Part shown: piece after piece, positions 1-64,000 of the stretch
How positions within the stretch are numbered: the stretch's first letter is position 1
Layout of the letters: the number at the start of each line of letters is the position of its first letter
NCBI GenBank assembly: GCA_036401335.1
Contig: DASWVC010000033.1
Coordinates: 291 to 64,290 of the forward strand
Reading direction: 5' to 3'
DNA from: Chthoniobacterales bacterium
GTDB lineage: Bacteria > Verrucomicrobiota > Verrucomicrobiia > Chthoniobacterales > JAFAMB01
DNA length: 64,000 bases
Notes under the pieces: generated by a model
The model's input: the letters and a program-made list of their open reading frames with translations, nothing else
Database searches by the model: none
Told to the model about the DNA's origin: nothing
Translations under genes and position numbers: made by a program

Positions 1-363
1 CCTTTTAACGTGAACGCCATCGCGCAGGCAGGTGCGCTGGCCGGGCTAAAGGACGTCGAACATCAGCAACACACGCGGCAAGTGACGGAGCAAGGCCGGA
101 TTTTCCTCCAACGGGAGTTTGCCAGGCGCGGTCTGGAGTTTGTGCCAAGTTCAGCAAATTTTGTGTTGCTTCGGGTGGGGGATGGCAAGGAGGTTTTTCA
201 ACGGCTCCTGCGGCGGGGCATGATTGTGCGCGCCATGAACGAGTACAAACTGCCGGACTGGCTTCGGGTCAGCGTGGGCACCTCCGAGCAGAACGAGCGA
301 TTTTTGGCAGACCTGGATGCGGTCCTGGCCGAGCGGGCCCCCTCCGGCGGTCGCGGCCAATGA
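1..363 (+). CDS. hisC: Histidinol-phosphate aminotransferase, 3' part (gene begins left of the window)
   Basis: The frame of ORF 10..363 stays open to base 1. The tail FVPSSANFVLLRVGDGKEVFQRLLRRGMIVRAM...WLRVSVGTSEQNERFL matches the conserved HisC C-terminus. Confidence 0.8.
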   Translation, partial: PFNVNAIAQAGALAGLKDVEHQQHTRQVTEQGRIFLQREFARRGLEFVPSSANFVLLRVGDGKEVFQRLLRRGMIVRAMNEYKLPDWLRVSVGTSEQNERFLADLDAVLAERAPSGGRGQ

Positions 364-366
364 GTA

Positions 367-1740
367 ATGAGTGCAGCGAGCATGCCAGGGGACGGCGCTG
401 CGGAGCTGGCCATTGACACCATTGCCGCCGTTGCAACGCCGCCGGGCGAAGGTGCGATCGCGATGGTGCGGGTGTCCGGACCGGAAGCCCGGCGCATTTT
501 GGGCGAGGTGTTTCAGCCTCGCCATGGCGCCGGGCCTGAGACGCCGCGCCGTACCTGCCTCGGTGCCGTGGCGGATGGTGCCGGTGTAATCGACCACGGG
601 ATGGCGGTCTGGTACCGCGGACCGGCGAGTTACACGGGTGAGGACGTCGTCGAACTGACTTGTCACGGGGGCATGCTGGTGGTTCAGCGGGTGTTGGAGG
701 CGTTGCTCCGGCACGGCGCCCGGCTGGCTGAGCCTGGGGAGTTTACGCAGCGCGCGTTCCTCAACGGCAAGATTGATCTGACCCAGGCGGAAGCGGTCAT
801 GGACCTTATTCGGGCTCAGACCGACCTGGCGCTTCGTGCGGCAAACCAACAACTGAGCGGCAACCTTGGTGCCGAACTCCTGGAATTGCAGGATGCACTC
901 CTGACCGTCTTGGCGCACATCGAGGCCTACATCGATTTTCCTGATGAAGCGATTGATCCAGATACCACGGCAGAATTGGCCAGCCAGTTGGAAGGCGTGA
1001 TCCAGCGGGTGAACCCGTTGTTGGCAAGTGCGGAGCAGGGTCGCGTGTTGCGCCACGGCCTGCGCACGGTCATTTATGGCCCGCCAAACGTTGGGAAATC
1101 GAGCCTTTTGAACCTTTTGCTTGGATTCGAGCGCGCGATCGTGAGCGCCGTACCCGGGACCACGCGGGACACCATTGAAGAAGTCATTAACGTAAGAGGG
1201 GTGCCCGTACGGTTGGTGGACACCGCGGGAGCCCGGCCCACCGGGGACGAGGTGGAGCAGGCCGGGATCGCACGCACCGCCCGGGAACTCATCAACTCCG
1301 ACCTGGTGCTGTGGGTCGTCGACGGCAGTCAGCCTAAGCCGGCCATGCCTCCGCCGGGGCAGCCTCACGTCCTCATCTTGAACAAATCCGACCTCGGGCT
1401 GCACCGGGATTGGGAAGCCGCCAGCGGCGCAATCCCTTTTTCCTGTTGGGATAAGACGGGCGTTGAGCCGCTGAAGCAATCGATCTTCGCACGTTTTCTG
1501 CAGGGTGGGGCCGGCACCGACACCTTTCGGATCGCGATCAGTGTGCGCCACGAAGGTTGCCTGACGCGAGCCAAGGGAGCATTGGACGAAGCCTTGGTAA
1601 GCTTGCGGGAAGAGCGCTCCCCGGAATTCACCGCGATCGAGATTCGCGAAGCTCTGGAGGCCATCGGTGAGGTGGTTGGAAAGACGGACACGGAAGATCT
1701 GCTCGGCCGGATTTTCAGTGAATTCTGCATTGGAAAGTAG
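367..1740 (+). CDS. mnmE: tRNA modification GTPase MnmE (TrmE)
   Basis: 457-aa ORF with G-domain motifs GPPNVGKSSLLN, DTAG and NKSD, and the invariant C-terminal CIGK. Confidence 0.95.
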   Translation: MSAASMPGDGAAELAIDTIAAVATPPGEGAIAMVRVSGPEARRILGEVFQPRHGAGPETPRRTCLGAVADGAGVIDHGMAVWYRGPASYTGEDVVELTCHGGMLVVQRVLEALLRHGARLAEPGEFTQRAFLNGKIDLTQAEAVMDLIRAQTDLALRAANQQLSGNLGAELLELQDALLTVLAHIEAYIDFPDEAIDPDTTAELASQLEGVIQRVNPLLASAEQGRVLRHGLRTVIYGPPNVGKSSLLNLLLGFERAIVSAVPGTTRDTIEEVINVRGVPVRLVDTAGARPTGDEVEQAGIARTARELINSDLVLWVVDGSQPKPAMPPPGQPHVLILNKSDLGLHRDWEAASGAIPFSCWDKTGVEPLKQSIFARFLQGGAGTDTFRIAISVRHEGCLTRAKGALDEALVSLREERSPEFTAIEIREALEAIGEVVGKTDTEDLLGRIFSEFCIGK

Positions 1741-1754
1741 GCGCGGGTAATTCT

Positions 1755-2804
1755 GTGGATTGGTACCGTCACGTCTTTCGGCCTTTGGCATTCCGGCTTG
1801 AGCCGGAGAGGGCTCACGACGTGACTTTACTGGGCCTCGCGCTGGCGTCGCGGTTTCCAGCGGTTCTCTCTCCTATTTCCGGCCCCACGATTGCCAAGCC
1901 GCGCACCGTGTTCGGCCTGCGCTTTCCGAATCCGGTGGGCTTGGCGGCCGGGATGGACAAAAACGCGGTAGCCGTCCCGGCCTGGGCGGCCATGGGTTTC
2001 GGTTTTGTGGAGGTCGGTACCGTCACGGCACAAGGGCAGAATGGAAACCCTAAACCGCGGCTTTTCCGTTACCCGGAGCAGGAAGCGTTGGTCAATCGCA
2101 TGGGCTTCAACAATCGAGGGGCCGAATCCGTAGCCCGCCACCTTCGCCAAGCCCGCGAGCAACCGTCCTGGCCCTCTGTCCCGCTTGGCATCAACCTTGG
2201 CAAGACGAAAGCGGTGGCACTCGCAGAGGCGACGGAAGACTACCTCGCGTCGTTCCGCGCGCTGCAAGGCGTCGGAGACTATTTCGTTCTAAACGTGAGC
2301 TCGCCAAACACGCCGGGGTTGCGAAGGCTGCAGGAGAGACCGGCCTTGGATGCGCTTTTCCAGGCGGTGCAGGCGGCCAATACAAGCCGGCGGCCGATGT
2401 TGGTAAAGGTCGCCCCGGACCTCACTTTTTCTCAGATTGATGACGTTCTCGCGCTGGTTGAACAGCACCGGCTGGCAGGGTTGGTCGCGACCAACACAAC
2501 GTTGGACCACGAAAGCTTACCTCCGGCAAAGCGCGAGGCCGGCGGTTTAAGCGGATGCCCGTTAGGAAAGCGGGCGCTCGAAGTGCTCCACCACCTTCGG
2601 AAGCAGACGACCTTGCCAATCATTGCAGTCGGCGGGATCATGGACGGCGAAGGTGGAAGGGCCCGCCTGGATGCCGGGGCCGACCTGATCCAGCTTTACA
2701 CCGGGTTTATTTACCGTGGACCAGCCCTGATCGCTGCCATTGTCAACGGTCTAACGGCATCACCGCCCAACCGCGGAACGGCGGTCCGGGAAGGCACGCC
2801 CTGA
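1755..2804 (+). CDS. pyrD: Dihydroorotate dehydrogenase (quinone), class 2
   Basis: 349-aa ORF with a GTG start. Motifs: GLAAGMDKN, GFVEVGTVT, NVSSPNTPGLR, IIAVGGI. Confidence 0.93.
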   Translation: MDWYRHVFRPLAFRLEPERAHDVTLLGLALASRFPAVLSPISGPTIAKPRTVFGLRFPNPVGLAAGMDKNAVAVPAWAAMGFGFVEVGTVTAQGQNGNPKPRLFRYPEQEALVNRMGFNNRGAESVARHLRQAREQPSWPSVPLGINLGKTKAVALAEATEDYLASFRALQGVGDYFVLNVSSPNTPGLRRLQERPALDALFQAVQAANTSRRPMLVKVAPDLTFSQIDDVLALVEQHRLAGLVATNTTLDHESLPPAKREAGGLSGCPLGKRALEVLHHLRKQTTLPIIAVGGIMDGEGGRARLDAGADLIQLYTGFIYRGPALIAAIVNGLTASPPNRGTAVREGTP

Positions 2805-2807
2805 GGC

Positions 2808-2838
2808 AAAAAGAAAAGGCGCGCTCGAGGCGCGCCTT
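2808..2838 (-). terminator. Intrinsic terminator for the RRM gene; the hairpin is shared with convergent pyrD
   Basis: 9-bp GC-rich stem AAGGCGCGC / GCGCGCCTT (2816-2824 / 2830-2838) with loop TCGAG. On the minus strand it is followed by TTTTCTTTTT. It sits between the two convergent stop codons. Confidence 0.6.
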
Positions 2839-2867
2839 AGGTTAAGGGTCGGTGTGGAAGGTGAAGG

Positions 2868-3209
2868 TTAGCGACGGCGAAAATCGCGGTCACGTCCCCG
2901 TCGCGTGTCTTTTGCTCCACCACGTCCGGCATCGGACGGGAAAAACCGGTCCTGGCGGGCTTCCGGCGGGCGTGCCTCATTGACGGTCAGCGGACGGTTG
3001 TCCAATGAAAAGCCGTTAAATTTGCTGATGGCCTCGTTCGCCTGTTCATCCGAACTCATGGTGACGAATCCAAACCCACGGGACTTACCGGTGAGCTTAT
3101 CCTGAATGATCTTTACATCAACGACCGTGCCGGACTGGGCAAACAGATCCTGCAGATCCAACTCGGTGGTCGCGAAAGAAAGATTTCCTACGTACAATTT
3201 AGCAGACAT
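2868..3209 (-). CDS. RRM-type RNA-binding protein with Arg/Gly-rich tail
   Basis: 113 aa with RNP2 LYVGNL and RNP1 KSRGFGFV. Confidence 0.9.
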   Translation of the reverse strand: MSAKLYVGNLSFATTELDLQDLFAQSGTVVDVKIIQDKLTGKSRGFGFVTMSSDEQANEAISKFNGFSLDNRPLTVNEARPPEARQDRFFPSDAGRGGAKDTRRGRDRDFRRR

Positions 3210-3460
3210 AATGACAGTTACCTTGGACGCCTCCTCGAGCCGGCCTTAGTCCTTGGTGGACTCAATCGCCAACGAGCCGAAACTCCTGACAATCACCCCG
3301 AACGAAAAGAAGCAATTACCGCGTACAGCGGGATGGAGACGGATTCAAGCTAATCTTTCCGGCACCGGCCGGGGTGCTGCCCCGGAGTCCGACATCGGGG
3401 AAACCAAGCGTGGTAAACGGTTGTGCAGCGCGTCCGTTCCGGCCGTTGCTTCGCAACGGT

Positions 3461-3898
3461 TCACCGTCTGGCCGGTTCGGCCAAGGCTGCCGTTTGGTAA
3501 TGAAATTCGACCGGCAATTTCACGTCCGGGTGCAAACTTTGGTGGACCGGGCAGGTGAGGGCGGCTTTTTCCAGACCCGAGCGAAGGGGGTGATCCTCTG
3601 CCAAGGGCAAATGGATGCTTACCTGCAACTTGCCGATGCGTCGCACCGGCTGTTGAACCATTTCCTTCAGCACCTCAACCCGGGTACCATTAAGGTCCAC
3701 CGCGTGGCGTTTTGCGAACAGGCCCATCACGGTCACCATGCAGCTTCCCAACGCCGCGCCCACCAGGTCGGTCGGGGAAAAAGCAGCGCCGTTTCCGCCG
3801 TTGTCGACCGGTGCGTCGGTCGTTAGTTCGTTACCCGAAGGGGCATGCCGGACCGTCGTGTGCAAGTCACCTTGGTAATGGATCTCGATTTTGACCAT
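3461..3898 (-). CDS. OsmC/Ohr family peroxiredoxin-like protein
   Basis: Conserved SPTDLVGAALGSCM and ALTCPVHQSL (the two family cysteines). The ATG at 3898 (MVKIEIHY) is preferred over the TTG at 3922, which lies inside the repeat arm. Confidence 0.85.
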   Translation of the reverse strand: MVKIEIHYQGDLHTTVRHAPSGNELTTDAPVDNGGNGAAFSPTDLVGAALGSCMVTVMGLFAKRHAVDLNGTRVEVLKEMVQQPVRRIGKLQVSIHLPLAEDHPLRSGLEKAALTCPVHQSLHPDVKLPVEFHYQTAALAEPARR

Positions 3899-4160
3899 GA
3901 AACAATGAACAGCAGTGAACAACGATGAACAACGATGAACAGCAATTCACAGGAATAACTTAAGCATGAAAGGTGGCTTGCCCGGAGCTGAAAAAATAAA
4001 CGGCACTCTCAAACACAGTCGCGCCGCACTTACCGCAAGCAATGCGTCGCGAGCGCGCTCCGAGGCCGAGGCTGTATGGCTTGAATGCGTCACAACCCTA
4101 GCGCTGTCCCATTGTCTCAGAGGTGACTCGGGAATTGCTGTTCATTGCTGTTCATTGCTT
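3899..4160 (-). repeat. Composite palindromic intergenic element, copy A (arms of 10-bp RRTGAACARC units)
   Basis: Left arm 3899-3953 has five 10-bp units. Right arm 4130-4160 is the reverse complement of three units. The core is 176 bp. A second copy with the same architecture lies at 7921-8100. Confidence 0.75.
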
Positions 4161-4997
4161 CAGCCCAAAGAAGGAGCGGGCCGTCTTTGTGGTCTGGGCA
4201 GCGAATTCGGCCAGAGTGATCCCGCGATCGCGCGCAATGGATTCAGCGGTTCGCCGGACGAAGGCGGGTTCGCAGCGTTGTCCTCGATGGGGTACCGGGG
4301 CAAGGTAGGGAGCATCCGTTTCCACCATGAACTGGTTCAATGGCAGCTGGGTCGAGACCGCCCGGGCTTCGGGGGCGTTCTTAAAGGTCACTAAACCGGT
4401 GAACGACACGAGGTGGCCGAGGGCCACCAATTCTTCGGCCTGCGCCAAGTTGCCGCTGAAACAATGGAACACGCCGCGCACCGGGTGCCGCCGAAGGGTG
4501 GCCAGCGTGTCCGCCCAAGCGTCGCGCTGGTGGATGATGACGTTCTTGCCGAATTCCGCCGCGAGTTCGAGTTGCTGTTCAAACACCCGTGCCTGGGCGG
4601 CCTTCACGGCTTCATCTTTGATTTCAAGTTCCAGGGTTGCAGCTGAGCCTGCTCCCAGGGCAGCTTGCACGACGTCCGCTCGTTGCTTGCGGCTCGGCAG
4701 GTAATGGTAATCGAAACCGGTTTCGCCGATGGCGACAACCTTTGGGTGTCGGGCCAGTTCAGCCAGTTCGTCCAGGGAGTCTGGACGGTTCGGTTCAACG
4801 TGATTCGGGTGGACCCCGACCGCCGCGAAAACGCCGGGGTGGCGTTCAGCAAGGGCAATCGCGCGACGACTGGAGTCCAGGTCGGTGCCGATCGTGATGA
4901 TGGTGTGAACCTCTGCCTCCGCAGCCCTGGCCAAAACGGCCGGCAGGTCGTCGGCAAACTCCGGAAAATCCAGGTGCGCGTGGGTATCGGCGAGCAT
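4152..4997 (-). CDS. tatD: TatD family metal-dependent hydrolase
   Basis: 281 aa, starting MLADTHAHLDF (HxH metal motif), with TatD-like TIM-barrel conservation throughout. Confidence 0.92.
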   Translation of the reverse strand: MLADTHAHLDFPEFADDLPAVLARAAEAEVHTIITIGTDLDSSRRAIALAERHPGVFAAVGVHPNHVEPNRPDSLDELAELARHPKVVAIGETGFDYHYLPSRKQRADVVQAALGAGSAATLELEIKDEAVKAAQARVFEQQLELAAEFGKNVIIHQRDAWADTLATLRRHPVRGVFHCFSGNLAQAEELVALGHLVSFTGLVTFKNAPEARAVSTQLPLNQFMVETDAPYLAPVPHRGQRCEPAFVRRTAESIARDRGITLAEFAAQTTKTARSFFGLKQ

Positions 4998-5060
4998 CGC
5001 CTACTGTTGGCCGGAAGTCAGGACGCGTCCAGCACGCCCTGCCCGATCGCAGTTGCCACC

Positions 5061-6083
5061 TCACCATTGGATGACTGAACTTGCCCAGGTAAGCCCACCC
5101 CCGAAGACGACCAGGAGAAGGTAATCCCCGATTTTGATGCGCTGAGTGCGATGGGCCTCGTCCAGGGCCATGGCAACTGCTGCGGCTGACGTGTTCCCGA
5201 ACCGGTCGAGGTTCACGTAAAACTTGTCCATCGGCAGCCGCATCCGAGCCGCGATGGCCTCGATGATTCGGATGTTGGCTTGGTGAGGAATAACGCAGGC
5301 AATGTCTTCGTACCGGAGGCCCGCATCCTCCAACGCACGATTGGCGGCCGTGAACATGGAGTTGACGGCTTGTTTGTAGACTTCCTTGCCGGTCATTTTG
5401 ATGGTGTTCAACCGGTCGTTCACGTTGTCGGCCGTAATCGGGCAGCGGCTTCCGCCGCCTGGCATGATGAGGATGTCAGCGAAAGTGCCGTCGCTGCCCA
5501 TGTACGTGGAAATCACGCCGTGGGAGTCGGGACGGTTGCGCAACACCGCCGCGCCGGCCCCATCACCGAACAGGACGCACGTGTTGCGGTCCGTCCAGTC
5601 CGTGATTGCGCTCAGTTTATCGGCGCCGATGATCAGCACGGTGTTGTACACGTGCGTGGAGATGAACTGTTGCGCAATTTCCAAGGCATACAGAAAGCCG
5701 GCACAAGCGGCGGACACGTCGAAACAAGCCGCATTTACCGCGCCCAATTTTTTCTGCACCCAGCAGGCGGTGGCCGGAAAAGCGGTATCCGGAGTCACCG
5801 TCGCAACAATCAAAAGGTCAATTTCACTGGCCGTCACTTGGGCTTGCTGCATCGCCGCCAAAGCTGCCTCGGCCGCCATGTCGCTCGTACTCTCGTGGAC
5901 ACCGGCGATGCGGCGCTCCCGGATGCCGGTGCGGGCACGAATCCATTCATCGGACGTGTCCACCAGCCGCTCAAGCTCCTGGTTGGTGAGCACCCGTTCG
6001 GGCGCATAGCTGCCGGTGCCAATGACTGAGACGGTGCGACGAGGCTTACTGGACCGGCGTGGTGGCCGTGTTGAACTTCTCAT
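5061..6083 (-). CDS. fabH: 3-oxoacyl-ACP synthase III
   Basis: Active-site Cys in SAACAGFLYAL, plus HQANIRI and GNTSAAA. Start chosen at the ATG at 6083 (MRSSTRPP...), which overlaps the plsX end; the longer ORF to 6188 is unlikely. Confidence 0.88.
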   Translation of the reverse strand: MRSSTRPPRRSSKPRRTVSVIGTGSYAPERVLTNQELERLVDTSDEWIRARTGIRERRIAGVHESTSDMAAEAALAAMQQAQVTASEIDLLIVATVTPDTAFPATACWVQKKLGAVNAACFDVSAACAGFLYALEIAQQFISTHVYNTVLIIGADKLSAITDWTDRNTCVLFGDGAGAAVLRNRPDSHGVISTYMGSDGTFADILIMPGGGSRCPITADNVNDRLNTIKMTGKEVYKQAVNSMFTAANRALEDAGLRYEDIACVIPHQANIRIIEAIAARMRLPMDKFYVNLDRFGNTSAAAVAMALDEAHRTQRIKIGDYLLLVVFGGGLTWASSVIQW

Positions 6084-7077
6084 TACAAAATTGCACCTTG
6101 CGGATAATATGAGGATTGATCTCGTGCTTGATTGATTCGCAAGCCGCGCGGATCGCATTCTTGATCGCGAGCGGAGAACTTGCGCCATGCGCGATGATGC
6201 AGATGCCGTTTACCCCCAGCAAAGGCATCCCTCCGTACTCTTCATAATTCGTTTTTTTGCGAATGGTACGGAACGCTCCTTCCGCAAGTTTGGCCCCGAG
6301 CATTCGAACCGGGGTTCGAACAAGTTCATGCTTTAACCAGGTGAAGATGGCATGGGCGATGGCTTCTGAGGTCTTCAGAACGACGTTGCCCGTGAACCCG
6401 TCGCACACGACCACTTCCGCCGGGTGTTCAAACAGGTCATGGCCTTCAATGTTGCCTCGGAAATTTAACCCGCTGCCCTTAAGCAATTTGAATGCTTCCT
6501 TGGTAACGTCATTTCCTTTCATGTCCTCTTCCCCGATCGACATCAACGCCACCGACGGGTTCTTGTAACCGAGCACGAATTCGGAGAAGACAGCGCCCAT
6601 GATGGCGAATTGCAAAAGGTTTTCTGCGGTAGAATCAGGATTCGCGCCCGCGTCGATCAGTACGAATACCTTGGTCTCCGTGGGCAACAAAACCGCGACG
6701 GCAGGCCGTTCGATGCCTTTCAGCGATCGCAGTTTTAAAACCGAAGCGGCCACAGCTGCGCCGGTGTGACCGGCCGACACCACGGCCTGCGCGGCGTTAT
6801 TCTTAACCAGGTCAACCGCGCGGGAGATGGACGCATCCCGCTTTTGCCGGATCGCTTTAGCCGCTGACTCCCGCATGTTGACCACCTCTGACGCGTGGAA
6901 AATTTCGAGCCGGCTGTCTTGAAACTGGAGGCGTTTCAATTCGGTCCCCACCGTGATCGCGTCGCCCACCAAAAACAATTTTTCCAGGTAGCTGTATTCT
7001 TTAAGAGCCAGTACCGCTCCCTCGACAGTGTTGCGGGGCGCGAAATCCCCGCCCATGGCGTCCAAAGCTATCCTCAT
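6046..7077 (-). CDS. plsX: Phosphate acyltransferase PlsX
   Basis: 343 aa, starting MRIALDAMGGDFAP, with SAGHTGA. Canonical position between rpmF and fabH. Confidence 0.95.
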   Translation of the reverse strand: MRIALDAMGGDFAPRNTVEGAVLALKEYSYLEKLFLVGDAITVGTELKRLQFQDSRLEIFHASEVVNMRESAAKAIRQKRDASISRAVDLVKNNAAQAVVSAGHTGAAVAASVLKLRSLKGIERPAVAVLLPTETKVFVLIDAGANPDSTAENLLQFAIMGAVFSEFVLGYKNPSVALMSIGEEDMKGNDVTKEAFKLLKGSGLNFRGNIEGHDLFEHPAEVVVCDGFTGNVVLKTSEAIAHAIFTWLKHELVRTPVRMLGAKLAEGAFRTIRKKTNYEEYGGMPLLGVNGICIIAHGASSPLAIKNAIRAACESIKHEINPHIIRKVQFCNEKFNTATTPVQ

Positions 7078-7274
7078 AATCCGTGACTCACCGCGGAAGA
7101 CCTGACGAGCCCGTAAGCCCGGTGATTAGCCCAGGAGCCTGGTCCAAGCAACAGGAAATATCCCGGGCTCCACAGGATGGGGGACCCGCTCACCACCCAC
7201 CGGTTTACGGCTGGACGGCACTCGCTTTGGATGAAATCGCCCGCGAAGGCGCGCAGTCCCCTCGGGTGATCAGG

Positions 7275-7457
7275 TCAGGCAACGTCGACCGTCAAAACCT
7301 GACGGCCGTGGTAATAACCACAGGAAGGACAGGCTGTGTGACCGCGCACCCGGCTGCCGCACTGGGCGCACTTGGTTAGTTGCGGCGCGTGCCAGCGATT
7401 TGCGGCTTTGCGTGTGCGCAGCCGCATCTTCGACGTCTTTCTCTTCGGAACACCCAT
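7275..7457 (-). CDS. rpmF: 50S ribosomal protein L32
   Basis: 60 aa, starting [12 protein letters not shown], with a zinc ribbon CAQCG...CPSCG. Confidence 0.95.
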
Positions 7458-7458
7458 C

Positions 7459-7920
7459 TCAGTTTTTCTTTCTTTTCAAGTCTAAATCGGCGAGAGCGTC
7501 CCAGGCGCTAGGCACCTGCGCGGGTTCCTCGGTCCTCAACCCGTCGGTCCGGGGACCTGGACAAATCGTTTTTCCATCCCAGTCACACCGGGGATGCGCT
7601 GGAAGAACGAGGAGGATATCCTCACGCACGTATGGCGTCAAGTCGACTACTTCGGGCCCCGTCACATCAATCTGGGCCGCGAAATCCGGCACCACCAAGT
7701 CGTGCCGAAACCGGCGAAGGCAACTGACGCACTCCATTTCAAGCGTCACCGACAGCCTGCCCGTGGCAAAGAGGGAGCTTCCCGATACGCCGACCTCAAC
7801 ATCGTAGGCAACGTTGTCCAGCGGACGAATGCTCGGGTCATCAAGGTCAAGCATGCCTGGTTCTTCGTACCCGACAAGGTGAAGGCCGGTCGGCGGAATC
7901 TGCAGTAAATGAACCTTCAT
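7459..7920 (-). CDS. yceD: DUF177 / YceD-family protein (large-subunit rRNA accumulation protein)
   Basis: 153 aa with a CxxC...C cluster. Conserved position immediately upstream of rpmF. Confidence 0.88.
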
Positions 7921-8100
7921 GAAACAATGAACAGCAATGAACTGCCGTGAACAACGATGAACATCAATTCACAGGGATGCCTTTGGGGGATAAGGCGGCG
8001 GATTCAATGATTTGAATGCGTCCTAATCTTGGTGGCATCCCATCGTCGTAGAGCTGACTCGGGGATTGACGTTCATTGCTGTTCATTGCTGTTCATCGTC
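7921..8100 (-). repeat. Composite palindromic intergenic element, copy B
   Basis: Left arm 7921-7975 has five 10-bp units. Right arm 8061-8100 has four units in reverse complement. The core is 85 bp. The 50-nt block 8012-8061 aligns with 4081-4130 of copy A (37/50 identical by hand). Confidence 0.75.
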
Positions 8101-8585
8101 TTGGCGTCGAACTTGCTTTTGAGTGCGGCCACCACCGAGGGCGGCACGAATGGATTCACGGCGCCCCCGAGCCGGGCGATCTCCTTTACGATGCGTGAGC
8201 TGAGGTAGGTGTAATCTTCCCGCGGCATGAGGAACACGGTCTCGATGCCGGGTTCCATCTTGCGGTTCATCAAGGCCATCTGGAATTCGAATTCGAAGTC
8301 GGACACGGCCCGCAAGCCCCGGACAATGGCCGTAGCGCCGCGCTTCCGCGCAAACCCGACCAGCAGTCCTTCCAGCAGCACGACCTCCACGTTCGGCAAA
8401 TTGCGGCAACCTTCTTCGATCAAGCCGATACGCTCTGAAAACGAAAAGAGGCCGGAGATTTGTTTTTGATCGTTTGCGGCAACCGCCACGATCAGGCTGT
8501 CAAACAACCTGCTGGCACGTTCGATGACGTCAAGATGACCGTTGGTGACCGGGTCAAAGCTTCCGGGGTAGATCGCTCGGCGCAT
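8073..8585 (-). CDS. coaD: Phosphopantetheine adenylyltransferase
   Basis: Begins MRRAIYPGSFDPVTNGHLDVIERA at the ATG at 8585; the longer ORF to 8798 is an unconserved extension. The last codons MNSNEQQ-stop are encoded by the repeat arm. Confidence 0.93.
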   Translation of the reverse strand: MRRAIYPGSFDPVTNGHLDVIERASRLFDSLIVAVAANDQKQISGLFSFSERIGLIEEGCRNLPNVEVVLLEGLLVGFARKRGATAIVRGLRAVSDFEFEFQMALMNRKMEPGIETVFLMPREDYTYLSSRIVKEIARLGGAVNPFVPPSVVAALKSKFDAKTMNSNEQQ

Positions 8586-8610
8586 GGGGTTACGGGGGAG
8601 ACTTGCGCTT

Positions 8611-9174
8611 TCAGCGACGGGCTTGGCCAAACAGTGCCGGCAAAGGCAGGAACAGGTCGGGGAACGCCACCGGAGCGAGCACGTCGTGAGCCGGAACTTC
8701 GCGGCAGACGGTGTAGGCGGCCGCGTCCGGGTCGGCCTGTTGGTGCACGAGGACCAAGTCGCGCGTGAGGTCGAAGATCCAATATTCGGCGATCCCATTC
8801 CGGGCGTAAGCCCCCCTTTTTACCGTGCGATCGTACCGCAGTGAGCTGTCGGCGACTTCAATGGCCAAAAAGATGTCGTCTGCGAACGCGTAGCGCTCCT
8901 CCGCAAGAACGCGGCGGTGAACCAGGGCCAAGTCCGGCTGCGGCATGGAATGCGCATCCAAACGGAACGGGTTTTGCGGCGAAACAAAGAAGCGGTCGCC
9001 GGCATTCTTGGCCAGAAGTTCGGTGAGACGATTTACCACGTTGGCGTGCCGCGATCCGATCGGCGATTGAACGATCAAATCACCGTCCAGCAGCTCGATG
9101 TGGTCCTCATTGGTAAGTATGCCGGCATGAAAAAGCTTTTCATACCGTTCCACGTCAAAGCGGTAAGTAGTCAT
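8611..9174 (-). CDS. Uma2 family (DUF820) PD-(D/E)xK-type endonuclease
   Basis: Begins MTTYRFDVERYEKLFHAGIL...ELLDGDLIV, with the catalytic-like core PDLALV...LAIEVADSSLRYDRTVKRGAYARNGIAEYWIFDL. Start at the ATG at 9174. Confidence 0.85.
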   Translation of the reverse strand: MTTYRFDVERYEKLFHAGILTNEDHIELLDGDLIVQSPIGSRHANVVNRLTELLAKNAGDRFFVSPQNPFRLDAHSMPQPDLALVHRRVLAEERYAFADDIFLAIEVADSSLRYDRTVKRGAYARNGIAEYWIFDLTRDLVLVHQQADPDAAAYTVCREVPAHDVLAPVAFPDLFLPLPALFGQARR

Positions 9175-9253
9175 AGCTTTAGACCTTCCAATTCTGGGCC
9201 TGAACCCGTAGGGTGAGGTCGTCGCGCGCCCCCGGTCGGGTCCATGCAAGGAA

Positions 9254-10834
9254 TCATTCCCACTCGATCGTGCTTGGCGGTTTGCTGGAAACATCGTAGC
9301 AGACCCGGTTTACCCCTTTGACTTCGTTGATTACCCGAGCCGAAATCCGCGCCAGGATTTCATACGGAAGGCGCACCCAGTCGGCGGTCATGCCATCCTG
9401 GCTTTCGACGATGCGCACGGCCACGGTGTCTTCATACGTGCGTTGATCGCCCATGACGCCTACCGATCTTATGGGCAACAGCACCGCAAACGATTGCCAG
9501 ACCTTGTAATACCAATCGGCGGCCTTCATCTCGTTTACCACGATCTCGTCTGCCTGGCGCAGGACCCGCAGGCGTTCCGGGGTGATCTCGCCCAGGATGC
9601 GCACCCCGAGTCCTGGACCCGGGAACGGCTGCCGAAAAACGATTTCCTTTGGCAGTTCCAGCTCAAGCCCGACCTGACGCACTTCATCCTTGAACAGCTG
9701 CCGCAACGGTTCCAGCAGCTCGAGGTCCATTTTTTCAGGAAGGCCGCCTACGTTGTGGTGGCTTTTGATCAAGGCAGCCGGGTTTCCGCCGATTGCCACG
9801 CTCTCAATGACGTCAGGGTAAAGCGTGCCTTGCGCCAGGTAATGGTAGCGTCCTTCACCCGTGTCCGAAGCTTTCAACTCCCGGGTGGCCTCCTCGAACA
9901 CACGGATGAACTCTTCCCCGATGATCTTGCGCTTTCGTTCCGGATCGACGATGCCCTGCAAACGGTTGAGGAACCGGCTCGACGCATCCACGTAGCGCAA
10001 CTTAATGTGGAAGTTCTCGCCAAAGATCTTTTGCACGGTTTCCGCTTCGCGCGTCCGCAGAAGTCCGTTGTTGACGAAGACGCAGGTCAGACGGTCGCCC
10101 AACGCCCGGTGCAGCAACGCGGCCGCCACCGACGAGTCAACACCGCCGGAAAGACCGAGCACCACTTTGTCCGGGCCAACCCGGGCGTTGATCTCGCGAC
10201 AGGTCTGCTCAATGAACGAGCCCATGGTCCAATCGCCCGCGCAGCCGCAGACCTTGTACAAAAAGTTTTCCAGGATCTCTTTGCCAAGCGGCGTGTGCGC
10301 CACTTCCGGATGAAACTGCAACCCGTACAACTTACGCTTCCGATCTTCGATGGCGGCAAAAGGGGAATTTTCTGTGACGCCGATCGACCGAAAGCCTGGC
10401 GGAAGGCCGGTGACTTTGTCGCCGTGGCTGTTCCAGACCTGGAATTGTTCAGGCAAGGCCTCGAAAAGAGGGCTGGCGCCGGCGGTCGTAAGGTAGCCCG
10501 GACCGTATTCGCGGCGGTCGGAATACTCCACCCGGCCGTCCAAAAAGTGCGCCATTAACTGAACGCCGTAGCAAATTCCGAGGACCGGAACCTCCATTTC
10601 GAAAATCGCCGGGTCAGGGAGGGGTGCGTGGGCTGAGAACACGCTGGCGGGCCCTCCCGAGAGGATGATCCCCTGCGCACCGGTGCGGCGAATGGTTTCC
10701 GGGGCACAATCAAAAGGGAGGATTTCGGAGTAAACGCGGCACTCACGAATCCGTCGTGCAATGACCTGGGTGTACTGGGATCCGAAATCTAGGATCACCA
10801 CCTTGGAAACGGAAAGCATTTCGCCGTTGCTCAT
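9254..10834 (-). CDS. guaA: GMP synthase (glutamine-hydrolysing)
   Basis: GATase part [18 protein letters not shown] with GICYG, ATP-PPase loop SGGVDSS, and C-terminus PPSTIEWE. Start at ATG 10834, or 10819. Confidence 0.95.
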
Positions 10835-11009
10835 CGGGAAAGCCGAGTATGCCACCGAAGCTCCACGAGAGCAAAGAAGGTGTCGCCGTGAACCCAATGC
10901 CACGAATCGAAGAACCGAAGAAAGCCACGGATGGTTCAGGAGCCACGAATACAATTGATACAATTTCTCCCCGCCCCGGAGCCGCTGGTGCGGTATACTC
11001 GCCGGCAGC

Positions 11010-11603
11010 GTGCGAGCAAAAACCTACCGCCGGATTATCCCGGCAACACTGCTGCTTGAAGCGTATGGCAACGGCATTTTCCCCATGGCAGGCGACGGGG
11101 GCGAGATTGGCTGGTTTTCGCCAGACCCGCGCGGCATCCTGCCTTTGGAGACCTTCCATGTGCCGCATGGATTGAAGCGAACCCTTCGGAAAGGGATCTT
11201 TGAGGTGCGGATCGATCACGCTTTTGAAAGCGTGATGCGGGCTTGTGCCGAACGAAGCGAGACTTGGATCAGCGAAGAAATAATCGCCAGTTACTTGAAC
11301 CTGCACCAACTGGGGTATGCGCATTCGGTTGAAGCCTGGCGGGAGGGTCAGCTTGCCGGTGGCCTGTACGGAGTTGCCCTGGATGGAGCCTTTTTTGGAG
11401 AATCCATGTTTCACCGCGAAACGGATGCGTCGAAGGTTGCCTTGGTCGCGCTGGTTGAACGATTACGGGAGCGTCGGTATCAGCTCCTGGACACCCAGTA
11501 CGTCACGCCGCACCTGCAAACCTTTGGCGCCGTGGAAATCCCCCGGGTCAACTACCTGCGGATGTTACGACACGCGCTGGCGCTGAATTGCAGGTTCGTC
11601 TAG
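11010..11603 (+). CDS. aat: Leucyl/phenylalanyl-tRNA--protein transferase
   Basis: 197 aa containing [25 protein letters not shown], and [16 protein letters not shown]. Confidence 0.9.
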
Positions 11604-11617
11604 GGCGTGCTTCGACT

Positions 11618-12421
11618 ATGGCCATTATTTCCGTTCACGGGTTGGGCGTAAAACGAGGCGGCACCCCAATTTTGGAGGACCTGAGCTGGGCGGTCGAAGA
11701 CGGGGAACACTGGACGGTGCTTGGCGCGAATGGTTCCGGCAAGACGAGCCTGCTGAGTTGCCTCACCGGCTACCTGACGCCCTCGCAGGGCGAGGTGACC
11801 GTGCTCGACCGTCGGTACGGGCACTCGGACTGGCGCGAACTGCGCAAGGAAGTCGGGTTGGTCAGTTCCAGCATCCGTCAACTCATCACCGACGAGCAAA
11901 CTGCCTTGGAGGTGACGGCGAGCGGCCGGAATGCCGAGCTGAACCTCTGGCATGCGCCCCGAGGCGAGCTGCGGCAATCGGCTTTGGAGTCGTTGCGGCA
12001 GGTGGAGCTGGAAAACCTGGCCGATCGCCCTTGGGGTCACCTCTCCCAAGGCGAAAGGCAGCGCACACTGATCGGCCGGGCATTGATGGCGCGGTTTCGG
12101 ATTCTGATTCTGGACGAGCCGTGTGCCGGGCTCGATCCGGTCGCCCGGGAGAGGTTTTTGGCGTTCATCGAAAGGCTTGGCCAGACTCCGCTAACCCCGA
12201 ACCTGATCATGGTCACCCACCATGTAGAAGAGATCCTGCCGTGTTTCTCGCGCGCTCTGGTTCTGCGGGCTGGACGCGTTCTGGCCCTAGGCGACGTGCG
12301 GCGGGTCATCACGTCGACTGTCCTGTCGGAGGCCTTTGCGGCCCGGGTAAAAGTGCTCCGGCGGCGGGGACGGTTTGCCCTTGAGATTACCTCTGGTGAC
12401 GGCGCCCAGCTCGCTGCCTGA
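11618..12421 (+). CDS. ABC transporter ATP-binding protein (ModF/YlmA-like, no adjacent permease)
   Basis: Walker A GANGSGKTS, signature LSQGERQR, Walker B ILILDEP. Start at ATG 11618 (MAIISVHGL). Confidence 0.85.
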   Translation: MAIISVHGLGVKRGGTPILEDLSWAVEDGEHWTVLGANGSGKTSLLSCLTGYLTPSQGEVTVLDRRYGHSDWRELRKEVGLVSSSIRQLITDEQTALEVTASGRNAELNLWHAPRGELRQSALESLRQVELENLADRPWGHLSQGERQRTLIGRALMARFRILILDEPCAGLDPVARERFLAFIERLGQTPLTPNLIMVTHHVEEILPCFSRALVLRAGRVLALGDVRRVITSTVLSEAFAARVKVLRRRGRFALEITSGDGAQLAA

Positions 12422-12497
12422 GGGGCCGCAGCGGGGGGTGAGTGGAAGGATGACGGATTCGCCAACCCGGACGTTTGGAGGTAAGGAACTCTCCTCT

Positions 12498-13127
12498 ATG
12501 GCACACCATTCGGAACCACAGATCTACCTCATTCGGCATGGCGAGACCGAATGGGCGCGCGACGGCCGGCACACCGGCCAGTCCGACATTCCGCTCACGG
12601 AGACCGGTCGGGAACAGGCTGGCTTTCTCAGGCCCGTTTTTGATGACGTGACGTTCAAGGCCATTCTCAGCAGCCCCCTCCAACGGTCCATCGAGACGAC
12701 CCGGCTGGCCGGCCTTGGCGACCGCGTCGAGACGGTGGACGACCTTCGCGAGTGGGATTATGGCGACTATGAAGGCGTGACGACCAAGGACATCCGGAAG
12801 ATGGTGCCTGACTGGACGGTGTTTACCCATCCGTGCCCGAACGGCGAAACCATCGTGCAGGTCAGCGCGCGTGCTGACCGGGTCATTGCGCGAATCCGAA
12901 ACCTCGACGGCAATGTGGCCCTGTTCTCCCACGGCCATTACCTGCGCGTGCTTGCGGCGCGGTGGCTGGGGGCCGATCCGCACCTGGGCCGGCACCTGTT
13001 GCTGGGCACCAGCACGCTTTCAATTCTCAGCTACGAGCATGGATATCCCGTGATCAAGACGTGGAACGGACCTCTTATCACCGCAGCGTGTGCCGCCCCT
13101 TGGACGCGACAAAGCGTGCCGCATTGA
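12498..13127 (+). CDS. Histidine phosphatase family protein (phosphoglycerate-mutase-like)
   Basis: IYLIRHGETEW catalytic motif. ATG 12498 is preceded by GGAGG. Confidence 0.85.
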   Translation: MAHHSEPQIYLIRHGETEWARDGRHTGQSDIPLTETGREQAGFLRPVFDDVTFKAILSSPLQRSIETTRLAGLGDRVETVDDLREWDYGDYEGVTTKDIRKMVPDWTVFTHPCPNGETIVQVSARADRVIARIRNLDGNVALFSHGHYLRVLAARWLGADPHLGRHLLLGTSTLSILSYEHGYPVIKTWNGPLITAACAAPWTRQSVPH

Positions 13128-13252
13128 AGCCATGAACAGCCATGCCTGAAGCATAGGCGCTCCGGGACCACTCGACGGACACAGGTTGGCGGTCACTGAT
13201 TTTGGAGTTTGGCATCCTTTACGGCCAGGATTTTGGGCACCGCCGGGGGATT

Positions 13253-14524
13253 TTACCGGATCTCCCTGCCGCGAAAATAGTCCCAGAGCGCTTCCGGCAG
13301 TTTCACGGCACCGTCGGCTTGCTGGTGCGTTTCCAACACGGCCACAAAAAGGCGGGCGAGGGCAGTGCCGGAGCCGTTCAGGGTATGGCAGAAACGGTTC
13401 TTGCCGGCAGCGTCCTTGAACCGAAGGTTCATGCGGCGCGCCTGGAAATCCTCGCAGTTGGAGCAACTGGATACTTCCAGGAATCGATTCTGGCCGGGAG
13501 CCCACACTTCGATGTCGTAGGTCTTGGCCGCGGCAAAGCCGAGGTCGCCGGTGCAGAGCTCAATGACGCGGTAGGGCAGCCCAAGAAGTTGAAGAACCCG
13601 CTCCGCATCGGCTGTCAGTGATTCCAGTTCTGCAAACGACGTTTCCGGCGTGGCGATCTTCACCAGTTCCACCTTATCAAACTGGTGCACCCGGATGATT
13701 CCCCGCGTGTCTTTGCCGGCTGCACCCGCTTCGCGCCGGAAGCAGGGGGTGTGGGCCACAAAACGCTTTGGCAGGGAGTCAAGGGGCAGGATCTCATCGC
13801 GATGAAAGTTCGTCACCGGAACTTCGGCCGTCGGGATCAGGAACAGGTCACCGCCTTCGGTGGCGTAGGCTTCGTCCTCAAATTTTGGCAGCTGACCCGT
13901 GCCGACCATGCACTCGCGCCGGACCAGGTAGGGGGGGCTTACTTCGGTGTACCCGTGCCGCTCGCTGTGCAGGTCCAGGAGAAACTGAATGAGCGCCCGC
14001 TGGAGGCGCGCCCCGCGGTTTGCGAAAAATACAAAGCCGCTGCCGCTCAGCTTGGCTGCCCGTTCAAAATCAATCAGCTTTAACCGGGTCGCGATCTCCA
14101 CGTGATCGAGGGCGGGGAAGGCCGGGGCGGGTACGTCGCCCCAGCTCCGGACAACGGGGTTATCCGCAGCTTCCCTTCCGACCGGGACGTCCGGGTGAGG
14201 CAGGTTCGGCAGGTTGAGGATGAGGGTTCGTTGCCGGTCATCCGCCAGGGAGACCTTTCCCTCCAGCAAAGTGATCTGTTCCGCCAGCCCGTGCACCTCC
14301 GCCTCCAGTTCACTGCTGTCCGCATTCCGTGCGCGCCTCGCGCCAACCTCTTTGCTCAGGCGTTTCCGGTCGGCATTCAACTTCTGCAGCTCGGTCTCAT
14401 GGCGCCGGCGTTCGGCGTCCACGCCCAGGACGACGTCTACCTGGTCGCCCAGCCCGGGCTGTCGCGCGTTTAGCCGCTCCCGGACGTCGTCAGGTTTTTC
14501 TCTCAGCAGCCGAATGTCGAGCAT
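13253..14524 (-). CDS. serS: Seryl-tRNA synthetase
   Basis: Begins MLDIRLLREKPDDV at the ATG at 14524, with an N-terminal coiled-coil arm, class II core, and TLNGSGTALARL. Confidence 0.95.
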   Translation of the reverse strand: MLDIRLLREKPDDVRERLNARQPGLGDQVDVVLGVDAERRRHETELQKLNADRKRLSKEVGARRARNADSSELEAEVHGLAEQITLLEGKVSLADDRQRTLILNLPNLPHPDVPVGREAADNPVVRSWGDVPAPAFPALDHVEIATRLKLIDFERAAKLSGSGFVFFANRGARLQRALIQFLLDLHSERHGYTEVSPPYLVRRECMVGTGQLPKFEDEAYATEGGDLFLIPTAEVPVTNFHRDEILPLDSLPKRFVAHTPCFRREAGAAGKDTRGIIRVHQFDKVELVKIATPETSFAELESLTADAERVLQLLGLPYRVIELCTGDLGFAAAKTYDIEVWAPGQNRFLEVSSCSNCEDFQARRMNLRFKDAAGKNRFCHTLNGSGTALARLFVAVLETHQQADGAVKLPEALWDYFRGREIR

Positions 14525-14742
14525 GCCTTGGCTATAACCGAAGATCCCGGTCAGTAAAGGCCGGAGAGACGGACGGCTTCGAGGGTTGCGGCGCTGGCCT
14601 GCTTCAATAGCGGCACACCGTGGGCGGGATTGTTTCGGCGAACGGGTGAGAGTTCGGGGAGGTGCGCGCCCTGCCGTAGGGCGGTGAAGGACCCGATACA
14701 TGTGCGCACCCCGATACCCCGGCCGGCGTGGGACGGCCAGCC

Positions 14743-15699
14743 CTACCGGGCCGGCTTCTCCGTCAGGGCCCAGATTGTGCGCAGGGCGTTCCCTTCCAGC
14801 CGGTTGTTGATGTAGACAAAAACCGGTTTGTGTTGTTCCAGGGCCACCTCCCAGATCAAGCGGCGGCCGGCATGACGGGCCGACCGATCAACCTCCCTGG
14901 TTTCTACATAGGGACTGAAATCCTGGACTGCCTCCTCGTAGGCCCGGCCCGGAGTGAGCAGCAGGCGGGCGGCGGCGAAGTCGGCAGTGTCGCTGCCCGT
15001 CAGGGCAAGTTGCTCCTCAGCGGATGGCATCCGGGTCCATTGATTGTAGACGTGAGCGACGTTGTGGCGCCGGAGCAAGGCAAAGTACGTCGATTGCAGA
15101 AAACCGGGCGTGCGGATCTCCACCCCATAATTCCATCCGCGTGGGAGGGCGCCCAGGAACTCATCCAGGACGAGCAGGAACTGCTCTGCGGCCGCGGCGT
15201 CACCCGGTCGGAACTCCGAGAATTCGAAAATCAGCACGCCAACCTGTTGCCGGTGTGGAACCAGCGGTTTCAGGTAATGGTCGACGAAATACTCCGCATC
15301 GAGGTAATGGGGATTCACCAGACCTGCGTGGGTGCCAAACCGGGGCAGCTTCGGGTAGCGCTGAAGGGTGATTGTATCCGTTACCTTGAAGGTAAAACGG
15401 AAGCCCGCGTCCACTTGGCTGCACAACTTCTCCAGGTAACGGGCATCCGGGAATTTGTAGTAACCGGCGTCCACACAGACCGAGCGGAAGAACAGCGCGT
15501 ATTCAGCGAGGCATTCCTCCTCGAAACGCCGTTCCGAATACCGCCCCCGAGCCTCGTACCTGGAACGGTCGTAAAGTAGCCCCAGCCATCCCGGGTATTT
15601 CCAGGAAGACGTGCCCACCCAGGCCCCTTTGGCCGCCATTCCGGCCAACCGCTCGCCCATGGCTTCGCGGTCAAAGTCTGGTCCAAAGAGGTCAAGCAT
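14743..15699 (-). CDS. DUF72 domain protein
   Basis: 318 aa with VGTSSWKYPGW and a TIM-barrel-like DUF72 pattern. Confidence 0.85.
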   Translation of the reverse strand: MLDLFGPDFDREAMGERLAGMAAKGAWVGTSSWKYPGWLGLLYDRSRYEARGRYSERRFEEECLAEYALFFRSVCVDAGYYKFPDARYLEKLCSQVDAGFRFTFKVTDTITLQRYPKLPRFGTHAGLVNPHYLDAEYFVDHYLKPLVPHRQQVGVLIFEFSEFRPGDAAAAEQFLLVLDEFLGALPRGWNYGVEIRTPGFLQSTYFALLRRHNVAHVYNQWTRMPSAEEQLALTGSDTADFAAARLLLTPGRAYEEAVQDFSPYVETREVDRSARHAGRRLIWEVALEQHKPVFVYINNRLEGNALRTIWALTEKPAR

Positions 15700-15745
15700 C
15701 GGTGGTGTTTCTCAGCGGCGGCCAGCGTGCGTGAAGGCAGGATCG

Positions 15746-16558
15746 TCAGTCACCATCCGACAAAGGCTCCTGCTGGTGTGGGGTGGAGGACGGCCGGACG
15801 GCCCCGTGAGGTGCTGGTTTGTTGTCGACGAGATCCCCTGGCCGCGCACCGGGAATCGTGGCATACCCTTCAAATTTCGGGGTACGGCCGGGATCGCCGG
15901 TTGCGGGTTGCCCGGAGGGCAGTTTGAAATCAAAGACGCTTACTCCAAACTGCCGGACGCCGGCGTAGGACCGTCCCTCACTGGCACCGACCATCAGCGG
16001 TTTGCCGGATTGTTTGCCGGTGCCCAGGTAAATCATAACGTGCGTGATCGGCACGTCCCTTTTGATCGTGTAGGTTCCCGACCAAAACAGGAGGTCCCCT
16101 GGTCTAAGGGCTGCCAAGGCTCCCGGATCCTGCATGGAGTGGAAATCGCCGTGTTTACGCACCCAGAGGTACTGCTCACTGGAGTCCCGGGGCACCTCGG
16201 CGAAACCGGCCTGCTGAAGCACGAAAGAAACGAAGCCGGAACAATCCATGCCCCCTTTCGCGGGGTCGTCTGATCCGTACGTGTAGGCCAGGTTTCGCTC
16301 GGTGAGCGCGAGCGCTTCGCGCAAAACGGCCTGAACCTTGGAGGGCTGGTCTGCCAGTTCCTTTAGTTCCTCCGGTTTCAGGCTGGTCACCCGAGTTCCG
16401 GTTTTCTCTCCGGCACGGCCGGCCGCTTCTGCGTTATCCGCCGAAGTGGCTTCCGACGAAGCGGCGGGAACGTCGCCCGGGTTCCGTGCCGCCTTTGCAC
16501 CTTTGAGGGTAAAGGCGGCCATGGTCACGGCTGCCGCGAGGGTTACGGTCCTCTTCAT
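15746..16558 (-). CDS. Secreted NlpC/P60 (C40) cell-wall peptidase
   Basis: Signal peptide MKRTVTLAAAVTMAAFTLKGAKA, catalytic Cys in GGMDCSGFV, His in ITHVMIYLG. Confidence 0.85.
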   Translation of the reverse strand: MKRTVTLAAAVTMAAFTLKGAKAARNPGDVPAASSEATSADNAEAAGRAGEKTGTRVTSLKPEELKELADQPSKVQAVLREALALTERNLAYTYGSDDPAKGGMDCSGFVSFVLQQAGFAEVPRDSSEQYLWVRKHGDFHSMQDPGALAALRPGDLLFWSGTYTIKRDVPITHVMIYLGTGKQSGKPLMVGASEGRSYAGVRQFGVSVFDFKLPSGQPATGDPGRTPKFEGYATIPGARPGDLVDNKPAPHGAVRPSSTPHQQEPLSDGD

Positions 16559-17886
16559 CTCACCTCGGCCAAGGCTTCAAGCAGGTTTTGGTTCAGACGA
16601 ATGCCCGCATGAAAGTTTTCGATTGAAAAGCTTTCATTGGGTGAATGCACTTTACAGTCCGGCAGGGCAAGGCCCAACAGCAGGGTGTCAACCCCCAGAA
16701 CATCCTTAAAGGTCTGGGTGATTGGCACGCTGCCACCTTCACGAATGAACGCCGTCTCACGGCCAAACGTGCGTTCCAAGGCTTTCTGGGCCGCGATGCC
16801 AAAACCGGTGTCCGGCCGCACCAGGTAAGGCTTGCCGTCGTGCTGGAAAATAATATCCAGGTTCACCGTAGCCGGGCAAAGGTCGCGGATGAACGCCGTC
16901 ACGGCCGTGTAAATCTCGTCGGGATCCTGGTCGGGCACCAACCGAAAGGAGAGTTTGGCGAAAGCGCGGCCGGGGATAATGGTTTTTGGCCCTTCGCCCA
17001 AATAGCCGCTTCCGAAACCATTGACCTCTGCAGTCGGGCGTGCCCAGACCCGCTCAAGGGTCGAGTAACCTTCTTCGCCAAACAAATGGGGGGAGCCCGC
17101 GTTTTCCAGCCATTGCTCGTCCGTGACAGGCAGTTTTGCCCATAGATCCCGCTCCCAACTTTCCAATGGCCGCACCCGGTCGTAAAAGCCGGGAACCTTT
17201 ATCCGGCCGTGAGAATCGTGCAACGCCCCCACCATCCGGCCGAGTTCGGTGGCTGGATTCGCCACCGATCCTCCGAAGATGCCGGAATGAAGGTCGGCGG
17301 CCGGCCCCCGGAGCCGGACCTCCAGGCACACGATGCCGCGCAGGCCATAGGTAAACGTGGGAATACCCGGCGCGATCATGCCAGTGTCCGAGACTGCCAC
17401 GACGTCGACCGGGAACCGCTCCCGCTGCATGCGCAACACTTGTTCGAGGTGCGGGCTGCCCGTTTCTTCTTCGCCTTCGATCAAAAAAATCACGTTAACG
17501 GGCAGATCACCCTGATGTCGCAGTACCTGTTCGACGCCGAGCAGGTGAGCCAGGATTTGTCCCTTGTTGTCCGTGGCGCCGCGCGCGTAAAGTTTGTCGC
17601 CTTTCACGGTGGGCTCGAACGGGGGCGAATCCCACAGCTCCAACGGGTCCGCCGGTTGGACGTCGTAATGGCCGTAGATCAGGACGGTCTTGCGGCCCGG
17701 CCGCGGCTCGTTGCGGGCAATGACCACCGGGTTACCGGGTGTGGCCACGGTTTCAGCGGCCAAACCGGCTTGCTCCAACCGCGCCTGGAGCCACGCCGCG
17801 CATGCTTGAACGTCGGCCTTGAACTGGAGATCAGCCGAGATTGAAGGAAAGCGGAGAAACGCGAAAAGGTCGTCGAGGGGATTCAT
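16555..17886 (-). CDS. M20 family dipeptidase
   Basis: 443 aa with YGHYDVQPADPLELWDSPPFEP and ARGATDNKGQ. Confidence 0.88.
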   Translation of the reverse strand: MNPLDDLFAFLRFPSISADLQFKADVQACAAWLQARLEQAGLAAETVATPGNPVVIARNEPRPGRKTVLIYGHYDVQPADPLELWDSPPFEPTVKGDKLYARGATDNKGQILAHLLGVEQVLRHQGDLPVNVIFLIEGEEETGSPHLEQVLRMQRERFPVDVVAVSDTGMIAPGIPTFTYGLRGIVCLEVRLRGPAADLHSGIFGGSVANPATELGRMVGALHDSHGRIKVPGFYDRVRPLESWERDLWAKLPVTDEQWLENAGSPHLFGEEGYSTLERVWARPTAEVNGFGSGYLGEGPKTIIPGRAFAKLSFRLVPDQDPDEIYTAVTAFIRDLCPATVNLDIIFQHDGKPYLVRPDTGFGIAAQKALERTFGRETAFIREGGSVPITQTFKDVLGVDTLLLGLALPDCKVHSPNESFSIENFHAGIRLNQNLLEALAEVR

Positions 17887-18117
17887 CGGTGCGGAAGCAA
17901 CAAACCACAGTGCCGTCGCGTCGACCAGTGAGCATATTAGCTTCGGAAAGCCGGTTTTAAGCGGATGAAACTAACGCCGGCACGCGTTGAGGGCCGTGGA
18001 AATCGGGCCACCTTGCAACCCAACATCTTGGGGTGCTGACGTCGGAACCAGCCATAAATGGTATTTTCGCTTGAGCGCGCCTCCTCCGGCTTATACGCTT
18101 GCACCGGTCGAGCCGTT

Positions 18118-21100
18118 ATGTACCTGAAATCGTTAGAGCTTCTGGGCTTCAAGTCGTTTGCCCATAAGACCACTTTGAACTTGCACCCCGGAGTTACGGC
18201 GATCGTCGGGCCGAACGGCTGCGGCAAAAGCAACGTGCTTGACGCGATCCGCTGGGTTTTGGGCGAGCAATCCGCAAAAGCGCTGCGGGGTGGAGAAATG
18301 GCCGACGTGATCTTTAGCGGGACCGACAGCAAACAGGGAGTTGGTCTAGCGGAAGTGTCCCTGACGTTTGCCGACTGCGAGAAGGAACTCGGGGTGGATT
18401 ACCACGAAGTCTGCATTACCCGCCGGGTTTACCGGGATGGCGGCTCCGATTACCTGCTTAACCGCACGCCATGCCGGCTTAAAGACATTCAGATGCTGTT
18501 TATGGACACCGGCATTGGCCGGTCGGCCTACTCGATCATGGAGCAGGGCCGCATTGATCAGATTTTAAGCTCCCGGCCGGAAGACCGCCGGGCCATTTTC
18601 GAGGAGGCGGCCGGGATCACGAAGTACAAAGCGCAGAGGAAGGAGGCATTGCGGAAACTGGAGTACACGGATGCCAACCTGATCCGGCTTGCGGACATCA
18701 TGAAGGAGGTCAAGCGCCAGATCGCGTCGCTGCAGCGCCAGGCGGGCAAAGCCCGACGCTACCAGGCGCTGCTTGAGGAACTGCGGGTGCTGGACCTGCA
18801 CTTAAGCCGGCGGGCTGAGGAGGGCCTCTCGCTCGCGATCGCCGAGACCGAACAGGAGGCCGCTCGCTGCCGTGCCAATCAACATTCAGTGGGGAAAAGT
18901 GTGGACTCCGAGGAATCCGGCCTGTCGAAACGGCGCCAGGAACTGGAAACCCTGGAGGCGCGCACGCTGGAGGCCTGGCAGCGCGTCCAGGACCTGAAAG
19001 GTCAGGCCGATGCCGTGGCGGGGCGCATCGGATTCAATGAAGAGCGCATCCGCGAGGCGGAACACCTCGCCAGGCGTGCGGAAGCGGAGGTCGCGGCGGC
19101 CGAAGAAAAGCTTCAGATTCAGCGGCGCCAACTCGACGACACGGACCATCAACTCGTCGAGGTTTCTGGCACTCTAAAGGCGGAGGAACAACAGCTCCTG
19201 CTCCAGCAAAAGGAGGTGAATGACCTTCGTGGCCGGCGGTTGGAGCGAGAGAAGTCGACGCTCGAATTCCAGCGGCAGGTGCAACAAAAAGAAAGCCGGG
19301 TTGCGACGCTGCGGGGCGATCTCGCCAGCACGGTGGGCCAGCGTGAGGCGGGCGAGACACGTCTGGGGTTGCTGGGGCAGGAACTGGATCAATCAGTTGC
19401 GGCGCGGGACCGCCTTGTCGCCCAGGCAGCGGAAACGCGCACCCGGCTGGAGGAGGCGCAGGCGCACGCGCAACACTGCCGGAACGGGTTGAAGGATGCG
19501 GAACACGGGTTGCTTCAGGTCCAGAAAGAATTGCAGGCATCCGAACGGGAGGTCGTGGCAGCCCAACGCAACCTGACCGAGCGCGAATCCAAACTGGAAG
19601 TGCTCCGCCAGCTGAATGAAGAAGGGGCCGGCCTGGGAACCGGCACCCAAGCGGTACTGAAAGGACTCGACAACCCTCAGCTTTACCGGAACGCACTGAT
19701 CGGCGCCGTCGCAAATTTCCTGGAAGTACCGAGCGATCTGATCCCGGCCGTCGAAGCGGCGTTGGGGCAGCATCTCCAGGCCATCCTCGTCGCCGACCCG
19801 ACCGTCGCCGAGGCGATGGCGAAAAGCTTAACCCGAGGAAGGTACGGCCGGGCCTCCATCCTGCCGGCCAACTTTCTCCGCCAACCCGGGTCGGTGCAGG
19901 GTCAGATGCTGCCGGAAGGAAGCCTCGGTTGGTTGCTCGACCGGATCAAGGTGCAACCTCAGGTCGCGTCGCTTCTCAATCGGCTCCTCGCACCGGTAGC
20001 CCTTGCAGCAGACCTGGCAACCGCCTTCCGGATCAAGCGTACCTCGCCGGACCTTGCCGTGGTCACCTTGGACGGGGAGTTGATCACAGAGGCCGGCATG
20101 GTGTCAGCCGGCCAGGTCGGGGAAGGCCAGTCTTCCATTTTTCGGCGAAAGGTCCAGATGCGCGCGCTCACGTCTGAATGCGCCGGCTTGACCGCGGCAA
20201 TCGCGGAATGCCGGGCCAGGCGCGAGCACCTTGCGGCGCAATCTGAATCCGCGGCGACCCAGGTTGCCAAGGCCAGGGACGAGGCCCAGAGCGCAGAGGT
20301 CGCTGCTTCGAGTCTTCAAGGCACGCTTTCCTTGCTGGATCGCGAACTTCGCGAATCCGAGGGCAAGGTGAAAAGTTTGTCGTGGGAAAAGAACACCACC
20401 CAACAACGCCTGGAAACCGCGGCGGCTCGCGTTTCCGTGGTGGAGCAGGAATTACGCGCACACCTGGAGCAAGTGACGGCTTTCCAAGAACACGTGACCA
20501 CATTGGCGCGCGAAGTTGAGCTGTTGCGCTCCGATGAGGATGCCCTGGCTGAGGTCCTCAACGCGTTAAAAGTCCGCGTCGCCACGGAACGGCAGCGAAA
20601 AGAGAACCTCGAACGGCAGCGCCAACCCCTGGCGTTGCGGGTGGGGGAATTGAGCGAGGTGATCCGGCAACGCGGGCAGGATTTGGCCGGTTACCGTCAC
20701 CGGAGCGGTCACCTCCGGGAAGAAAACGACCGGCTGAGGGAGCAGTCCGTGGAACGTGATTGCCTTCAAAAAGAAGCGGCGGCCAACGTGGCCAGGTTGC
20801 AGGCGGAACGGGCCGAGCGCCTCGGTGCGGTTGATACGGTGGAGCAAACGCTTCGGCAACTGCGCAAAGAATGGTCTGAGTGGCAGGAGCGCCGGTCTCA
20901 GGAAGAATTGAAGCAGACCCAACTGGGCCTTCGGCTGGAACGGGTGCGGGAACACGTAGCGCACCGTTACCAACTGGACCTCACCGCGTTCGAGCCGGAT
21001 TGGCCGGCGTTTCGGACGGCAATCCAGGAGCAGCGGGACCGGCTGTCAGCCCCGTCCGGGCAGCCCGCCGCTGAAGATCCCGTCGATTGGGACTTCGTTC

Positions 21101-21792
21101 AGCAAGCCGTGGCGGAAATGACGGAGCGCCTCGATGCCATGGGCCCGGTGAACCTCGAATCCATTCAGGAATACGATGAGCTTGAGGAACGACAACGGTT
21201 TTTGGACGAGCAGCACGAAGATTTGATCAAGTCCAAAGCCGAGCTCCTTAAGGTAATCAGCAAGATCAACGAAACCACCACCGCGCTTTTCGCCGAGACG
21301 TTTGCGCAGGTGCGACGGAACTTTGAAGGAATGTTTGTCGAACTTTTCGGTGGCGGCAAAGCCAACCTGCTTTTGGTCGACGATGCAGACCCGTTGGAAA
21401 GCGGCATCGAAATCATCGCCAAACCGCCGGGGAAACAACTGCAGTCCATCTCCCTGCTGTCGGGTGGTGAGAAGACGATGACGGCGGTAGCGCTGCTGTT
21501 CTCCATCTATATGGTTAAACCGAGTCCGTTTTGCGTCCTGGACGAGATGGACGCGCCTTTGGACGAATCCAACATCGACCGGTTCATCAGGATTTTGGAG
21601 CGATTTGTCGCGCAGAGTCAGTTCGTTGTCATCACCCATAACAAACGCACCATCGCCAAGGCGGACGTGCTGTACGGGGTCACGATGGAAGAGCATGGCA
21701 TTAGCAAGCTCGTCGGCGTGCGCCTGACCAGGCGTGACGGTGCCCGAGGGCAGGAGGAACCTGCCGACGAGAGAACGGCCGTGACTGCGTGA
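18118..21792 (+). CDS. smc: Chromosome segregation protein SMC
   Basis: Begins MYLKSLELLGFKSF. Walker A GPNGCGKSN, long coiled coils and hinge, signature LSGGEKT, Walker B FCVLDEMDAPLD. Confidence 0.95.
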   Translation: MYLKSLELLGFKSFAHKTTLNLHPGVTAIVGPNGCGKSNVLDAIRWVLGEQSAKALRGGEMADVIFSGTDSKQGVGLAEVSLTFADCEKELGVDYHEVCITRRVYRDGGSDYLLNRTPCRLKDIQMLFMDTGIGRSAYSIMEQGRIDQILSSRPEDRRAIFEEAAGITKYKAQRKEALRKLEYTDANLIRLADIMKEVKRQIASLQRQAGKARRYQALLEELRVLDLHLSRRAEEGLSLAIAETEQEAARCRANQHSVGKSVDSEESGLSKRRQELETLEARTLEAWQRVQDLKGQADAVAGRIGFNEERIREAEHLARRAEAEVAAAEEKLQIQRRQLDDTDHQLVEVSGTLKAEEQQLLLQQKEVNDLRGRRLEREKSTLEFQRQVQQKESRVATLRGDLASTVGQREAGETRLGLLGQELDQSVAARDRLVAQAAETRTRLEEAQAHAQHCRNGLKDAEHGLLQVQKELQASEREVVAAQRNLTERESKLEVLRQLNEEGAGLGTGTQAVLKGLDNPQLYRNALIGAVANFLEVPSDLIPAVEAALGQHLQAILVADPTVAEAMAKSLTRGRYGRASILPANFLRQPGSVQGQMLPEGSLGWLLDRIKVQPQVASLLNRLLAPVALAADLATAFRIKRTSPDLAVVTLDGELITEAGMVSAGQVGEGQSSIFRRKVQMRALTSECAGLTAAIAECRARREHLAAQSESAATQVAKARDEAQSAEVAASSLQGTLSLLDRELRESEGKVKSLSWEKNTTQQRLETAAARVSVVEQELRAHLEQVTAFQEHVTTLAREVELLRSDEDALAEVLNALKVRVATERQRKENLERQRQPLALRVGELSEVIRQRGQDLAGYRHRSGHLREENDRLREQSVERDCLQKEAAANVARLQAERAERLGAVDTVEQTLRQLRKEWSEWQERRSQEELKQTQLGLRLERVREHVAHRYQLDLTAFEPDWPAFRTAIQEQRDRLSAPSGQPAAEDPVDWDFVQQAVAEMTERLDAMGPVNLESIQEYDELEERQRFLDEQHEDLIKSKAELLKVISKINETTTALFAETFAQVRRNFEGMFVELFGGGKANLLLVDDADPLESGIEIIAKPPGKQLQSISLLSGGEKTMTAVALLFSIYMVKPSPFCVLDEMDAPLDESNIDRFIRILERFVAQSQFVVITHNKRTIAKADVLYGVTMEEHGISKLVGVRLTRRDGARGQEEPADERTAVTA

Positions 21793-21838
21793 CCGATGAA
21801 AACCGTGAGTCTTTCCTGAAGGGCCCACGCCGATGCTT

Positions 21839-23641
21839 TTACACCCCAACCGGCCCAGAGGGAACCGCCTGAGGGGTGTCCACCCACCGGCCGTGCTCGC
21901 GAATCAGGTCCACCAGCCGGCTGACCGCGTCCCCCTCAGGGATATTGAACTTCACCGGCTGCTTTCCGACGTACAGGTTTACTTTCCCGGGCGCTCCCCC
22001 CACATACCCGAAATCGGCATCCGCCATTTCGCCGGGGCCGTTCACGATGCACCCCATGATCGCGATTTTGACTCCCTTCAAATGGCTGGTTGCCCCTTTG
22101 ATCCGAGCGGTCGTCGATTGCAGGTCAAACAACGTACGCCCACAAGACGGGCATGCCACGTAATCGGTTTTGAAAATCCGGGCCCCAGCGGCTTGCAGGA
22201 TGTTGTAGGCCAGCCGCAAGGATTGGCCGGGGGCGGCTTCGCCTTGGATCAACACCGCATCTCCAATTCCATCGCAGATCAACGCCCCGATGGACGCGGC
22301 CGCTTCCAAGAGAGCGTCAGCAAACGGTTTGTCAGAAGAGGATGAAGGCGTCAGGCTGTCCTTCAATAACACCGGATGGCGGGGCTGCACGTGCAACGCG
22401 AGCATTCTGAACGCCGCGATCACCGGCAGGTCGAGGCCGTCTTTGACGGTCACCAGCACCGGGCTTTGCCGGCCGTTTACCGCTTCGATCTCCGCCCCGT
22501 TTCGTGGATCCAACGCCACAACTTCATTCTGTTCAAGAACGACCTCCGGCTGGAAATCGCCCATGCGATCAAGCTTGTGGGCAACCTGGTCGAACGTGCG
22601 TTGGTGAACCGCGACCCGGATCAACTCTTCGCCCCCGAGTGCGACACCCGGTAGCGCAACGACAAGTCGACTGGCCCGTCGGCTGAAAGCGAATGGATCG
22701 TAAGCCAAGCGTGCACCTTGGTTGATCTTCAGGGTCGGGTCGGAGTCTGCGCGGGCGTACTTTGCCACCAGTGCTTTAGCCACCGGGATCTCGTAAACGC
22801 TGTCCTCCGTCAACGAGACCCGGATGGTGTCGCCGAGGCCGTCCGCGAGCAACGAACCGATCCCGATGGCGCTCTTGATCCGGCCGTCTTCGCCATCACC
22901 CGCCTCTGTTACCCCGAGGTGCAGCGGGTAGTTCCAATCGACTCCTTCGTGGTAAAGTCGGGCTACGAGCAGCCGGTAAGCCGAAATCATGACTTTCGGG
23001 TTGCTGGCTTTCATGGAAAAAATGAAATCGTGGAAGTCAAGGTCACGGGCAATCCGGGCAAATTCCAGGGCACTCTCCACCATCCCGAGCGGCGTATCGC
23101 CGTAACGGTTCATGATGCGATCGCTCAAAGAGCCATGGTTGGTGCCGATGCGCATGCTCACGCCGCGTTCCCGGCAAAGCTTTACCAGGGGGGTAAAACG
23201 GTCCCGGATTCGCCCCAGTTCGGCCTGGTATTGCTCGTCTGAATACTCTTTCACGGCGAACTTCTTAGAGTCCGCATAATTTCCTGGGTTGATCCGAACT
23301 TTCTCGACCCAGCGGGCTGCTTCCAGGGCGGCGTCCGGTTTGAAATGGATGTCCGCAACGATCGGCACCTCGCAGCCGTGTTCCCGTAACCCGATCTTGA
23401 TGGCCTGGAGGTTCTGCGCATCCCGCACCGTTGGCGCCGTGATCCGGACAATCTCGCAACCAGCCGCGACCAGGGCAAGGGTTTGCTGGATGCAGGCCTG
23501 CGTGTCCATCGTGTCGCAGGTGATCATCGATTGCACCCGGACGGGGTTGTTGCCACCAACGCCTACATGACCGACCTGCACCACCCGCGTTAGCCGCCGC
23601 TGAGGCAGGTAGGGGTCGGGGCAATAGAAAAGCTCATTCAT
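21839..23641 (-). CDS. ispG: 4-hydroxy-3-methylbut-2-enyl diphosphate synthase, long form with insert domain
   Basis: 600 aa with a GcpE N-domain and a large central insertion. C-terminal Fe-S ligands lie in ACPSCGRT and GCIVNGPGE. Confidence 0.95.
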   Translation of the reverse strand: MNELFYCPDPYLPQRRLTRVVQVGHVGVGGNNPVRVQSMITCDTMDTQACIQQTLALVAAGCEIVRITAPTVRDAQNLQAIKIGLREHGCEVPIVADIHFKPDAALEAARWVEKVRINPGNYADSKKFAVKEYSDEQYQAELGRIRDRFTPLVKLCRERGVSMRIGTNHGSLSDRIMNRYGDTPLGMVESALEFARIARDLDFHDFIFSMKASNPKVMISAYRLLVARLYHEGVDWNYPLHLGVTEAGDGEDGRIKSAIGIGSLLADGLGDTIRVSLTEDSVYEIPVAKALVAKYARADSDPTLKINQGARLAYDPFAFSRRASRLVVALPGVALGGEELIRVAVHQRTFDQVAHKLDRMGDFQPEVVLEQNEVVALDPRNGAEIEAVNGRQSPVLVTVKDGLDLPVIAAFRMLALHVQPRHPVLLKDSLTPSSSSDKPFADALLEAAASIGALICDGIGDAVLIQGEAAPGQSLRLAYNILQAAGARIFKTDYVACPSCGRTLFDLQSTTARIKGATSHLKGVKIAIMGCIVNGPGEMADADFGYVGGAPGKVNLYVGKQPVKFNIPEGDAVSRLVDLIREHGRWVDTPQAVPSGPVGV

Positions 23642-23659
23642 TGCTTCAAAACGCGCCGT

Positions 23660-25312
23660 TTACCGGTTCCCGGGCGGCGCAGGCTTTGCCGGCACACTGA
23701 AATGCGGCTTCTGGTTGTTGCTCCACGGAAGATCCTGAACGTCGTAAAACGACACGTAGAGCATGAACCCGATCAGAAAAATCGCGCAAGCTCCCTGCAG
23801 CGCTTCCAACACCCGTAAATTGATGGGGCGGCGGCGAACCGATTCTACGAGCGCAAGGAGGATGTGTCCTCCATCAAGCACAGGGATTGGCAGAAGGTTA
23901 ATAATGGCAAGGTTGATGTTGAAGACTACGCTGAACCATAGAGCCAGCTGCCAGCCGACATCACTTTGGAAGAGCAGGTAATAGGTTCGCATGATCATTA
24001 CCGGCCCACTCATGTGTTGCAGCTTGATGTCCGACTGCGGGGACATCAGTGCGCCTATGGTGTTGGTCAAGGTCTGCATAGCCGCTGAGATTTGCTCCAA
24101 CGGGGGGATGTGTGCGACCGTCATGCGGCCTCCGGCATCCCAGGCGATGCCGCCGTTCGACTCCGCGCTGAACTCCACGCCGATGATGGGTTTAGTCCGG
24201 CCATCCGGGGTCGCCGGCAGCACCCGCACCACCCTGGGTGACTCCCGGCCGGACGCAACCTGCAGCGAAAAGGGTTCACTCGGCTTTTCTTCGATGAACC
24301 GCACGACTTCGGCCGGATCGTAAATCGGCAAATTGTTCAACGCCAGGACACGGTCCCCCGCACGGATGCCGGCCACTTCGGCCGGGCCGTTTCTAATCAC
24401 GGAGGCGATGACAGGCCGGCTCGGTTCCATTCGCAACTGCAGCGGCCGTCCGTCCCGCAGTACCGTCAGCGTAAGCTCTTTACCTGGAGCTTTCTGCGCC
24501 CATTCAAAAATCTGCTGAGGGTAATAAAGTTTAATCCCGTCCACTGCCACGATCTCGTCGTTTGGTTGCAACCCCGCCCGCGCAGCCGGGGAGCCGTCCG
24601 TAACTTTGGCTACAATGGGGGTGATTGCCGGTTGCAACCCGACCTGGCGCAACGACCGGCGTTCCCAACCCTTGGTTTCCGCCCGGGTATAACCCGAATT
24701 AAGGGTCAAGACCTCGTTTCCACGTTGGACTTTGAACGGGATGGTTTCCCCCTCACTCCGGACGATGTACCAGGTGACGCTGTTTACGATTCCGCTGAAA
24801 CGGCTTACGGGATGGCCATCGACCTCAAGGAGCTTGTCCCCAGGAAGAAACCCCGCCTTTGCCGCCGGTTGATCAGGTGCGACGTAACCGACCACCGTTG
24901 TGGCCTCGGCCTCAGCCGTTGGCCTCCCCACCACCCAGACCACGGTCGCAAACGCTAAGGCCAGGAGAAAACTGAAAAGGGGGCCTGCAAACGCTACGAT
25001 GATCTTATCCAACGGCGAGATCGGGGGAAGGCTGGACCGTGCTGCCTCCGGCTTGCCTTCCACGGCATCCATCGGGGCCATTTGCGGCAGCAGCACAAAG
25101 CCCCCGGCCGGAATCCACCCCAGGCTGAATTCTACCCCGTGAAAAGTTCGTTTCAGCAACGGGCGACCGAACCAGATCCCGAACTTTTCTACGTGCAGGC
25201 CCCGCCAGCGGGCAGCCAGAAAGTGACCAAGCTCGTGGACGATGATCAGAAGGTGAAAAATGAGAACAACCTCGAGAACAATCAGTACGACGCGGAGGAT
25301 ATTTTCAAACAT
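23660..25312 (-). CDS. rseP: RIP site-2 metalloprotease RseP (M50) with multiple PDZ domains
   Basis: HELGH zinc motif near the N-terminus, repeated PDZ-like segments, C-terminal NLLPIPVLDGG. Confidence 0.9.
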   Translation of the reverse strand: MFENILRVVLIVLEVVLIFHLLIIVHELGHFLAARWRGLHVEKFGIWFGRPLLKRTFHGVEFSLGWIPAGGFVLLPQMAPMDAVEGKPEAARSSLPPISPLDKIIVAFAGPLFSFLLALAFATVVWVVGRPTAEAEATTVVGYVAPDQPAAKAGFLPGDKLLEVDGHPVSRFSGIVNSVTWYIVRSEGETIPFKVQRGNEVLTLNSGYTRAETKGWERRSLRQVGLQPAITPIVAKVTDGSPAARAGLQPNDEIVAVDGIKLYYPQQIFEWAQKAPGKELTLTVLRDGRPLQLRMEPSRPVIASVIRNGPAEVAGIRAGDRVLALNNLPIYDPAEVVRFIEEKPSEPFSLQVASGRESPRVVRVLPATPDGRTKPIIGVEFSAESNGGIAWDAGGRMTVAHIPPLEQISAAMQTLTNTIGALMSPQSDIKLQHMSGPVMIMRTYYLLFQSDVGWQLALWFSVVFNINLAIINLLPIPVLDGGHILLALVESVRRRPINLRVLEALQGACAIFLIGFMLYVSFYDVQDLPWSNNQKPHFSVPAKPAPPGNR

Positions 25313-25318
25313 GATTTC

Positions 25319-26476
25319 TTAGGCTTTTGCCAGCAAGTCCTGCGCGTACCGACGCGCGGCCAAATCGGCTTCCATTATACCATCCAATGAAGGAGTCGCC
25401 AAGTAGGGCACCCCGTTCATGGCTTGTTCCACGGTCCGCCAGATTGCCGGGAACGAGATCCGGCCGTTCAGAAACGCTTCGACAGCTACCTCGTTGGCCG
25501 CGTTCATCACGGCTGGCAGGGTACCCCCTTTAACGCCGGCGAGCCTGGCCAGGTTAAGGGCCGGGAAATCGTGGTAACGGGGTTCCTCAAACTCCAGGCG
25601 TCCCCATTCAGCGAGGCGCAACGGCTTCAGCTTGTTGGGCACGCGGTCCGGCCAGGTCACCGCGTATTGGATCGGGAAACACATGTCGGAGTGGCTGAGT
25701 TGCGCGAGAATGGAATGGTCAACGAACTCCACCATGGAATGAACAATGCTCTGTGGATGCACGAGCACCTGCAGGCGATCCATCGGCACCCCGAACAACC
25801 AGCGGGCCTCGATCATTTCCAGCCCTTTGTTGAAGAGGGTGGCGGAATCGATGCTGATTTTCGGGCCCATCGACCATGTCGGGTGCTTAAGCGCCTGCGC
25901 GGGCGTGACGCGCTCAAGGTCCGCTGCATTCATCTGCCGAAACGGCCCGCCTGACGCCGTGATGATCAGGTTTGCCACGTGTGCGGCCGGCCGGTTTTCG
26001 AGGCATTGGAAGATGGCGTTGTGTTCGCTGTCAACCGGCAGAATCATTCGGCCCTGCCGGGCGGCTTGGTCCATGACCATTTCGCCCGCCATTACGAGAA
26101 TTTCTTTGCTTGCCACCGCCAGGTCTTTTCCGCTGGCCAACGCGGCCAGCGCCGGTCGCAGCCCTTTCGTGCCGACGATGGCGACCACCACGAGGTCCGC
26201 CTCGGTATGGGTGGCAAGCTGCACCAGGCCCTCCTCGCCCGCATAGATCTCAGGATGGTACGCCAGCAACCCCTTTAGCTTGGGCATTGCCTCGGCCTCA
26301 ACCAGGCAGAGCGCCTCCGGGCGTAGCAAGTTGGCATGTTCCGCCAGTTTTTCCGCGCTGCGATGGGCGGCCATTCCGACCACCTTCATCCGTGCGGGCA
26401 GCGTCTGGGCTACCTGGATCGCACTTGCACCGATGGAACCCGTGGCCCCGAGCAGAATGACGCGGCGCATCCTCAT
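25319..26476 (-). CDS. dxr: 1-deoxy-D-xylulose 5-phosphate reductoisomerase
   Basis: LLGATGSIG NADPH motif, with LPVDSEHNAIFQ and HPTWSMG. Confidence 0.95.
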   Translation of the reverse strand: MRMRRVILLGATGSIGASAIQVAQTLPARMKVVGMAAHRSAEKLAEHANLLRPEALCLVEAEAMPKLKGLLAYHPEIYAGEEGLVQLATHTEADLVVVAIVGTKGLRPALAALASGKDLAVASKEILVMAGEMVMDQAARQGRMILPVDSEHNAIFQCLENRPAAHVANLIITASGGPFRQMNAADLERVTPAQALKHPTWSMGPKISIDSATLFNKGLEMIEARWLFGVPMDRLQVLVHPQSIVHSMVEFVDHSILAQLSHSDMCFPIQYAVTWPDRVPNKLKPLRLAEWGRLEFEEPRYHDFPALNLARLAGVKGGTLPAVMNAANEVAVEAFLNGRISFPAIWRTVEQAMNGVPYLATPSLDGIMEADLAARRYAQDLLAKA

Positions 26477-26504
26477 TTCAAAAGGAGAAGGAATCTCAGG
26501 ATCC

Positions 26505-27368
26505 TCATTTCAGAACGAATCTGAGGTAAAAATACATCAAGGGAGCCGTGAAGAGAATGCTGTCCACCAGGTCGAGGATACCACCGATGCCTGGCAGCAC
26601 GCTGCCCGAATCCTTTACCCCGGTGCTTCGTTTGATCATCGATTCACCCAGGTCGCCGCCCACGGCCGCTACCCCGATGAGAAACCCGAGGGCGGTCCCA
26701 TGCGCAAAATTCAGGTAGTGAAGCTGGTGCGGAAGCAACCAGATCACGAGGTAGCTCCCGAGAATGGAAAACAAAAATGACCCCACAAAACCTTCCCAGG
26801 TCTTGCCGGGGCTGATGTGCGGCGCCATCTGGTGCCGGCCGAACCGGCTGCCGACCAGGTAAGCTCCCATGTCGCTGAATTTGGTCACCACGATCAGGTA
26901 CAACACGTAAAATTGCCCCAGCAGCGAGCCGTCGGGAGCGCGGGGCACGAGGTAAACGATTTTCGTGATGAAATTAAACAGCCAGGCCACATACAACAAT
27001 CCAAAAAGGGTGTAGGCCATTGCTTCCAGGGGCGTGGCTTTCGCCACCGGCCGGAACGTTTGACGCGCAAAGACCCCAATCAAAAAGACCAGCAGCATTG
27101 CCAGTTCAAAGTCGTAAGCCGATTCAATTCCGCGAGCCCGTAAGTAAAGGAAAGTGCCAAGAAAGGAGGCAGCGCCGCTGGTCAACCCAAAAGCTTTGAA
27201 ACACTGCCGCCCGCTCCGCTGGATCATGTTGAAATATTCCCAGAGGCTGATGAACCCCAGCGAGCTGATAAACAGGAGGAAAACGACGTCGTTGCCGGAA
27301 AAGATCACGGCCAGCGCAATCGTCCACATTGCGATCGCGCTTACCAGCCTGCGAAGGAAACGACTCAT
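26505..27368 (-). CDS. cdsA: Phosphatidate cytidylyltransferase
   Basis: Polytopic membrane protein with C-terminal signature GDLGESMIKRSTGVKDSGSVLPGIGGILD. Start at ATG 27368 (MSRFLRRL); alternative at 27419. Confidence 0.86.
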   Translation of the reverse strand: MSRFLRRLVSAIAMWTIALAVIFSGNDVVFLLFISSLGFISLWEYFNMIQRSGRQCFKAFGLTSGAASFLGTFLYLRARGIESAYDFELAMLLVFLIGVFARQTFRPVAKATPLEAMAYTLFGLLYVAWLFNFITKIVYLVPRAPDGSLLGQFYVLYLIVVTKFSDMGAYLVGSRFGRHQMAPHISPGKTWEGFVGSFLFSILGSYLVIWLLPHQLHYLNFAHGTALGFLIGVAAVGGDLGESMIKRSTGVKDSGSVLPGIGGILDLVDSILFTAPLMYFYLRFVLK

Positions 27369-27528
27369 GCGTTTAGGTTCGCCGACCCTGCCATACTCAA
27401 TCCAGTAATCAATGAACATCGACGGGCCGACTTCCCCGGGGGGCGCCGGCCCGCGCTCCGCGACAGGACCGGCATCGGGTCACATTCATCGGCAAAACGT
27501 GCCGGCGCTTTAGCACATGGTTCTCCCG

Positions 27529-29256
27529 TCAGACGCCCTGGGGTCTGAAACCCAGCAACTGCCGTTCAATGGCTTCCAGCTGTTCTTCCACCGGCCGATG
27601 CCGCTCGGCTTCAGCCGCACAAAAACTCTCCAGGGGAGCAAAGGTCTGGCTGACTTCCTGATAGAAGACATCGATTGCGTGTTTGAGCTGGACCTTTACC
27701 GATTCAGTCAACTGGGTCCGTTTTTCATCCATCTGCCGGCGGTACTCCCGCAAGATCCGGCGTCGGCGGATTAACGCATAAACGGTTCCGCTCAAGGCCG
27801 CAACCCCCGCCAGGGTTCCCGTCACGTCGAGAATGGCCGTGTGTGTCAGGACGGCAATCACCGTGAACACCCCGCCCGCGGCGGCCACCCCCGTCGGAAT
27901 CCGCAGCCAGCGCGTCGTCTCCCCGAAAAGACTTTGCAATTGCTCTTTTATGCGCGCATCCGACGTCTGCTCCAGCAATGTCAGTTCCAGCCGCTGCAGC
28001 ACCGTCTGCCTTTGGGACAGAAATCCCGGCATGACGCTCCGCACGGCTTTTTTCGGATCGGTGGCAAACTGGGAATGCACCCGCTCTTGCAGATCCTGCC
28101 AAATCGAACGAAGGTCAGTTTCAAGCAAGGTCAGGGCATGTTCAAGCTGCGTCTGGACTTTCGCTTTGAGGTCGGTTTGCACCTGATCTTGAAAATCTTT
28201 TTCGGTGCCGCCCGCTCCCACCAAAGCCTTCAAGGTATGGCCGACGCTCAGGTTGTGCTCCAGCAAAGCCTCCCCGCGTTGACGGCAGGAATCGTATGCA
28301 ACCTCGATTTCGCGAACGAATCCGTCTAACTGCCGCACCGACTGAGCCTTGCGCGCTTCCAAGCCGCCCCTGATCGTGCTCAGCTTCTGTTGGTCGGACT
28401 TCAGCATCTCAAGGGAGGCCCGCAACCGGTCCCGCAGGGAGGCGGCCAGCACCCGGGCGGTTTGCTGGATGGAATCCAGCTTGCCGCCGCGCGCCTCGCT
28501 TTCCTGCACGGTTCGCGTGATCCAGGCTTCCAGTTCACCAAAGCGGCTTTCCTGCCAGCGTCGGTCTTCTTCCTGGGGCCCGGCTGTCAGCTTTGCCTCC
28601 AATGCCTTTCTCGCCGACACCGCAAAAACGGGACGGCTTGCGCCAAGGATCTGCAGGATCGTCTGGTTAAGGTGGCGGATGATGACTTCGACCTCCTCGG
28701 GGCTGCGGAGGTCGCTCTGCTGAAGCACAAAAATCAGGTTTTTGCGCCACTGCTGCCCGATCACCCGCAGCATGTCCCAGGCAGAGGCGGCCCAGGGATT
28801 GGTGATGGAAAAGACAAACAAAATCAGGTCGGCAACCGGAATAAAGTTCTCCGTGACCGTTTGGTGGTGAGCGACGATCGTGTTCGTGCCCGGCGTGTCC
28901 ACCACCTGAAAGTCCCGCAAAAAACCTACCGGCAAGTACCGTTCCGTCAGGTACTCGGAAACCGGTTGGTCGTGCGGAGGTTCGCCGAATTTGAAGACGT
29001 AAACCCGATCTGTCGCCGGCAAGACGTCCGCCTTGCAGAATTCCTGGCCGAAAAGCGCGTTGAGCAACGACGATTTGCCTGCCTTGACCTCGCCGACAAC
29101 CACGATCGTGAGTGGATCCGAAAGGCTGTTGACGAGGTCCTGCAGGGGTTGGGTGATCTCAGCCGGCGCGCTGGTCTGCCGGGCAAGGGCGTTCAGTGAG
29201 CCGAGGACTGCGGCCAGGGCGGATCGCCGTCTCAGGTATGGCTCGCCGATCATCAA
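27529..29256 (-). CDS. Bacterial dynamin-like GTPase with a C-proximal membrane hairpin
   Basis: P-loop GEVKAGKSSLLNAL, DTPG, and QQSD (NKxD-like). Long helical region and a hydrophobic paddle, IPTGVAAAGGVFTVIAVLTHTAILDVTGTLAGVAALSGTVYALI. Confidence 0.75.
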   Translation of the reverse strand: MMIGEPYLRRRSALAAVLGSLNALARQTSAPAEITQPLQDLVNSLSDPLTIVVVGEVKAGKSSLLNALFGQEFCKADVLPATDRVYVFKFGEPPHDQPVSEYLTERYLPVGFLRDFQVVDTPGTNTIVAHHQTVTENFIPVADLILFVFSITNPWAASAWDMLRVIGQQWRKNLIFVLQQSDLRSPEEVEVIIRHLNQTILQILGASRPVFAVSARKALEAKLTAGPQEEDRRWQESRFGELEAWITRTVQESEARGGKLDSIQQTARVLAASLRDRLRASLEMLKSDQQKLSTIRGGLEARKAQSVRQLDGFVREIEVAYDSCRQRGEALLEHNLSVGHTLKALVGAGGTEKDFQDQVQTDLKAKVQTQLEHALTLLETDLRSIWQDLQERVHSQFATDPKKAVRSVMPGFLSQRQTVLQRLELTLLEQTSDARIKEQLQSLFGETTRWLRIPTGVAAAGGVFTVIAVLTHTAILDVTGTLAGVAALSGTVYALIRRRRILREYRRQMDEKRTQLTESVKVQLKHAIDVFYQEVSQTFAPLESFCAAEAERHRPVEEQLEAIERQLLGFRPQGV

Positions 29257-29259
29257 AGG

Positions 29260-30009
29260 TCAGTTGCTGGCCGAGTCGGCCCGGGTCACTGCCGGTGCGG
29301 GTGCGCCGGGAGCTTTGGGCCGGTTCCGGGCGATCAGTTCGCTTACCGTCACAAAGTGGTACCCCTTCGCGAGCAACGCATCGAGCGTAGCCGGCATGGC
29401 ATCTACGGTCTGTTTATGGATGTCGTGTGACAGGATGATGGCTCCCGGTTCTGCACCGCCCAGAATGCGTTCCTCAATCACCGCTGCACCTGGCCGCTTC
29501 CAGTCAAAAGGATCGACCGACCACAGGATCACATTAAGGTGAAAATCCTTCTCCACCCAGTCCCGCTGGCGCTGAGTCATCGCCCCGTACGGCGGGCGCA
29601 GCAGGGTGGGCGTGAAGCCGCTGGCCTGCCGGATGGCATCCTGGGTCTTACTGATTTCCTCCGTCACACGCTCGTCGCTGAGTTTGGAGAGTTGGGGGTG
29701 TGTCCAGGAATGGTTCCCCACTTCATGACCTTCGGCCAGGATGCGCTTCACCAGATCCGGATGTTCAGCCGCATTTTGCCCAATCAGAAAAAAGGTGGCC
29801 TTGATGCCGCGCTGTTTAAGCAAGTCAAGCAACCGCGGCGTGTTCTCGGCGCTGGGGCCGTCATCAAACGTCATCGCAAGCCATTTGCCATCCACATGGC
29901 ACGAAGAATAGGTGGCGGGTTTCGGGTCGGGCTTGGGAGCTCCCGTTTCCTGGGCAAAAATCCCGGCGGGCGCAAGCAGCAACGACGCGAGCACAAATCG
30001 AACAAACAT
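29260..30009 (-). CDS. Secreted polysaccharide deacetylase (NodB-type)
   Basis: Signal peptide, with NodB motifs TFDDGP and HEVGNHSWTHP. Confidence 0.88.
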   Translation of the reverse strand: MFVRFVLASLLLAPAGIFAQETGAPKPDPKPATYSSCHVDGKWLAMTFDDGPSAENTPRLLDLLKQRGIKATFFLIGQNAAEHPDLVKRILAEGHEVGNHSWTHPQLSKLSDERVTEEISKTQDAIRQASGFTPTLLRPPYGAMTQRQRDWVEKDFHLNVILWSVDPFDWKRPGAAVIEERILGGAEPGAIILSHDIHKQTVDAMPATLDALLAKGYHFVTVSELIARNRPKAPGAPAPAVTRADSASN

Positions 30010-30012
30010 GGG

Positions 30013-30876
30013 TTAAATAAAGCGGTTCAAGATTACTTCTAACTTTTTCACTGTACCATCAGGCCAAAATTTGCGCGGCGTTACCAATGCAGTGTCCAAC
30101 GCGCAATGCTCCGGCCAGGTAGGTTCCGTCGGAATCCGCTCCACGACGCTTCGCAGGATGCGACGCGCAGCTTCAGCGTTGGCCATCAGGTGCTCAAGGA
30201 TGGCTTGCGCACTCACTGGTTCAACGTGAGTTTTCCAACCGTCGAAGTCGGTGACGAAGCTCATGCTGGCAAATGCGATTTCGGCCTCGCGCGCCAGCTT
30301 GGCTTCCGGGGCGCAGGTCATGCCGATCACCGCAAACCCCTGGCGACGGTAAAACTCCGACTCAGCCCGGGTGGAGAACGCCGGGCCGTCCATGTTCACA
30401 TACGTGCCTCCGTTGTGCGCCGTGCAACCAAGCGCAGCCGCTTCCTCGGCCAGGATCCGCCGCAGCTGCGGACTGACCGGGTCGGCAAAGCTGACGTGGG
30501 CAACGATGCCCGCGCCAAAAAACGTGTGGTCACCACGCTGGCTTGTGCGATCAAAAAATTGGTCCGGCAGCACCAGATGACGTGGTTCATACCGGTCCTG
30601 CAAACTGCCCACCGCCCCAACGCTAATAATCCAGCGCACGCCAACGGAGCGCAATGCGTAAAGGTTGGCCCGGTGGTTCAGTTCGGTCGGCAAGATACGG
30701 TGACCCCGGCCGTGGCGCGGTAGAAAGAACACGGTCCGGTCCTGGAATCGGCCTTCCACCAGCTCATCGGAGGGTGACCCGAAAGGGGTCCCGACCGCGA
30801 GAGACCTCGGGTTTTCCAAACCCTCGATCTGGTAGAGCCCGCTGCCTCCAATGATCCCGATGGCGTTTTCCGGCAT
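30013..30876 (-). CDS. mtnP: S-methyl-5'-thioadenosine phosphorylase
   Basis: Begins MPENAIGIIGGSGLY, with FLPRHGRGHRILP and GMTCAPEAKLAREAE. Start at ATG 30876. Confidence 0.9.
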   Translation of the reverse strand: MPENAIGIIGGSGLYQIEGLENPRSLAVGTPFGSPSDELVEGRFQDRTVFFLPRHGRGHRILPTELNHRANLYALRSVGVRWIISVGAVGSLQDRYEPRHLVLPDQFFDRTSQRGDHTFFGAGIVAHVSFADPVSPQLRRILAEEAAALGCTAHNGGTYVNMDGPAFSTRAESEFYRRQGFAVIGMTCAPEAKLAREAEIAFASMSFVTDFDGWKTHVEPVSAQAILEHLMANAEAARRILRSVVERIPTEPTWPEHCALDTALVTPRKFWPDGTVKKLEVILNRFI

Positions 30877-31022
30877 GCCCGAGCATCTTCCGAGAGATCT
30901 GGAAAAACGCAACGGTCACCGTGCGCGGCGGCGGAAATTGATGAACCGTACCAATGCTACGAATGCCACCGCGGTAACAAACGGAACCAGTCGGATCAAG
31001 GCTGCCACGGCATCTCCGGCGG

Positions 31023-31047
31023 AAAAGCGCAGGCGCGGCTTTTGTTA
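31023..31047. terminator. Possible bidirectional intrinsic terminator
   Basis: AAAAGCGC-AGGC-GCGGCTTTT hairpin (8 bp with one bulge). A-tract and T-tract flanks give a U-run in either direction. It lies downstream of the transporter remnant and upstream of mtnP. Confidence 0.4.
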
Positions 31048-31187
31048 ACCATACACCGGTGGCACCAAGACAAGGGTTCTTGGGCCCTCAATGGGCACCG
31101 GCTCGAGCGGCGCTCCGGCAGGGCGGTGAGTCCTTTCGCCGCGTCCACGCGCCGAGACGAGGGCCTTTCGGGCCCAAAAACCCTTGT

Positions 31188-31412
31188 CTATAGTGCCCAT
31201 TGCCCCGGCGCCTTCTTGCCGCCGCCGTGCATCACCAGGTCGGCCGCCAGAATAAGCCCACCGCCGACCACGAGGGACAACGAAAAAGTCTCGTCCACCT
31301 ACCTGATGCCAGCAAGGCGGGAAAGAACAGGGTAAACAGCGAAGCAAATAAAGGCTCAAAGGTGTAGATCACGCCCGCTTCAACCGCGCTGGCCGGTTCA
31401 GAAATAAATAAA
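31188..31412 (-). pseudogene. 3' remnant of a DMT/EamA-family transporter gene (5'-truncated, one apparent frameshift)
   Basis: Minus-strand translation gives ...ISEPASAVEAGVIYTFEPLFASLFTLFFPALLAS, then after a frame change VDETFSLSLVVGGGLILAADLVMHGGGKK...stop. This is the typical last two helices of an EamA repeat. The frame closes with TGA where the AT-rich DNA begins. Confidence 0.4.
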
Positions 31413-31771
31413 ACATTTTTAGGATTTTTGAATAGCTGTCACTAATAATTAGTCCGGAAAACAAGCAAAAGGGGGTATGCTTCAGGCAACGCGGCCGTTC
31501 AATCAACCTGCACATGCTTCGCATGGCAGCGATGCCGTGAACCAGACCCGAGAGGAGAGAATAATCGTGAAAAAACTTTAGGGTATCCATTCAGACCCGA
31601 ATGAGAATGCCATAATAACAGGAAAATCTATGGGAGAAGGATTTTTGACGTATTTGGCTGCCGGTTCACCCGAACCGGAGTTGCCTCAGCTGGGGCGCGG
31701 CCGTGCCAAGGGAGGGTTGTTTTGCTTGGGATTGGGGGCCAGACCCGGTCGAACGGTCCGGCCTGCTTAAC

Positions 31772-34700
31772 ATGAACCCTCTTTCCCACGAATCATCGGC
31801 CTCTCCCCGTGAGAGAACCGTTCCTCTGACGGAGTCGCAGAAGGGGCTTTACACGCTGTGCGCGATGGACCCGGGTGCCTCCCGGGCCTATAACGAATCC
31901 TTAACGTGCCGTCTGCGCGGGCCGTACAACCACGCGGCCATGGAAGCTGCATTCCAGGTTTTGGCCGACACGCATGAGGCTTTGCGGGCGCGGGTTGATC
32001 CCGATGGAGAATCTCAAACCATTGCGCGCTCAGTGCACTTTCCGGTGCCTTTGGGTGACCTGACAGCGCTGCCGGGCGAAACCCGGGCGGCGGAGACGGC
32101 AAGGCTGTTGCACGAATTTTCCCAGGTCCTTTTCGATCCCGCAAAGCCACCGCTTTTCCGAGCCATGGTGGTGAAGCAAGACGAGGACGTTCACCTGCTC
32201 ACGGTAACGCATGGAGCGATCTACGGAAACGGTCCGTCCCGCAAGAACATCGTTGAGCAGGCGCTGGACGTTTACGCAGCCAGGGACGGTCGCGTGCCTC
32301 CGATGCAACTGTCGGAGTACGTGGCGCGGCGTGCATTGGATGAGAATGATCCGCGGCACGAGGCATTCTGGACCCACGAGTTTCCGGATGCCCCGGTCCC
32401 GCTGGAGTTGCCCTCGGACTTCCCACGGCCGCCGGCCCCGTCGTACCGCGGTGAGCGTGCCTGGAGAACGGTGGATAAACAGACCACCGCTGCCCTCCGG
32501 CAAGTTGCGTCGGCCCACCAATGTTCCTTGTTCGCATTGGTCCTGACCACCTGGCAGGTGTTGCTGCACCGTCTCTCCGGCCAGGATGACTTGGTGGTGG
32601 GCGTCCCTTCCGACAGCAGGCTCCGGTCCGCGCACCCGGGCGGACCGGCGTTGATCGCAAATACCACCAACCTGCTGCCGCTACGAAGCCGCTTCAACGC
32701 CGGAATGCGTTTTTCGGAGCAACTGGAACGGACCAGGCAATTGGTCGCCGGTGCGATCGAGCACCAAGAATATTTTTTCGGCCGTATCCTGGATCGGCTG
32801 AACCTGGTGCGGGACCCGGCAAGATCGCCCCTTTTTTCTGTAGCCTTGAATTTTCAAAAGGCTTTTCGATTTGCCCCGGCAGGCGCTCTGGAGGCAGAAC
32901 CGCTAAGGCACGAATACCCTTACCAGGCGGCCAGGAACTCCGCCGCTTTTGACCTTTTTCTCCATGTCACGGACCAGGGATCGGCCCTCGAGCTGCACGC
33001 TGATTTCTGCTCCGACCTTTTTCTGCCGGAAACGGTCGAGCGGTGGCTGAAACACCTGTGCGCGCTGTTTGAGAGCGTAGTGGCGGACCCGGGCGGTCAG
33101 TGCCAGGCACTGCCGATCCTCACCTCCGCGGAGCGAACCTGCCTGCTGCAAGGTTGGAACGAGACGCACCGCGATTACCCCACCGACATTTTTCTGCATC
33201 AATTCGTCGAGCGGCAGGTTGCACGGACCCCGGACGGCGTCGCCGTGGTCTATGAAGGCGATCTCCTGACGTACGGCGAACTCAACGCCCGGGCCAACCG
33301 AATAGCGCACCGGTTGCAGGCGCTGGGCATTGCTCCGGGAGCGTTGGTGGGCCTCCTGGCCGAGCGGTCGCCGGAAATGGTGATCGGGATCCTGGCGATC
33401 TTGAAAGCCGGTGGAGCTTACGTGCCGCTGGAGCCGAATTACCCGGAGGAGCGTTTGCATTTCCTCTTGCAAGACGCGCAATCTTCCGTGGTGCTGCTCC
33501 AACGACGTTACCGGCCCAAGGTGGCAGGGTTTCAGGGGCTGGTAGTCGAGTTGGAAGCGGATTTCACCACCGAAGGGGACGCCAACCCGGTCAGCGGCGT
33601 GGGGCGGGGAGACGCCGCCTACGTGATTTACACGTCCGGATCTACTGGAAAACCCAAAGGCGTTCTGAACTCGCACGGCGGGCTGGCGAACTGGTTGTTC
33701 TGGATGCAGGAGACTTTTCCGATGGGATCCGGGGACACGATGCTGTTCAAAGCCCCGTTCACCTTTGATGTCTCGGTCCGCGAGGTGTTCATGCCTTTGG
33801 CGGTTGGCGGGTGCATGGTGGTCGCGCGGCCCGGGTTGCATGGAGACAGCCGGCACCTGGTCGACCTCACTACCCGTCATGGCGTGACCATCCTGCATTT
33901 TGTGCCGCCGATGCTGGCCGCGTTCCTTGAGGACCGTGACGTCCGGCGGTGCTCCTCCCTTCGCCTGGTCATGTGCAGCGGCGATGCGCTTTCGTACGAT
34001 TTACAGGAGCGTTTTTTCGACGTTTTCCCCGGCCTTGAGCTCCACAACATGTGGGGCGCGACCGAGCACGCCCCGGAGTCGACCCACTGGCGGTGCGTGC
34101 CCGGACGTCGGAACGGGATCGTCGCCGTTGGCCGCCCGGGTGCGAACACGCAGCTGTACATCCTGGACCGAGCTTTCCAACCGGTCCCCATCGGGGTAAC
34201 GGGGGAAGCTTACCTCGGCGGGGTGCAGACCGCGTTGGGCTACCTGGGCCGCCCCGAGTTGACGGCCCAGAAATTCCTTCCGAACCCATACCACCCGGGC
34301 ACGCTGTACCGAACCGGCGATCTCGGCCGTTTTCGACCCGACGGGGTGATGGAGTTCATGGGCCGGATTGACTTCCAGGTCAAACTGCGCGGGTTCCGCG
34401 TCGAGCTGGGCGAGATAGAGGCGGTCCTCCTCAAGCACGCTGGGATCCGCGAATGCGTCGCGGCTGTGCGGGGCGCGCCTTCGGACCCGGCCAAACGCCT
34501 GGTCGCCTACCTCGTGGGGGATCCAGCTCCAGTGGACAGCCTGCGGCGGCACGCGGCGCTCAGTTTGCCGGAATACATGGTGCCGTCGGCGTTTGTCTTC
34601 CTGGATCGGCTTCCCGTAACCGCGAACGGCAAACTGGATCGGTCAGCGCTTCCCGAGCCCGCCATGGAGGTGCGGGTGGCCAGGGAGCCGAGGGATGCAA

Positions 34701-35800
34701 CGGAAGCACAGCTGATTGCAATCTGGGAGAAGGTACTGGGCCGGTCGCCGGTAGGGGTGACCGACAACTTCTTTGACCTCGGGGGTAATTCCCTTCTTGC
34801 CTTGAAAGCATTTAGCTTGATCCGGGAAGTCGTGGGGGTGAACCTGCCGCTGGCGACGTTGTTTCAGGCACCGAACGTCGAAAGGTTGGCGGCCAAAGTG
34901 CGGGAAACGGCTGCAGACCAGGAATGGGAGCCGCTGGTGGCAATCCAGTTGCAGGGCAGCCGTCCGCCTTTCTTTGCGGTGCATGGCCGAAATGGCAACG
35001 TCCTTTTCTACCGTAAGCTTTCCGAGCTGCTGGGGTCCCAGCAACCCTTTTATGGGCTGCAATCCCAGGGACTGGACGGCAAACCGATGCTCCGCTCCAC
35101 CGTAGAAGAAATCGGTGAGTACTACTTGGAGAAGATCCGTGCGGTGCAACCGCAGGGTCCCTACCTGCTCGGCGGCTATTCGTTCGGGGCGGTGGCAGCT
35201 TACGAGATCGCCCGCCGCCTGCGAGAGCAGGGGGAGGAGATTGCGCTCCTGGCAATGTTCGACATTTACAACCCGGCACGACCGCCCCGGCTGCTTTCCT
35301 ACACAGAAAAGTTCCGGCATCGCATCATGGATGCGGAAGCACGAACGCCTAACCGGGTCCTGCAGTTCCTCGCCCGCCGGACCAAAGGCCGGGTAAGTGA
35401 ACGGTTGCTAAAGTGGAATGAGCTTTCCCGTCGGTTACTGTTGCAAACGGTGAAACGGACCGAGGACAACTCGCCGGAACTCGTGGATCTTCACGTCCAG
35501 ATGGTTCACGAACGCGCGTTTGTCTCCTACCGGCCCAGGCCATTCAATGGAAAAATCACCCTTTTCCGGGCGCTCATGGTGCCGGATGGGTATGAGTATG
35601 AGGCAGAAATGGGGTGGACCGGGTTGGCCGCTCAAGGCATCGAGATTCACGACGTTCCCGGCGATCATTTCACCATCTTCCACGAGGAAAATGTGCCGAT
35701 GCTGGCCGAAAAACTTTCGGCCTGCATCGAGGCGGCTCTAACAAGCATTGGTTCGGGTTCAAGCCCGTCCATGCACCCGGCACCTTATCCCAGCCGATAG
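31772..35800 (+). CDS. Single-module nonribosomal peptide synthetase, C-A-T-TE
   Basis: Start is ATG 31772 (or GTG 31703). See the domain sub-features below for motifs. Residue numbers are counted from the GTG at 31703. Confidence 0.9.
31820..33112 (+). other. NRPS condensation domain (degenerate C3 motif)
   Basis: C1 [12 protein letters not shown]2 [10 protein letters not shown]5 [13 protein letters not shown]7 RDPARSPLF. The HHxxxDG position reads THGAIYG (nt 32207-32227). Confidence 0.8.
33185..34657 (+). other. NRPS adenylation domain
   Basis: A2 [13 protein letters not shown]3 [12 protein letters not shown]4 [10 protein letters not shown]5 NMWGATEH, A7 YRTGDLGR, A8 [21 protein letters not shown]10 NGKLDR. 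Confidence 0.9.
34694..34906 (+). other. NRPS thiolation (PCP) domain
   Basis: [13 protein letters not shown]; the putative phosphopantetheinyl Ser codon is at 34790-34792. Confidence 0.85.
34955..35722 (+). other. NRPS thioesterase domain
   Basis: PFFAVHG, nucleophile elbow GGYSFG (nt 35174-35188), candidate Asp in LAMFD and His in VPGDHFTIF. Confidence 0.85.
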
Positions 35801-36003
35801 ACGATGCGGCCCTTGGTGAGGTCGTAAGGCGACATCTCCAAACGCACGCGGTCACCAAGGTTAAGCCGGATGAAGCGTTTGCGCATCTTGCCGGAAATGT
35901 GAGCCAAAATGACGTGTTTGTTCCCAAGCTCAACCCGGAACATGGTCCCGGGCAGTACTGCAACGATTTTGCCTTCAGTTACTATTTCGGATTCAGCGGG
36001 CAT
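35785..36003 (-). CDS. infA: Translation initiation factor IF-1
   Basis: 72 aa: ...[62 protein letters not shown]. Confidence 0.95.
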
Positions 36004-36104
36004 AAAGCAGACTAAAAACCTTCATTGACGGCCGGTTTACCCTGCAGGCGGACTTTTCGCCGGGAACGCTAAACCATGGTTCCCAGGTCAAGCCGCCGCT
36101 GGCA

Positions 36105-36272
36105 TCAGCGACCTGCGCGTGAGAACGACCGGGCGGCGCGCGCACCACCGGATCGATCTTCTTTCGACCGGGCCACATTGACGGTAAGCGCGCGACCGGC
36201 AAGCTGCCCCAAGACCTTTTCAAGGTTCTTGGTGCCGGTATGAAACGACAAATTTCCTAAATAAATTTTCAT
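36105..36272 (-). CDS. RRM-derived mini-protein (internal deletion removes RNP1); possibly a pseudogene
   Basis: MKIYLGNLSFHTGTKNLEKVLGQLAG-RALTVNVARSKEDR aligns with both ends of the full RRM protein at 2868-3209 but lacks about 45 central residues, including KSRGFGFV. Confidence 0.45.
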   Translation of the reverse strand: MKIYLGNLSFHTGTKNLEKVLGQLAGRALTVNVARSKEDRSGGARAARSFSRAGR

Positions 36273-36497
36273 GGATTGAGGTGATTCGATTGCCAGCTCC
36301 ACAGCCGTTCCCGAAAACCGGATTTCAAATCACCACCGAGAAATAACCTCACCTGACGATCCACCGCGCTTCGAATTCGACCAACCGGAAACCAGCATCG
36401 TTCGTCCAACCGAAAACGCAAGAAAAGCTTTCCGTTCACCAGCGGAGCCGCCGACGCGGGAAGAAGCGCCGCGGCTCTAAAGCCAGAACCTGCGCGT

Positions 36498-37580
36498 TCA
36501 GAATTTGAGCTCGAGTTGCCCGGCCATTACCCTTCGGAACGCGCCGGCGTTCAAGCGTGGCGCGTCGTGTGCCAATCCGGCCCGACGGGAACTTACTTCA
36601 AACATCCGGTGCAGCTGCTGGGCCAGGGGGCCGTTCCCCCGCATCCGCTCGCCGAACTCACTCACGTTAAGTTTGCCGTCCCGCATTGACCGGATCTGGT
36701 CGAGGACGCGGTTTTTACGCTCGGGAAAATGCTTTTCGAGCCATTGAGTGAACAGGGGCGCCACCGCAAGCGGCAGCCGAACCATCGTCATGCCGGCAAA
36801 GGTGGCGCCCGCCGCGGCCGCGGCCGCGAGGAGGGCGGGGATTTCGTGATCATTTAGCCCCGGCATTACCGGCGCCAGGTTAATCCCGACCGGAATCCCG
36901 CTGGCGCGCAACCGTTCCACAGCACGGAGCCGGGCTGCAGGTGCCGAAGCTCGCGGCTCGAGTTTTCGCGCAAGGTCAAGGTCGAGGGTGGTCAGCGAAA
37001 GGGTGACCGCAACGGCCTTGTGGGCGGCCAGTTCCGTCAGCAGATCGGCATCCCGCGTGACCAGCTGATTCTTGGTGATGACAAAGACCGGGTTACGGAA
37101 ACGCGCCAATACCTCCAAGCAGGCACGGGTGAGGCCCAGCTTGGCCTCAACTGGCTGGTAGCAATCGGTTACGCCGCTCAAGGTGAGCGTCTGAGGCCTC
37201 CAGGAAGGTGCGCTTAGCTCTGCCGCAAGCAGGTCCGGCGCCCGCCTTTTCACGAGGATTTTGCTTTCAAAGTCCAGGCCCGCCGAGAACCCGAGGAATT
37301 CATGGGTTGGCCGGGCATAACAATAGGCGCAGCCGTGTTCGCAACCCCGGTAAGGGTTCACGCTTACCTCGAACCCGACATCCGGGCTTTGGTTCCGCGC
37401 AATGATTGTCCGGGCATCGTCTTCCAGGATTTCCGTGACAACCTGGTCCCGCTGAGTCGAAGGTTCGTCGGACGGATCCGCTTCGTAATGCAGCTTGGCA
37501 AAGCGGTTGACCGGATTGCCGGTGGCTCCCCGCCCGCGTGGCCGGCCTGACGGTTCAGGATCGAACGTACACCGGCTCAT
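36498..37580 (-). CDS. Radical SAM protein, PA0069 / SplB-like (COG1533) family
   Basis: Contains NRFAKLHYE and VNPYRGCEHGCAYCYARPTHEFLGF (CxxxCxxC cluster). Start at ATG 37580 (MSRCTFDP); the 122-codon upstream extension overlaps the next gene. Confidence 0.88.
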   Translation of the reverse strand: MSRCTFDPEPSGRPRGRGATGNPVNRFAKLHYEADPSDEPSTQRDQVVTEILEDDARTIIARNQSPDVGFEVSVNPYRGCEHGCAYCYARPTHEFLGFSAGLDFESKILVKRRAPDLLAAELSAPSWRPQTLTLSGVTDCYQPVEAKLGLTRACLEVLARFRNPVFVITKNQLVTRDADLLTELAAHKAVAVTLSLTTLDLDLARKLEPRASAPAARLRAVERLRASGIPVGINLAPVMPGLNDHEIPALLAAAAAAGATFAGMTMVRLPLAVAPLFTQWLEKHFPERKNRVLDQIRSMRDGKLNVSEFGERMRGNGPLAQQLHRMFEVSSRRAGLAHDAPRLNAGAFRRVMAGQLELKF

Positions 37581-38133
37581 TTCCTGCTTTCCATTTGATG
37601 CTGCAGCCGGTACTGGCACGTTGGTCGGGAGAAACGGCGTGCCCGGCCAGGACCGCATCCACGGCTGCCCGAAGGTCCCGGCCGGTTGGCGGCTGAGCGT
37701 TTCCCGGCCGGCTGTCATCCAGTTGGCCCCGGTACACGAGGCGGAGGCTGCCATCAAACAGGAAAAAATCCGGCGTGCACACCGCCCGGTAAGCTTTGGC
37801 CACGTCCTGCGGTTCGTCGTAAAGCACCGGAAACGGCAAATCGCGGGCGAACTCAGCCAGTCTGTCCGGTGCGTCCTCAGGGTATTGCTGGGCATCATTG
37901 GCACTGATGCCCGCGATGCGCACACCCTTCGGCAGGTAATCGGCACCGAAACGGGCCAGCTCAGGTTTGACCTGGATGACGTAAGGGCAATGGCGGCACA
38001 GGAAAACCACGAGTAGCGCCCGGCCGCCGCTCAGGTCCGACAAGGAAACAAGTTCACCGCTGGTGACCTCCGGAAGTTGAAAGTTCGGTGCGGTCCGGCC
38101 AAGCTCAGCACCTGTGGATAGGGTTGCCGTCAT
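37555..38133 (-). CDS. Thioredoxin-fold (AhpC/TSA-like) thiol-disulfide oxidoreductase
   Basis: APNFQLPEV...ALLVVFLCRHCPYV (CxxC). Start at ATG 38133. Confidence 0.85.
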   Translation of the reverse strand: MTATLSTGAELGRTAPNFQLPEVTSGELVSLSDLSGGRALLVVFLCRHCPYVIQVKPELARFGADYLPKGVRIAGISANDAQQYPEDAPDRLAEFARDLPFPVLYDEPQDVAKAYRAVCTPDFFLFDGSLRLVYRGQLDDSRPGNAQPPTGRDLRAAVDAVLAGHAVSPDQRASTGCSIKWKAGNEPVYVRS

Positions 38134-38178
38134 CTGGAAACATGCCACGAACCGGAAGCTTGCCAATCTTTGCTGGCC

Positions 38179-39105
38179 TTAACCCGCGTCTGCCCCAAGT
38201 GGGACATGCCAGGAGGCCGGCACTTCTAGAGGGCGGGCCACCATGATGCCGCCGAATTTGGCGTAGCGGTAAAGGTACTGGTGTAAAGGGACGTCAATGA
38301 TAACGCTCCGGGCATCTTTGGAGGCGTGCATGAAGTGGAGCGCCCCATTTGTATCGCGCAGGGCAAGGCCGACATGTTCGGTGAACCCATCCCGGAAACT
38401 GCTGCTGATGCAGATCACGTCTCCGTCGCGAAGCAGGGGTTCAACCGCCGCCACACGCGCTTTTGGGATGTGGTAGATGGTGCGGGCCGAAAGGTTCGAT
38501 TCGATCCGGCGGATGGCCGGCACCAGCTCGGGGTTGTTCCGCAGGTAACGTGAGCGGCGCCACGTGGTCGACATCTCGTCCTCGTAATGACCCGTCATCG
38601 GCACACCGCCCAATGACCTCGTCAGGTCCTTGACGAGCCCCCGGCGTTCGTTGTCGGCCAGCCAGTCTTCCAGGTGGTGAAGGCGGGAGGTAAAGGACCC
38701 GGTGCAACGGCCCCCGCGGTAACGGTCCAGTTCGATCAGGGCCAGCAGGTCATTCGGAGTGTACGGTGGGTTTTTTATTTCGAGCATGCGTGCAAACCCG
38801 AGCGAGACCTCGAAGTAGGTCCAGCAGTCCATGCCGAGAAAATCAACCGAGGGTGCCTCGGTGTGGTCATCGATTTCCAGGGTGAAGTTGCGGTAAGGCG
38901 TCCCTTGTAAGGCCCTGCCGACGGCGGCCGTGCGTTCTCCCAAGGGCAGCACCCGCCAGTTTTCCTGGTCCGCCCGCCGGACCAGACCGGCAAACACGGA
39001 ATCACCTCGGAACACGGTGGCAAACGGCAGGGGCGCGGCGAAGAGGAAAGTTGACGGAATCAGGAGGCACGACAACGCGGACCAGACGGCTAAGATCAAA
39101 CGCAT
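38179..39105 (-). CDS. Secreted DUF1460 protein (amidase-like fold)
   Basis: Signal peptide MRLILAVWSALSCLLIPSTFLFAAP, with GMDCWTYFEVSLGFARM and HVGLALRDTNGALHFMHAS. Start at 39105 (alternative 39153). The upper 200 codons of the 509-aa ORF are antisense to the yqeY-like gene and are rejected. Confidence 0.8.
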   Translation of the reverse strand: MRLILAVWSALSCLLIPSTFLFAAPLPFATVFRGDSVFAGLVRRADQENWRVLPLGERTAAVGRALQGTPYRNFTLEIDDHTEAPSVDFLGMDCWTYFEVSLGFARMLEIKNPPYTPNDLLALIELDRYRGGRCTGSFTSRLHHLEDWLADNERRGLVKDLTRSLGGVPMTGHYEDEMSTTWRRSRYLRNNPELVPAIRRIESNLSARTIYHIPKARVAAVEPLLRDGDVICISSSFRDGFTEHVGLALRDTNGALHFMHASKDARSVIIDVPLHQYLYRYAKFGGIMVARPLEVPASWHVPLGADAG

Positions 39106-39270
39106 GGCTTGAGCGGTCGAAGGCAAGAGTGAACGCGAGTCACTTCGCTTCATCGGCAGAACGGCGGCGCGCTTTAACCCGCGTTCGCCTGATCTTTCTG
39201 GTAAGGTTAGGGGCTGCCCCGGCTCCCAGCCCGCCTTGCGAAAGGCCCGAAGTCGCCTACACTCGTCCAC

Positions 39271-39723
39271 ATGACCATCCAGGAGCGGGTCGACCACGAC
39301 CTCAAGGAAGCGATGCGCGCCAGGGATGCCGGCCGGCTGTCGGTGTTGCGCCTGGCCAAAGCGGCGTTGATGAACGCCGCCATCGAAAAGCATGGGGCAG
39401 CCGGCAAACTTGCCGAGGCTGAGGCGTTGGCGGTGCTCCGCAAACAAGTCAAACAACGTCACGATGCCATCGCCAGCTTTGAGCAGGGCGGACGTCCTGA
39501 GTTGGCGGAAAAGGAGAAGAAGGAACTTGATTATTTGGCCGAATACCTGCCCACCCCCTTGAGCGAAGCACAGGTCGAGGAGTTGGTCCGAAGCGTGATC
39601 AATCGGGTAGGCGCTACCTCCAAGGCGCAATTGGGTCAGGTCATGAAAGCCGCTTCGGAACAGGCGGCGGGCCGTGCGGACGGTAAGGCGCTCAACCGGG
39701 TGGCGCAAAAGTTGTTAGGCTGA
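39271..39723 (+). CDS. GatB/YqeY domain protein
   Basis: 150 aa, starting MTIQERVDHDLKEAMRARD, with RLAKAA, KQRHDAIASFEQGGRPELAEKEKKEL and LGQVMK. Confidence 0.9.
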   Translation: MTIQERVDHDLKEAMRARDAGRLSVLRLAKAALMNAAIEKHGAAGKLAEAEALAVLRKQVKQRHDAIASFEQGGRPELAEKEKKELDYLAEYLPTPLSEAQVEELVRSVINRVGATSKAQLGQVMKAASEQAAGRADGKALNRVAQKLLG

Positions 39724-39815
39724 AGCTCCTGGGTCGGTCGGTGTGCAGAGGTGCAGGCTTTTGGCGGGTGGACGGCGGTCATGCGCCCGGTCCCCCCGGG
39801 GTAACGGCGTTGTGT

Positions 39816-40520
39816 ATGTTAAATGTAAGTGCAATCGTGGTCGCGGCGGGAAGCAGTCGGCGCATGGGCTTTGACAAATTGCTTGTCCCGATCTCAGGGC
39901 GTTCCGTTTTGCTGCATTCCCTGGACCGGTTTGAGGCCTGCCCCGCCGTTGGCGAAATCGTTCTGGTGCTCCACCCGGAGCGTCGCAAAGAGATCGGGCG
40001 AATCGTTGAGGCCGAACGTTACACAAAGTTGCACCGGGTGGTGGAGGGCGGCAGTGAGCGTCACCTGTCGGTTTGGGCAGGGCTGCAGGCGAGCAGACTG
40101 GAAGCGGACCTCGTGGCCGTCCACGATGCGGCGCGCCCGTTGGTCCGTCCGGAGGCCATCATGCACGCGATTCACCAAGCCGGTTTGTGCGGTGCCGTTG
40201 CGTTGGCTGCGCCGGTGGTGGAAACCTTGAAGCGAACCGGCCGGGATAACGTAGTGACCGCGAGCGTGGACCGTCAAGGACTGTGGGCGATGCAGACACC
40301 GCAAATTTTCCGGCGCGACTGGCTCTGGGCCGGCTACCAAACCATTCTCGCGCGGGGCGAAGTTGTGACGGATGAGGTATCGGCCGTGCAGGCGGCGGGG
40401 CATCCAGTCAAATTGTTGGAAAATCTAACCTGGAACTTGAAGATTACCTTTCCGCGCGATTTGGAGATGGCAGAAAGCTTGATGCGCCTAGTGCCCGGCG
40501 TGATCGGCAAAGAAGGTTAA
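39816..40520 (+). CDS. ispD: 2-C-methyl-D-erythritol 4-phosphate cytidylyltransferase
   Basis: Begins MLNVSAIVVAAGSSRRMG, with VAVHDAARP and LWAMQTPQIF. Start at ATG 39816. Confidence 0.92.
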   Translation: MLNVSAIVVAAGSSRRMGFDKLLVPISGRSVLLHSLDRFEACPAVGEIVLVLHPERRKEIGRIVEAERYTKLHRVVEGGSERHLSVWAGLQASRLEADLVAVHDAARPLVRPEAIMHAIHQAGLCGAVALAAPVVETLKRTGRDNVVTASVDRQGLWAMQTPQIFRRDWLWAGYQTILARGEVVTDEVSAVQAAGHPVKLLENLTWNLKITFPRDLEMAESLMRLVPGVIGKEG

Positions 40521-40542
40521 TCCGTAGTTCTTTTTTGCACCC

Positions 40543-41820
40543 GTGACGCAGTACCAGACTACCACCCTAGCCAACGGCGTTCGCATTGCCACACGCGAAA
40601 TGCCGCAAATGAAAAGTGTGAGTGTCGGCCTCTGGGTTGGCGTCGGCGGCCGTCATGAGCCGGAGAGCCATTGCGGCATTTCCCATTTTCTTGAACACCT
40701 CCTCTTCAAGGGAACTCAGCGTCGGTCGTCCCGGCAGATTACGGAGCAAGTAGAAGGTCTGGGCGGCTTTATCAATGCGTTTACGACGGAGGACCACACC
40801 TGTTTCTACGCCAAAGCCGGAGCCCAGCATTTACCGGTGCTGGCCGATGTGCTCTGCGACATGTACCAACAATCGGTGCTGGCTGAGCACGAAATCGAGC
40901 GCGAGCGCGACGTGATTCGTGAGGAAATCCTGATGTACCGGGACCAGCCGTCCCAATTTTCCCAGGAACTCCTTTCCGAGGTCATGTGGCCTGACCATGC
41001 CCTTGGCCGTCCGCTGACGGGTTCAGTTGCATCAATTGGCCGGATTGGCCGAGCGGACCTGGTTGACTACATCGGCCGCAATTACAACGGCAGTACCACC
41101 GTGATTACCGTGGCCGGGCAGTGCGTGCACGAACGTGTCGTGGCCGAGTTCGGTCCACGGTTGGAAAAGCTGGCCGCAGGCAGCGTCCCGGATCCGCAGC
41201 CTTGGTCCGAGGTGGCCCCCCGGTTATCTCGCTTATCCCTCGCGCCGCACGAAACTGAGCAGACCCACCTCGCGATTGGTTACCATGCCATGAGCCGCAC
41301 CGATGAACGTCGGCATGCGCTTAAACTGCTCAGCGTGATCCTGGGCGAGAACATGAGTTCACGCCTGTTTCAGCAATTACGGGAACGCTACGCCTACTGT
41401 TACTCCATCCAGAGCGGCACTTTGGTGCTCGAAGATTCCGGTCTCCTCAACATCTGCGTCGGCCTTGAGCCGCGCAAACTCCGGAACGCGCTGCGGGCCA
41501 TCGGCCGCGAACTGCAGAAACTGCGAAGCCATGCCCCCTCCCGCAAAGAGCTTCGGCAAGCCCAGGAGTACACCGTTGGTCAGAATGAGCTGAGCTTGGA
41601 AAGCACCACCAACCAGGTCATGTGGATGGGGGAATCAATGATTGCCTACGGAACGGTGATCGATCCGGACCAAGTCCAAACAAAATTGAAAGGGGTGACG
41701 CCGGAGATGGTGCAGGAAGTGGCCCAACTCTGTTTCGATCCCGATCGCCTCGGAATCGCGGTGGTGGGCCGGGTTGACCGGAACCGTTTGGAAAAATGGG
41801 TTGGAGAAATCGGGTTTTAG
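40543..41820 (+). CDS. M16 family (pitrilysin-like) zinc peptidase
   Basis: Inverted zinc motif HFLEHLLFKGT; GTG start; 425 aa. Confidence 0.88.
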   Translation: MTQYQTTTLANGVRIATREMPQMKSVSVGLWVGVGGRHEPESHCGISHFLEHLLFKGTQRRSSRQITEQVEGLGGFINAFTTEDHTCFYAKAGAQHLPVLADVLCDMYQQSVLAEHEIERERDVIREEILMYRDQPSQFSQELLSEVMWPDHALGRPLTGSVASIGRIGRADLVDYIGRNYNGSTTVITVAGQCVHERVVAEFGPRLEKLAAGSVPDPQPWSEVAPRLSRLSLAPHETEQTHLAIGYHAMSRTDERRHALKLLSVILGENMSSRLFQQLRERYAYCYSIQSGTLVLEDSGLLNICVGLEPRKLRNALRAIGRELQKLRSHAPSRKELRQAQEYTVGQNELSLESTTNQVMWMGESMIAYGTVIDPDQVQTKLKGVTPEMVQEVAQLCFDPDRLGIAVVGRVDRNRLEKWVGEIGF

Positions 41821-41872
41821 AGGGCCCGGCGTGCACCGAGCCAGCCCGGCCTTTTCGGAAACCCCTTCCTGT

Positions 41873-43228
41873 TTAGTTGTGAATGACGGTTCCCAGGGCC
41901 AGCACCGCGGCCAGGCCGAGCACCGAGAGCAACGTCTCCATCGCCGTCCAGGATTTGAAGGTGTCGCCCATGCTCAGCCCGAAAAACTCTTTTACCAGCC
42001 AGAAACCTGCGTCGTTCACGTGGGAGAGGATGATCGAGCCAGAACCGGTCGCCAACACCATGAGCTCGCGACTGACCGTGGGCTGAGCGTCAAGCAGAGG
42101 GCTGGCAATGCCAGCGCCGGTAATCATCGCAACCGTAGCGGAACCGGTTGCCACCCGCACCACCGCAGCGGCCAGCCAAGCCAGCAGAAGGGGAGAGACG
42201 TGGGCCTGGGCGGACGCCCTGGCGATCAGATCACCAATTTTCGTGGCGATGAGCATCTGTTTGAAACCGCCGCCGGCTCCCACGATGAGCACCACGGCCG
42301 CGATCGGTTCAAGGCTTTTGCCCAGCAATCCTTGAAGGTCTCCCATGGAACGGCCCTCGCGCAGGCCGAGGGCGACAATGGCGAACAGCAAGGCAAGGAG
42401 CAGGGCGATAATCGGGTCGCCAATGAAGTCGATCACCTCTTTGATGGCGGGGGGCGGGTTAAGGCCGTCGGCGAGCGACCGGCCCATCATCAACGCCGGG
42501 GGCAGCAGGATGGCCGTAAGGACTGCCGCCAAGCCCGGCGATTGGGCCGGATGCGCGGCGGTTGGCTCACCGCGCTCCGAACCTTGCGTTCGCGCATCTG
42601 CCGACGCTCGCAGAAAGGGAGCTGCGATCAGCGCATAGCCCGGGCCGGCGACAAGACCCACGGGTAAACCGACCAGAATGCCATAGAAAATCGTTTTGCC
42701 GACGTCGGCGTGAAAAGTCGCGGCCGCCAGGGTCGGGGCCGGGTGGGGCGGGACAAGGGCGTGGGCGACCGACAGACCCGCCAGGAGCGGCAGACCCACA
42801 ACCAAAATGGGGGCCTTAATCTGGCGGGCAACGGCGAATGCCAACGGCACCAGCAGCACGAACCCCACCTCGAAAAACAATGGCAGGCCGATCAACAGCG
42901 CGGTGAAAAAAATCGTCCAGGGGACCCAGCGAGGACCTCCGAGCGAAACCAATGCATTGGCTAGCCGGTCGGCTCCCCCGGACGCGACGAGCAAACCGCC
43001 AAGCATGGTGCCCAGCCCGATAACGATTCCCACAAAGGCCAGCACGTCGCCAAACCCCTTTTCAAAGTTCTTCGTCACCTCGTCCGGAGGCAGACCCGCA
43101 AATAATCCCAGGAAAAGGGAGGCCGCGATAAGGGCGAGGAAAGGGTGCACCTTAAACCGGGTCACCAGAAGAATCAGCAGGAGAATCGCCAGGACGGCGG
43201 CAACAACACGGGTGAGGTCGGGGGACAT
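41873..43228 (-). CDS. GntP family gluconate/sugar-acid:H+ symporter
   Basis: 451-aa polytopic protein with GntP-type N-terminus and termini conservation. Confidence 0.88.
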   Translation of the reverse strand: MSPDLTRVVAAVLAILLLILLVTRFKVHPFLALIAASLFLGLFAGLPPDEVTKNFEKGFGDVLAFVGIVIGLGTMLGGLLVASGGADRLANALVSLGGPRWVPWTIFFTALLIGLPLFFEVGFVLLVPLAFAVARQIKAPILVVGLPLLAGLSVAHALVPPHPAPTLAAATFHADVGKTIFYGILVGLPVGLVAGPGYALIAAPFLRASADARTQGSERGEPTAAHPAQSPGLAAVLTAILLPPALMMGRSLADGLNPPPAIKEVIDFIGDPIIALLLALLFAIVALGLREGRSMGDLQGLLGKSLEPIAAVVLIVGAGGGFKQMLIATKIGDLIARASAQAHVSPLLLAWLAAAVVRVATGSATVAMITGAGIASPLLDAQPTVSRELMVLATGSGSIILSHVNDAGFWLVKEFFGLSMGDTFKSWTAMETLLSVLGLAAVLALGTVIHN

Positions 43229-43330
43229 GCGACGAGTTTAGCAGGCCTGCCGGCCGCGTAAAAGGGTGGATCCCACGCGCTAAAACACCGGCGAAGCGCG
43301 CGTCCGGGGCGCGCGGTGCGCGCACCGGTT

Positions 43331-43852
43331 TCAACCAGCTTTAAGGCCGAGTTTTTGGTCCGCGAGCTTGATAACGTCCTGAACCACCTCCTCCGGCGGC
43401 CGGTTTTCGTCGATCACAAACGCCTCATCTGCCTGCGGCTCTTCCAATGTGGCGAACTGGCTGTCCAACAACGCCTGGTTGAAAAAGTGCCCTGTGCGTG
43501 ATGCCAGTCGTCTGGCCACGACGTCGTGGTCGACCTTAAGGTAAAAAAAGTAAATGTTTGGCAAACCAGCCTTTAGGATCTCGCGGTACGCCCGTTTCAA
43601 CGCCGAGCAGGCGAGCACGCAGGAACGGCCGGCGTCCAGTTCCTGGCGCAGCGCCTCGTGCAGGTTGGCGAGCCAGCCGCTACGGTCCTCGTCGGTAAGG
43701 GGAATGCCGCGGTGCATCTTGTCTTTGTTGGCGGCGGAATGGTAGTCGTCGGCGTCGAGAAACTTGAGATTCAAGCGGCGGGCAACTTCGGTGCCGGTCT
43801 CCGACTTCCCGGAACCGGACACCCCGATGATGATAAGGGCGGCATTCGTCAT
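43331..43852 (-). CDS. gntK: Gluconokinase
   Basis: Begins MTNAALIIIGVSGSGKSETG (P-loop), with FLDADDYHSAANKDKMHRGIPLTDEDRSGWL. Start at ATG 43852. Confidence 0.9.
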   Translation of the reverse strand: MTNAALIIIGVSGSGKSETGTEVARRLNLKFLDADDYHSAANKDKMHRGIPLTDEDRSGWLANLHEALRQELDAGRSCVLACSALKRAYREILKAGLPNIYFFYLKVDHDVVARRLASRTGHFFNQALLDSQFATLEEPQADEAFVIDENRPPEEVVQDVIKLADQKLGLKAG

Positions 43853-44019
43853 GACAGCTGTTCGCGCGCAGAAGCAGCTGCGGTCAGGCGAAAGGGAGCT
43901 TTGGTCGAAACGGCTGGCCGGAGGCCTGGAAGAACGGGTCGGCGGGTCCGGTAGGGCGGCGAGTCCCTTCGCCGCCGGGGTATGCGGGTGGAAGAAGGCG
44001 GAGGCGTGCCGGGGCAAAT

Positions 44020-44988
44020 TCAACCGTGGCCGATTCCCGAACGCCGGGAGATCAGTTTCTGCAGAACGATAAACACCAGCAGCAAACCGCCGATCACGAT
44101 GCGCGTCCACCAGCTGTTAAGCGAACCGTTGAACGTGATCAAGGTCTGGATCAAACCGAGGATCAACACTCCCATCAGCGTTCCCGGTAAAAAACCGACG
44201 CCTCCGGTCAAGAGGGTGCCGCCGATAACCACGGCCGCAATCGCGTCGAGTTCCAGGCCCACAAACGAGGCCGGGTTGCCGGATTGCATGTAGAAGGTGG
44301 AGACAATGCCGGCCAGCGCCGAGAAAAAGCCGGCCAGCGCGTAGGTCCCCATCTTGGTGGCTCCGATCGGCAGGCCCATTAGCCGGGCGGAGGTTTCGTT
44401 TGAGCCGATTGCGTAAACGTTGCGGCCGAACCGGGTGAACGCGGCGAGGTACGTTCCCGCCACCGTCGCCAGGAGGAAGCAGATGGCCGTGAACGGCAGC
44501 ACCGCTTTCGGCGCCACGACAACGGAAAGCTGAGGCAGCAACGCGGCATAGAAAGGGTGCTCGATCGGAATGGATTCGCGGTAAACGACGAAGCTGAAAC
44601 CACGCAGAAGGAACAGCCCGGCCAGCGTGACCAGGAACGGAGGCAGTTCAAAAAAATGGATCAAAGCTCCCATCAACGCGCCTCCGCAGGTGCCAATGGC
44701 CAGGGCGCTCAGCATCGTCCAAACCGGATCGCAGCCGAGTTGAAGCAGCTTGGCGATGTAGATGCCGGTGAACGCGATGGACGAGCCCACCGAAAGATCG
44801 ATCCCGCCGGAAAGGATGACAAACGTTGCCCCGATCGCGGCGATGCCCAGGAACGCATTATCCCCGAGCAGGTTCACCAGCACCCTCGCGGTACCAAAAG
44901 CAGGGTAAAGGCAGCAGCCGACCGCATACAACCCAAGCAGGACCACCGCGGTAGCGGCCAGGGGCACGTATTTAGGGTTTATGCTCAT
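44020..44988 (-). CDS. Sugar ABC transporter permease (YjfF-like)
   Basis: 322-aa polytopic protein of the ribose/galactofuranose-type permease family. Confidence 0.85.
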   Translation of the reverse strand: MSINPKYVPLAATAVVLLGLYAVGCCLYPAFGTARVLVNLLGDNAFLGIAAIGATFVILSGGIDLSVGSSIAFTGIYIAKLLQLGCDPVWTMLSALAIGTCGGALMGALIHFFELPPFLVTLAGLFLLRGFSFVVYRESIPIEHPFYAALLPQLSVVVAPKAVLPFTAICFLLATVAGTYLAAFTRFGRNVYAIGSNETSARLMGLPIGATKMGTYALAGFFSALAGIVSTFYMQSGNPASFVGLELDAIAAVVIGGTLLTGGVGFLPGTLMGVLILGLIQTLITFNGSLNSWWTRIVIGGLLLVFIVLQKLISRRSGIGHG

Positions 44989-46030
44989 GCCAGGTCAGGC
45001 TGCGCGGAACCAGCTTCCGCAAGCGTTCACGGAAACTTGCGCTCTGCATCAGGCAGACCGCAACAATGACCAGCGCCTTCGGCACCGGAGAGATGTCAGC
45101 GCTGATGTTTCGCGCGTAGAGGGTCGTTGTGAGCGTCTGGATGAAGAGGGCGCCGATAACCGCGCCGACCAGGTAGAAACGTCCGCCAACCAGGGACGTG
45201 CCGCCGACCACCACCGCCAGGATCGCGTCCAGTTCCAGGTAAAGCCCGATGTTGTTGGCGTCCGCACTTTTGATGTTTGACGAGGCGATCAGTCCGGCCA
45301 GACCCGCGCAGAATCCGGAAAAGGTGTACACCATGAATTTGACCTGGCGGGCGTTGATGCCGGCGTAACGGCTGGCGCGGTCATTGTCTCCGACGGATTC
45401 GATGAACAGGCCCAGCGCCGTGCGCCGGACCAGCCCGTACGTCAGCAGCAGCATGACGATGACCAGCGTCAACGTGAACGGCAGTCCGAACAAATGTCCG
45501 TTTCCCAGAAAAACCATCAACGGGTCCCCGAAGTTAATGATTTGACCTTCGGTGACCAGTTGGGCCACCCCGCGCCCTGCCACCATCAGGATCAGGGTTG
45601 CCACAATGGGTTGGACACCGAACCCGGCGACCAGCAACCCGTTCCAGGCCCCGGCCAGGATCGAGGCCCCGAGCGCAACGGCGATCGCCGCCCAAGCCGA
45701 CGGGGCCGATGTGACCACCAGCCGCGCCGCCACTGCACTCGAAATTGCCATGACCGCGCCCACCGACAGGTCTACCCCGCCGGTGGAGATGACCAGGACC
45801 ATCCCCAGCGACAGGAGCATCACCTTTGCCCCCTGGTTCAGGATATCGATGCGCGACCCGTACAAATGGCCGTCCAACACCTGCAAACGAAAAAAGCCGG
45901 GAGTAAAGAACTGGTTAAACAGCAGCAACGCTCCCAGGGCGGCCAACGGCCACACGATCTTCTGTCGTCGCACCAGGAACAAAATGGCCGCAAAGACCAG
46001 CCAGAAGCCCGCATCCATCAACCAACTCAC
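44972..46030 (-). CDS. Sugar ABC transporter permease (YtfT-like)
   Basis: 352-aa polytopic protein that overlaps both neighbouring genes, as in an operon. Confidence 0.85.
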   Translation of the reverse strand: MSWLMDAGFWLVFAAILFLVRRQKIVWPLAALGALLLFNQFFTPGFFRLQVLDGHLYGSRIDILNQGAKVMLLSLGMVLVISTGGVDLSVGAVMAISSAVAARLVVTSAPSAWAAIAVALGASILAGAWNGLLVAGFGVQPIVATLILMVAGRGVAQLVTEGQIINFGDPLMVFLGNGHLFGLPFTLTLVIVMLLLTYGLVRRTALGLFIESVGDNDRASRYAGINARQVKFMVYTFSGFCAGLAGLIASSNIKSADANNIGLYLELDAILAVVVGGTSLVGGRFYLVGAVIGALFIQTLTTTLYARNISADISPVPKALVIVAVCLMQSASFRERLRKLVPRSLTWHEHKP

Positions 46031-47562
46031 GCCGGAGCTCCCTCTTCTTCATCCTTGGCAATGGTGCGAAGGATGTTTTCTACGCTGATGTCGGAGCCCG
46101 TCAACTCGCCCGCTTTCCGGCGATCCCTCAGAACGATGACCCGCTGACTCTGCCGCACAATTTCCTCCAGCTCGGAACTGATAAAGAGCACGCCGAGGCC
46201 TTCCCGGCGCAGGGAATTGATCAGTCTTTCAACCTCGGCCTTGGCCCCCACGTCGATGCCGCGGGTAGGCTCGTCCAGGATGAACACCCTCGGTTCGGTG
46301 GCGAGCCATCGGGCAAGCAGCACCTTCTGTTGGTTGCCACCGCTCAGGTTCTTCACCGGCTGGTCGCGGTGCGGCGTCTTGATGGCCAGGCTGTTGATGA
46401 AACGGTCGGCCAACCCTTCTTGTTCTTCCTGGGAAAGCCGGCTCCAGGGACCGCGGCTCGCCTGCAGGGCCAGGATGATGTTTTCACGCACGGTCAAATT
46501 GGGGATGATCCCCGCCGCTTTGCGATCTTCCGGGGTCAACGCCAGCCCGCAACGGATCGCCCCTCGGGGGCTGCGGAACACCGTGACCCGGCCGTTGACC
46601 CGGATGCTGCCGCGGTCAGGTTTGTCGATCCCGAAGAGTAACCGGGCGGTTTCCGTGCGGCCTGAGCCAAGCAAGCCTGCCAACCCCACCACTTCTCCCG
46701 GTCTGATTTCCAGATCAAGCGGGTGAATGGACCCTTTGCGACCCAGCCCGTTCGTCTCGATCAACGGCTTATCCGTCCGGATGCTCGCGGTGCCGGCTCG
46801 CGTGTGTTCAAGTTTTTCCGCTTCCTGCAGGTCCTTTCCCATCATCTGGGCCACGAGCTTCAGGCGGGGCAAGTCCCGGGTCGGGAACTGCCCGACCAGA
46901 CGCCCGTTCCGCAGGATGGTGATGGCGTCCGAGACCTTGTAAACCTGCCCGAGGAAATGGGTCACGAAGATGATCCCGAGCCCCTGGTCGCGTAACTTCC
47001 GTAGGACTTTGAAAAGCTCTTCCGCTTCACCGTCGTCCAGGCTCGAAGTCGGTTCATCCAGGATGAGTAGGCTCGCAGAAATGTCCAGCGCCCGCGCGAT
47101 CGCCACGAGTTGTTGAACCGCGATCGAGTACGCAGAGAGCTGGCGTGAAACGTCGATGCGCAATTCGAGCCGGGCCAGCGCCTTTTGCGCCCGTTGGGTG
47201 ATGGCCCGCCACCGGATCTTTCCCATCAACGTCGGCTGCCGGCCAAGGCAGATGTTTTCCGCCACCGACAGGTCCGGGATCAAGTTTACTTCCTGGTAAA
47301 CCGTGCTGATGCCCAGCCGCTCCGCTTCCCGCGGGGATCGTGGGGCAATGGAAATCCCGTTCAGTGCAGTGCCGCCCGCATCCCGGGAATACACGCCCGT
47401 CAACACCTTGATCAGGGTGCTTTTGCCGGCCCCGTTTTCACCCATTAACGCGTGGATTTCACCGCGGTTGACGGTGAGATCCACGCCGTCAAGGGCCTGA
47501 ACGCCAGGAAAACCTTTCGACAGACCTCGAATTTCCAGAATGGGACTGCCCACGGTGCGCAC
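46027..47562 (-). CDS. Sugar ABC transporter ATP-binding protein, duplicated ATPase (YtfR-like)
   Basis: Two ABC cassettes: Walker A GENGAGKST, signature LSGGNQQK, and Walker B LILDEPT / FILDEPT. Confidence 0.9.
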   Translation of the reverse strand: MRTVGSPILEIRGLSKGFPGVQALDGVDLTVNRGEIHALMGENGAGKSTLIKVLTGVYSRDAGGTALNGISIAPRSPREAERLGISTVYQEVNLIPDLSVAENICLGRQPTLMGKIRWRAITQRAQKALARLELRIDVSRQLSAYSIAVQQLVAIARALDISASLLILDEPTSSLDDGEAEELFKVLRKLRDQGLGIIFVTHFLGQVYKVSDAITILRNGRLVGQFPTRDLPRLKLVAQMMGKDLQEAEKLEHTRAGTASIRTDKPLIETNGLGRKGSIHPLDLEIRPGEVVGLAGLLGSGRTETARLLFGIDKPDRGSIRVNGRVTVFRSPRGAIRCGLALTPEDRKAAGIIPNLTVRENIILALQASRGPWSRLSQEEQEGLADRFINSLAIKTPHRDQPVKNLSGGNQQKVLLARWLATEPRVFILDEPTRGIDVGAKAEVERLINSLRREGLGVLFISSELEEIVRQSQRVIVLRDRRKAGELTGSDISVENILRTIAKDEEEGAPA

Positions 47563-47574
47563 CGCCAGCGTATT

Positions 47575-48555
47575 CTAGTACTGGCGCTTGGGCAGGGCTG
47601 CCTCCGCCAGGGACTGGTCGTACACGCTCTCCTCCGTCACGATGCGTTTTGGCACCGTTTGCCCAGCGGCCACTTTTTCCACGACCTCAAAAAGCTGGGG
47701 TCCAAGCAACGGGTTGCATTCGACACTGCAGTTGAGCTTGCCGTCCGCCATTGCTTTAAAGGCGTCCCGAACGCCGTCGATGGAGACGACGACAATGTCT
47801 TTGCCCGGTTTAAGCCCGGCTTCCTCCATCGCCTGGATCGCACCCAGCGCCATGTCGTCGTTATGCGCGAAAACCGCGGTGATCTCCTTCGCGTCGGGAG
47901 CTTTCAAAAATGCCTCCATCACTTCCTTACCCTTGGCCCGCGTGAAATCGCCGCTCTGCGACTTGACGATTTTCATGTCCGGGTGTTCGGCCAGAATGTC
48001 TTCAAATCCCTTTTTCCGGTCAATCGCGGGAGCCGAGCCGACCGTGCCGACCAGCTCCGCGATCCTGGCTTTGCCGCCGGTTTTGTCGGCGAGCCACTTG
48101 CCCGCGCGCCGCCCTTCCTCAACGAAGTCGGAACCAAGGAACGACACGTAGAGCGACGGATCAGACACTTTGACGGCCCGATCGGACAGCACCACCGGGA
48201 TGCCGGCCTTCTTGGCTTCCTGGAGAACGGGCTCAAAACCCGTTTCGACCACGGGCGAAAAGGCGATCACGTCCACGCCCTGCGCGATAAAAGAGCGGAT
48301 GGCCTTGATCTGATTTTCCTGTTTCTGCTGGGCATCCGAGAAACGCAGGTCGATGCCGCGCTTGGCGGCTTCCGCCTTGATCGATTCGGTGTTGGCGGTG
48401 CGCCAGCCGCTTTCTGCTCCCACCTGGGAGAACCCGACGACTAACTTCTTTTTCGACGCCGCATCTGCAGCCGAGGCGGGCGTTTGGGTTAACAACAGCG
48501 CTGCGGGCAGGGCCAGCAAGGCTGCACGACATCCACGGGTCATATTTAGGTTCAT
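47575..48555 (-). CDS. Periplasmic sugar-binding protein (YtfQ-like)
   Basis: Signal peptide, then KKLVVGFSQVGAESGWR, a type I periplasmic binding fold. Confidence 0.88.
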   Translation of the reverse strand: MNLNMTRGCRAALLALPAALLLTQTPASAADAASKKKLVVGFSQVGAESGWRTANTESIKAEAAKRGIDLRFSDAQQKQENQIKAIRSFIAQGVDVIAFSPVVETGFEPVLQEAKKAGIPVVLSDRAVKVSDPSLYVSFLGSDFVEEGRRAGKWLADKTGGKARIAELVGTVGSAPAIDRKKGFEDILAEHPDMKIVKSQSGDFTRAKGKEVMEAFLKAPDAKEITAVFAHNDDMALGAIQAMEEAGLKPGKDIVVVSIDGVRDAFKAMADGKLNCSVECNPLLGPQLFEVVEKVAAGQTVPKRIVTEESVYDQSLAEAALPKRQY

Positions 48556-48625
48556 TTGAAGGGATTACGGTTTGAATCGGCCACCACCGTGCAACCCTTT
48601 AGCGGCACCGCGGCGTGGGCCAGAA

Positions 48626-48639
48626 TGTGAGCGCTCACA
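48626..48639. promoter_or_regulatory. LacI-family operator O1 (perfect palindrome)
   Basis: TGTGAGCGCTCACA is a perfect 14-bp palindrome of the symmetric lac-operator type. It lies in the divergent region between the ABC operon and the LacI gene. Confidence 0.7.
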
Positions 48640-48681
48640 GAAACAAACCAGGGTTCTTGCCGAGGAGAACAGGGGGGAGTC

Positions 48682-48696
48682 CGTGAACGCTCACAC
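48682..48696. promoter_or_regulatory. LacI-family operator O2 (imperfect palindrome)
   Basis: cGTGAACGCTCACac has one mismatched pair relative to O1 and lies about 56 bp from O1 centre to centre. Confidence 0.6.
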
Positions 48697-48795
48697 CGAC
48701 TAACCGTTCGAAAGGCGTATTGCAAGGAAAAAAGGAAACGAAAGTGCCCCGACGGCCTTTACAATCCGGGCAGAAGGACTATTCACCTAGCCAAT

Positions 48796-49917
48796 ATGCG
48801 GTCGTCCCCCAGAAAGAGGAGCAATAACCTCACCATCAATGACGTCGCCGCGCTGGCCGGAGTTTCCTACCAGACCGTCTCCCGCGTTCTTAACGCGATG
48901 CCGCACGTTTCGGCCACAACCCGGGAAAGGGTGCAAACCGTTCTGCGCCAGGTTGGGTTCCGGCCGAATATGACCGCCCGCCAGCTCGCAACCCAACGTT
49001 CGACCACGGTCGGTCTGGTGACGTTCGCTACCAGTTTTTTCGGTCCCTCCCAGATCATGGTTAACAGCGAACACGCCGCCAAGGAGATGGGGCTGAGTTT
49101 CATGTTCAGCAGCATCGTGGAGCAGAGCGCCCAGGAGGTTCGCCGGGCGGTCGACGAACTCTGCGCCCACCAGGTTTGCGGCATTCTCATCCACCTTCCC
49201 TGGGTCGTTGACCTGCGCGACCTCCGCGAGGTTTGCCGCAACATTCCCATGGTGGCAGTAGACTCGAATTTCGGGTTTAAATGTCCCTCCGTTTTCATCG
49301 ATCAGGAATCGGGCTCCCGGAAGGCAACACGGCACCTCATCGACCTTGGCCACCGGAAAATCGCCTACCTGCGCGGCCCGGTCTTCTGGCGGGCAGCGGA
49401 GCTCCGGTACCGGGGTTGGTGGAAGGAGTTGAAGGCCAAAGGCCTCGAGCCGGGACCCGTCGAGAACGGCGACTGGACGGCGGAGTCCGGATTCGAAGCA
49501 ACAAAGAGGCTCCAGAAAAAGTGGGGAGAGTGCACGGCGATCGTCGTTGCCAACGACCAGATGGCGCTCGGTTCCATCCGGGCCTTTGAAGAGAGCGGCG
49601 TTCGCGTCCCGAAAAACGTTTCGGTGGTCGGGTTTGACGACATCCCGGAAGCCGGCTTTTACCGGCCGCCGCTGTCTACCATCAAACAGGATTTTGCCGC
49701 GCTCGGCCGCTTGAGCATGCAATGCCTGATGGCGCAGCTTCAGTCGCCGCCCGAATATCCCCGCATCCGTCCGATCCAGCCGACCTTGATCGAGCGCAAG
49801 AGTACGGGCTCATGTTCGATGCCGCAGGACTCGTTGGTTAACACGGAAGTGGACGGCGCCCCTCCCGTTAGTCGCGGCCGACGCAGGTCCGCCCAGCAAC
49901 CGTCGTCGGAGGAATAA
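48796..49917 (+). CDS. LacI family transcriptional regulator
   Basis: N-terminal HTH LTINDVAALAGVSYQTVSRVLN with a sugar-binding core. The conserved part ends near PTLIERKSTG (about 49810); the ORF then runs on without conservation. Confidence 0.9.
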   Translation: MRSSPRKRSNNLTINDVAALAGVSYQTVSRVLNAMPHVSATTRERVQTVLRQVGFRPNMTARQLATQRSTTVGLVTFATSFFGPSQIMVNSEHAAKEMGLSFMFSSIVEQSAQEVRRAVDELCAHQVCGILIHLPWVVDLRDLREVCRNIPMVAVDSNFGFKCPSVFIDQESGSRKATRHLIDLGHRKIAYLRGPVFWRAAELRYRGWWKELKAKGLEPGPVENGDWTAESGFEATKRLQKKWGECTAIVVANDQMALGSIRAFEESGVRVPKNVSVVGFDDIPEAGFYRPPLSTIKQDFAALGRLSMQCLMAQLQSPPEYPRIRPIQPTLIERKSTGSCSMPQDSLVNTEVDGAPPVSRGRRRSAQQPSSEE

Positions 49918-49919
49918 AC

Positions 49920-50066
49920 GCCGGGAAGAAGGTGTCGGTTTGTAAGAAAGGGATAAACGCGCTCTTTCGGCAGGGGGGTGGCAGCGAATTCCTCGAGCCA
50001 GAAGCCGGTCTTGCGGCGCGTGTTACCGAGTTGATCGTGTGATGTTAACACCATCAGTATTTTCAT
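49920..50066 (-). pseudogene. 5' remnant of a DJ-1/PfpI (type 1 glutamine amidotransferase-like) gene
   Basis: MKILMVLTSHDQLGNTRRKTGFWLEEFAA is the typical N-terminus of the family. Similarity fades after about 45 codons and the ORF runs into the LacI gene tail. Confidence 0.5.
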
Positions 50067-50141
50067 GTTTGTTCTCCTTTGTTTTCCTTGTGCGGATCTT
50101 TTGGTGGGTTGGAGGCAGGTAGGCTCGGAGCGTAAAGGAGT

Positions 50142-50297
50142 TTACGTTGCTTGCGGCACGAACTTTCGTGCCAGTGATGCAATCTCGTCGGCTTTGGAGT
50201 CCAACGCGAAGTGGCCGGCGTCGAGGACTTTGACAGCAGGGTCAGAAGAGCCGGCGCGCGGAAGGAAAACCTCCGCTGCCCACCTCGGCACCTAACA
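50142..50297 (-). pseudogene. 3' remnant of an alpha/beta-hydrolase gene
   Basis: Minus-strand translation ...AAEVFLPRAGSSDPAVKVLDAGHFALDSKADEIASLARKFVPQAT-stop is a typical C-terminus with the catalytic His in GHF. Upstream sequence toward 50480 is frameshifted and interrupted. Confidence 0.4.
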
Positions 50298-50482
50298 TCA
50301 ATTCCGCAGACGAACATGACTGCAATGATGAATCTCCGACAGATCCGTCTCGAGCGACGCATCTTGTCACCATGGGAGGTCGGTGACCGCTTGGTTCCAG
50401 GCGGCGGCGATCGACTGCGATGGTCTCTATGCCGAATACAGGATCGCACCGGTGGAAGCGGTGGCTGCAATTCCCAACGAGT

Positions 50483-51624
50483 TATACCAGCTTGCAGGTT
50501 AAACTGGTAAAATCGGCGTGACCCTGGGCGATGGTTGGGTGAAGTTGGCGCCCATGGCACGGACGCGCCGCAAACTGGATGAACAAGGGGAAACGGAACT
50601 GCTCTTGGAGCGGCTGCGCCGCCAGCGGGCCGGCTGGCAACGCGAACGGCTTTTGGCCGTCAAATGGGGCTTGGAAGGCGAACTCACCCTTGAGCAGATC
50701 GCCGCGCAACTGGGCCGAGCCCGTTCGAGCATCCAGCAGTGGTTTGATGCCTTTCGCTGCAGCGGGGTGGAGGGGCTGCTGTGCTTAAAGCGGGGCAAGG
50801 GGCCGCCCAGTCGCCTCACGCCGGCCATGGCGCGGGCCCTGAGCCGAAAGCTCCAAAGCGGTGAGTGCCGCCGGGCCGTCGACGCCCACCGTTGGCTGGT
50901 GAAGACCTATGGGTTGGAAGTGCGCCTGGCGTCGGTTTACCACTATTTAAAAGGCTTAGGGGCGCGGTTGAAAGTGCCGCGCCCCTGCCACCGCCGCGGC
51001 GTTCAAAGTTACGCTGGGTCAAAAGCTCGCCGCCTTAAACTGCCAGCCCGTCGCCCGGTGCGGCTCTGGGTGGCCGATGAAAGGCGCTACGGCTTGCAGC
51101 CCGTGACCCGGCGGGTCTGGGCTTTACGAGGCCAGCGGACCGTGGTTCCCGTCCAGCCGGGCTATGAAGGGGGCTACGTCTTTGGCGCCCTCCAAGTCGG
51201 GGGCGCGGGTGCGGCGGAGTTCTTTTACTGCCCCACGGCCAACCAGGAATCCAGCCGGCTCTTTTTGCACCAAGTGGCCACATGCGACCCCGAGGCGAAC
51301 CACGTCGTGATTTGGGACGGGGCGGGGTTCCACCCCGGCGACGGGGCACCGAAGCTGCCGCCTGGGGTACGCCTGCTGGCCTTCCCGCCGTACCGCCCGG
51401 AGTTGAACCCGGTCGAAAAGCTGTGGGACCAGCTTAAAGACCGCCTCTGCAACCGACCCTTCCACAGCCTGCGGGCGCTCGAAGCCGTGATGACGGACTT
51501 CCTGCGCGAGGTGTGGCAAGACGCCCGGCGGGTCGGGAATCTGATTGGCGACGGCTGGCTGCGGGCGCAAAGCAAACGCTTCCTTCGCCGGAATTTTGCC
51601 GGTATGACGGCCTAAATGGTATTA
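50483..51624 (+). mobile_element. IS630-family insertion sequence (about 1.14 kb)
   Basis: A single transposase ORF flanked by imperfect terminal inverted repeats (left TATACCAGCTTGCAGGTTAAACTGGTAAAATCGGCG; right, in reverse complement, AATACCATTTAGGCCGTCATACCGGCAAAATTCCGGCG). The ends lie next to TA dinucleotides. Exact ends are uncertain by a few bp. Confidence 0.7.
50554..51615 (+). CDS. IS630-family DDE transposase
   Basis: N-terminal HTH (LTLEQIAAQLGRARSSIQQW). DDE triad candidates are WVADERRYG, VVIWDGAGFH and PELNPVEKLW, with D-to-E spacing of about 30 residues. Start at ATG 50554 (or GTG 50518). Confidence 0.88.
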   Translation: MARTRRKLDEQGETELLLERLRRQRAGWQRERLLAVKWGLEGELTLEQIAAQLGRARSSIQQWFDAFRCSGVEGLLCLKRGKGPPSRLTPAMARALSRKLQSGECRRAVDAHRWLVKTYGLEVRLASVYHYLKGLGARLKVPRPCHRRGVQSYAGSKARRLKLPARRPVRLWVADERRYGLQPVTRRVWALRGQRTVVPVQPGYEGGYVFGALQVGGAGAAEFFYCPTANQESSRLFLHQVATCDPEANHVVIWDGAGFHPGDGAPKLPPGVRLLAFPPYRPELNPVEKLWDQLKDRLCNRPFHSLRALEAVMTDFLREVWQDARRVGNLIGDGWLRAQSKRFLRRNFAGMTA

Positions 51625-51853
51625 CCGGCAGAAAAAGCCGGACTGTTCATGTGCGCAGGCGCCCGAAAGAGGCCGGCTTACGAATGGCCGGCGCACCGGA
51701 AGCCGTGCCCGCGGTTTGCCCCGATGGCGTCGAAGCCAACAATTTCTGCCTCGGTTCGACCCTCCCGTCCGCTCTGTGCTTACCCTTTTTGCTTCCCCAT
51801 CTACCCGCGGCCGGGCCGCTCACTGGCATGGGATAGACAGGGTTCGTTTCTTC

Positions 51854-52597
51854 TCAACTTTGAAGAATTTGCCGGAGGTTTTCGGGGGACGTCTGGCTCG
51901 CCCAAAGCATCACCATGCCGTTCATCTCCTGGCAGATCATCTCCCAAGGGCCCTCGCTGCCAGGTTGCGGCGGCAGTTCGGTGCCCAAGGCACTCTTAGG
52001 AATGACAAGCAAGTGAACCAACCGGCCGTCCGGCAACCGAAAGCAGGTAAGGGACATGCGGTGGCCGCGCCACTCCATCACGCGGCACCCGGCCGTGTGC
52101 ATCCGTTGCAGACTCGCCGGGATGGCCGGCGCGCTCGGGCCTTGCTGCTGCGCAATGTAAGCTTGGGTTTCGGCGAAGCTCGACGTGATCAGATCGAGCT
52201 TGGGACCGGCCGGCAACGAGACCATGGCCAAAGCATCCCGCTGAAACGCCGCGGCGAGGCCGGAGGAACGGGAAGACGGACGCAAGGGACCGATCAAGAC
52301 AACCGCGCTCACCGTCAAGACAGCCGCCATGGCCGAAAGTGGGCCAAACCAGCGGTCGCGTCGAAGCGGCACCGTTTTCAAACCAGCCATGACAAGGTTG
52401 GGCAGGTCCGCGGGCGGCTCAATCGTGCGAAGCCGCTCGATCAGGGCAGCGTCCACGCTGCGTTGCCCGTCCAGCCATTCGCCCAGTGCAGGGTCCATCT
52501 TTGCTTGCGCGAGGGCCTTTGCAAACGTTGGGTCTTGCGCATCCGCACCGTTCGGCCGGTAGGCGCTAAGGATGACTCTCGCCTCGTTGTTATCCAC
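51854..52597 (-). CDS. Putative anti-sigma factor (single-pass membrane protein)
   Basis: Overlaps the ECF sigma stop by 8 nt. It has an N-terminal helical region, one TM segment (WFGPLSAMAAVLTVSAVVLIGPL) and no HxxxCxxC zinc motif. Confidence 0.6.
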   Translation of the reverse strand: MDNNEARVILSAYRPNGADAQDPTFAKALAQAKMDPALGEWLDGQRSVDAALIERLRTIEPPADLPNLVMAGLKTVPLRRDRWFGPLSAMAAVLTVSAVVLIGPLRPSSRSSGLAAAFQRDALAMVSLPAGPKLDLITSSFAETQAYIAQQQGPSAPAIPASLQRMHTAGCRVMEWRGHRMSLTCFRLPDGRLVHLLVIPKSALGTELPPQPGSEGPWEMICQEMNGMVMLWASQTSPENLRQILQS

Positions 52598-53144
52598 GGC
52601 CGAGCCTTTCTTCCGGTGGCAGGGGGATTATTTTAGAGTCCCGCAGCCCTTGCAAACTCGAAAGCCGCGCCCGGAGCTGTTCCTTGCCACGCGACAGGCG
52701 GGACATCACCGTGCCGATCGGGATTTCCAGCGCGTCGGCAATCTCGCGGTAGGAAAGTTCGCCCAGGTAGTACATCTTGAGCGCCACTTGGTAGGTGTCG
52801 TCCAGAGCGTCCAACGCGTCCAGGATCAGGTGTGCATCAGCGCTGCGTGCAGCGGTTACGTCCAACGTCGCGGCCTCGTGTTCGCCGCTCTCAAAAGAAA
52901 CTTCGGGGTGCGCGTTTTGCCGCCGGGCCAGCCGGAGGAATTCGCGTCGCAACGTCGTGAAAAGCCATCCCTTCAGTTTCTCCAACTCTCGCAACTGATG
53001 GCCGTGCTGGGCGAGAAGCAGAAAGGTCTGCTGCGTTAAATCAGCCGCGGAGGCTTCCTGGCGGGTAAGGGACAAGGCAAAACGGTAGAGCGACTGGTAA
53101 TAAGCCGCCACCGCACCTTCGAGGTCGATCGATTTGCCTGTCAT
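52590..53144 (-). CDS. ECF-type RNA polymerase sigma factor
   Basis: Region 2 YYQSLYRFALSLTRQEASAADLTQQTF and region 4 LSYREIADALEIPIGTVMSRLSRGKEQLR. Confidence 0.9.
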   Translation of the reverse strand: MTGKSIDLEGAVAAYYQSLYRFALSLTRQEASAADLTQQTFLLLAQHGHQLRELEKLKGWLFTTLRREFLRLARRQNAHPEVSFESGEHEAATLDVTAARSADAHLILDALDALDDTYQVALKMYYLGELSYREIADALEIPIGTVMSRLSRGKEQLRARLSSLQGLRDSKIIPLPPEERLGRG

Positions 53145-53223
53145 GGTGAACTGCTGGGCACCGCAGAGATTTCCGCATCCCGGGGTGAGAGGGAAGTGGC
53201 GACGAATTATTCCCCTTTCCCTT

Positions 53224-53961
53224 TCAAAGCGACTTCAGCCATTTGGAAGCCACCGGCCCCAGCATGAAGTAGCTTTGCGCCACCAACAAGCTGGTAACGT
53301 AAAAAAACATGATTTCTTCCACCGGCAGGCTTTGGCGCCACCTGAGGCCGAGAATCTGCCGGTCGTCAAAAATCCAGAGGCCGCGCCGAACAGCCGCCAA
53401 GTCGGCCAAGGTGAGCCACGTGCCGACCAAAACCGTCGCGATCGTCACGGCGAACCCGTTGGCGACGAGCAGCGGGCCGGCCAGCAGCCATTGCAGCACC
53501 AGGACGGGTCCGAACCAGTAGACGAGGTGAAAAAGGTAATGCCCCCGCCGGGGCAGGCGGCGGGTGGCCCAAAACCCCACCAACGCCCAGAGCAGAAGGA
53601 GGGTACCCAGGCCAAGGCGGACCGGCAAAGACCCAAAGCCGGGAATCCCGGGTTTCCAGAACCCGAACAGCCCGCTCAGGCCGTGGCAAACCAGCATCAC
53701 TTCCAAGCCTTGGAGCACGAAAAAACAGTACTCCTCGACGGGTAAGTGCCAGATCCGAAAGGCGTACCTGGAATCCGGGAAATCCCACATCCCGTGGGCA
53801 ACCGCATAATTGTCCCAGGGAGTGGTGAACGCGACCACGATCAGCAGGACGAGCCCAAAGGTCAGCAGCACCCACGGCCGCCACGCCCCGAATAGGGAGA
53901 TGCAACCAGCCAGGGCCAGTAAAGGAAGGTTAAAACGCAGGTGAAAGCTTCCGTAGGTCAC
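53224..53961 (-). CDS. Lycopene cyclase domain protein (fused CrtYc/CrtYd-type, two repeats)
   Basis: Polytopic protein with two copies of the hPxEE motif, HLPVEEYCFFVLQ and SLPVEEIMFFYVT. GTG at 53961 is proposed as the start because the ATG at 54147 would overlap divergent ilvD. Confidence 0.7.
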   Translation of the reverse strand: MTYGSFHLRFNLPLLALAGCISLFGAWRPWVLLTFGLVLLIVVAFTTPWDNYAVAHGMWDFPDSRYAFRIWHLPVEEYCFFVLQGLEVMLVCHGLSGLFGFWKPGIPGFGSLPVRLGLGTLLLLWALVGFWATRRLPRRGHYLFHLVYWFGPVLVLQWLLAGPLLVANGFAVTIATVLVGTWLTLADLAAVRRGLWIFDDRQILGLRWRQSLPVEEIMFFYVTSLLVAQSYFMLGPVASKWLKSL

Positions 53962-54145
53962 AGCTGGGGGTGCGGCAAACGCCGGATACAGGGTGAAGGC
54001 AGAACGGCCATGGGCAAATTCCGGTACGAGTGAAACGGCATTGTGGCTAACGGTACGCTTCCGGAGGCGTTCGCGGCGGCAAGGCCCGCCGCGGGAAGAA
54101 AAAACTTGGTTGCGCCGCGTCCCGGGCGGGCTAAGTCCAACGATC

Positions 54146-55873
54146 ATGAATCCGAAGGACGGCTACGATCCACGCCAGCACTCCGCTCCCATCGTCGACG
54201 GCCCCGAGCGGGCTTTCAGCCGCGGAATGTTGTACGCCGTAGGTTTCAAGAAAGAAGACTTTAAGAAATCGATCGTCGGGGTTGCGTCCACCTGGAGCAT
54301 GGTGACGCCGTGCAACATGCACATCGACGGCCTGGCGAGGGCGGCTGCCCGAGGGGTGGATGCGGCGGGAGGTAAATCGATCATCTTCAACACCATCACC
54401 ATCTCGGACGGCATCTCGATGGGCACCGAAGGAATGAAGTACTCGTTGGTGTCGCGCGAGATCATCGCGGATTCCATTGAAGCCGTGACCGGCTGTGAAG
54501 GATTTGACGGGGTGGTCGCGATCGGTGGTTGCGATAAGAACATGCCGGGTTGCCTGATGGCCCTGGCGCGGCTCAACCGCCCGTCGGTGTTTGTTTACGG
54601 CGGCACGATCCTGCCCGGGTGCATCAACAACAAATACGTGGATTTGGTGTCCATCTTTGAAGCGATCGGGGCGCATTCAAACGGTAAAATCTCCGATGCG
54701 GAGCTTGACGAGGTGGAAACGGTGGCCATCCCGGGCGCCGGTTCTTGCGGTGGCATGTACACCGCGAACACGATGGCCTCGGCCATCGAGGCCATGGGCA
54801 TGAGCCTGCCGAACAGTTCGGCGCAGGCGGCCGTGTCGCGTGAGAAGTTGGCGGACTGCGAGGCGGCAGGTGAGGCGGTCCTTAATCTGATAAAGCTGGG
54901 AATCCGGCCCTCCGACATCCTTACGAAAGAAGCGTTTGAAAACGCCATGACGGTGGTGATTGCGCTGGGCGGTTCGACCAACGCGGTGCTGCACCTCCTG
55001 GCCATCGCCCATGCGGCCGATGTTGAGCTTAAGCTGAACGATTGGACCCGGGTTGGCCAACGGGTGCCGGTGCTGGCTGACCTGAAGCCAAGCGGGAAAC
55101 ACGTGATGTGGGAGCTGGTGGAGATCGGCGGGATCATGCCCCTCATGAAAACCTTGCTGGACGAAGGATTGTTGCACGGGGATTGCCTTACCGTGACCGG
55201 CCGGAGCCTGAAGGAGAACCTTGCCGGCGTGAAGGCTTACGCGGAAGGCCAGTCGATCGTGCGTCCGCTCACCGATCCCATCAAGCCGGACAGCCACTTG
55301 GTCGTCCTCTACGGCAACCTGGCCCCGGACGGCGCAGTGGCCAAGATTTCCGGGAAAGAGGGGCTGCGTTTTGAAGGCCGGGCCCGGGTGTTTGAATCGG
55401 AAGAGCGCGCGTTGCGGGCCATTCTTGACGACCAGATCAAGCCCGGAGACGTCATCGTGATCCGTTACGAAGGCCCGCAGGGCGGCCCCGGGATGCGCGA
55501 GATGCTTGCACCCACGTCGGCCATCATGGGGAAAGGGTTGGGCAAAGAAGTTGCCTTGATCACTGATGGCCGGTTCTCGGGTGGCAGCCACGGGTTTGTC
55601 ATCGGCCACATCACGCCGGAGGCGTACGCCGGAGGTCCCATCGCAGTCGTCAGAGATGGCGACCCGATCCTGATTGATGGTGAGAAGCACCGCATCGATC
55701 TGGGATTGCCGGACCAAGAGATCGCGGAGCGGTTAGCCGCATGGGAAAAGCCAAGTCCCCGTTACGTGCGGGGAGCGCTAGCCAAGTACGCGCGGCAGGT
55801 GAGTTCCGCGTCGCTGGGGGCCGTGACAGACCTGGATGGCTCACCTCCCGAGACGGAAAAGCGCAAAAGTTGA
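54146..55873 (+). CDS. ilvD: Dihydroxy-acid dehydratase
   Basis: Begins MNPKDGYDPRQHSAPIVDGPERAFSRGMLYAVGF, with CDKNMPG and GSCGGMYTANTM. Start at ATG 54146. Confidence 0.95.
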   Translation: MNPKDGYDPRQHSAPIVDGPERAFSRGMLYAVGFKKEDFKKSIVGVASTWSMVTPCNMHIDGLARAAARGVDAAGGKSIIFNTITISDGISMGTEGMKYSLVSREIIADSIEAVTGCEGFDGVVAIGGCDKNMPGCLMALARLNRPSVFVYGGTILPGCINNKYVDLVSIFEAIGAHSNGKISDAELDEVETVAIPGAGSCGGMYTANTMASAIEAMGMSLPNSSAQAAVSREKLADCEAAGEAVLNLIKLGIRPSDILTKEAFENAMTVVIALGGSTNAVLHLLAIAHAADVELKLNDWTRVGQRVPVLADLKPSGKHVMWELVEIGGIMPLMKTLLDEGLLHGDCLTVTGRSLKENLAGVKAYAEGQSIVRPLTDPIKPDSHLVVLYGNLAPDGAVAKISGKEGLRFEGRARVFESEERALRAILDDQIKPGDVIVIRYEGPQGGPGMREMLAPTSAIMGKGLGKEVALITDGRFSGGSHGFVIGHITPEAYAGGPIAVVRDGDPILIDGEKHRIDLGLPDQEIAERLAAWEKPSPRYVRGALAKYARQVSSASLGAVTDLDGSPPETEKRKS

Positions 55874-56306
55874 CCGCACTCGCGACCGGGTGGTCGCGCA
55901 CTGCGATTGGTACCTACGACGATGCCTTCATAACCAGCGGCGTCCTCTGGCTGCTCGAAAACGCGTTGGTGCTCTCGATCGCGCGCCGGCCGCGGCTCAA
56001 GGCGGCCTTTGCCGCTTTGGCAACCTTAGGCAGTTCCGAACCCCCGGGCACCCTGCCACGGCGCTGCCCTGACGTCGGGTAATTTCATCCCATGAGTTCC
56101 CCGAAAACTTTTTCATCGGCGTTGACGTGGGCACCGGCAGCGCATGCGCCCGGGTGTTTGATGCGACCGGCCGCCTGCACGGCTCGGCTGGAAGTCCGAC
56201 TCGGCGGCGACGTTCGCGCCTACCACGACCGCAAGTCCCGTTTGTACCACCGGATGTACGACCGACTGCGCTACGGTCAGCTCACATGCGCGGGTAGCGC
56301 AAACCC

Positions 56307-57674
56307 TCAACCACCCTTGGCCAGGTCAACGGCGGCCGTCGCCGAAGGTCCAAGGTTGTAACCTGGACCCGGCTCCAGGATTATAAGGGCGGATTGGGTC
56401 ACACCGTCCTCCGCCAGCTCACTGACCGAAGTAATGGGGACATTGAAGGCTTGGCCCGATTGGCCCGCGGGGATTTCGATGGTTCCCGTAAAGCTCTGGT
56501 CGTCGTTGGTTTCCGAAGCGATTGCGTGGACCGAATACCTGATTCCGAGAGCCTGAGATACGTCTCCGAGACGGGTGACCAGAAATGCCGCCGTTAAGGT
56601 CGAGCCCTGAAACGACAGGCCAGCCCCGCGTTGGATGGATACCTCGGGATAGTCCGGGATAAACAGCGCGCCGTGCGGGCTCCGCATCCCGGTCACGATG
56701 GGATTCACGAAACCGGTGCTCAGATCCACCTTGCCCAGGATGCCGTCGCTATCACTCGCCGAGTAGGCGCCGCCCGGCTGAAAGGCGTTGCTATGAACGG
56801 CGTAAACGGTGTCTGCTTTGGTGTCCACAACCAGGACGGTCCCGCTCGGAGCGGTTGGGAACACCGTGTCATCCACGGTGATCTGTTTGGCGGTTCCGTT
56901 GGTCAAATGGAGCAGAAGGCTTGCTTGCTGGGGCGAACCGGGGGCATTGATGAAGATGAGGTCCCCATCGGCCTGACTGTCGAGCACGAGGTCCCCGGCA
57001 GCGTCGACTTTCAACGAATCCGGGTCTGATTGTTGCGAGCGGTCGGTTTTGCCCGTTACCACGTTGCTGAGCGGATCGTTGCCTTTAAGCACGGGGCTCA
57101 CGGTGATCTGGTGCCCGGATAGACGCGCTTCGACCACCGAAGGGTGCACGTTCTGGCCATTCGGCGTCGTGGGGGTAGACGGCAGGACGGTCGGATTGGA
57201 GGCGCTGATAAAGGTGTGGCCTTGCAGAAAGACGACGTCGTCGTATCCACCGCCGTGGGAAGGCGGTTGCGCGTACGTGTAGTGCTCCCGGGCGCCGGTC
57301 TGAGGATCGATGATGGTCAGGGCAGGATTGGCATCCTCGTTCCGCAAGGCCCAGAGTCGACGGGTAAAGGGGTTGTATTTAAGGCCATCGTTCTTGCCGG
57401 ACACGACAAAAGTTCGAACGATCCGACCGGTCGGATCGTACTGGACGATGGTGCTGGGGCCACCTGAGCCATCCGGTTGCGAAGTGTTCGCGTACGTAAC
57501 GAAGATGCTCCCGCCCCCTTCGGTGATGGAGTCGGGGTTGGTGAGTCCGGCGGGAGCCGCGGCGAACACCGTTACCGTGTAGGGTGCCTTGGCGGTTGGC
57601 TGAGCGCCGGCGGTTAGGGCCGTCACGGGCGCCAACAGGGCTGCAGCCAGCCGGAGGATCGAATGGGTGGGCAT
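56307..57674 (-). CDS. Secreted hypothetical protein, beta-propeller-like N-region plus Calx-beta-like C-terminal domain
   Basis: Signal peptide MPTHSILRLAAALLAPVTALTAGAQP. The C-terminal roughly 100 aa, ...IRYSVHAIASETNDDQSFTGTIEIPAGQSGQAFNVPITS...ALIILEP, resembles Calx-beta. No enzymatic motif was recognised. Confidence 0.6.
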   Translation of the reverse strand: MPTHSILRLAAALLAPVTALTAGAQPTAKAPYTVTVFAAAPAGLTNPDSITEGGGSIFVTYANTSQPDGSGGPSTIVQYDPTGRIVRTFVVSGKNDGLKYNPFTRRLWALRNEDANPALTIIDPQTGAREHYTYAQPPSHGGGYDDVVFLQGHTFISASNPTVLPSTPTTPNGQNVHPSVVEARLSGHQITVSPVLKGNDPLSNVVTGKTDRSQQSDPDSLKVDAAGDLVLDSQADGDLIFINAPGSPQQASLLLHLTNGTAKQITVDDTVFPTAPSGTVLVVDTKADTVYAVHSNAFQPGGAYSASDSDGILGKVDLSTGFVNPIVTGMRSPHGALFIPDYPEVSIQRGAGLSFQGSTLTAAFLVTRLGDVSQALGIRYSVHAIASETNDDQSFTGTIEIPAGQSGQAFNVPITSVSELAEDGVTQSALIILEPGPGYNLGPSATAAVDLAKGG

Positions 57675-57904
57675 CAAAAAACGGCTCTCTCGAGTTTTCA
57701 TAAGGGCAATTTGCGCGGTCCCTGCGGTGGTAGAAATCCGGTCGGCAAGGCGCCGTGTTTGTCCGTTGTGAGAACAAAGGTCCTCGGCACTGCGCGTCCT
57801 GGCGACTGGAGGGTACGGCGGGGACCCTAAATCGCCGTGAGCATTCTAGACAGCTCGAACCGGTAACGTTTTTGTAACCTCATGGTGCCGCCTTGCCCGG
57901 GAAC

Positions 57905-60900
57905 TCATTCTTTCCGTACCGCCCGGAGAAGGGCTGGAAGGACCAGCAACACGAGCGGCAGTTGAAAACAGAGCCCGGAGATGATCGCGATGGCCAGCGG
58001 CCGAAGCATGGCCGCACCTTCTCCCAAACCGAGCGCCAACGGCGCCAAGGCCAGGATCGCGGCGATTGTCGTCATCGCGATCGGGCGCATCCGGTTGAGG
58101 CCGGCCACGATGAGACGGTCGGGGCCCGACTGCTCCCGAAGTTCAGAATAGTAAAAGATCGAAACCTCCGTGACGATTCCGACGACCATGGTCATTCCCA
58201 TGCGGGAGGTGATGTTAAATTCCGTCCCGGTAAGCCATAACCCGACGTAAACGGCCGCCACAGCCAGAAAGGCAATGCCTAGCATGGCAAGCGCCACCCG
58301 GAAACTTTCATAAAGGAACACCAGCAGCAGGAAGGTCAGGATCACGGCCGCCGCCAGCACCACCGTGAGGCCCTGAAACGCAATCTGCTGCTGCTCGTAC
58401 AACCCACCCAAGGCATAGGGAACCGTGGCGGGCACCACCCCCGGCTGTGCGAGCACGCGTTTCACCTCGGTAACCGTGGAACCGAGGTCCCGCCCGCTAA
58501 TCCGGGCCGTGACCGCCACCATGCGTTTCAAGTCCTCCCGTTTGATCTCCGGTTGGCCGCTCGTCGCAGTGAGCTTCGCAACGCGAGCCAGCGGGAAAAG
58601 GTGTCCATCGGGGGCCCGGATGAGCAAACGCTCCACTTGAGGCGTGATTTGGCGATCGTGCTCCGGGACCCACACCCTCACCCCGATCAGCTTGGGTGGC
58701 TGCAGGACCCGGGTCGCCACATCCCCGGACAAATAACTCGTTAGCACCTTGGTGATGGCATCCGGGTCCATGCCTTCGAGCACGGCCTTTCTGCGGTCGA
58801 CCTCGACGCTGAGGGCGTCGCCCGCGGGAGTGATTCCGTTCTTAACTTCCACCACGCCCCGCACGTGCGAAACGGCTTCTGCCACTTTGGGAGCGAGGGT
58901 CTGCAAGCCTTGTTCATCGTCGGAAAATAACTTGATTTCGATCGGTTGCGGCACGCTCGTCAGGTCGCCAATAAGGTCTTCCATCACTTGGGCCGTTTCC
59001 ACTTGAAGGCTAGGGATGGTCTGCCCGATTTGCTGGCGGACGTCGTCCATGACCGCTTCTACTCCCCGGCGCGGCAGCGGACGGAGGCGCACGAAGAAAT
59101 CGCCGCTGTTTGTTTCGTTGAGGTCACCACCTAATCCAAGCCCTGTTCGGCGTGAGTAGGTTTGCGTCTCCGGCAGCTTTCGCAAAATGCCTTCGACCTG
59201 GCGCAGCAGCCGATCGGTCTCGGCGAGGGAGGTGCCCGGAAGCGAATGGTAATCAAGAATGAATCCGCCTTCATCCATGGCCGGCATGAACCCGGAAGAA
59301 ACGTGTTGGAAGGCAAAAATTCCAAGCACTGCCGTGGGCAAGCAGATCAGCAGGATGAAGGCGGGCCGACGAACGAAAAACCCGGCCAGCCGCCGGTACC
59401 CTCGATCCAGCCGTCCCGCGTGAGGCTGAGGATGCGTGCGGGACCGAACGCCACGGTGCAGGCAACGGGCAGCAACCGCGGGCAGCACGAGCCAGGAGAT
59501 CAGCAGCGAGAGGATCAGGCTGGCTGCCATGGTGAGTGATAGGGCCTTGAAAAACGCGCCCGTCACCCCCGACAAAAAGGCCAGCGGAGCAAAAATGATG
59601 ACCGTGGCGGTGGAGGAGGCCAGCAACGGCTCAGAGAACTCACGGGCCGCCGTCAACACGGAACTGCCCTCGCCTTCTTGCTGGCGGCGCACAATGTGCT
59701 CTGCCATGACGATCGCATCGTCAATGATCAGGCCCACAGCGGCCGCGATGCCGCCCAACGTCATAATGTTTAAGCTCATCTTGAGCACGCCGAGGAGCAG
59801 GATCGTCGAACAGAGGACCGCGGGAACCGTGACGGCGGCGATGGCGGTGATCCGCCAGTCACGCAGAAACCCAAGCAGCACCAGGATCGCAAGTCCGATG
59901 CCAATCAGGACCGCGTCCCGAGTGCTGGTGGCGGAAGAAGTGATCAGCTGCCCTTGGTCGTACCAATCGGCGACGCGGACGTCAGCCGGGATGGATGTTC
60001 CCAACGCGCTCAGCTTGCGCTTTATGCCGGCGGCAATCTGCACCGTGTTGCCGCCGGGTTGCTGGTAAACCTGGAAGAGCACGGCGTCGTGGGCATCCGC
60101 CGTCACGCGGGTCCACCGTGGTTCGGTGCTGCGTTCAATCGTAGCGACATCGCCCAGGAAAAGCGTGCCGGAGGAACCGGAGGCAATCACCACCTTCGGC
60201 AGGTCCGCAAAGGATTTCAGGCGGGTGTCAGAAATGACGAGATAGAGTTTCTCGGACTCCTCAAGTTTGCCTACGGCTGAAAGAACGTTCTGGGCCGCGA
60301 GCACCGCGGACACGTCCGTGATGGTGAGCTTCAAGGCCTGCAGCTTCGGCAGGTCAACGACGACCCGGTATTCTTCGGTCTGTCCGCCTTGCACCCCAAC
60401 TTGCGCAACGCCCGGCACCGTGGCCAGGGCAGGCCGCACCGTGTAGCTGGCGAGGTCGCGCAGTTCTTGCAGGGGACGGTGATCGGAAGTGAGGCTGTAG
60501 GCAATCACCGGGAACACGGTGGGGTCCATGCGCAACACGTTGAAGGTGGTGCCCGGCGGCAGGGCGGAGAGCACCTTGTTGATCTGGGACTCCACCTGGA
60601 GCATGGCCGCCACCATGTCTTCGCCCCAATCGAAATTCACATTGACCTCTGCGCTTCCCCGAGTCGTGTTTGAACGAACGCCGCGAACTCCGGGAATGGC
60701 GCGAACGGCTTCCTCGACGGGAATTGTTGCCTCGATGGCCATGCGTTCCGCCGGCCGGTCGCCGGCATCAAGGCTGATGCGGACGCGCGGAAAGTCCACC
60801 TGCGGAAACAGGCTCACCGGCAACTGCCATGCCGTGACGGCCCCCGCCAAGGCGAGGACCGTCACCAGACTAACCAGAAACCGGGCGTGGCGGGAGGCCC

Positions 60901-60916
60901 ATTCAACGGGATTCAT
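57905..60916 (-). CDS. RND efflux transporter inner-membrane subunit (AcrB/CzcA superfamily)
   Basis: About 1000 aa with a 12-TM, two-large-loop architecture. Starts MNPVEWASRHARFLVSLV at ATG 60916. Confidence 0.92.
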   Translation of the reverse strand: MNPVEWASRHARFLVSLVTVLALAGAVTAWQLPVSLFPQVDFPRVRISLDAGDRPAERMAIEATIPVEEAVRAIPGVRGVRSNTTRGSAEVNVNFDWGEDMVAAMLQVESQINKVLSALPPGTTFNVLRMDPTVFPVIAYSLTSDHRPLQELRDLASYTVRPALATVPGVAQVGVQGGQTEEYRVVVDLPKLQALKLTITDVSAVLAAQNVLSAVGKLEESEKLYLVISDTRLKSFADLPKVVIASGSSGTLFLGDVATIERSTEPRWTRVTADAHDAVLFQVYQQPGGNTVQIAAGIKRKLSALGTSIPADVRVADWYDQGQLITSSATSTRDAVLIGIGLAILVLLGFLRDWRITAIAAVTVPAVLCSTILLLGVLKMSLNIMTLGGIAAAVGLIIDDAIVMAEHIVRRQQEGEGSSVLTAAREFSEPLLASSTATVIIFAPLAFLSGVTGAFFKALSLTMAASLILSLLISWLVLPAVAARCLHRGVRSRTHPQPHAGRLDRGYRRLAGFFVRRPAFILLICLPTAVLGIFAFQHVSSGFMPAMDEGGFILDYHSLPGTSLAETDRLLRQVEGILRKLPETQTYSRRTGLGLGGDLNETNSGDFFVRLRPLPRRGVEAVMDDVRQQIGQTIPSLQVETAQVMEDLIGDLTSVPQPIEIKLFSDDEQGLQTLAPKVAEAVSHVRGVVEVKNGITPAGDALSVEVDRRKAVLEGMDPDAITKVLTSYLSGDVATRVLQPPKLIGVRVWVPEHDRQITPQVERLLIRAPDGHLFPLARVAKLTATSGQPEIKREDLKRMVAVTARISGRDLGSTVTEVKRVLAQPGVVPATVPYALGGLYEQQQIAFQGLTVVLAAAVILTFLLLVFLYESFRVALAMLGIAFLAVAAVYVGLWLTGTEFNITSRMGMTMVVGIVTEVSIFYYSELREQSGPDRLIVAGLNRMRPIAMTTIAAILALAPLALGLGEGAAMLRPLAIAIISGLCFQLPLVLLVLPALLRAVRKE

Positions 60917-62033
60917 CGCCCGTGGCGGCCTCCACCCGCATGCCGTCCGTGAGTTCGCGATGGCCTTGAACCACCACGGCATCTCCGGAGCGGATCGTGC
61001 CATCCGTCAGCTCGATCTCATCGTCGTTCTGCAGCCCAAGATGCACCGGGATCCGCTGCGCCTTTCCTTCCCGAACGACGAAGAGGACCGGTTCGCCTTG
61101 GTCCTCAAAGACGGCCCGTCGGGGTACCACGACCCCTTCGTGCGCAGCCACCTCGATATTTCCTTGCACGTAAGCGTTCAGCAGCAGACTGCCTGGTTGG
61201 GGAAGGGCCACGTAGACGTCCACCAACCGCGTGGTCGCGTTGACTTGTCCGGAGACCAGTTTCACCGTGCCTTCCCACGTCGCCGCCGCAGGGTCATCGG
61301 AGGGTCCCAGGGCCACCTTCTCGCCCGGCGCGACCCGCCCGGCGGCGCCCGGTTCAACGCCCAACCGGACTTGCAGGTCGTCACCAGACGCGACTTCCAC
61401 GATGGCGGTGCCTGCGGGCGCCAACTGGCCGTCTTGCACGCCGATTCGGGCCACCAAACCATCGACGTCCGCGATCGCTTGCTCGGATGGATGCACCCCC
61501 TCATCCCGCAGGCTGGCCAATTGCAGGTCGGCGTCCGTCGCGCCCTTTTCGGCTGCGCCGAGCTCCTGGACGGTTGCCAGCTTAAGGTCAAAGCGCCGCC
61601 GCGTCTGATCAAGGTCCCGATGGGCCATCCGGGCGGCGTTTTCGGCTTGGTGCAGTTGGAGCAAGGTCGCGGCGCTGGCGTCGACCTCGACCAGGGGTTG
61701 ACCCCGTTTGACCGGTTCACCCGGAGCCACCAGGACGTGGCGCACCCGCGTTTCGAAAGCGCGGGTAACGGTGTGGGTGCTGCCCGGTTCCGCCGTCACG
61801 GAGCCGAAGGCCGTGCACGTTTCCGCGATCCTTTTTCGCGAGGCAACAGCGACGACGACTTTGGCCACTGGTTCAGCCTCGTGGTCCTCCGGGTGTTCCG
61901 CTCCGGGGTGCGGCGCACAACCCAGCAGCAGAAGTGCAAACCCGGCATGAAACGCACGGCGGAACACAGGCCACCCGGGCTGCCGCCCGCCCCGGAACCT
62001 CACGCACCGCCCTCCTGATCCGGGAGGAAGCAA
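60903..62033 (-). CDS. RND efflux periplasmic adaptor (membrane fusion protein), probable lipoprotein
   Basis: Lipobox LLLGC with HlyD-like hairpin and barrel segments. The start is uncertain (TTG 62033 or GTG about 62003, overlapping the upstream stop). Confidence 0.85.
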   Translation of the reverse strand: MLPPGSGGRCVRFRGGRQPGWPVFRRAFHAGFALLLLGCAPHPGAEHPEDHEAEPVAKVVVAVASRKRIAETCTAFGSVTAEPGSTHTVTRAFETRVRHVLVAPGEPVKRGQPLVEVDASAATLLQLHQAENAARMAHRDLDQTRRRFDLKLATVQELGAAEKGATDADLQLASLRDEGVHPSEQAIADVDGLVARIGVQDGQLAPAGTAIVEVASGDDLQVRLGVEPGAAGRVAPGEKVALGPSDDPAAATWEGTVKLVSGQVNATTRLVDVYVALPQPGSLLLNAYVQGNIEVAAHEGVVVPRRAVFEDQGEPVLFVVREGKAQRIPVHLGLQNDDEIELTDGTIRSGDAVVVQGHRELTDGMRVEAATGDESR

Positions 62034-63370
62034 CCGGCCGCCAACTCGAGCGCCACCCGGGCTTCGTGCAGTTGTTGTTTTAGCTTCAACAGCTGAATCC
62101 GCTTTTGATTGTAATTGGCCCTGGCCTGGTAGTAAGCGAGCACGTCGGCGTTCTGGCCCTGAAGCGCGGCCTGGGCCGTCTCGAGTAGGCGGGCCAAGGC
62201 GGGCAACGCGGCCGCGGCTGCGGCCACCTGAACGTTGAGCGACCGAAGGTCGGCGGTGGCTTCCGCGACGTCCGCCCGCGCTTGGAACAAACGGTTCGTG
62301 TACTCATCGTACAGGCTTTGGCGGGTAGCCTTTTCGACCGCAATGCTGCCTTGGTTTCGATCAAAAATCGGCAGGTCAAACGAGAACGACAACCCGGTCG
62401 TGTGCACGTTGCTCGTGTCGCTCGCGTGGGAGAACCCCAGGTTCACCTTGGGAAGCTGCGCTAGCACCGCGGCGCGCAGCTTTGCGTCCTGGCTTTCGTA
62501 GCCGACCCGCAGACCCAGCAGATCCAGGCGCCGGTGCTCCAGCGCGGAAATCAACGCCCCGGCATCCGGGACACGCAAGGAGGCGGACAGGTTCGCTTCG
62601 GCCGGCAGGGGCAAAACGGTTTGCGGCGGTGCGCCCACCGCCCGGTTCAACGCCAGCGTCTGTTTCGCCAGATCCTGCTGCAGGCTGAGGTAAGTCGCCC
62701 GGGCATCGGTGCCGGTGGCCTGTGCCGCCGCGAGGTCGAGCGCGCTCTTTTGACGCTCGTTGACTGCCTGCTGTAACAGGCCGACGGCTTGTTGCTGGTC
62801 GGCATCGATGAGACGGGCCTCTTGCGCCTGAGCGTGCAGCGCCATGACGCGGTACCAAGCCAGCCTGGCCGCTTCGGCGGCCTGCCATTCAATCCAAGCC
62901 ACGTCCAGCTCGATGGCCTGGGCGCTTTTCTTCGCCGCCCGTACCTTGGCGTTTCGGCTGACCACGGATGACACGTCCCAGCTGCCGGTGAAGCCGTAGG
63001 CCGTGACGGTTCCCAGCGTATGGCCGCCAGTGACAAAGTCCCGCGCGTAGCCCAGCGTCGGATTCGGCAACACGCCGGCCGAGAACGTTTGGGCAGCAGC
63101 CAATCCCCGGCGGTCGCGATCGGCCCGCAGGGCCGGGTTGGCGATCACCGCCAGGACGGCTACTTGGTCCGGGCCCAGGCCGTGCCGAAAGTCCAGACGG
63201 ACGGGCTGGAGCAGCGGGTGCGCCACCTCCCTGGCGGCGATGGCAAGCCGATGCCGCGCCGGGAACCGCAGGGATTTTTGAACCCCGGCGGAGGTGAGCG
63301 GCTGGGCCGTGTAATGCGCACAGCTGACCACCGAAGCGGAGAGGGCAAGAAACCAAAGCCGCGTGCTCAT
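62000..63370 (-). CDS. RND efflux outer-membrane factor (TolC/NodT family lipoprotein)
   Basis: MSTRLWFLALSASVVSCAH (lipobox) followed by two TolC-type repeats. Start at ATG 63370. Confidence 0.88.
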   Translation of the reverse strand: MSTRLWFLALSASVVSCAHYTAQPLTSAGVQKSLRFPARHRLAIAAREVAHPLLQPVRLDFRHGLGPDQVAVLAVIANPALRADRDRRGLAAAQTFSAGVLPNPTLGYARDFVTGGHTLGTVTAYGFTGSWDVSSVVSRNAKVRAAKKSAQAIELDVAWIEWQAAEAARLAWYRVMALHAQAQEARLIDADQQQAVGLLQQAVNERQKSALDLAAAQATGTDARATYLSLQQDLAKQTLALNRAVGAPPQTVLPLPAEANLSASLRVPDAGALISALEHRRLDLLGLRVGYESQDAKLRAAVLAQLPKVNLGFSHASDTSNVHTTGLSFSFDLPIFDRNQGSIAVEKATRQSLYDEYTNRLFQARADVAEATADLRSLNVQVAAAAAALPALARLLETAQAALQGQNADVLAYYQARANYNQKRIQLLKLKQQLHEARVALELAAGCFLPDQEGGA

Positions 63371-63374
63371 ACGG

Positions 63375-63932
63375 TTACTTCCATCGTAAACTCTCCGCCA
63401 CGCGCTGCCGCAAGGCACGGTGATCCGAGGCGGTTGGCGACCACACGCTCAAAATCTGCAGCTGGCGAGGCTGCAGAAAGATGTACACGCTGCACTCCAG
63501 GGAAGGAGGCGCGTCGATCGCCGGCCCTGGATTGCTGCGGAACTTGAGAAGGACCGCACGGCCGGCCGGCAGGTCAACTTCTTTCATCCGCCTCAGTCTT
63601 GCGGGCTTAGCTCCCCCCAAACTCTTTACTTCGGCGCCCGCCACCCCCAGCGCATCCAGATTTTCTGGATGGGCGCGCAGCGCGACCGTTCTAACCCGAA
63701 TGCCCGCCACCTGCCCTCCAAAGGTTACCACGCCGGGGCTTTCGCTGCACAACCAACCCTTCGGCGCTTCGAGCGAGAAGCCTTTGACTTCACGCCGCTC
63801 ATAATCCGTGGGTTCTTCCAACCAGACGTGCGCGGCCGTGGTCGTTCCGGTGACCCGCGCCTCCGGAACCCGGCCTGGAGCCAGCTCGTCAGCTCCCGCA
63901 AAGGCCGGCAGGCAAAACCCCACAAAAGCCAA
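63375..63932 (-). CDS. Hypothetical exported protein at the head of the RND operon (start possibly beyond 63932)
   Basis: The ORF abuts the OMF gene. A signal-like LAFVGFCLPAFAGA is present. The frame remains open upstream to the window end, and no family was recognised. Confidence 0.45.
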   Translation of the reverse strand: MAFVGFCLPAFAGADELAPGRVPEARVTGTTTAAHVWLEEPTDYERREVKGFSLEAPKGWLCSESPGVVTFGGQVAGIRVRTVALRAHPENLDALGVAGAEVKSLGGAKPARLRRMKEVDLPAGRAVLLKFRSNPGPAIDAPPSLECSVYIFLQPRQLQILSVWSPTASDHRALRQRVAESLRWK

Positions 63933-64000
63933 GGTTCGGGCGTGCCGCCAGCGCCGGCGAGCCTCGCCAAAAGCCTTTGTTCGATGGAGCGCCGATCGCT

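Follow-up and report, generated by a model that had tools for sequence, protein, structure and literature searches.

The window, by which we mean the whole 64-kb stretch of a metagenome-assembled Chthoniobacterales genome that was analysed, holds two copies of a repeat element 3.8 kb apart. Copy A separates a TatD-family gene from an OsmC-family gene and copy B separates CoaD from YceD (DUF177), all of these genes lying on the minus strand and being assigned with Pfam. The parts of the two copies and the codons that border them are as follows.

3896-3898, minus strand: ATG start codon of the OsmC-family gene (Pfam OsmC), directly abutting copy A
3899-4162, minus strand: copy A, between the TatD-family stop and the OsmC-family start
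3899-3953, minus strand: start-proximal arm of copy A, a terminal GAAAC and five 10-bp units (3904-3953)
3954-4126, minus strand: core of copy A, about 90 nt of which have no counterpart in copy B by alignment
4127-4162, minus strand: stop-proximal arm of copy A, three reverse-complement units (4127-4156) and a terminal TGAAGC
4152-4154, minus strand: TGA stop codon of the TatD-family gene (Pfam TatD_DNase), inside the stop-proximal arm of copy A
7918-7920, minus strand: start codon of YceD (DUF177; Pfam), abutting copy B
7921-8099, minus strand: copy B, between the CoaD stop and the YceD start
7921-7975, minus strand: start-proximal arm of copy B, with five 10-bp units at 7926-7975
7976-8057, minus strand: core of copy B, an apex palindrome ATTCAA-ATCA-TTGAAT and an asymmetric marker common to copy A
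8058-8099, minus strand: stop-proximal arm of copy B, encoding the CoaD C-terminal extension TMNSNEQQ
8073-8075, minus strand: TGA stop codon of CoaD (Pfam), inside the stop-proximal arm of copy B

The outer boundary of copy A is either 4154 or 4162, as the TatD tails of relatives indicate that the AAGCAA there may be native. The ATG at 3896-3898 is the true OsmC start, because all homologues begin MV(K/T/R)IEI.

Both arms are arrays of 10-bp units built on the hexamer TGAACA. Read on the plus strand, the start-proximal units of copy A (3904-3953) are AATGAACAGC AGTGAACAAC GATGAACAAC GATGAACAGC AATTCACAGG, which Tandem Repeats Finder recovers as an array at 3901-3946 with period 10, 4.6 copies and 0 indels; the stop-proximal units, read on the minus strand from 4156 to 4127, are AATGAACAGC AATGAACAGC AATTCCCGAG (array at 4134-4159, period 10, match 100%, 0 indels). 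The initial annotation had described five phased TGAACA units facing three inverted ones, with the TatD TGA inside the right arm and the OsmC ATG abutting the left; the sequence and Tandem Repeats Finder bear out the arrays, and the coordinates bear out the placement of both codons. In copy B the start-proximal units are AATGAACAGC AATGAACTGC CGTGAACAAC GATGAACATC AATTCACAGG on the plus strand, and the stop-proximal units, from 8097 to 8058 on the minus strand, are GATGAACAGC AATGAACAGC AATGAACGTC AATCCCCGAG. The start-proximal arms of A and B share five units in identical order, the last being the variant AATTCACAGG, and the stop-proximal arms have three or four units and end in AAT(T/C)CCCGAG. 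Also common to the two copies is the half of the core adjoining the stop-proximal arm, CCCGAGTCA...GAC.ATGGGA...GACGCATTCAA, which in copy A corresponds by alignment and motif matches to 4081-4137 (GACGCATTCAA ... CAATTCCCGAGTCA on the minus strand). Within the window both copies have the same orientation relative to the minus-strand genes. The element is about 180-270 bp long, its termini are 5'-TGAA...TTCA-3', and its arms are 81-92% complementary over 22-29 nt (86-92% over 24-29 nt for copy A by repeat finder). Gene callers placed no gene inside it in contigs L002, L073, L075 and L079, and in the window it holds only short ORFs overlapping real genes.

Spacing within the arrays is strictly 10 bp, with no indels in any arm of any copy, and a logo of 33 units (A-TGAACA-n-C-r) places most variation at positions 1 and 9, with TGAACA and C10 conserved. 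A spacing of 10-11 bp is also that of the direct repeats bound by winged-helix response regulators, and the initial annotation had suggested a regulator-binding array. Under that proposal a host protein, such as a response regulator of the OmpR/PhoB type or a ribbon-helix-helix protein, would bind the helically phased arms, and the element would be a regulatory module of its neighbouring genes. The strict period and the conserved unit positions agree with this, and the direct-repeat spacing of OmpR/PhoB-type arrays is present; arrays independent of a shared repeat body, however, are not, as no TGAACA arrays lie outside the two elements in the 64 kb. Against an expectation of 0.02, the window has 8 matches to a two-unit pattern, and 8/8 are inside copy A or B. 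The search for promoters between and next to the arrays was negative, nothing obvious points to shared regulation of the two downstream genes, and a literature search on TGAACA direct repeats with response regulators gave nothing. A constant unit length is, moreover, automatic for tandem repeats generated by slippage. We regard the binding-array proposal as very unlikely. The Verrucomicrobia LexA box is TGTTC-N4-GAACA, and LexA was set aside as a candidate because the element's units are direct repeats and not palindromic pairs; the only near-match to the box in the window (3043-3056) lies outside the element and is at chance level.

Distribution and placement

The element recurs in close relatives of the window's strain. 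The window's YceD and TatD proteins have identical counterparts in an NCBI Chthoniobacterales (Verrucomicrobiota) genome built from metagenome data. A Logan contig from the same strain (L002) ends inside the stop-proximal arm of copy B. In relative L073 (92% amino acid identity) the element lies upstream of OsmC, and in L075 (84%) and L079 (97%) it lies upstream of YceD, each time abutting the ATG. The initial annotation had treated the element as a repeat with further copies, and copy B and the elements of L073, L075 and L079 bear this out. A JGI relative (TatD 89%) is represented by a 4037-bp contig that runs from 103 nt before YceD to 25 nt beyond TatD, and its two ends coincide with both element positions. 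Metagenome contigs repeatedly end within the element, and such breaks inside the arms hint at more copies per genome.

Syntenic relatives at about 70% identity carry other sequence at these sites. Their TatD-OsmC spacers of 51 bp (L074) and 106 bp (L078) are both unrelated to the element, as are the 57 bp seen upstream of OsmC in L077, and a profile search with the element gave no match in L074, L076, L077 or L078. Because the same two junctions are occupied in close relatives (84-97% protein identity) and hold unrelated spacers at about 70%, we infer acquisition within a narrow lineage, from a sample of two independent loci and three full copies.

Wider searches returned nothing of the same kind. 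Neither element region matched an Rfam family at E <= 1, and the window as a whole had no Rfam match at the gathering threshold. A scan of species-representative genomes, a collection that does not include the source genome, with an arm-plus-core pattern gave one match only; it is due to chance and lies within a gene for a histidine kinase in a Planctomycetota genome that is unrelated. A metagenome scan with a 19-base two-unit pattern, which is too strict even for the close relative L073, gave 70 loci, all of them either due to chance or tandem runs on one side only, with no inverted counterpart. A viral-contig scan and a plasmid BLAST gave no match to the element, and a literature search gave no relevant match to it.

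At both junctions the element reaches from one gene to the next. CoaD ends ...KFSRA* in L074 and ...KLRPQ* in L078, whereas the window protein continues ...KFDAKTMNSNEQQ*, gaining 8 residues (TMNSNEQQ) that are encoded by the arm and are absent from CoaD of L074 and L078. TatD ends FFGLKQ* in the window and FFGLEQ*, FFGLEGL* or FFGLKQYD* in relatives, tails from which it appears that the TatD stop may be the element's first TGA. A YceD leader conserved in L074 and L078, CTCCTCCGCGCG.TGC.CCTCCAGGCTT, is missing from the window and from L075, where the arm abuts the ATG. Given the CoaD and TatD tails and the missing leader, the element fills the whole spacer from stop to start codon at both independent loci. 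Excising it in silico leaves TatD without a stop codon, overlapping OsmC, and joins CoaD to YceD in an in-frame fusion; since excision gives no plausible ancestor, an insertion that simply left the old spacer in place is rejected. Nor would random insertion be expected to produce exact stop-to-start filling at two independent loci. The stop codon inside the arm, on the other hand, follows automatically from placement, because any ORF entering a TGAACA array stops within 30 nt: each frame of the TGAACA strand meets a stop codon within that distance, and the TGTTCA strand is open in all three frames. Downstream of copy B the operon is yceD-plsX-fabH in the window, and relatives have rpmF between yceD and plsX.

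Several other features were seen at or near these junctions. CoaD and YceD are on opposite strands in L074 (CoaD at 1458-1946) and share a strand in the window (CoaD at 8073-8585) and in L078 (CoaD at 2069-2554), a difference that places a local inversion in one lineage beside the copy B site. A Uma2-family ORF, putatively restriction endonuclease-like, lies between GuaA and CoaD in the window (8611-9294, minus strand) and is absent from the syntenic L074 and L078. In L078 the CoaD stop is immediately followed by an almost perfect palindrome (2555-2630), which has arms of about 30 bp, lies between an A-tract and a T-tract, and resembles a bidirectional terminator or a REP-like element. Upstream of YceD, L075 (1-145) has two tandem copies of the end of the core together with the arm (CCTCCCCCTGCCCCAAGGGCATTGATGTTCATCGTTGTTCATTG), either a real partial duplication or an artefact of low-coverage (1.8x) assembly.

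L076, at about 70% identity, has a different long hairpin in its TatD-OsmC spacer (4218-4431), the arms of which are 10-bp phased units ATTGCGCAAG/ATCGCGCGTG. The arms span 25 nt and are 96% complementary, the RNA fold has z = -3.85, and the hairpin extends from the stop codon of TatD to a point 11 nt short of the OsmC ATG. Its architecture is that of the TGAACA element, and homology between the two is not detectable. The FabH-TatD spacer of L076 (3278-3353) holds a hairpin of roughly 7-bp GTTTGMC-type units, with a related 18-mer upstream of YceD (204-221), which suggests another small repeat family in that genome.

Inversion and turnover of the core

The initial annotation called the element oriented, and this holds within the window but not for the family, because in L079 the core is inverted in place. 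L079 is very close to the window at this locus (YceD 149/153 amino acids identical, 94.8% nucleotide identity), and its start-proximal arm is collinear with that of copy B (52/58). The core marker of L079, by contrast, aligns only as its reverse complement, at 26/32 positions with copy B and 25/32 with copy A (11/13 and 9/11 in the sense direction), and a profile search finds it as a minus-strand match at 6.7e-13. The arm of L079 is a hybrid, GATGAACATC|AATCCGCAGG, in which the outer units are those of the copy B start-proximal arm and the inner unit and marker are those of the copy B stop-proximal side. Judged from these alignments, the core has been inverted in place and the hybrid arm is the product expected of a crossover inside the inverted arms. 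The two core orientations were observed between genomes (L079 against copy B of the window).

In L073 the core is closer to copy B than to its positional orthologue, copy A, a resemblance that points to turnover or homogenisation among copies; the orientation of this core is ambiguous (62 vs 54 bits, and 22 vs 17 of 26 apex positions by hand). Between orthologues the arms are 85-90% conserved, against 70-73% at four-fold degenerate sites of the flanking genes, an excess that could reflect function, although the figure is inflated by homogenisation and by the flexible alignment of tandem units.

An in-place inversion raises the possibility of a programmed DNA switch, in which a recombinase would bind the phased units, flip the core and thereby change expression of the adjacent gene. 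In known invertons (fimS-type switches and the invertible promoters of Bacteroides) an inverted-repeat-flanked segment lies just upstream of genes, and the repeats are common to several loci. The element shares the inverted repeats, which flank a 100-180-bp segment immediately upstream of genes, the presence of the same arms at several loci, and both core orientations, seen here between genomes at one locus where the YceD genes are 95% identical in DNA and the crossover lies inside the arms. Assemblies also break at the arms. Unlike in invertons, neither a promoter nor an invertase was detected: no sigma-70-type promoter was found on either strand of copies A and B, with a consensus that may not be that of the host phylum, and Pfam identified no recombinase domain among the window's 48 longest non-overlapping ORFs, which otherwise show housekeeping genes. 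The housekeeping operon yceD-plsX-fabH is an unlikely target for phase variation, and a single inversion between lineages can come from ordinary recombination between inverted repeats. Taken together, these points make a programmed switch quite unlikely.

Signs of conventional transposition were also sought. No direct repeat marks a target-site duplication at either copy, the flanks being GGGC and TGGT for copy A and ACGA and TGAA for copy B, with boundaries uncertain by a few bases. No autonomous parent element with the same ends occurs within the 64 kb, where there is a single transposase.

50518-51615, plus strand: IS630-family transposase ORF (Pfam DDE_3 and HTH_23/29/33), the only transposase in the window

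This transposase was rejected as a parent, as what appear to be its ends begin with TACCA (near 50483 and 51622), hold no TGAACA units and are unrelated to the arms.

Folding of the transcript

The initial annotation had predicted that the arms pair on the minus-strand transcript, and the predicted folds do lie well beyond shuffled controls, at -110.9 kcal/mol (z = -4.59) for copy A, -72.1 kcal/mol (z = -6.27) for copy B and -81.1 kcal/mol (z = -5.16) for the element of L073. It had also noted that the OsmC start has no Shine-Dalgarno sequence. This is true, but most confident starts in the window likewise have no such motif within 18 nt upstream, so its absence at the element is not special, and the organism appears to initiate translation largely without Shine-Dalgarno pairing.

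These folds invite a reading of the element as an intercistronic RNA device, in which the hairpin hides the downstream initiation region until ribosomes terminating in the first arm open it, or else serves as an RNase III or stability site. Several observations agree with such a role: strong hairpins are predicted for all full copies, both copies in the window place a stop codon in the first arm and a start codon at the foot of the stem, the arms are more conserved than four-fold sites, and the hairpin persists after core inversion. The initial annotation's specific version, that a terminating ribosome frees the start, fared differently at the two loci. When the footprint of a ribosome at the upstream stop was forced to be unpaired in silico, blocking the first arm, accessibility of the start region rose from 0.27 to 0.50 in copy B but stayed at 0.26 (0.26 to 0.26) in copy A.

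Other comparisons weigh against a device acting as RNA. The antisense strand folds equally well or better in copy B and L073 (2/3 copies), and a search for sense-strand G-U bias as a sign of RNA-level selection found nothing consistent. Compensatory changes between the arms, which the initial annotation had proposed as a test, did not appear: in the consensus fold the arm pairs are invariant and the covariation term is +3, which is unfavourable, a result that carries little information given three sequences, invariant pairs and tandem units able to pair in several registers. Relatives that do not have the element manage the same junctions, and the stop codon in the arm would be there for any ORF entering the array. 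For the hairpin effect as a selected function our tests gave no positive evidence, and we consider an RNA device improbable, although it keeps appreciable weight.

It is also conceivable that the hairpin acts as a translation-sensitive terminator or attenuator: with no ribosomes on the first arm, the large hairpin and the UUGUUUCAU behind it would end transcription ahead of the next gene. This U-rich tract directly follows the stem in both A and B, and a scan flagged a terminator-like site with a U-rich tail at 7948-7931. However, the tail is short and not continuous, what was flagged as the stem is only a 7-bp sub-hairpin of a kind found at about the chance rate (2 found vs 0.5 expected), and the scan flagged nothing comparable in copy A. 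Termination ahead of a housekeeping operon (plsX, fabH and, by synteny, rpmF) would also be costly. An attenuator is in our judgement a highly improbable explanation.

Nature of the element

Slightly better than evenly, we favour the interpretation that this is a foldback-type, MITE-like palindromic repeat that has an invertible core and is confined to a single lineage of Chthoniobacterales. The family is previously undescribed, though small palindromic repeats themselves are common in bacteria. The element was acquired in the lineage and now constitutes the whole spacer at the TatD/OsmC and CoaD/YceD operon junctions, and its core has flipped in place through a crossover within the arms. Under this interpretation it would spread or be homogenised as DNA, most likely by way of a protein that recognises the phased hexamers. 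The host may tolerate it at these sites in that the TGAACA arm on the sense strand closes three frames and a core flip leaves the arms and hairpin unchanged. Co-transcription with its neighbours would then yield a 30-50-bp stem burying the region just upstream of the next start codon, and because of this the hairpin probably influences downstream processing or translation, as a side effect rather than an evolved purpose. The inverted arms, the presence and absence among relatives, the closer likeness of paralogous copies within a genome than of positional orthologues, the in-place inversion and the assembly breaks all fit a repeat that is maintained and rearranged at the DNA level. The foldback-type interpretation leaves unexplained why the element runs exactly from stop to start at both loci.

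The initial annotation had offered a Correia-like or MITE-like mobile element as one of its alternatives, and of these MITE-like is the best, since relatives differ in whether these junctions carry the element. Like the Correia (CREE) repeats of Neisseria, pneumococcal RUP and enterobacterial ERIC, it is small, non-coding and bounded by inverted repeats, and like them it is intergenic, varies in presence among related genomes at orthologous sites and would be co-transcribed into hairpins. MITEs, too, can extend or truncate neighbouring ORFs; among the repeat elements covered in one review are some that lengthen genes at the 3' or 5' end, and transcription of MITEs into hairpins is known (PMC3184786). 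The element departs from MITEs in that its arms are phased 10-bp arrays and not a single inverted repeat, in that no TA or other target duplication, promoter, cognate insertion sequence or autonomous element was found, and in its exact filling of the spacer from stop to start. The Correia part of the earlier suggestion does not stand: the TA target duplication is absent at both element junctions, and the 10-bp arrays set it apart, by description, from the single 26-bp repeat of Correia.

Other known repeats resemble the element in part. Drosophila foldback (FB) transposons have inverted terminal repeats made of short tandem sub-repeats, 10-bp units among them, with unit numbers that differ between ends and copies, but they are eukaryotic, of kilobase scale and in some cases carry coding sequence; we draw an architectural resemblance only, with no homology implied. 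Mycobacterial MIRUs lie between operon genes, overlap stop and start codons and keep one orientation relative to transcription. They consist of directly repeated tandem units of about 46-101 bp that carry small ORFs, and they are not palindromic hairpins, so that the overlap of stop and start is alike, whereas the element consists of 10-bp units in two inverted arrays. Neisseria REP2 and the Borrelia IR repeats likewise lie directly in front of start codons, and the element differs from them in having no recognisable promoter or ribosome-binding site and in that its ATG belongs to a conserved native N-terminus. We assign the element to none of the MITE, foldback, MIRU or inverton classes.

We also considered a portable module used by the host, either a family of recombinase-driven switches with the phased units as binding sites or a self-installing cassette that takes the place of stop-to-start spacers and couples downstream to upstream translation. 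Such a module seems unlikely; if true, it would represent a new way of wiring operon junctions in a phylum poor in Shine-Dalgarno sequences.

Three features of the element are notable, namely its arms of phased 10-bp units, a design more familiar from the foldback transposons of eukaryotes, its replacement of whole spacers, including the conserved leader of yceD-plsX-fabH, and the flip of its core between near-identical strains. If the placement seen here is general across the genome, it would point to either insertion targeted at gene boundaries or strong selection on hairpin tolerance at operon junctions without Shine-Dalgarno sequences. There is also a practical consequence for the annotation of genomes from this order, as metagenome assemblies are interrupted at the element and the annotated ends of proteins are changed (CoaD +8 residues).

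The window holds no other long inverted repeat of the same kind. An isolated inverted repeat unrelated to the TGAACA element, with 20-nt arms that are 95% complementary and an 82-nt loop, occurs at 31068-31189. It lies just upstream of a plus-strand, single-module NRPS-like ORF (31703-35800; condensation, AMP-binding, PP-binding and thioesterase domains) that is set among housekeeping genes.

Follow-up and report, generated by a model that had tools for sequence, protein, structure and literature searches.

A putative REP/MITE-like foldback repeat of decamer units at gene junctions of a Chthoniobacterales genome

Results

Two inverted decamer-array elements in the coaD–yceD and tatD–osmC spacers

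The DNA analysed here, a 64-kb stretch of a Chthoniobacterales MAG that is hereafter called the window, carries about 49 long ORFs; the 30 that were scanned against Pfam belong to housekeeping or biosynthetic genes, except for one that is unassigned (151–1791). All genes of the region from coaD to osmC lie on the minus strand, and Pfam confirms CoaD, YceD, L32, PlsX, FabH, TatD and OsmC in the window. Four genes border the spacers with which this study is concerned:

8073–8585, minus strand: coaD, 170 aa; native to about ...KFDAK, followed by TMNSNEQQ and the stop (8073–8075) from a repeat arm
7459–7920, minus strand: yceD/DUF177, 153 aa; ATG at 7918–7920, with an MK(V/I)HL start as in orthologues
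4152–4997, minus strand: tatD, 281 aa; stop (4152–4154) within an arm of copy 1
3461–3899, minus strand: osmC-like gene; ATG at 3899–3897, fitting the MVKIEI start of orthologues

Directly upstream of coaD is a gene for a Uma2-family putative endonuclease (8611–9294, minus strand), which is also present in L111 (4075–4683), this position being held by guaA in other relatives. Further along the window, a single-module NRPS of 1365 aa with condensation, adenylation, carrier and thioesterase domains (31703–35800, plus strand) is set among housekeeping genes.

The coaD–yceD and tatD–osmC spacers contain two copies of one element, at 7920–8100 (copy 2, 181 bp) and 3898–4162 (copy 1, 265 bp), in which inverted arms of tandem 10-nt CRRTGAACAN units flank a variable core. 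On the coding strand of both spacers, CRRTGAACAN units run in tandem in the arm beside the upstream gene, and the inverted run forms the arm beside the downstream gene:

8056–8100, minus strand: copy 2 upstream arm, coding strand CGATGAACAG CAATGAACAG CAATGAACGT CAAT; holds the last seven coaD codons and the stop
7979–8055, minus strand: copy 2 core; its upstream-arm side (8007–8066) is the block common with copy 1, the remainder being unique
7920–7978, minus strand: copy 2 downstream arm; four GTTCA units, a degenerate inner unit and the 8-nt terminal unit TTGTTTCA; abuts the yceD ATG
4128–4162, minus strand: copy 1 upstream arm, TGAAGCAA TGAACAGCAA TGAACAGCAA TTC; gives K, Q and the stop (4152–4154) of tatD
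3957–4127, minus strand: copy 1 core; includes the common block (4076–4135) and 91 nt that are missing from copy 2
3898–3956, minus strand: copy 1 downstream arm; ends in TGCTGTTCATTGTTTCA and abuts the osmC ATG (3897–3899)

The two copies hold every one of the nine occurrences of the motif TGAAC-N5-TGAAC in the 64-kb window, for which the expected number is 0.08. Tandem Repeats Finder reports period-10 arrays at 3901–3946, 4134–4159, 7925–7968 and 8071–8096, and the arms form inverted-repeat pairs (3898–3926/4134–4162 and 7924–7952/8071–8099) of 29 nt each that are 86% complementary; complementarity between arms of different copies is higher (92%) than within a copy. Each arm consists of 3–5 tandem units with a G+C content of about 40%, and the two arms of one copy are unequal in length. 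Both copies finish with the same 19 nt, whose end is the downstream start codon; three of their four ends carry TGAARCAA, a terminal unit of 8 nt. Beside the upstream arm, a common block (4081–4135 and 8012–8066) is 74.5% identical over 55 nt (E=4e-4), whereas the cores as a whole differ in length (about 176 bp in copy 1 versus about 85 bp in copy 2); neither copy contains an ORF of its own. An earlier sequence-only reading of this DNA had described much of this arrangement, and its account is borne out in the common architecture of period-10 inverted arms with shared ends and block, the position of the coaD stop inside one arm and of the yceD ATG against the other, the identity of the 16 nt TGCTGTTCATTGTTTC preceding both downstream ATGs, the conserved block (counted by hand as 37/50 identical), the variable core, and the conclusion, with which the motif counts agree, that this is not random low-complexity DNA. 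The two copies, the only ones visible in these 64 kb of the host genome, are homologous, as their common ends and block show; lying 4 kb apart, they look like recent paralogues and are therefore not independent events but effectively a sample of one.

A separate repeat, a 32-nt tandem duplication with 72% identity, lies on the minus strand at the junction of cdsA (PF01148) and dxr (26451–26514); each of its copies contains TGAAATGAGGAT, the first holding the cdsA stop and the second lying just before the dxr ATG.

Reading frames that enter the arms

Every TGAAC unit carries a TGA and the 10-nt period rotates the frame, so that an ORF entering an arm stops within three units. In the inward direction, whichever strand is read, TGAAC-type arms present TGA in all three frames within that distance; read outward, the same units contain no stop codon. 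As a consequence of the inward stops, a truncated gene gains a tail of at most 10 residues, which accounts for the short tails of CoaD (three units) and TatD (one unit), whose last seven and last two codons, respectively, are encoded together with the stop by the arms. The sequence-only reading correctly took the MNSNEQQ tail of CoaD and its stop as arm sequence and went on to propose that the repeat had been recruited as coding sequence; such recruitment need not be invoked for either tail, an inward TGA being sufficient. As judged from the arm sequences, the same frame behaviour would explain why the element is tolerated at gene ends. At the other loci of the family described below, ORF ends are also frequently located within arms. 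An HMGL-like ORF in L189 (1942–2010) and L012 (1347–1413) crosses the left arm and the loop into the right arm, acquiring a tail (AMNNSEQ...) that is 21 residues long in both.

Presence of the element at both junctions is specific to the host lineage

The CoaD of the window is 100% identical to a protein whose annotation assigns it to a Chthoniobacterales MAG. Relatives whose CoaD is 69–75% identical to that of the host keep the gene order coaD-yceD-rpmF-plsX-fabH-tatD-osmC-RRM. A comparison of orthologues, which the sequence-only reading had put forward as a check, sets the host apart from them: beyond ...ALxxKF, CoaD C-termini vary in length and sequence, and among 120 sequences compared MNSNEQQ is present in none of the 119 others; moreover, no 10-nt arrays are found at the same junctions of L112, L113, L115, L117, L118 and L239, or in about 105 kb of syntenic DNA of relatives. 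In these relatives GGAGG lies 6–9 nt 5' of the same yceD ATG; before the yceD ATG of the window there is no Shine-Dalgarno sequence, and the arm runs up to the ATG itself. Because the tail is unique and the junctions of relatives are array-free, both copies appear to be lineage-specific acquisitions at coaD–yceD and tatD–osmC. A candidate closer relative, P0002, was rejected (65% identity, a 19-nt coaD–yceD spacer and no array), and alignment gives no support to descent of the common block from the native coaD–yceD spacer of relatives.

Logan contigs from two independent runs (SRR11271805 and SRR11271806) end in the upstream arm of copy 2, at positions 8067 and 8094 of the window, and neighbouring contigs (L001, L247, L248) overlap by 28 nt at 8067–8094. 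Contig ends of this kind are the usual signature of a multi-copy k-mer and thus hint at more copies, with poor read coverage over the hairpin being a cause that could also produce them.

A dispersed family of GAAC decamer foldbacks

Pattern scans, noisy as they are, identified elements of the same architecture in L012 and L073 (Chthoniobacterales SMAG_U11518), L091, L100 and L107 (Verrucomicrobiota BP_749), L136, L189 and L221 (metagenome contigs grouped with these loci by genes in common and unit type) and L088 (a Gemmatimonadetes MAG). The Verrucomicrobiota loci have runs of CAACGAACGT and CAGTGAACAA units with an inverted run close behind, up to three elements being found per 8 kb, and in L088 an 84-nt core is flanked by CAATGAACAA arms; the scheme (GATGAACACC)n ... 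(GGTGTTCATC)n recurs in many high-GC contigs from metagenomes. In general, 10-nt units of the form C-A/G-R-Y-GAAC-R-N make up one array, which a core or loop of between 4 and about 260 nt separates from the inverted array. A logo of 112 units reads C-A-R-Y-G-A-A-C-R-N, with GAAC invariant and only transitions at positions 3, 4 and 9, and two unit types, TGAACA and CGAACG, can be distinguished. Arrays contain 3 to 19 units and the two arms are unequal; arm separations fall into a short (18–36 nt) and a cored (67–261 nt) class; element ends are not fixed across loci, and cores are either unrelated between loci or absent.

In the metagenome search, the TGAACA core and the 10-nt period were built into the pattern; an inverted partner was not. 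Among 72 distinct GAAC arrays of at least three units in high-GC loci, a GTTC array follows within 320 nt downstream in 24 and lies upstream in only 3. The possibility that the window elements are chance low-complexity DNA, or products of local slippage with no wider family, draws on there being just two copies in the window, close together; set against the motif excess reported above, the recurrence of the same architecture at many loci of other genomes and this 24:3 arrangement bias, it is refuted in practice. Taken together, these loci document a dispersed family in Chthoniobacterales and, in the form of similar units, in other high-GC soil and freshwater bacteria.

Other scans delimit the family. 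The core-block pattern had no matches in the metagenome collection and is absent from all fetched loci. The arm pattern had none in 2.9 million viral contigs, where a looser pattern found five unrelated one-sided tandem arrays with no inverted partner. In a genome-collection scan with an 18-nt arm pattern, whose coverage did not extend to the host genome of the window, the matches listed were mostly due to chance. A literature search on repeat sequences and on Verrucomicrobia repeats found no description of this family.

Unit positions 4 and 9 covary in L012, L073, L091, L100, L107, L136, L189 and L221, where mixes of TGAACA and CGAACG are rare, as would be expected if CpG decayed to TpG/CpA with GAAC spared, or if two unit types spread by 20-nt slippage. 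A second foldback family that is abundant in high-GC metagenome contigs (L130, L133, L144, L149, L216, L217, L220, L225, L231 and L236) consists of (GATGAACACC)n, a core and (GGTGTTCATC)n, and has GCCACC/GGTGGC feet, often with outer A-runs and T-runs like those of bidirectional terminators; in L231 (about 940–1070) the core of such an element contains another tandem-unit hairpin of CACAGAGA-type units, so that short-tandem-unit foldbacks may exist with other unit sequences. A Lewinella MAG carries long arrays of the same decamer (L053 1–130; L042; L076), the order being reversed in L053, with GTTC units before GAAC units.

Gene context and orientation

Gene contexts were derived from Pfam-checked neighbours, a GC3-based automatic census having been discarded after it mis-called the window's own genes:

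L189 locus A: between DUF1800 and HMGL-like genes, convergent
L189 locus B: between citrate-synthase-like and ICMT/PEMT genes, convergent
L189 locus C: between ICMT/PEMT and putA, divergent
L073 and L091: before an ABC-transporter ATG, tandem
L107: TsaD-family (Pfam TsaD) stop in one arm and argG ATG 14 nt past the other arm, tandem

Given that convergent, divergent and tandem contexts all occur, placement at a stop/start junction is not a trait of the family. Locus B is represented by a simple hairpin in L100, an element with a 135-nt core in L189 and half an element in L012, indicating that cores come and go. Since arm units read alike on both strands, the arms are neutral with respect to orientation and only the core orients a copy; two paralogous copies would agree by chance half the time, so their common orientation carries no statistical weight. 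Two arguments of the sequence-only reading are thereby lost, namely the strict orientation of the copies, which concerns two paralogues oriented by their cores, and a selected or site-preferring placement at stop/start junctions, to which the contexts listed above run counter.

Predicted folding and regulatory scans

In transcripts of the window the arms of each copy are predicted to pair (folding z = −5.9 and −4.3), the predicted stem of copy 2 extending from 8101 to 7921, the final base before the AUG. In only 2 of the 6 elements of known orientation does the sense strand give the better fold of the two, and the arms of a copy conform to the family unit and do not co-vary with each other; with neither a sense-strand bias nor covariation between arms, there is no sign of RNA-specific selection.

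These data bear on the proposal that the element is a selected, site-preferring stop/start module that couples or gates translation of the downstream gene. In both window copies one arm contains the stop of the upstream gene and the other adjoins the downstream ATG, the predicted stem hides 35 nt before an AUG that has lost its Shine-Dalgarno sequence, and L107 repeats the arrangement. The window copies, however, amount to a single case, other members lie between convergent or divergent genes, the arms are indifferent to orientation and folding does not favour the sense strand. Such a module is conceivable for the two window loci, if quite unlikely, and is unsupported as a family trait.

A search of the whole window against Rfam 15 gave no match at gathering thresholds, and nothing relevant at E<=5 within 3700–8300. 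Promoter and terminator scans of 3400–9400 found nothing in the cores; the terminator scan returned 7 sites, compared with a shuffle mean of 7.6, and its lone match in an arm (7948–7931) has a mixed tail and a stem of 7 pairs, 3 of them G-C. Neither full arm pair is followed 3' by a G+C-rich stem and T run of the kind that defines an intrinsic terminator. The 55-nt block could in principle be the functional part, as a small RNA or a cis-regulatory leader to which the arms are incidental, being the sole core sequence kept between the two copies; this is very improbable, as the block matches nothing in Rfam even at permissive thresholds, has no promoter or terminator, finds no counterpart in the metagenome collection or any fetched locus, and is replaced by unrelated cores, or none, in members elsewhere.

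Divergence between species

Where two species carry an element at the same position, its divergence is slower than that of synonymous sites. At locus A (L189 versus L012) the element is 90% identical and third codon positions of the adjacent gene are 76% identical (binomial p about 1e-3), and at locus D (L073 versus L091) the respective values, in a plain comparison of identities, are 85% and 68%; one arm at locus A has 3 units in L012 versus 4 in L189. Slow divergence of this kind is a sign of purifying selection or else of homogenisation among the copies, and concerted evolution, rather than function, could be its source.

Discussion

At both loci, the element is probably, in our moderately confident judgement, a REP/MITE-like non-coding foldback repeat of decamer units. 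According to this interpretation, the present lineage would have acquired it at coaD–yceD and tatD–osmC; spread or maintenance of the element presumably takes place at the DNA level, with unit numbers changing by slippage. In the mRNA, pairing of the arms is predicted to give a stem of roughly 35 bp, which begins shortly 5' of the coaD stop, extends to the nucleotide immediately preceding the yceD AUG and would replace the Shine-Dalgarno sequence seen in relatives; translation of yceD may then depend on ribosomes that finish coaD and unwind this structure, or else on its cleavage. An effect of the stem on yceD or osmC translation is suggested by folding models.

The element shares features with several known systems. 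REP, BIME and REPIN sequences of Enterobacteria and Pseudomonas are GTAG- or CGTC-tagged palindromes of 20–40 nt that are linked to RAYTs (PMC3733652, PMC3116915). Like REPs and REPINs, the decamer foldbacks are short, non-coding, hairpin-forming and intergenic, often follow stops directly and are partly conserved in position between species; unlike them, they have arms made of tandem 10-nt arrays, no terminal tag and loops of up to 260 nt, and no RAYT gene is seen among the 30 of about 49 long ORFs scanned in these 64 kb of the host genome. As for a GTAG or CGTC foot, the only GTAG of copy 2 is located in the core (8047–8050), and copy 1 ends without a tag. The REPs of Opitutus terrae are of the GTAG type and thus different from the decamer foldbacks.

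Bacterial MITEs that overlap gene ends include the Correia/NEMIS elements of Neisseria and the RPE of Rickettsia, and MITEs in general are characterised by termini that are fixed, a conserved body and duplication of the target site. Both copies fall within the MITE range of size and structure (terminal inverted repeats, no coding capacity, 50–500 bp), and the family resembles MITEs in its terminal inverted repeats, length of 100–300 bp, lack of an ORF, variable internal deletions and alteration of gene termini; it differs in that ends vary between loci, cores are unrelated between loci and no duplication was found. When candidate target sites were compared by eye, the flanks of copy 1 (GACCA/GCCCA) matched at 4 of 5 positions and those of copy 2 (CTTCA/GCGTC) did not match. 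No fetched locus contains a transposase or other autonomous partner, and none has an array pair flanking a transposase. Eukaryotic Foldback (FB) transposons have long inverted arms of tandem sub-repeats at the kilobase scale; they too have variable unit numbers, unequal arms and a loop that is nearly absent or carries extra sequence, a likeness in form only that, given their eukaryotic hosts and size, implies no homology.

The STRR of cyanobacteria are short tandem intergenic repeats, in the form of 7-nt direct repeats. In Beggiatoaceae, TAACTGA forms intergenic 7-nt direct repeats (PMC4679880). Short tandem units in many intergenic regions of one lineage, with possible post-transcriptional roles, are features in common with the decamer foldbacks, but the descriptions of STRR and TAACTGA repeats include no obligatory inverted partner array. 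Iterons of phages or plasmids were rejected, the neighbours being chromosomal housekeeping genes and no viral contig having the arm pattern; an ECF-sigma promoter, parS, the GTTC target of IS91 and the TG...CA ends of the IS3 type were set aside on motif or spacing.

The main rival to the REP/MITE-like interpretation, and an unlikely one, is that the arms are operator arrays on which an oriented DNA-binding protein reads YGAACR once per helical turn in both facing arms, regulating or insulating the core or the neighbouring genes. Operator arrays with a 10–11 bp period are known from OmpR/PhoB-type boxes and from the parC iterons of plasmid R1, which flank a promoter. They, too, place units once per helical turn, the parC arrays likewise flanking a core, but they serve one or few regulated loci in direct orientation, whereas the arms of decamer foldbacks are inverted. 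Erill et al. reportedly described in 2016 a Verrucomicrobia LexA operator of the form TGTTC-N4-GAACA, which has the GAACA pentamer in common with the decamer; neither copy contains a visible TGTTC-N4-GAACA, and the repeats here are direct, with 5-nt spacers. Constraint on eight of the ten positions in a unit, GAAC being invariant and changes at the others being transitions only, is what operators would predict, as are the exact 10-bp period, arms that fit the family unit rather than each other, divergence below that of synonymous sites, the lack of an RNA strand bias and the filling of a divergent promoter region by one element (L189 locus C). No candidate protein is known, however; the genes beside the elements are unrelated housekeeping genes in all orientations, convergent ends among them; unit numbers range from 3 to 19 in unequal arms; the window cores have no promoter-like site; and the 10-nt period and TGAACA core of the metagenome matches were set by the search pattern.

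A broader and equally doubtful proposal is that GAAC-decamer foldbacks constitute a functional, undescribed system of Verrucomicrobiota and other soil phyla, in which a putative oriented DNA-binding or -processing protein reads YGAACR at every helical turn on two facing arrays and organises intergenic regions, for instance as insulators, roadblocks or recombination sites. Such a protein would account for the invariance of the core, the strictness with which arrays face each other and the slower-than-synonymous divergence at positions shared between species.

Chthoniobacterales are among the most abundant bacteria of soil, and their genome biology is little explored. The family reported here, possibly undescribed, reshapes gene ends, removes ribosome-binding sites and probably breaks short-read assemblies. 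For annotation, this means lineage-specific C-terminal tails and false start sites produced by the arms and, for assembly and binning, contig ends that fall within them. The stopping of incoming frames in all three phases, with outgoing frames left open, offers a simple reason why such elements can occupy gene boundaries and, should the arrays bind a protein, they would add a new genome-organising system.

Follow-up and report, generated by a model that had tools for sequence, protein, structure and literature searches.

Gene and genomic setting

The DNA analysed here (64,000 nucleotides in full, hereafter the window) comes from a Chthoniobacterales (Verrucomicrobiota) bacterium and represents a soil verrucomicrobial genome. 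An open reading frame on the forward strand, with possible starts at 31703 (GTG) or 31772 (ATG) and its end at 35800, encodes a single-module NRPS (31772..35800), the product of which is 1342 aa long when read from the ATG and is 100% identical over its full length to P0001, titled 'MAG TPA: amino acid adenylation domain-containing protein [Chthoniobacterales bacterium]'. Pfam places a condensation (C), an adenylation (A), a thiolation (T) and a thioesterase (TE) domain in this order on the one polypeptide, which is the architecture of termination modules of the SrfA-C, EntF, AB3403 and ObiF1 type. The 1342 codons are free of stops and frameshifts and their usage is typical of the host (RSCU r=0.92); an open frame of 4 kb with host-typical codons suggests that the gene has long been resident and is maintained.

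The divergent upstream neighbour is the methylthioadenosine phosphorylase gene mtnP (30013..30912, reverse strand; Pfam PNP_UDP_1), and a protein identical to its product is named S-methyl-5'-thioadenosine phosphorylase by NCBI. The convergent downstream neighbour infA (35785..36003, reverse strand; Pfam eIF-1a, E 2.7e-24) encodes IF-1 of 72 aa and overlaps the NRPS stop codon by 16 nt. Together with non-coding DNA and the fragment of an RRM gene that carries an internal deletion, the NRPS gene and infA make up a lineage-specific segment (30913..36497), which fills a slot of variable content within a conserved array of housekeeping genes, as judged by synteny with the loci L018, L019 and L021. 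In these the array reads M16-ispD-yqeY-AmiA-(radical SAM)-[slot]-mtnP-deacetylase-dynamin-cdsA-dxr-rseP-ispG, and the NRPS gene and infA are absent from the slot in all three. No flanking repeats were found around the segment.

A Pfam scan of every gene-sized ORF of the 64-kb window returned, apart from the NRPS itself, only housekeeping, transport, regulatory or transposase families. No other NRPS or PKS gene and no PPTase or MbtH gene was detected in the window by Pfam and tblastn, the best tblastn E-value being 0.09 with the PPTase of locus L007, Sfp and MbtH as queries. The window likewise holds no upstream donor module or free-standing carrier protein and no entE or entB gene and, by Pfam, no acyl-activating machinery (FAAL, acyl-CoA ligase, ACP) and no gene for a P450 or other tailoring enzyme. 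Its sole ketosynthase-type gene is a FabH-like ORF (5061-6188), which adjoins a YceD-family ORF amid housekeeping genes. A sequence-only reading of this DNA had described one C-A-T-TE reading frame, orphaned in housekeeping surroundings between mtnP and infA, and on all these points the present analysis agrees with it.

Domain composition and the degenerate condensation motif

The condensation-like domain (aa 14-458; 31811..33145, forward strand; Pfam Condensation E 9e-61) lies at the N-terminus and is not preceded in cis by a carrier domain. It is LCL-like, its best matches among the solved domains being Txo2_C1 (E 1e-46), Txo1_C2 (3e-46) and TycC6 (5e-41), whereas the lipo-initiation domains CDA-C1 (E 1.1e-9) and RzmA (4e-9) match much more weakly. 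A complete fold is predicted by AlphaFold2 (pLDDT 88.8, pTM 0.89), and the Foldseek ranking of the predicted structure agrees with the sequence in placing the domain nearest to LCL elongation domains (TM 0.85 with 6p1j, Txo2 C1). The teicoplanin X domain is also among the matches by sequence (4tx2, E 5e-22) and by structure (4tx3, TM 0.78), and matches less well than ordinary LCL domains do.

The active-site motif of this domain is degenerate, the sequence H147-G148-A149-I-Y-G-N153-G154 (32210..32233, forward strand) standing in place of xHHxxxDG. Both His residues and the Asp of HHxxxDG are thus replaced (G148, A149 and N153), as seen in HMMER alignments to Txo2/Txo1 and in two MAFFT alignments (A1 and A2). 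In alignment A2, which has 28 aligned rows, the columns of H148 and H149 are at least 90% His, and 146 of the 151 HHxxx?G motifs detected by a regular expression in the 120 best homologues carry Asp at the variable position. A frameshift as the cause of the lost HH was ruled out, no alternative reading frame that restores the motif being found. In the AlphaFold2 model the canonical strand-loop-helix surrounds the degenerate motif; His147 precedes the lost catalytic His by two residues and stands at the end of that strand. Some C domains do not depend on the second His, and activity can persist with non-canonical motifs, HQxxxDM being one example (PMC11546977).

The C domain falls in a small 'GNGPS' sub-clade along with P0002, module 1 of P0112/L007 and P0388, which have HHxxxNG. 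All the examples of this sub-clade are without an upstream in-cis carrier domain, the C domain of P0112/L007 following a luciferase-like (LLM) domain, and an in-trans donor is therefore plausible for those members that keep HH. A relative-rate test on three sequences (window, P0002, and P0112 as the third) gave 80 unique substitutions in the window C domain against 55 in P0002, a modest excess (binomial p=0.019), and 52 against 52 in the A domain; constraint therefore appears to have been relaxed on the C domain only.

The adenylation domain (aa 480-954; 33209..34633, forward strand) is recognised by Pfam (AMP-binding, aa 480-825, E 2e-86; AMP-binding_C, aa 881-954) and by TIGR01733 (421 bits, cut-off 317), and its core motifs A1-A10 are present, including Lys517. 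The Asp of the A4 motif FDVSVRE (aa 665-671; 33764..33784, forward strand), which the sequence-only reading regarded as retained, is D666 and corresponds to Asp235, and position 239 of the pocket is Arg (R670). The A5 motif, NMWGATEH (aa 759-766), is indeed atypical, as had been noticed, and belongs to an 11-residue variant of the canonical NxYGPTE that defines a clade of A domains (34046..34078, forward strand). The nearest solved single A domain is the serine-activating Txo2 A1 (470 bits). The pocket code extracted from the domain, DVRHMSMPEK, departs from the serine code DVWHxSLxDK at positions 239, 322, 330 and 331, while the serine code itself is found in the relatives P0112, L007 module 1 and L006. 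The earlier caution that a specificity could not be assigned proved well placed; pocket codes of the form DVRH[MILVF]S were not found in the searchable literature.

Members of the A-domain clade are 56-66% identical, carry the codes DVRHMSMPEK, DVRHISLPEK or HVLHMSMPEK, and have as their A5 motif either the 11-residue variant of the window or NLWGATETAPE; one sub-clade (L008/L011/L012) has His235. The code of the window is found unchanged in P0365, L010, L013, L014 and L015. The A domains of these proteins share only 62-66% identity and the genomes have 48-61% GC, so that an unchanged code points to substrate recognition being under selection. A degenerate DNA pattern for N-x-W-G-A-T-E-x-A-P-E matched eight JGI metagenome contigs and had no match among the GTDB species-representative genomes. 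Judged from these comparisons, the window A domain is a member of a small, conserved, uncharacterised clade derived from serine-type domains.

The thiolation (carrier) domain (aa 980-1041; 34709..34894, forward strand; Pfam PP-binding E 4.5e-14) has its attachment site at Ser1007 in FFDLGGNSL, in keeping with the pattern GG(H/D/N)S(L/I). The closest solved relative of the thioesterase domain (aa 1066-1317; 34967..35722, forward strand; Pfam E 5.7e-25) is the AB3403 TE (E 1.3e-21, full-length alignment), to which the triad positions Ser1137 (GYSFG), Asp1164 and His1299 (PGDHF) align. The module had been called complete, which is true of its four domains but not of the catalytic competence of the C domain, because HHxxxDG is destroyed.

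Relatives and comparison with known systems

The A domain of the clade occurs as the second module, with an intact C domain, in A-T-C-A-T-TE proteins (L008, L011 and related JGI metagenome contigs). L008 and L011 differ from the window protein in having an A-T loading module in cis, a C domain that is unrelated to that of the window (28% identity) and has an intact HHIIxDDWS motif, and a cysteine as the TE nucleophile (GYCIG). P0002 is a stand-alone protein with an A domain of the same clade and, unlike the window protein, has kept HHxxxNG. P0365 (locus L022), also stand-alone and 62% identical in the A domain, is missing the entire N-lobe of the C domain; only about 370 bp lie upstream of its gene, and these hold no remnant of the N-lobe. 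Among proteins with the same TE type, P0361, P0363, P0364 and P0396 begin with the C-lobe only or with a truncated N-lobe. N-terminally truncated copies also occur in the family, and P0123, present on four contigs, is an internal-deletion derivative in which the A-domain motif A6 is fused to the T domain. In local alignments the C and T-TE regions of the window protein are 39-52% identical to the larger synthetase of L007, namely to its module 1 and its terminal T-TE, and about 34% identical to its module 2.

EntF (E. coli enterobactin synthetase component F; PDB 5JA1/5T3D) is, like the window protein, a stand-alone C-A-T-TE termination module. The EntF pocket code is DVWHFSLVDK. Both A domains belong to the serine lineage and have H278, S301 and K517 in common, and their pockets differ at positions 239, 322, 330 and 331. 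The NCBIfam EntF model aligns to aa 44-1169 of the window protein with 485 bits, far under the equivalog cut-off of 2400, and the EntF C domain is not among the PDB matches of the window C domain at E<=1e-5. In EntF, HHxxxDG is active and EntB supplies 2,3-dihydroxybenzoate (DHB), whereas the motif of the window protein is degenerate. AB3403 (ABBFA_003403, Acinetobacter baumannii; PDB 4ZXH/4ZXI) is likewise a free-standing C-A-T-TE protein without a known product, and its cluster includes a free-standing A domain and a carrier protein supplying the donor (PMC10510592). In AB3403 the pantetheine adjoins an intact HHxxxDG histidine, whereas the motif is lost in the window protein, and the two C domains are distant (E 1.6e-17; 17% identity in the structural alignment).

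The didomains Txo2 C1-A1 and Txo1 C2-A3 (PDB 6P1J, 6OYF), the nearest solved kin of both the C and the A domain, join an LCL-type C domain to a serine-activating A domain (PMC8244413). They are internal or elongation units within an assembly line of 11 modules, have canonical HHxxxDG and NxYGPTE motifs, and are about 30% identical to the window protein.

NRPS-like A-T-TE enzymes, such as the aryl-alpha-keto-acid dimerising TdiA and RalA, lack a C-like domain, and Asp235 is missing from their A domains because the substrates are alpha-keto acids. Their logic, in which one A domain, one carrier and a product-forming TE act with no condensation, is that proposed below for the window protein, which differs from them in having a full C-like domain and Asp235; on both counts it falls outside the alpha-keto-acid class. 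Of the features of a C-A-T-TE termination module, HHxxxDG is lost, and a donor module or carrier and a PPTase are absent from the 64-kb window.

Probable function and alternative explanations

The sequence-only reading had proposed starter-C logic, with N-acylation of one amino acid and release of a lipoamino acid. The window protein shares with the lipo-initiation (starter) class the N-terminal position of its C domain, and the lack of an in-cis donor on which that proposal rested does hold across the 'GNGPS' sub-clade. The starter-C proposal as such finds no support: the domain is closest to LCL domains, the HHxxxDG residues are lost, an acyl-activating enzyme and ACP are absent from the window, and in the nearest A-domain relatives an A-T loading module feeds the equivalent module in cis. 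Since the catalytic histidines are lost from its C domain, the window protein is probably not the lipo-amino-acid maker that had been envisaged.

The explanation favoured here, given about an even chance of being correct, is that the gene encodes an orphan single-module NRPS working as an A-T-TE enzyme on a serine-related substrate, with a vestigial, structural C domain. The ancestor would have been a terminal C-A-T-TE module. The A domain would adenylate one serine-related substrate and load it onto the carrier domain, and the TE may then release it hydrolytically, pass it to an external nucleophile, or free it through self-condensation or cyclisation; as plain hydrolysis of one tethered amino acid would be a futile cycle, useful TE chemistry must be assumed. 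The C domain would no longer make an amide bond and may be kept as a rigid platform for packing of the A domain. The C domain joins the A core in a static didomain platform (PMC10510592), and A-domain activity is affected by the C-A interface (bioRxiv 10.1101/2021.08.23.457306). The intact A core motifs, carrier Ser and TE Ser-Asp-His beside Gly-Ala and Asn in the C domain support the A-T-TE reading, as does the occurrence of the same A clade with a dispensable C domain in P0365.

Absence of a PPTase gene from the 64 kb and outright decay in the family (P0123) count against the A-T-TE reading, and are also what would be seen if the gene were a functionless relic, namely the final module left over from an assembly line since lost, in early decay, with its frame still open and no product. 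The loss of the catalytic C motif, the absence of partner genes, the orphan setting in a variable slot shared with a deleted RRM gene fragment, and the truncated copies elsewhere in the family are consistent with such a relic, and the local identity to the L007 synthetase in module 1 and terminal T-TE would fit a collapsed dimodule; the gene would then exemplify the ordinary decay of secondary-metabolism genes. The relic explanation is nevertheless considered rather doubtful, as the frame is unbroken, every catalytic motif of A, T and TE is intact, the A domain is not accelerated relative to P0002 and the ten-residue pocket code is kept exactly with diverged relatives, while the host-like codons imply a residence so long that a neutral frame of such size would have been broken. 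It is unlikely that the C domain is still competent and that the protein completes a split pathway as its terminal subunit. In this broadened form of the earlier idea the donor, an acyl-CoA, acyl-ACP or aminoacyl/aryl carrier protein, would come from elsewhere in the genome and the TE would free an N-acyl amino acid or a dipeptide. The occasional dispensability of the second His, the activity of non-canonical motifs and the nearness of His147 to the lost site are again counted against the A-T-TE reading and would suit a competent domain, as would the preserved C fold, the HHxxxNG kin that never have an in-cis carrier, the feeding of EntF and AB3403 by a free-standing A domain and carrier protein (PMC10510592), and the extent of the visible genome, 64-68 kb only. 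Against competence stand the simultaneous change of all three conserved motif residues (H, H and D), whether catalytic or structural, the faster evolution of the C domain in the window lineage only, the persistence of the same A-T-TE in P0365 without any N-lobe, the absence of a donor-making gene, ACP, FAAL and PPTase from the window, and the weak likeness to lipo-initiation domains.

The X domain of glycopeptide NRPSs is deficient in the His motif and recruits P450s to the carrier-bound substrate. Re-purposing of the window C domain as a comparable domain that recruits a trans-acting tailoring enzyme or serves as its scaffold would agree with the teicoplanin matches and with a fold kept without its catalytic residues, but is very improbable: X domains lie between T and TE and not at the N-terminus, no P450 or tailoring gene is encoded in the window, the N-lobe is wholly dispensed with in P0365, and ordinary LCL domains are better matches. 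The same position and lack of a P450 gene set the protein outside the glycopeptide X domain class.

If the A-T-TE reading is true, the window holds a natural NRPS termination module that survived under selection after loss of its condensation chemistry, which would bear, in NRPS engineering, on the non-catalytic contribution of the C domain to the A domain. In genome mining, tools of the antiSMASH type would annotate the C-A-T-TE module as complete and give its predicted product as an N-acylated compound or a dipeptide. A wider proposal is put forward tentatively, namely that in soil-dwelling uncultured Chthoniobacterales-like bacteria terminal modules repeatedly became stand-alone '(C-lobe)-A-T-TE' enzymes, condensation being lost by point mutation (window) or by deletion of the N-lobe (P0365), with a hitherto unrecorded A-domain specificity (code DVRHMSMPEK, 11-residue A5 variant) under strict selection and the TE, rather than a C domain, making the product from a non-standard serine-like block. 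A pocket code outside the searchable literature, together with the lack of a match among the GTDB species representatives, would mark an unassigned specificity in an abundant uncultured soil lineage.

Domain organisation and catalytic residues

The NRPS open reading frame lies on the forward strand and may be read from either of two starts, a GTG at 31703 or an ATG at 31772, to its end at 35800. The product read from the ATG is of 1342 amino acids and is identical (100%, full length) to P0001, an annotated protein of a Chthoniobacterales (Verrucomicrobiota) MAG. Sequence reads of the organism are present in runs SRR11271805 and SRR11271806. Four Pfam domains, each matched far above the cut-off, follow one another as Condensation (residues 14-458), AMP-binding plus AMP-binding_C (480-954), PP-binding (980-1041) and Thioesterase (1066-1317), and the protein also passes the NCBIfam amino-acid-adenylation model. 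The single condensation-adenylation-thiolation-thioesterase (C-A-T-TE) module described in the sequence-only reading is thus borne out; the A-domain motifs quoted there, FDVSVRE and NMWGATEH, are both found in the translation, and the neighbours named there, mtnP and infA, flank the gene. The orphan context holds as well, as a Pfam analysis of every gene-sized ORF of the 64 kb yielded no second NRPS or PKS, ACP, acyl ligase, PPTase or MbtH, and tblastn searches over the window with PPTase, Sfp and MbtH queries gave a best E-value of 0.09. That reading was right in its description; the chemistry it proposed, N-acylation of one amino acid by a starter C domain, is not supported, since the C domain is LCL-like, its catalytic motif is gone and acyl-donor genes are absent from its surroundings.

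By sequence, the nearest solved relatives of the C domain are of the elongation type (LCL), namely Txo2_C1 (E-value 1e-46), Txo1_C2 (3e-46), TycC6 (5e-41) and DhbF C2 (2e-26), the identities of the Txo constructs being taken from PMC8244413, while the lipo-initiation domains CDA-C1 (1e-9) and RzmA (4e-9) match it far more weakly. In the HMMER alignment, the Txo residues M-H-H-I-V-S-D-G-W-S stand opposite H147-G148-A149-I-Y-G-N153-G154-P-S, so that the catalytic HHxxxDG is replaced. In an alignment of 28 sequences, each of the two catalytic His positions is conserved at 90% or more, and Asp occupies the D position in 146 of the 151 regex-detected HHxxx?G motifs of the 120 best homologues. The loss cannot be put down to a frameshift or assembly error, since HH is absent from both alternative reading frames at the motif. 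The remaining core motifs of the domain, read by eye, are still recognisable in the translation. In the AlphaFold2 prediction (mean pLDDT 88.8, pTM 0.89) both lobes of the C fold are complete and the motif lies in its usual strand-loop-helix setting, and Foldseek matches the fold to Txo2 C1 with a TM score of 0.85; the model thus depicts a folded domain that has lost three signature residues. Reviews caution that some C domains can do without the second His and that activity can persist with unusual motifs, for example HQxxxDM (PMC11546977), so that the domain is regarded here as probably inactive for condensation and is not called 'dead'. A three-sequence relative-rate count gave 80, 55 and 44 unique substitutions in the C domains of the window protein and its homologues P0002 and P0112, respectively (binomial p 0.019), and 52, 52 and 62 in their A domains (p 0.54). 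This excess in C and its absence in A suggest that constraint has been relaxed on the C domain but not on the A domain.

The A domain retains all 10 core motifs, and among solved single A domains it comes nearest to Txo2 A1, which activates serine (470 bits). The pocket code was taken by pairwise alignment, with positions anchored on motifs A4 and A5 and cross-checked against the HMMER alignment to LgrA. The ten residues obtained, DVRHMSMPEK, derive from the serine code DVWHxSLxDK, which is still carried by the neighbouring relatives P0112, L007 module 1 and L006; the changes are W239R, L322M, V330P and D331E. The A5 motif, NMWGATE, is unusual in having Trp for Tyr and Ala for Pro. The retained H278 and S301 suggest a small polar, serine-like substrate, and a specific assignment is withheld because no paper containing a DVRH[MILVF]S code was found in the searchable literature. 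The carrier serine is present (Ser1007 in GGNSL), and the putative TE triad Ser1137 (GYSFG), Asp1164 and His1299 aligns to that of the AB3403 TE, the best solved relative (E-value 1.3e-21).

Relatives, domain exchange and damage to the C domain

A collection of 5.8 billion proteins contained a single close full-length homologue, P0002 (49% identity, 1347 amino acids, C-A-T-TE), which likewise stands in an unrelated gene context. In P0112 (47%), a C-A-T fragment comes after a luciferase-like domain, and on contig L007 its counterpart is a larger synthetase, LLM-C-A(Ser)-MT-T-sulfotransferase-C-A-T-TE (LLM, luciferase-like monooxygenase; MT, methyltransferase), followed by a PPTase gene. This locus (L007:686-11859) is on a nanopore-assembled contig with evident frameshifts, and its in-line sulfotransferase is a Sulfotransfer_3 domain, which is uncommon within NRPS.

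No relative was found in GTDB species genomes scanned with peptides of the window protein, and a degenerate DNA pattern for N-x-W-G-A-T-E-x-A-P-E was present in none of the 185,579 GTDB species-representative genomes. The same pattern occurred in eight JGI metagenome contigs (L008-L015), all of which encode the clade-type A5 peptide, with overall identities of 44-54% to the window protein. In two of them (L008:3-5489 and L011:2-4924), an A-T loading module precedes in the same reading frame, resulting in the architecture A-T-C-A-T-TE. The C motif of proteins of this type is intact (HHIIHDDWS or HHIIDDDWS) and their TE nucleophile is a cysteine (GYCIG). The loading A domain code among these relatives, DSAFRGE-EK, is unrecognised. 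In the second A domain of L008, L011 and L012, His235/Leu239 (FHVSVLE) replace Asp235/Arg239, positions 235 and 239 co-varying, and two such NRPS genes stand in tandem in L010 and L015.

Domain-by-domain comparison revealed the window protein as a mosaic, with different nearest relatives for each part. The A domain is closest to the eight-contig clade (64-66% identity; P0002 56%, P0112 53%), the C domain to P0112 (43%) and P0002 (39%), with the L008-type C domain (28%) no nearer than a generic C domain, and the T-TE portion to P0002 (53%; L008 type 37-45%). The A domain is thus the conserved unit, the C and TE partners of which have been swapped over the history of the family.

An exhaustive protein search was performed with the TE domain as query, since multi-module proteins would swamp the ranking obtained with a C-domain query. 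Many single-module proteins of 1150-1400 amino acids were found and 25 were retrieved. Many of these have the canonical HHxxxDG and an ordinary C-A-T-TE organisation, and C-domain damage recurs among the closest ones. P0365 (1190 amino acids) is 50% identical to residues 196 to 1325 of the window protein, with an A domain 62% identical and carrying the identical DVRHMSMPEK code; the N-lobe of its C domain is wholly missing, and no remnant of it was detected by tblastn upstream on contig L022, where the preceding gene lies only about 370 bp away. P0361, P0363 and P0364 begin with the C-terminal lobe alone, and P0396 has a truncated N-lobe with FFHLFSNG. Outright decay also occurs within the family, the example being P0123, an internal-deletion derivative of a P0400-like NRPS in which A-domain motif A6 (ARGYLNRPELTAQHF) is joined straight to the start of the T domain. 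This 'T-TE' gene was found on four metagenome contigs (L002-L005, e.g. L002:5938-7194), in an exopolysaccharide locus with exosortase (EpsH/EpsI), glycosyltransferase and Wzy genes.

Classification and probable function

The solved termination modules SrfA-C, EntF, AB3403 and ObiF1 have the same architecture as the window protein (PMC10510592). It departs from a canonical condensation-competent termination module in its replaced HHxxxDG, and no donor system is present in the window; from a starter-C module in similarity, motif and context; and from the alpha-keto-acid A-T-TE 'NRPS-like' enzymes in having a C-like domain and Asp235. It is best classed as a single-module NRPS with an apparently vestigial C domain and an unassigned A-domain specificity. 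A search of the literature for NRPS of Udaeobacter or Chthoniobacterales returned nothing relevant.

The model favoured here, to which we give an even chance, is that of a descendant of a terminal module that now acts as an A-T-TE enzyme. Its C domain resembles that of module 1, and its T-TE the terminal T-TE, of a larger L007-type synthetase, and its A domain corresponds to the acceptor module of the dimodular A-T-C-A-T-TE enzymes. The catalytic residues of A, T and TE are intact, the pocket code is conserved, and the C domain is degenerate but folded in prediction. One serine-related substrate would be adenylated and loaded, and then released by the TE through hydrolysis, transfer or self-condensation, while the C domain would be retained as a static platform for the A core, a known structural behaviour of C-A didomains (PMC10510592; bioRxiv 10.1101/2021.08.23.457306).

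That the gene is instead a relic in early decay is a less probable reading, favoured by the orphan context and by the decay seen elsewhere in the family; a 4-kb ORF that is still open, an A domain without acceleration and an exactly conserved pocket code argue against it. It is also rather unlikely that the C domain remains active and receives its donor in trans, as EntF and AB3403 do. The dispensability of the second His in some C domains speaks for such a role, as does the N-terminal position of the whole 'GNGPS' sub-clade of C domains (those of the window protein, P0002, P0112/L007 module 1 and P0388), none of which has a carrier domain upstream in cis. Recruitment of a partner in the manner of an X-domain is considered very improbable. 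The case is of use to genome mining and bears on the part that C domains play besides catalysis.

Genomic neighbourhood and the lineage-specific segment

The NRPS gene lies between mtnP (30013-30912, reverse strand) and infA, encoding IF-1 (35785-36003, reverse strand), the latter being convergent with it and overlapping its stop codon by 16 nt. Pfam analysis identified SMC, ispG, rseP, dxr, cdsA, a dynamin-like GTPase and a polysaccharide deacetylase upstream, and a radical-SAM protein, an AmiA-like amidase, yqeY, ispD, an M16 peptidase, a GntP permease and a sugar ABC transporter downstream; farther out are housekeeping genes, an IS630-type transposase and an RND efflux system. Traces of a former A-T loading module or of further NRPS pieces were sought in the window by tblastn, the queries being the loading module of L011, P0112 and the window protein; outside the gene, the best E-value was 0.46.

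Three related contigs, reached through MtnP homologues (73-77% identity), share the order M16-ispD-yqeY-AmiA-(radical SAM)-[slot]-mtnP-deacetylase-dynamin-cdsA-dxr-rseP-ispG. In none of the three does the slot contain an NRPS gene or infA; it is either vacant or occupied by an unrelated gene. The 5.6 kb from 30913 to 36497 are therefore lineage-specific. On the contig of the closest MtnP (84%), a co-directional gene ends 137 nt upstream. A functional link of the NRPS to the deacetylase, the AmiA-like amidase or the radical-SAM protein was rejected, as relatives without the NRPS keep the same gene order. Recent horizontal transfer or a mobile island was likewise rejected, since the segment is not bordered by notable direct or inverted repeats, no tRNA or integrase adjoins the gene, and its GC, GC3 and codon usage are host-like. 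An IS630-type transposase (50518-51615, forward strand; DDE_3 with HTH domains) lies about 15 kb downstream; it is 24% identical to the DDE_3 transposase beside the L008 NRPS, which provides no evidence of a shared mobile element. The sole export-type genes apart from sugar/ABC transporters are an RND pump (AcrB family, 1032 amino acids) and an outer-membrane factor (OEP) at 57905-63418 (reverse strand), 22 kb away and with no link to the NRPS.

The segment contains, besides the NRPS, infA, which stands alone and away from ribosomal-protein operons, an internally deleted RRM-gene fragment and non-coding DNA with a strong hairpin. The hairpin (31058-31200, forward strand), between mtnP and the NRPS gene, has 20-nt arms (31068-31087 and 31170-31189) that are 95% complementary and nested in further pairing, an RNA folding energy of -81 kcal/mol (z-score -4.6 versus shuffles) and a single copy in the window. 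Rfam searches for a riboswitch or known RNA over the window at the gathering threshold, and over 30900-31800 at E<=1, gave no matches, the hairpin included, and a promoter and terminator scan gave no excess over shuffled expectation. A 65-residue ORF at 36105-36302 (reverse strand) is similar to the N-terminal region of an RRM RNA-binding protein encoded at 2868-3209 (blastp 37% over 38 residues, E-value 6e-7); it has no Pfam match and, by eye, keeps an RNP2-like start (KIYLGNLSF) and the C-terminal stretch with the middle missing, which suggests an internally deleted RRM copy, probably a pseudogene fragment. Two of the downstream ORFs are longer than homology indicates. The AmiA-like ORF (38179-39708, reverse strand, 509 amino acids) is over-extended, its first approximately 200 codons being antisense to the real yqeY (39271-39723, forward strand; Pfam YqeY, E-value 2.5e-44), and in the radical-SAM ORF (36498-37946) homology to relatives starts only at about codon 137.
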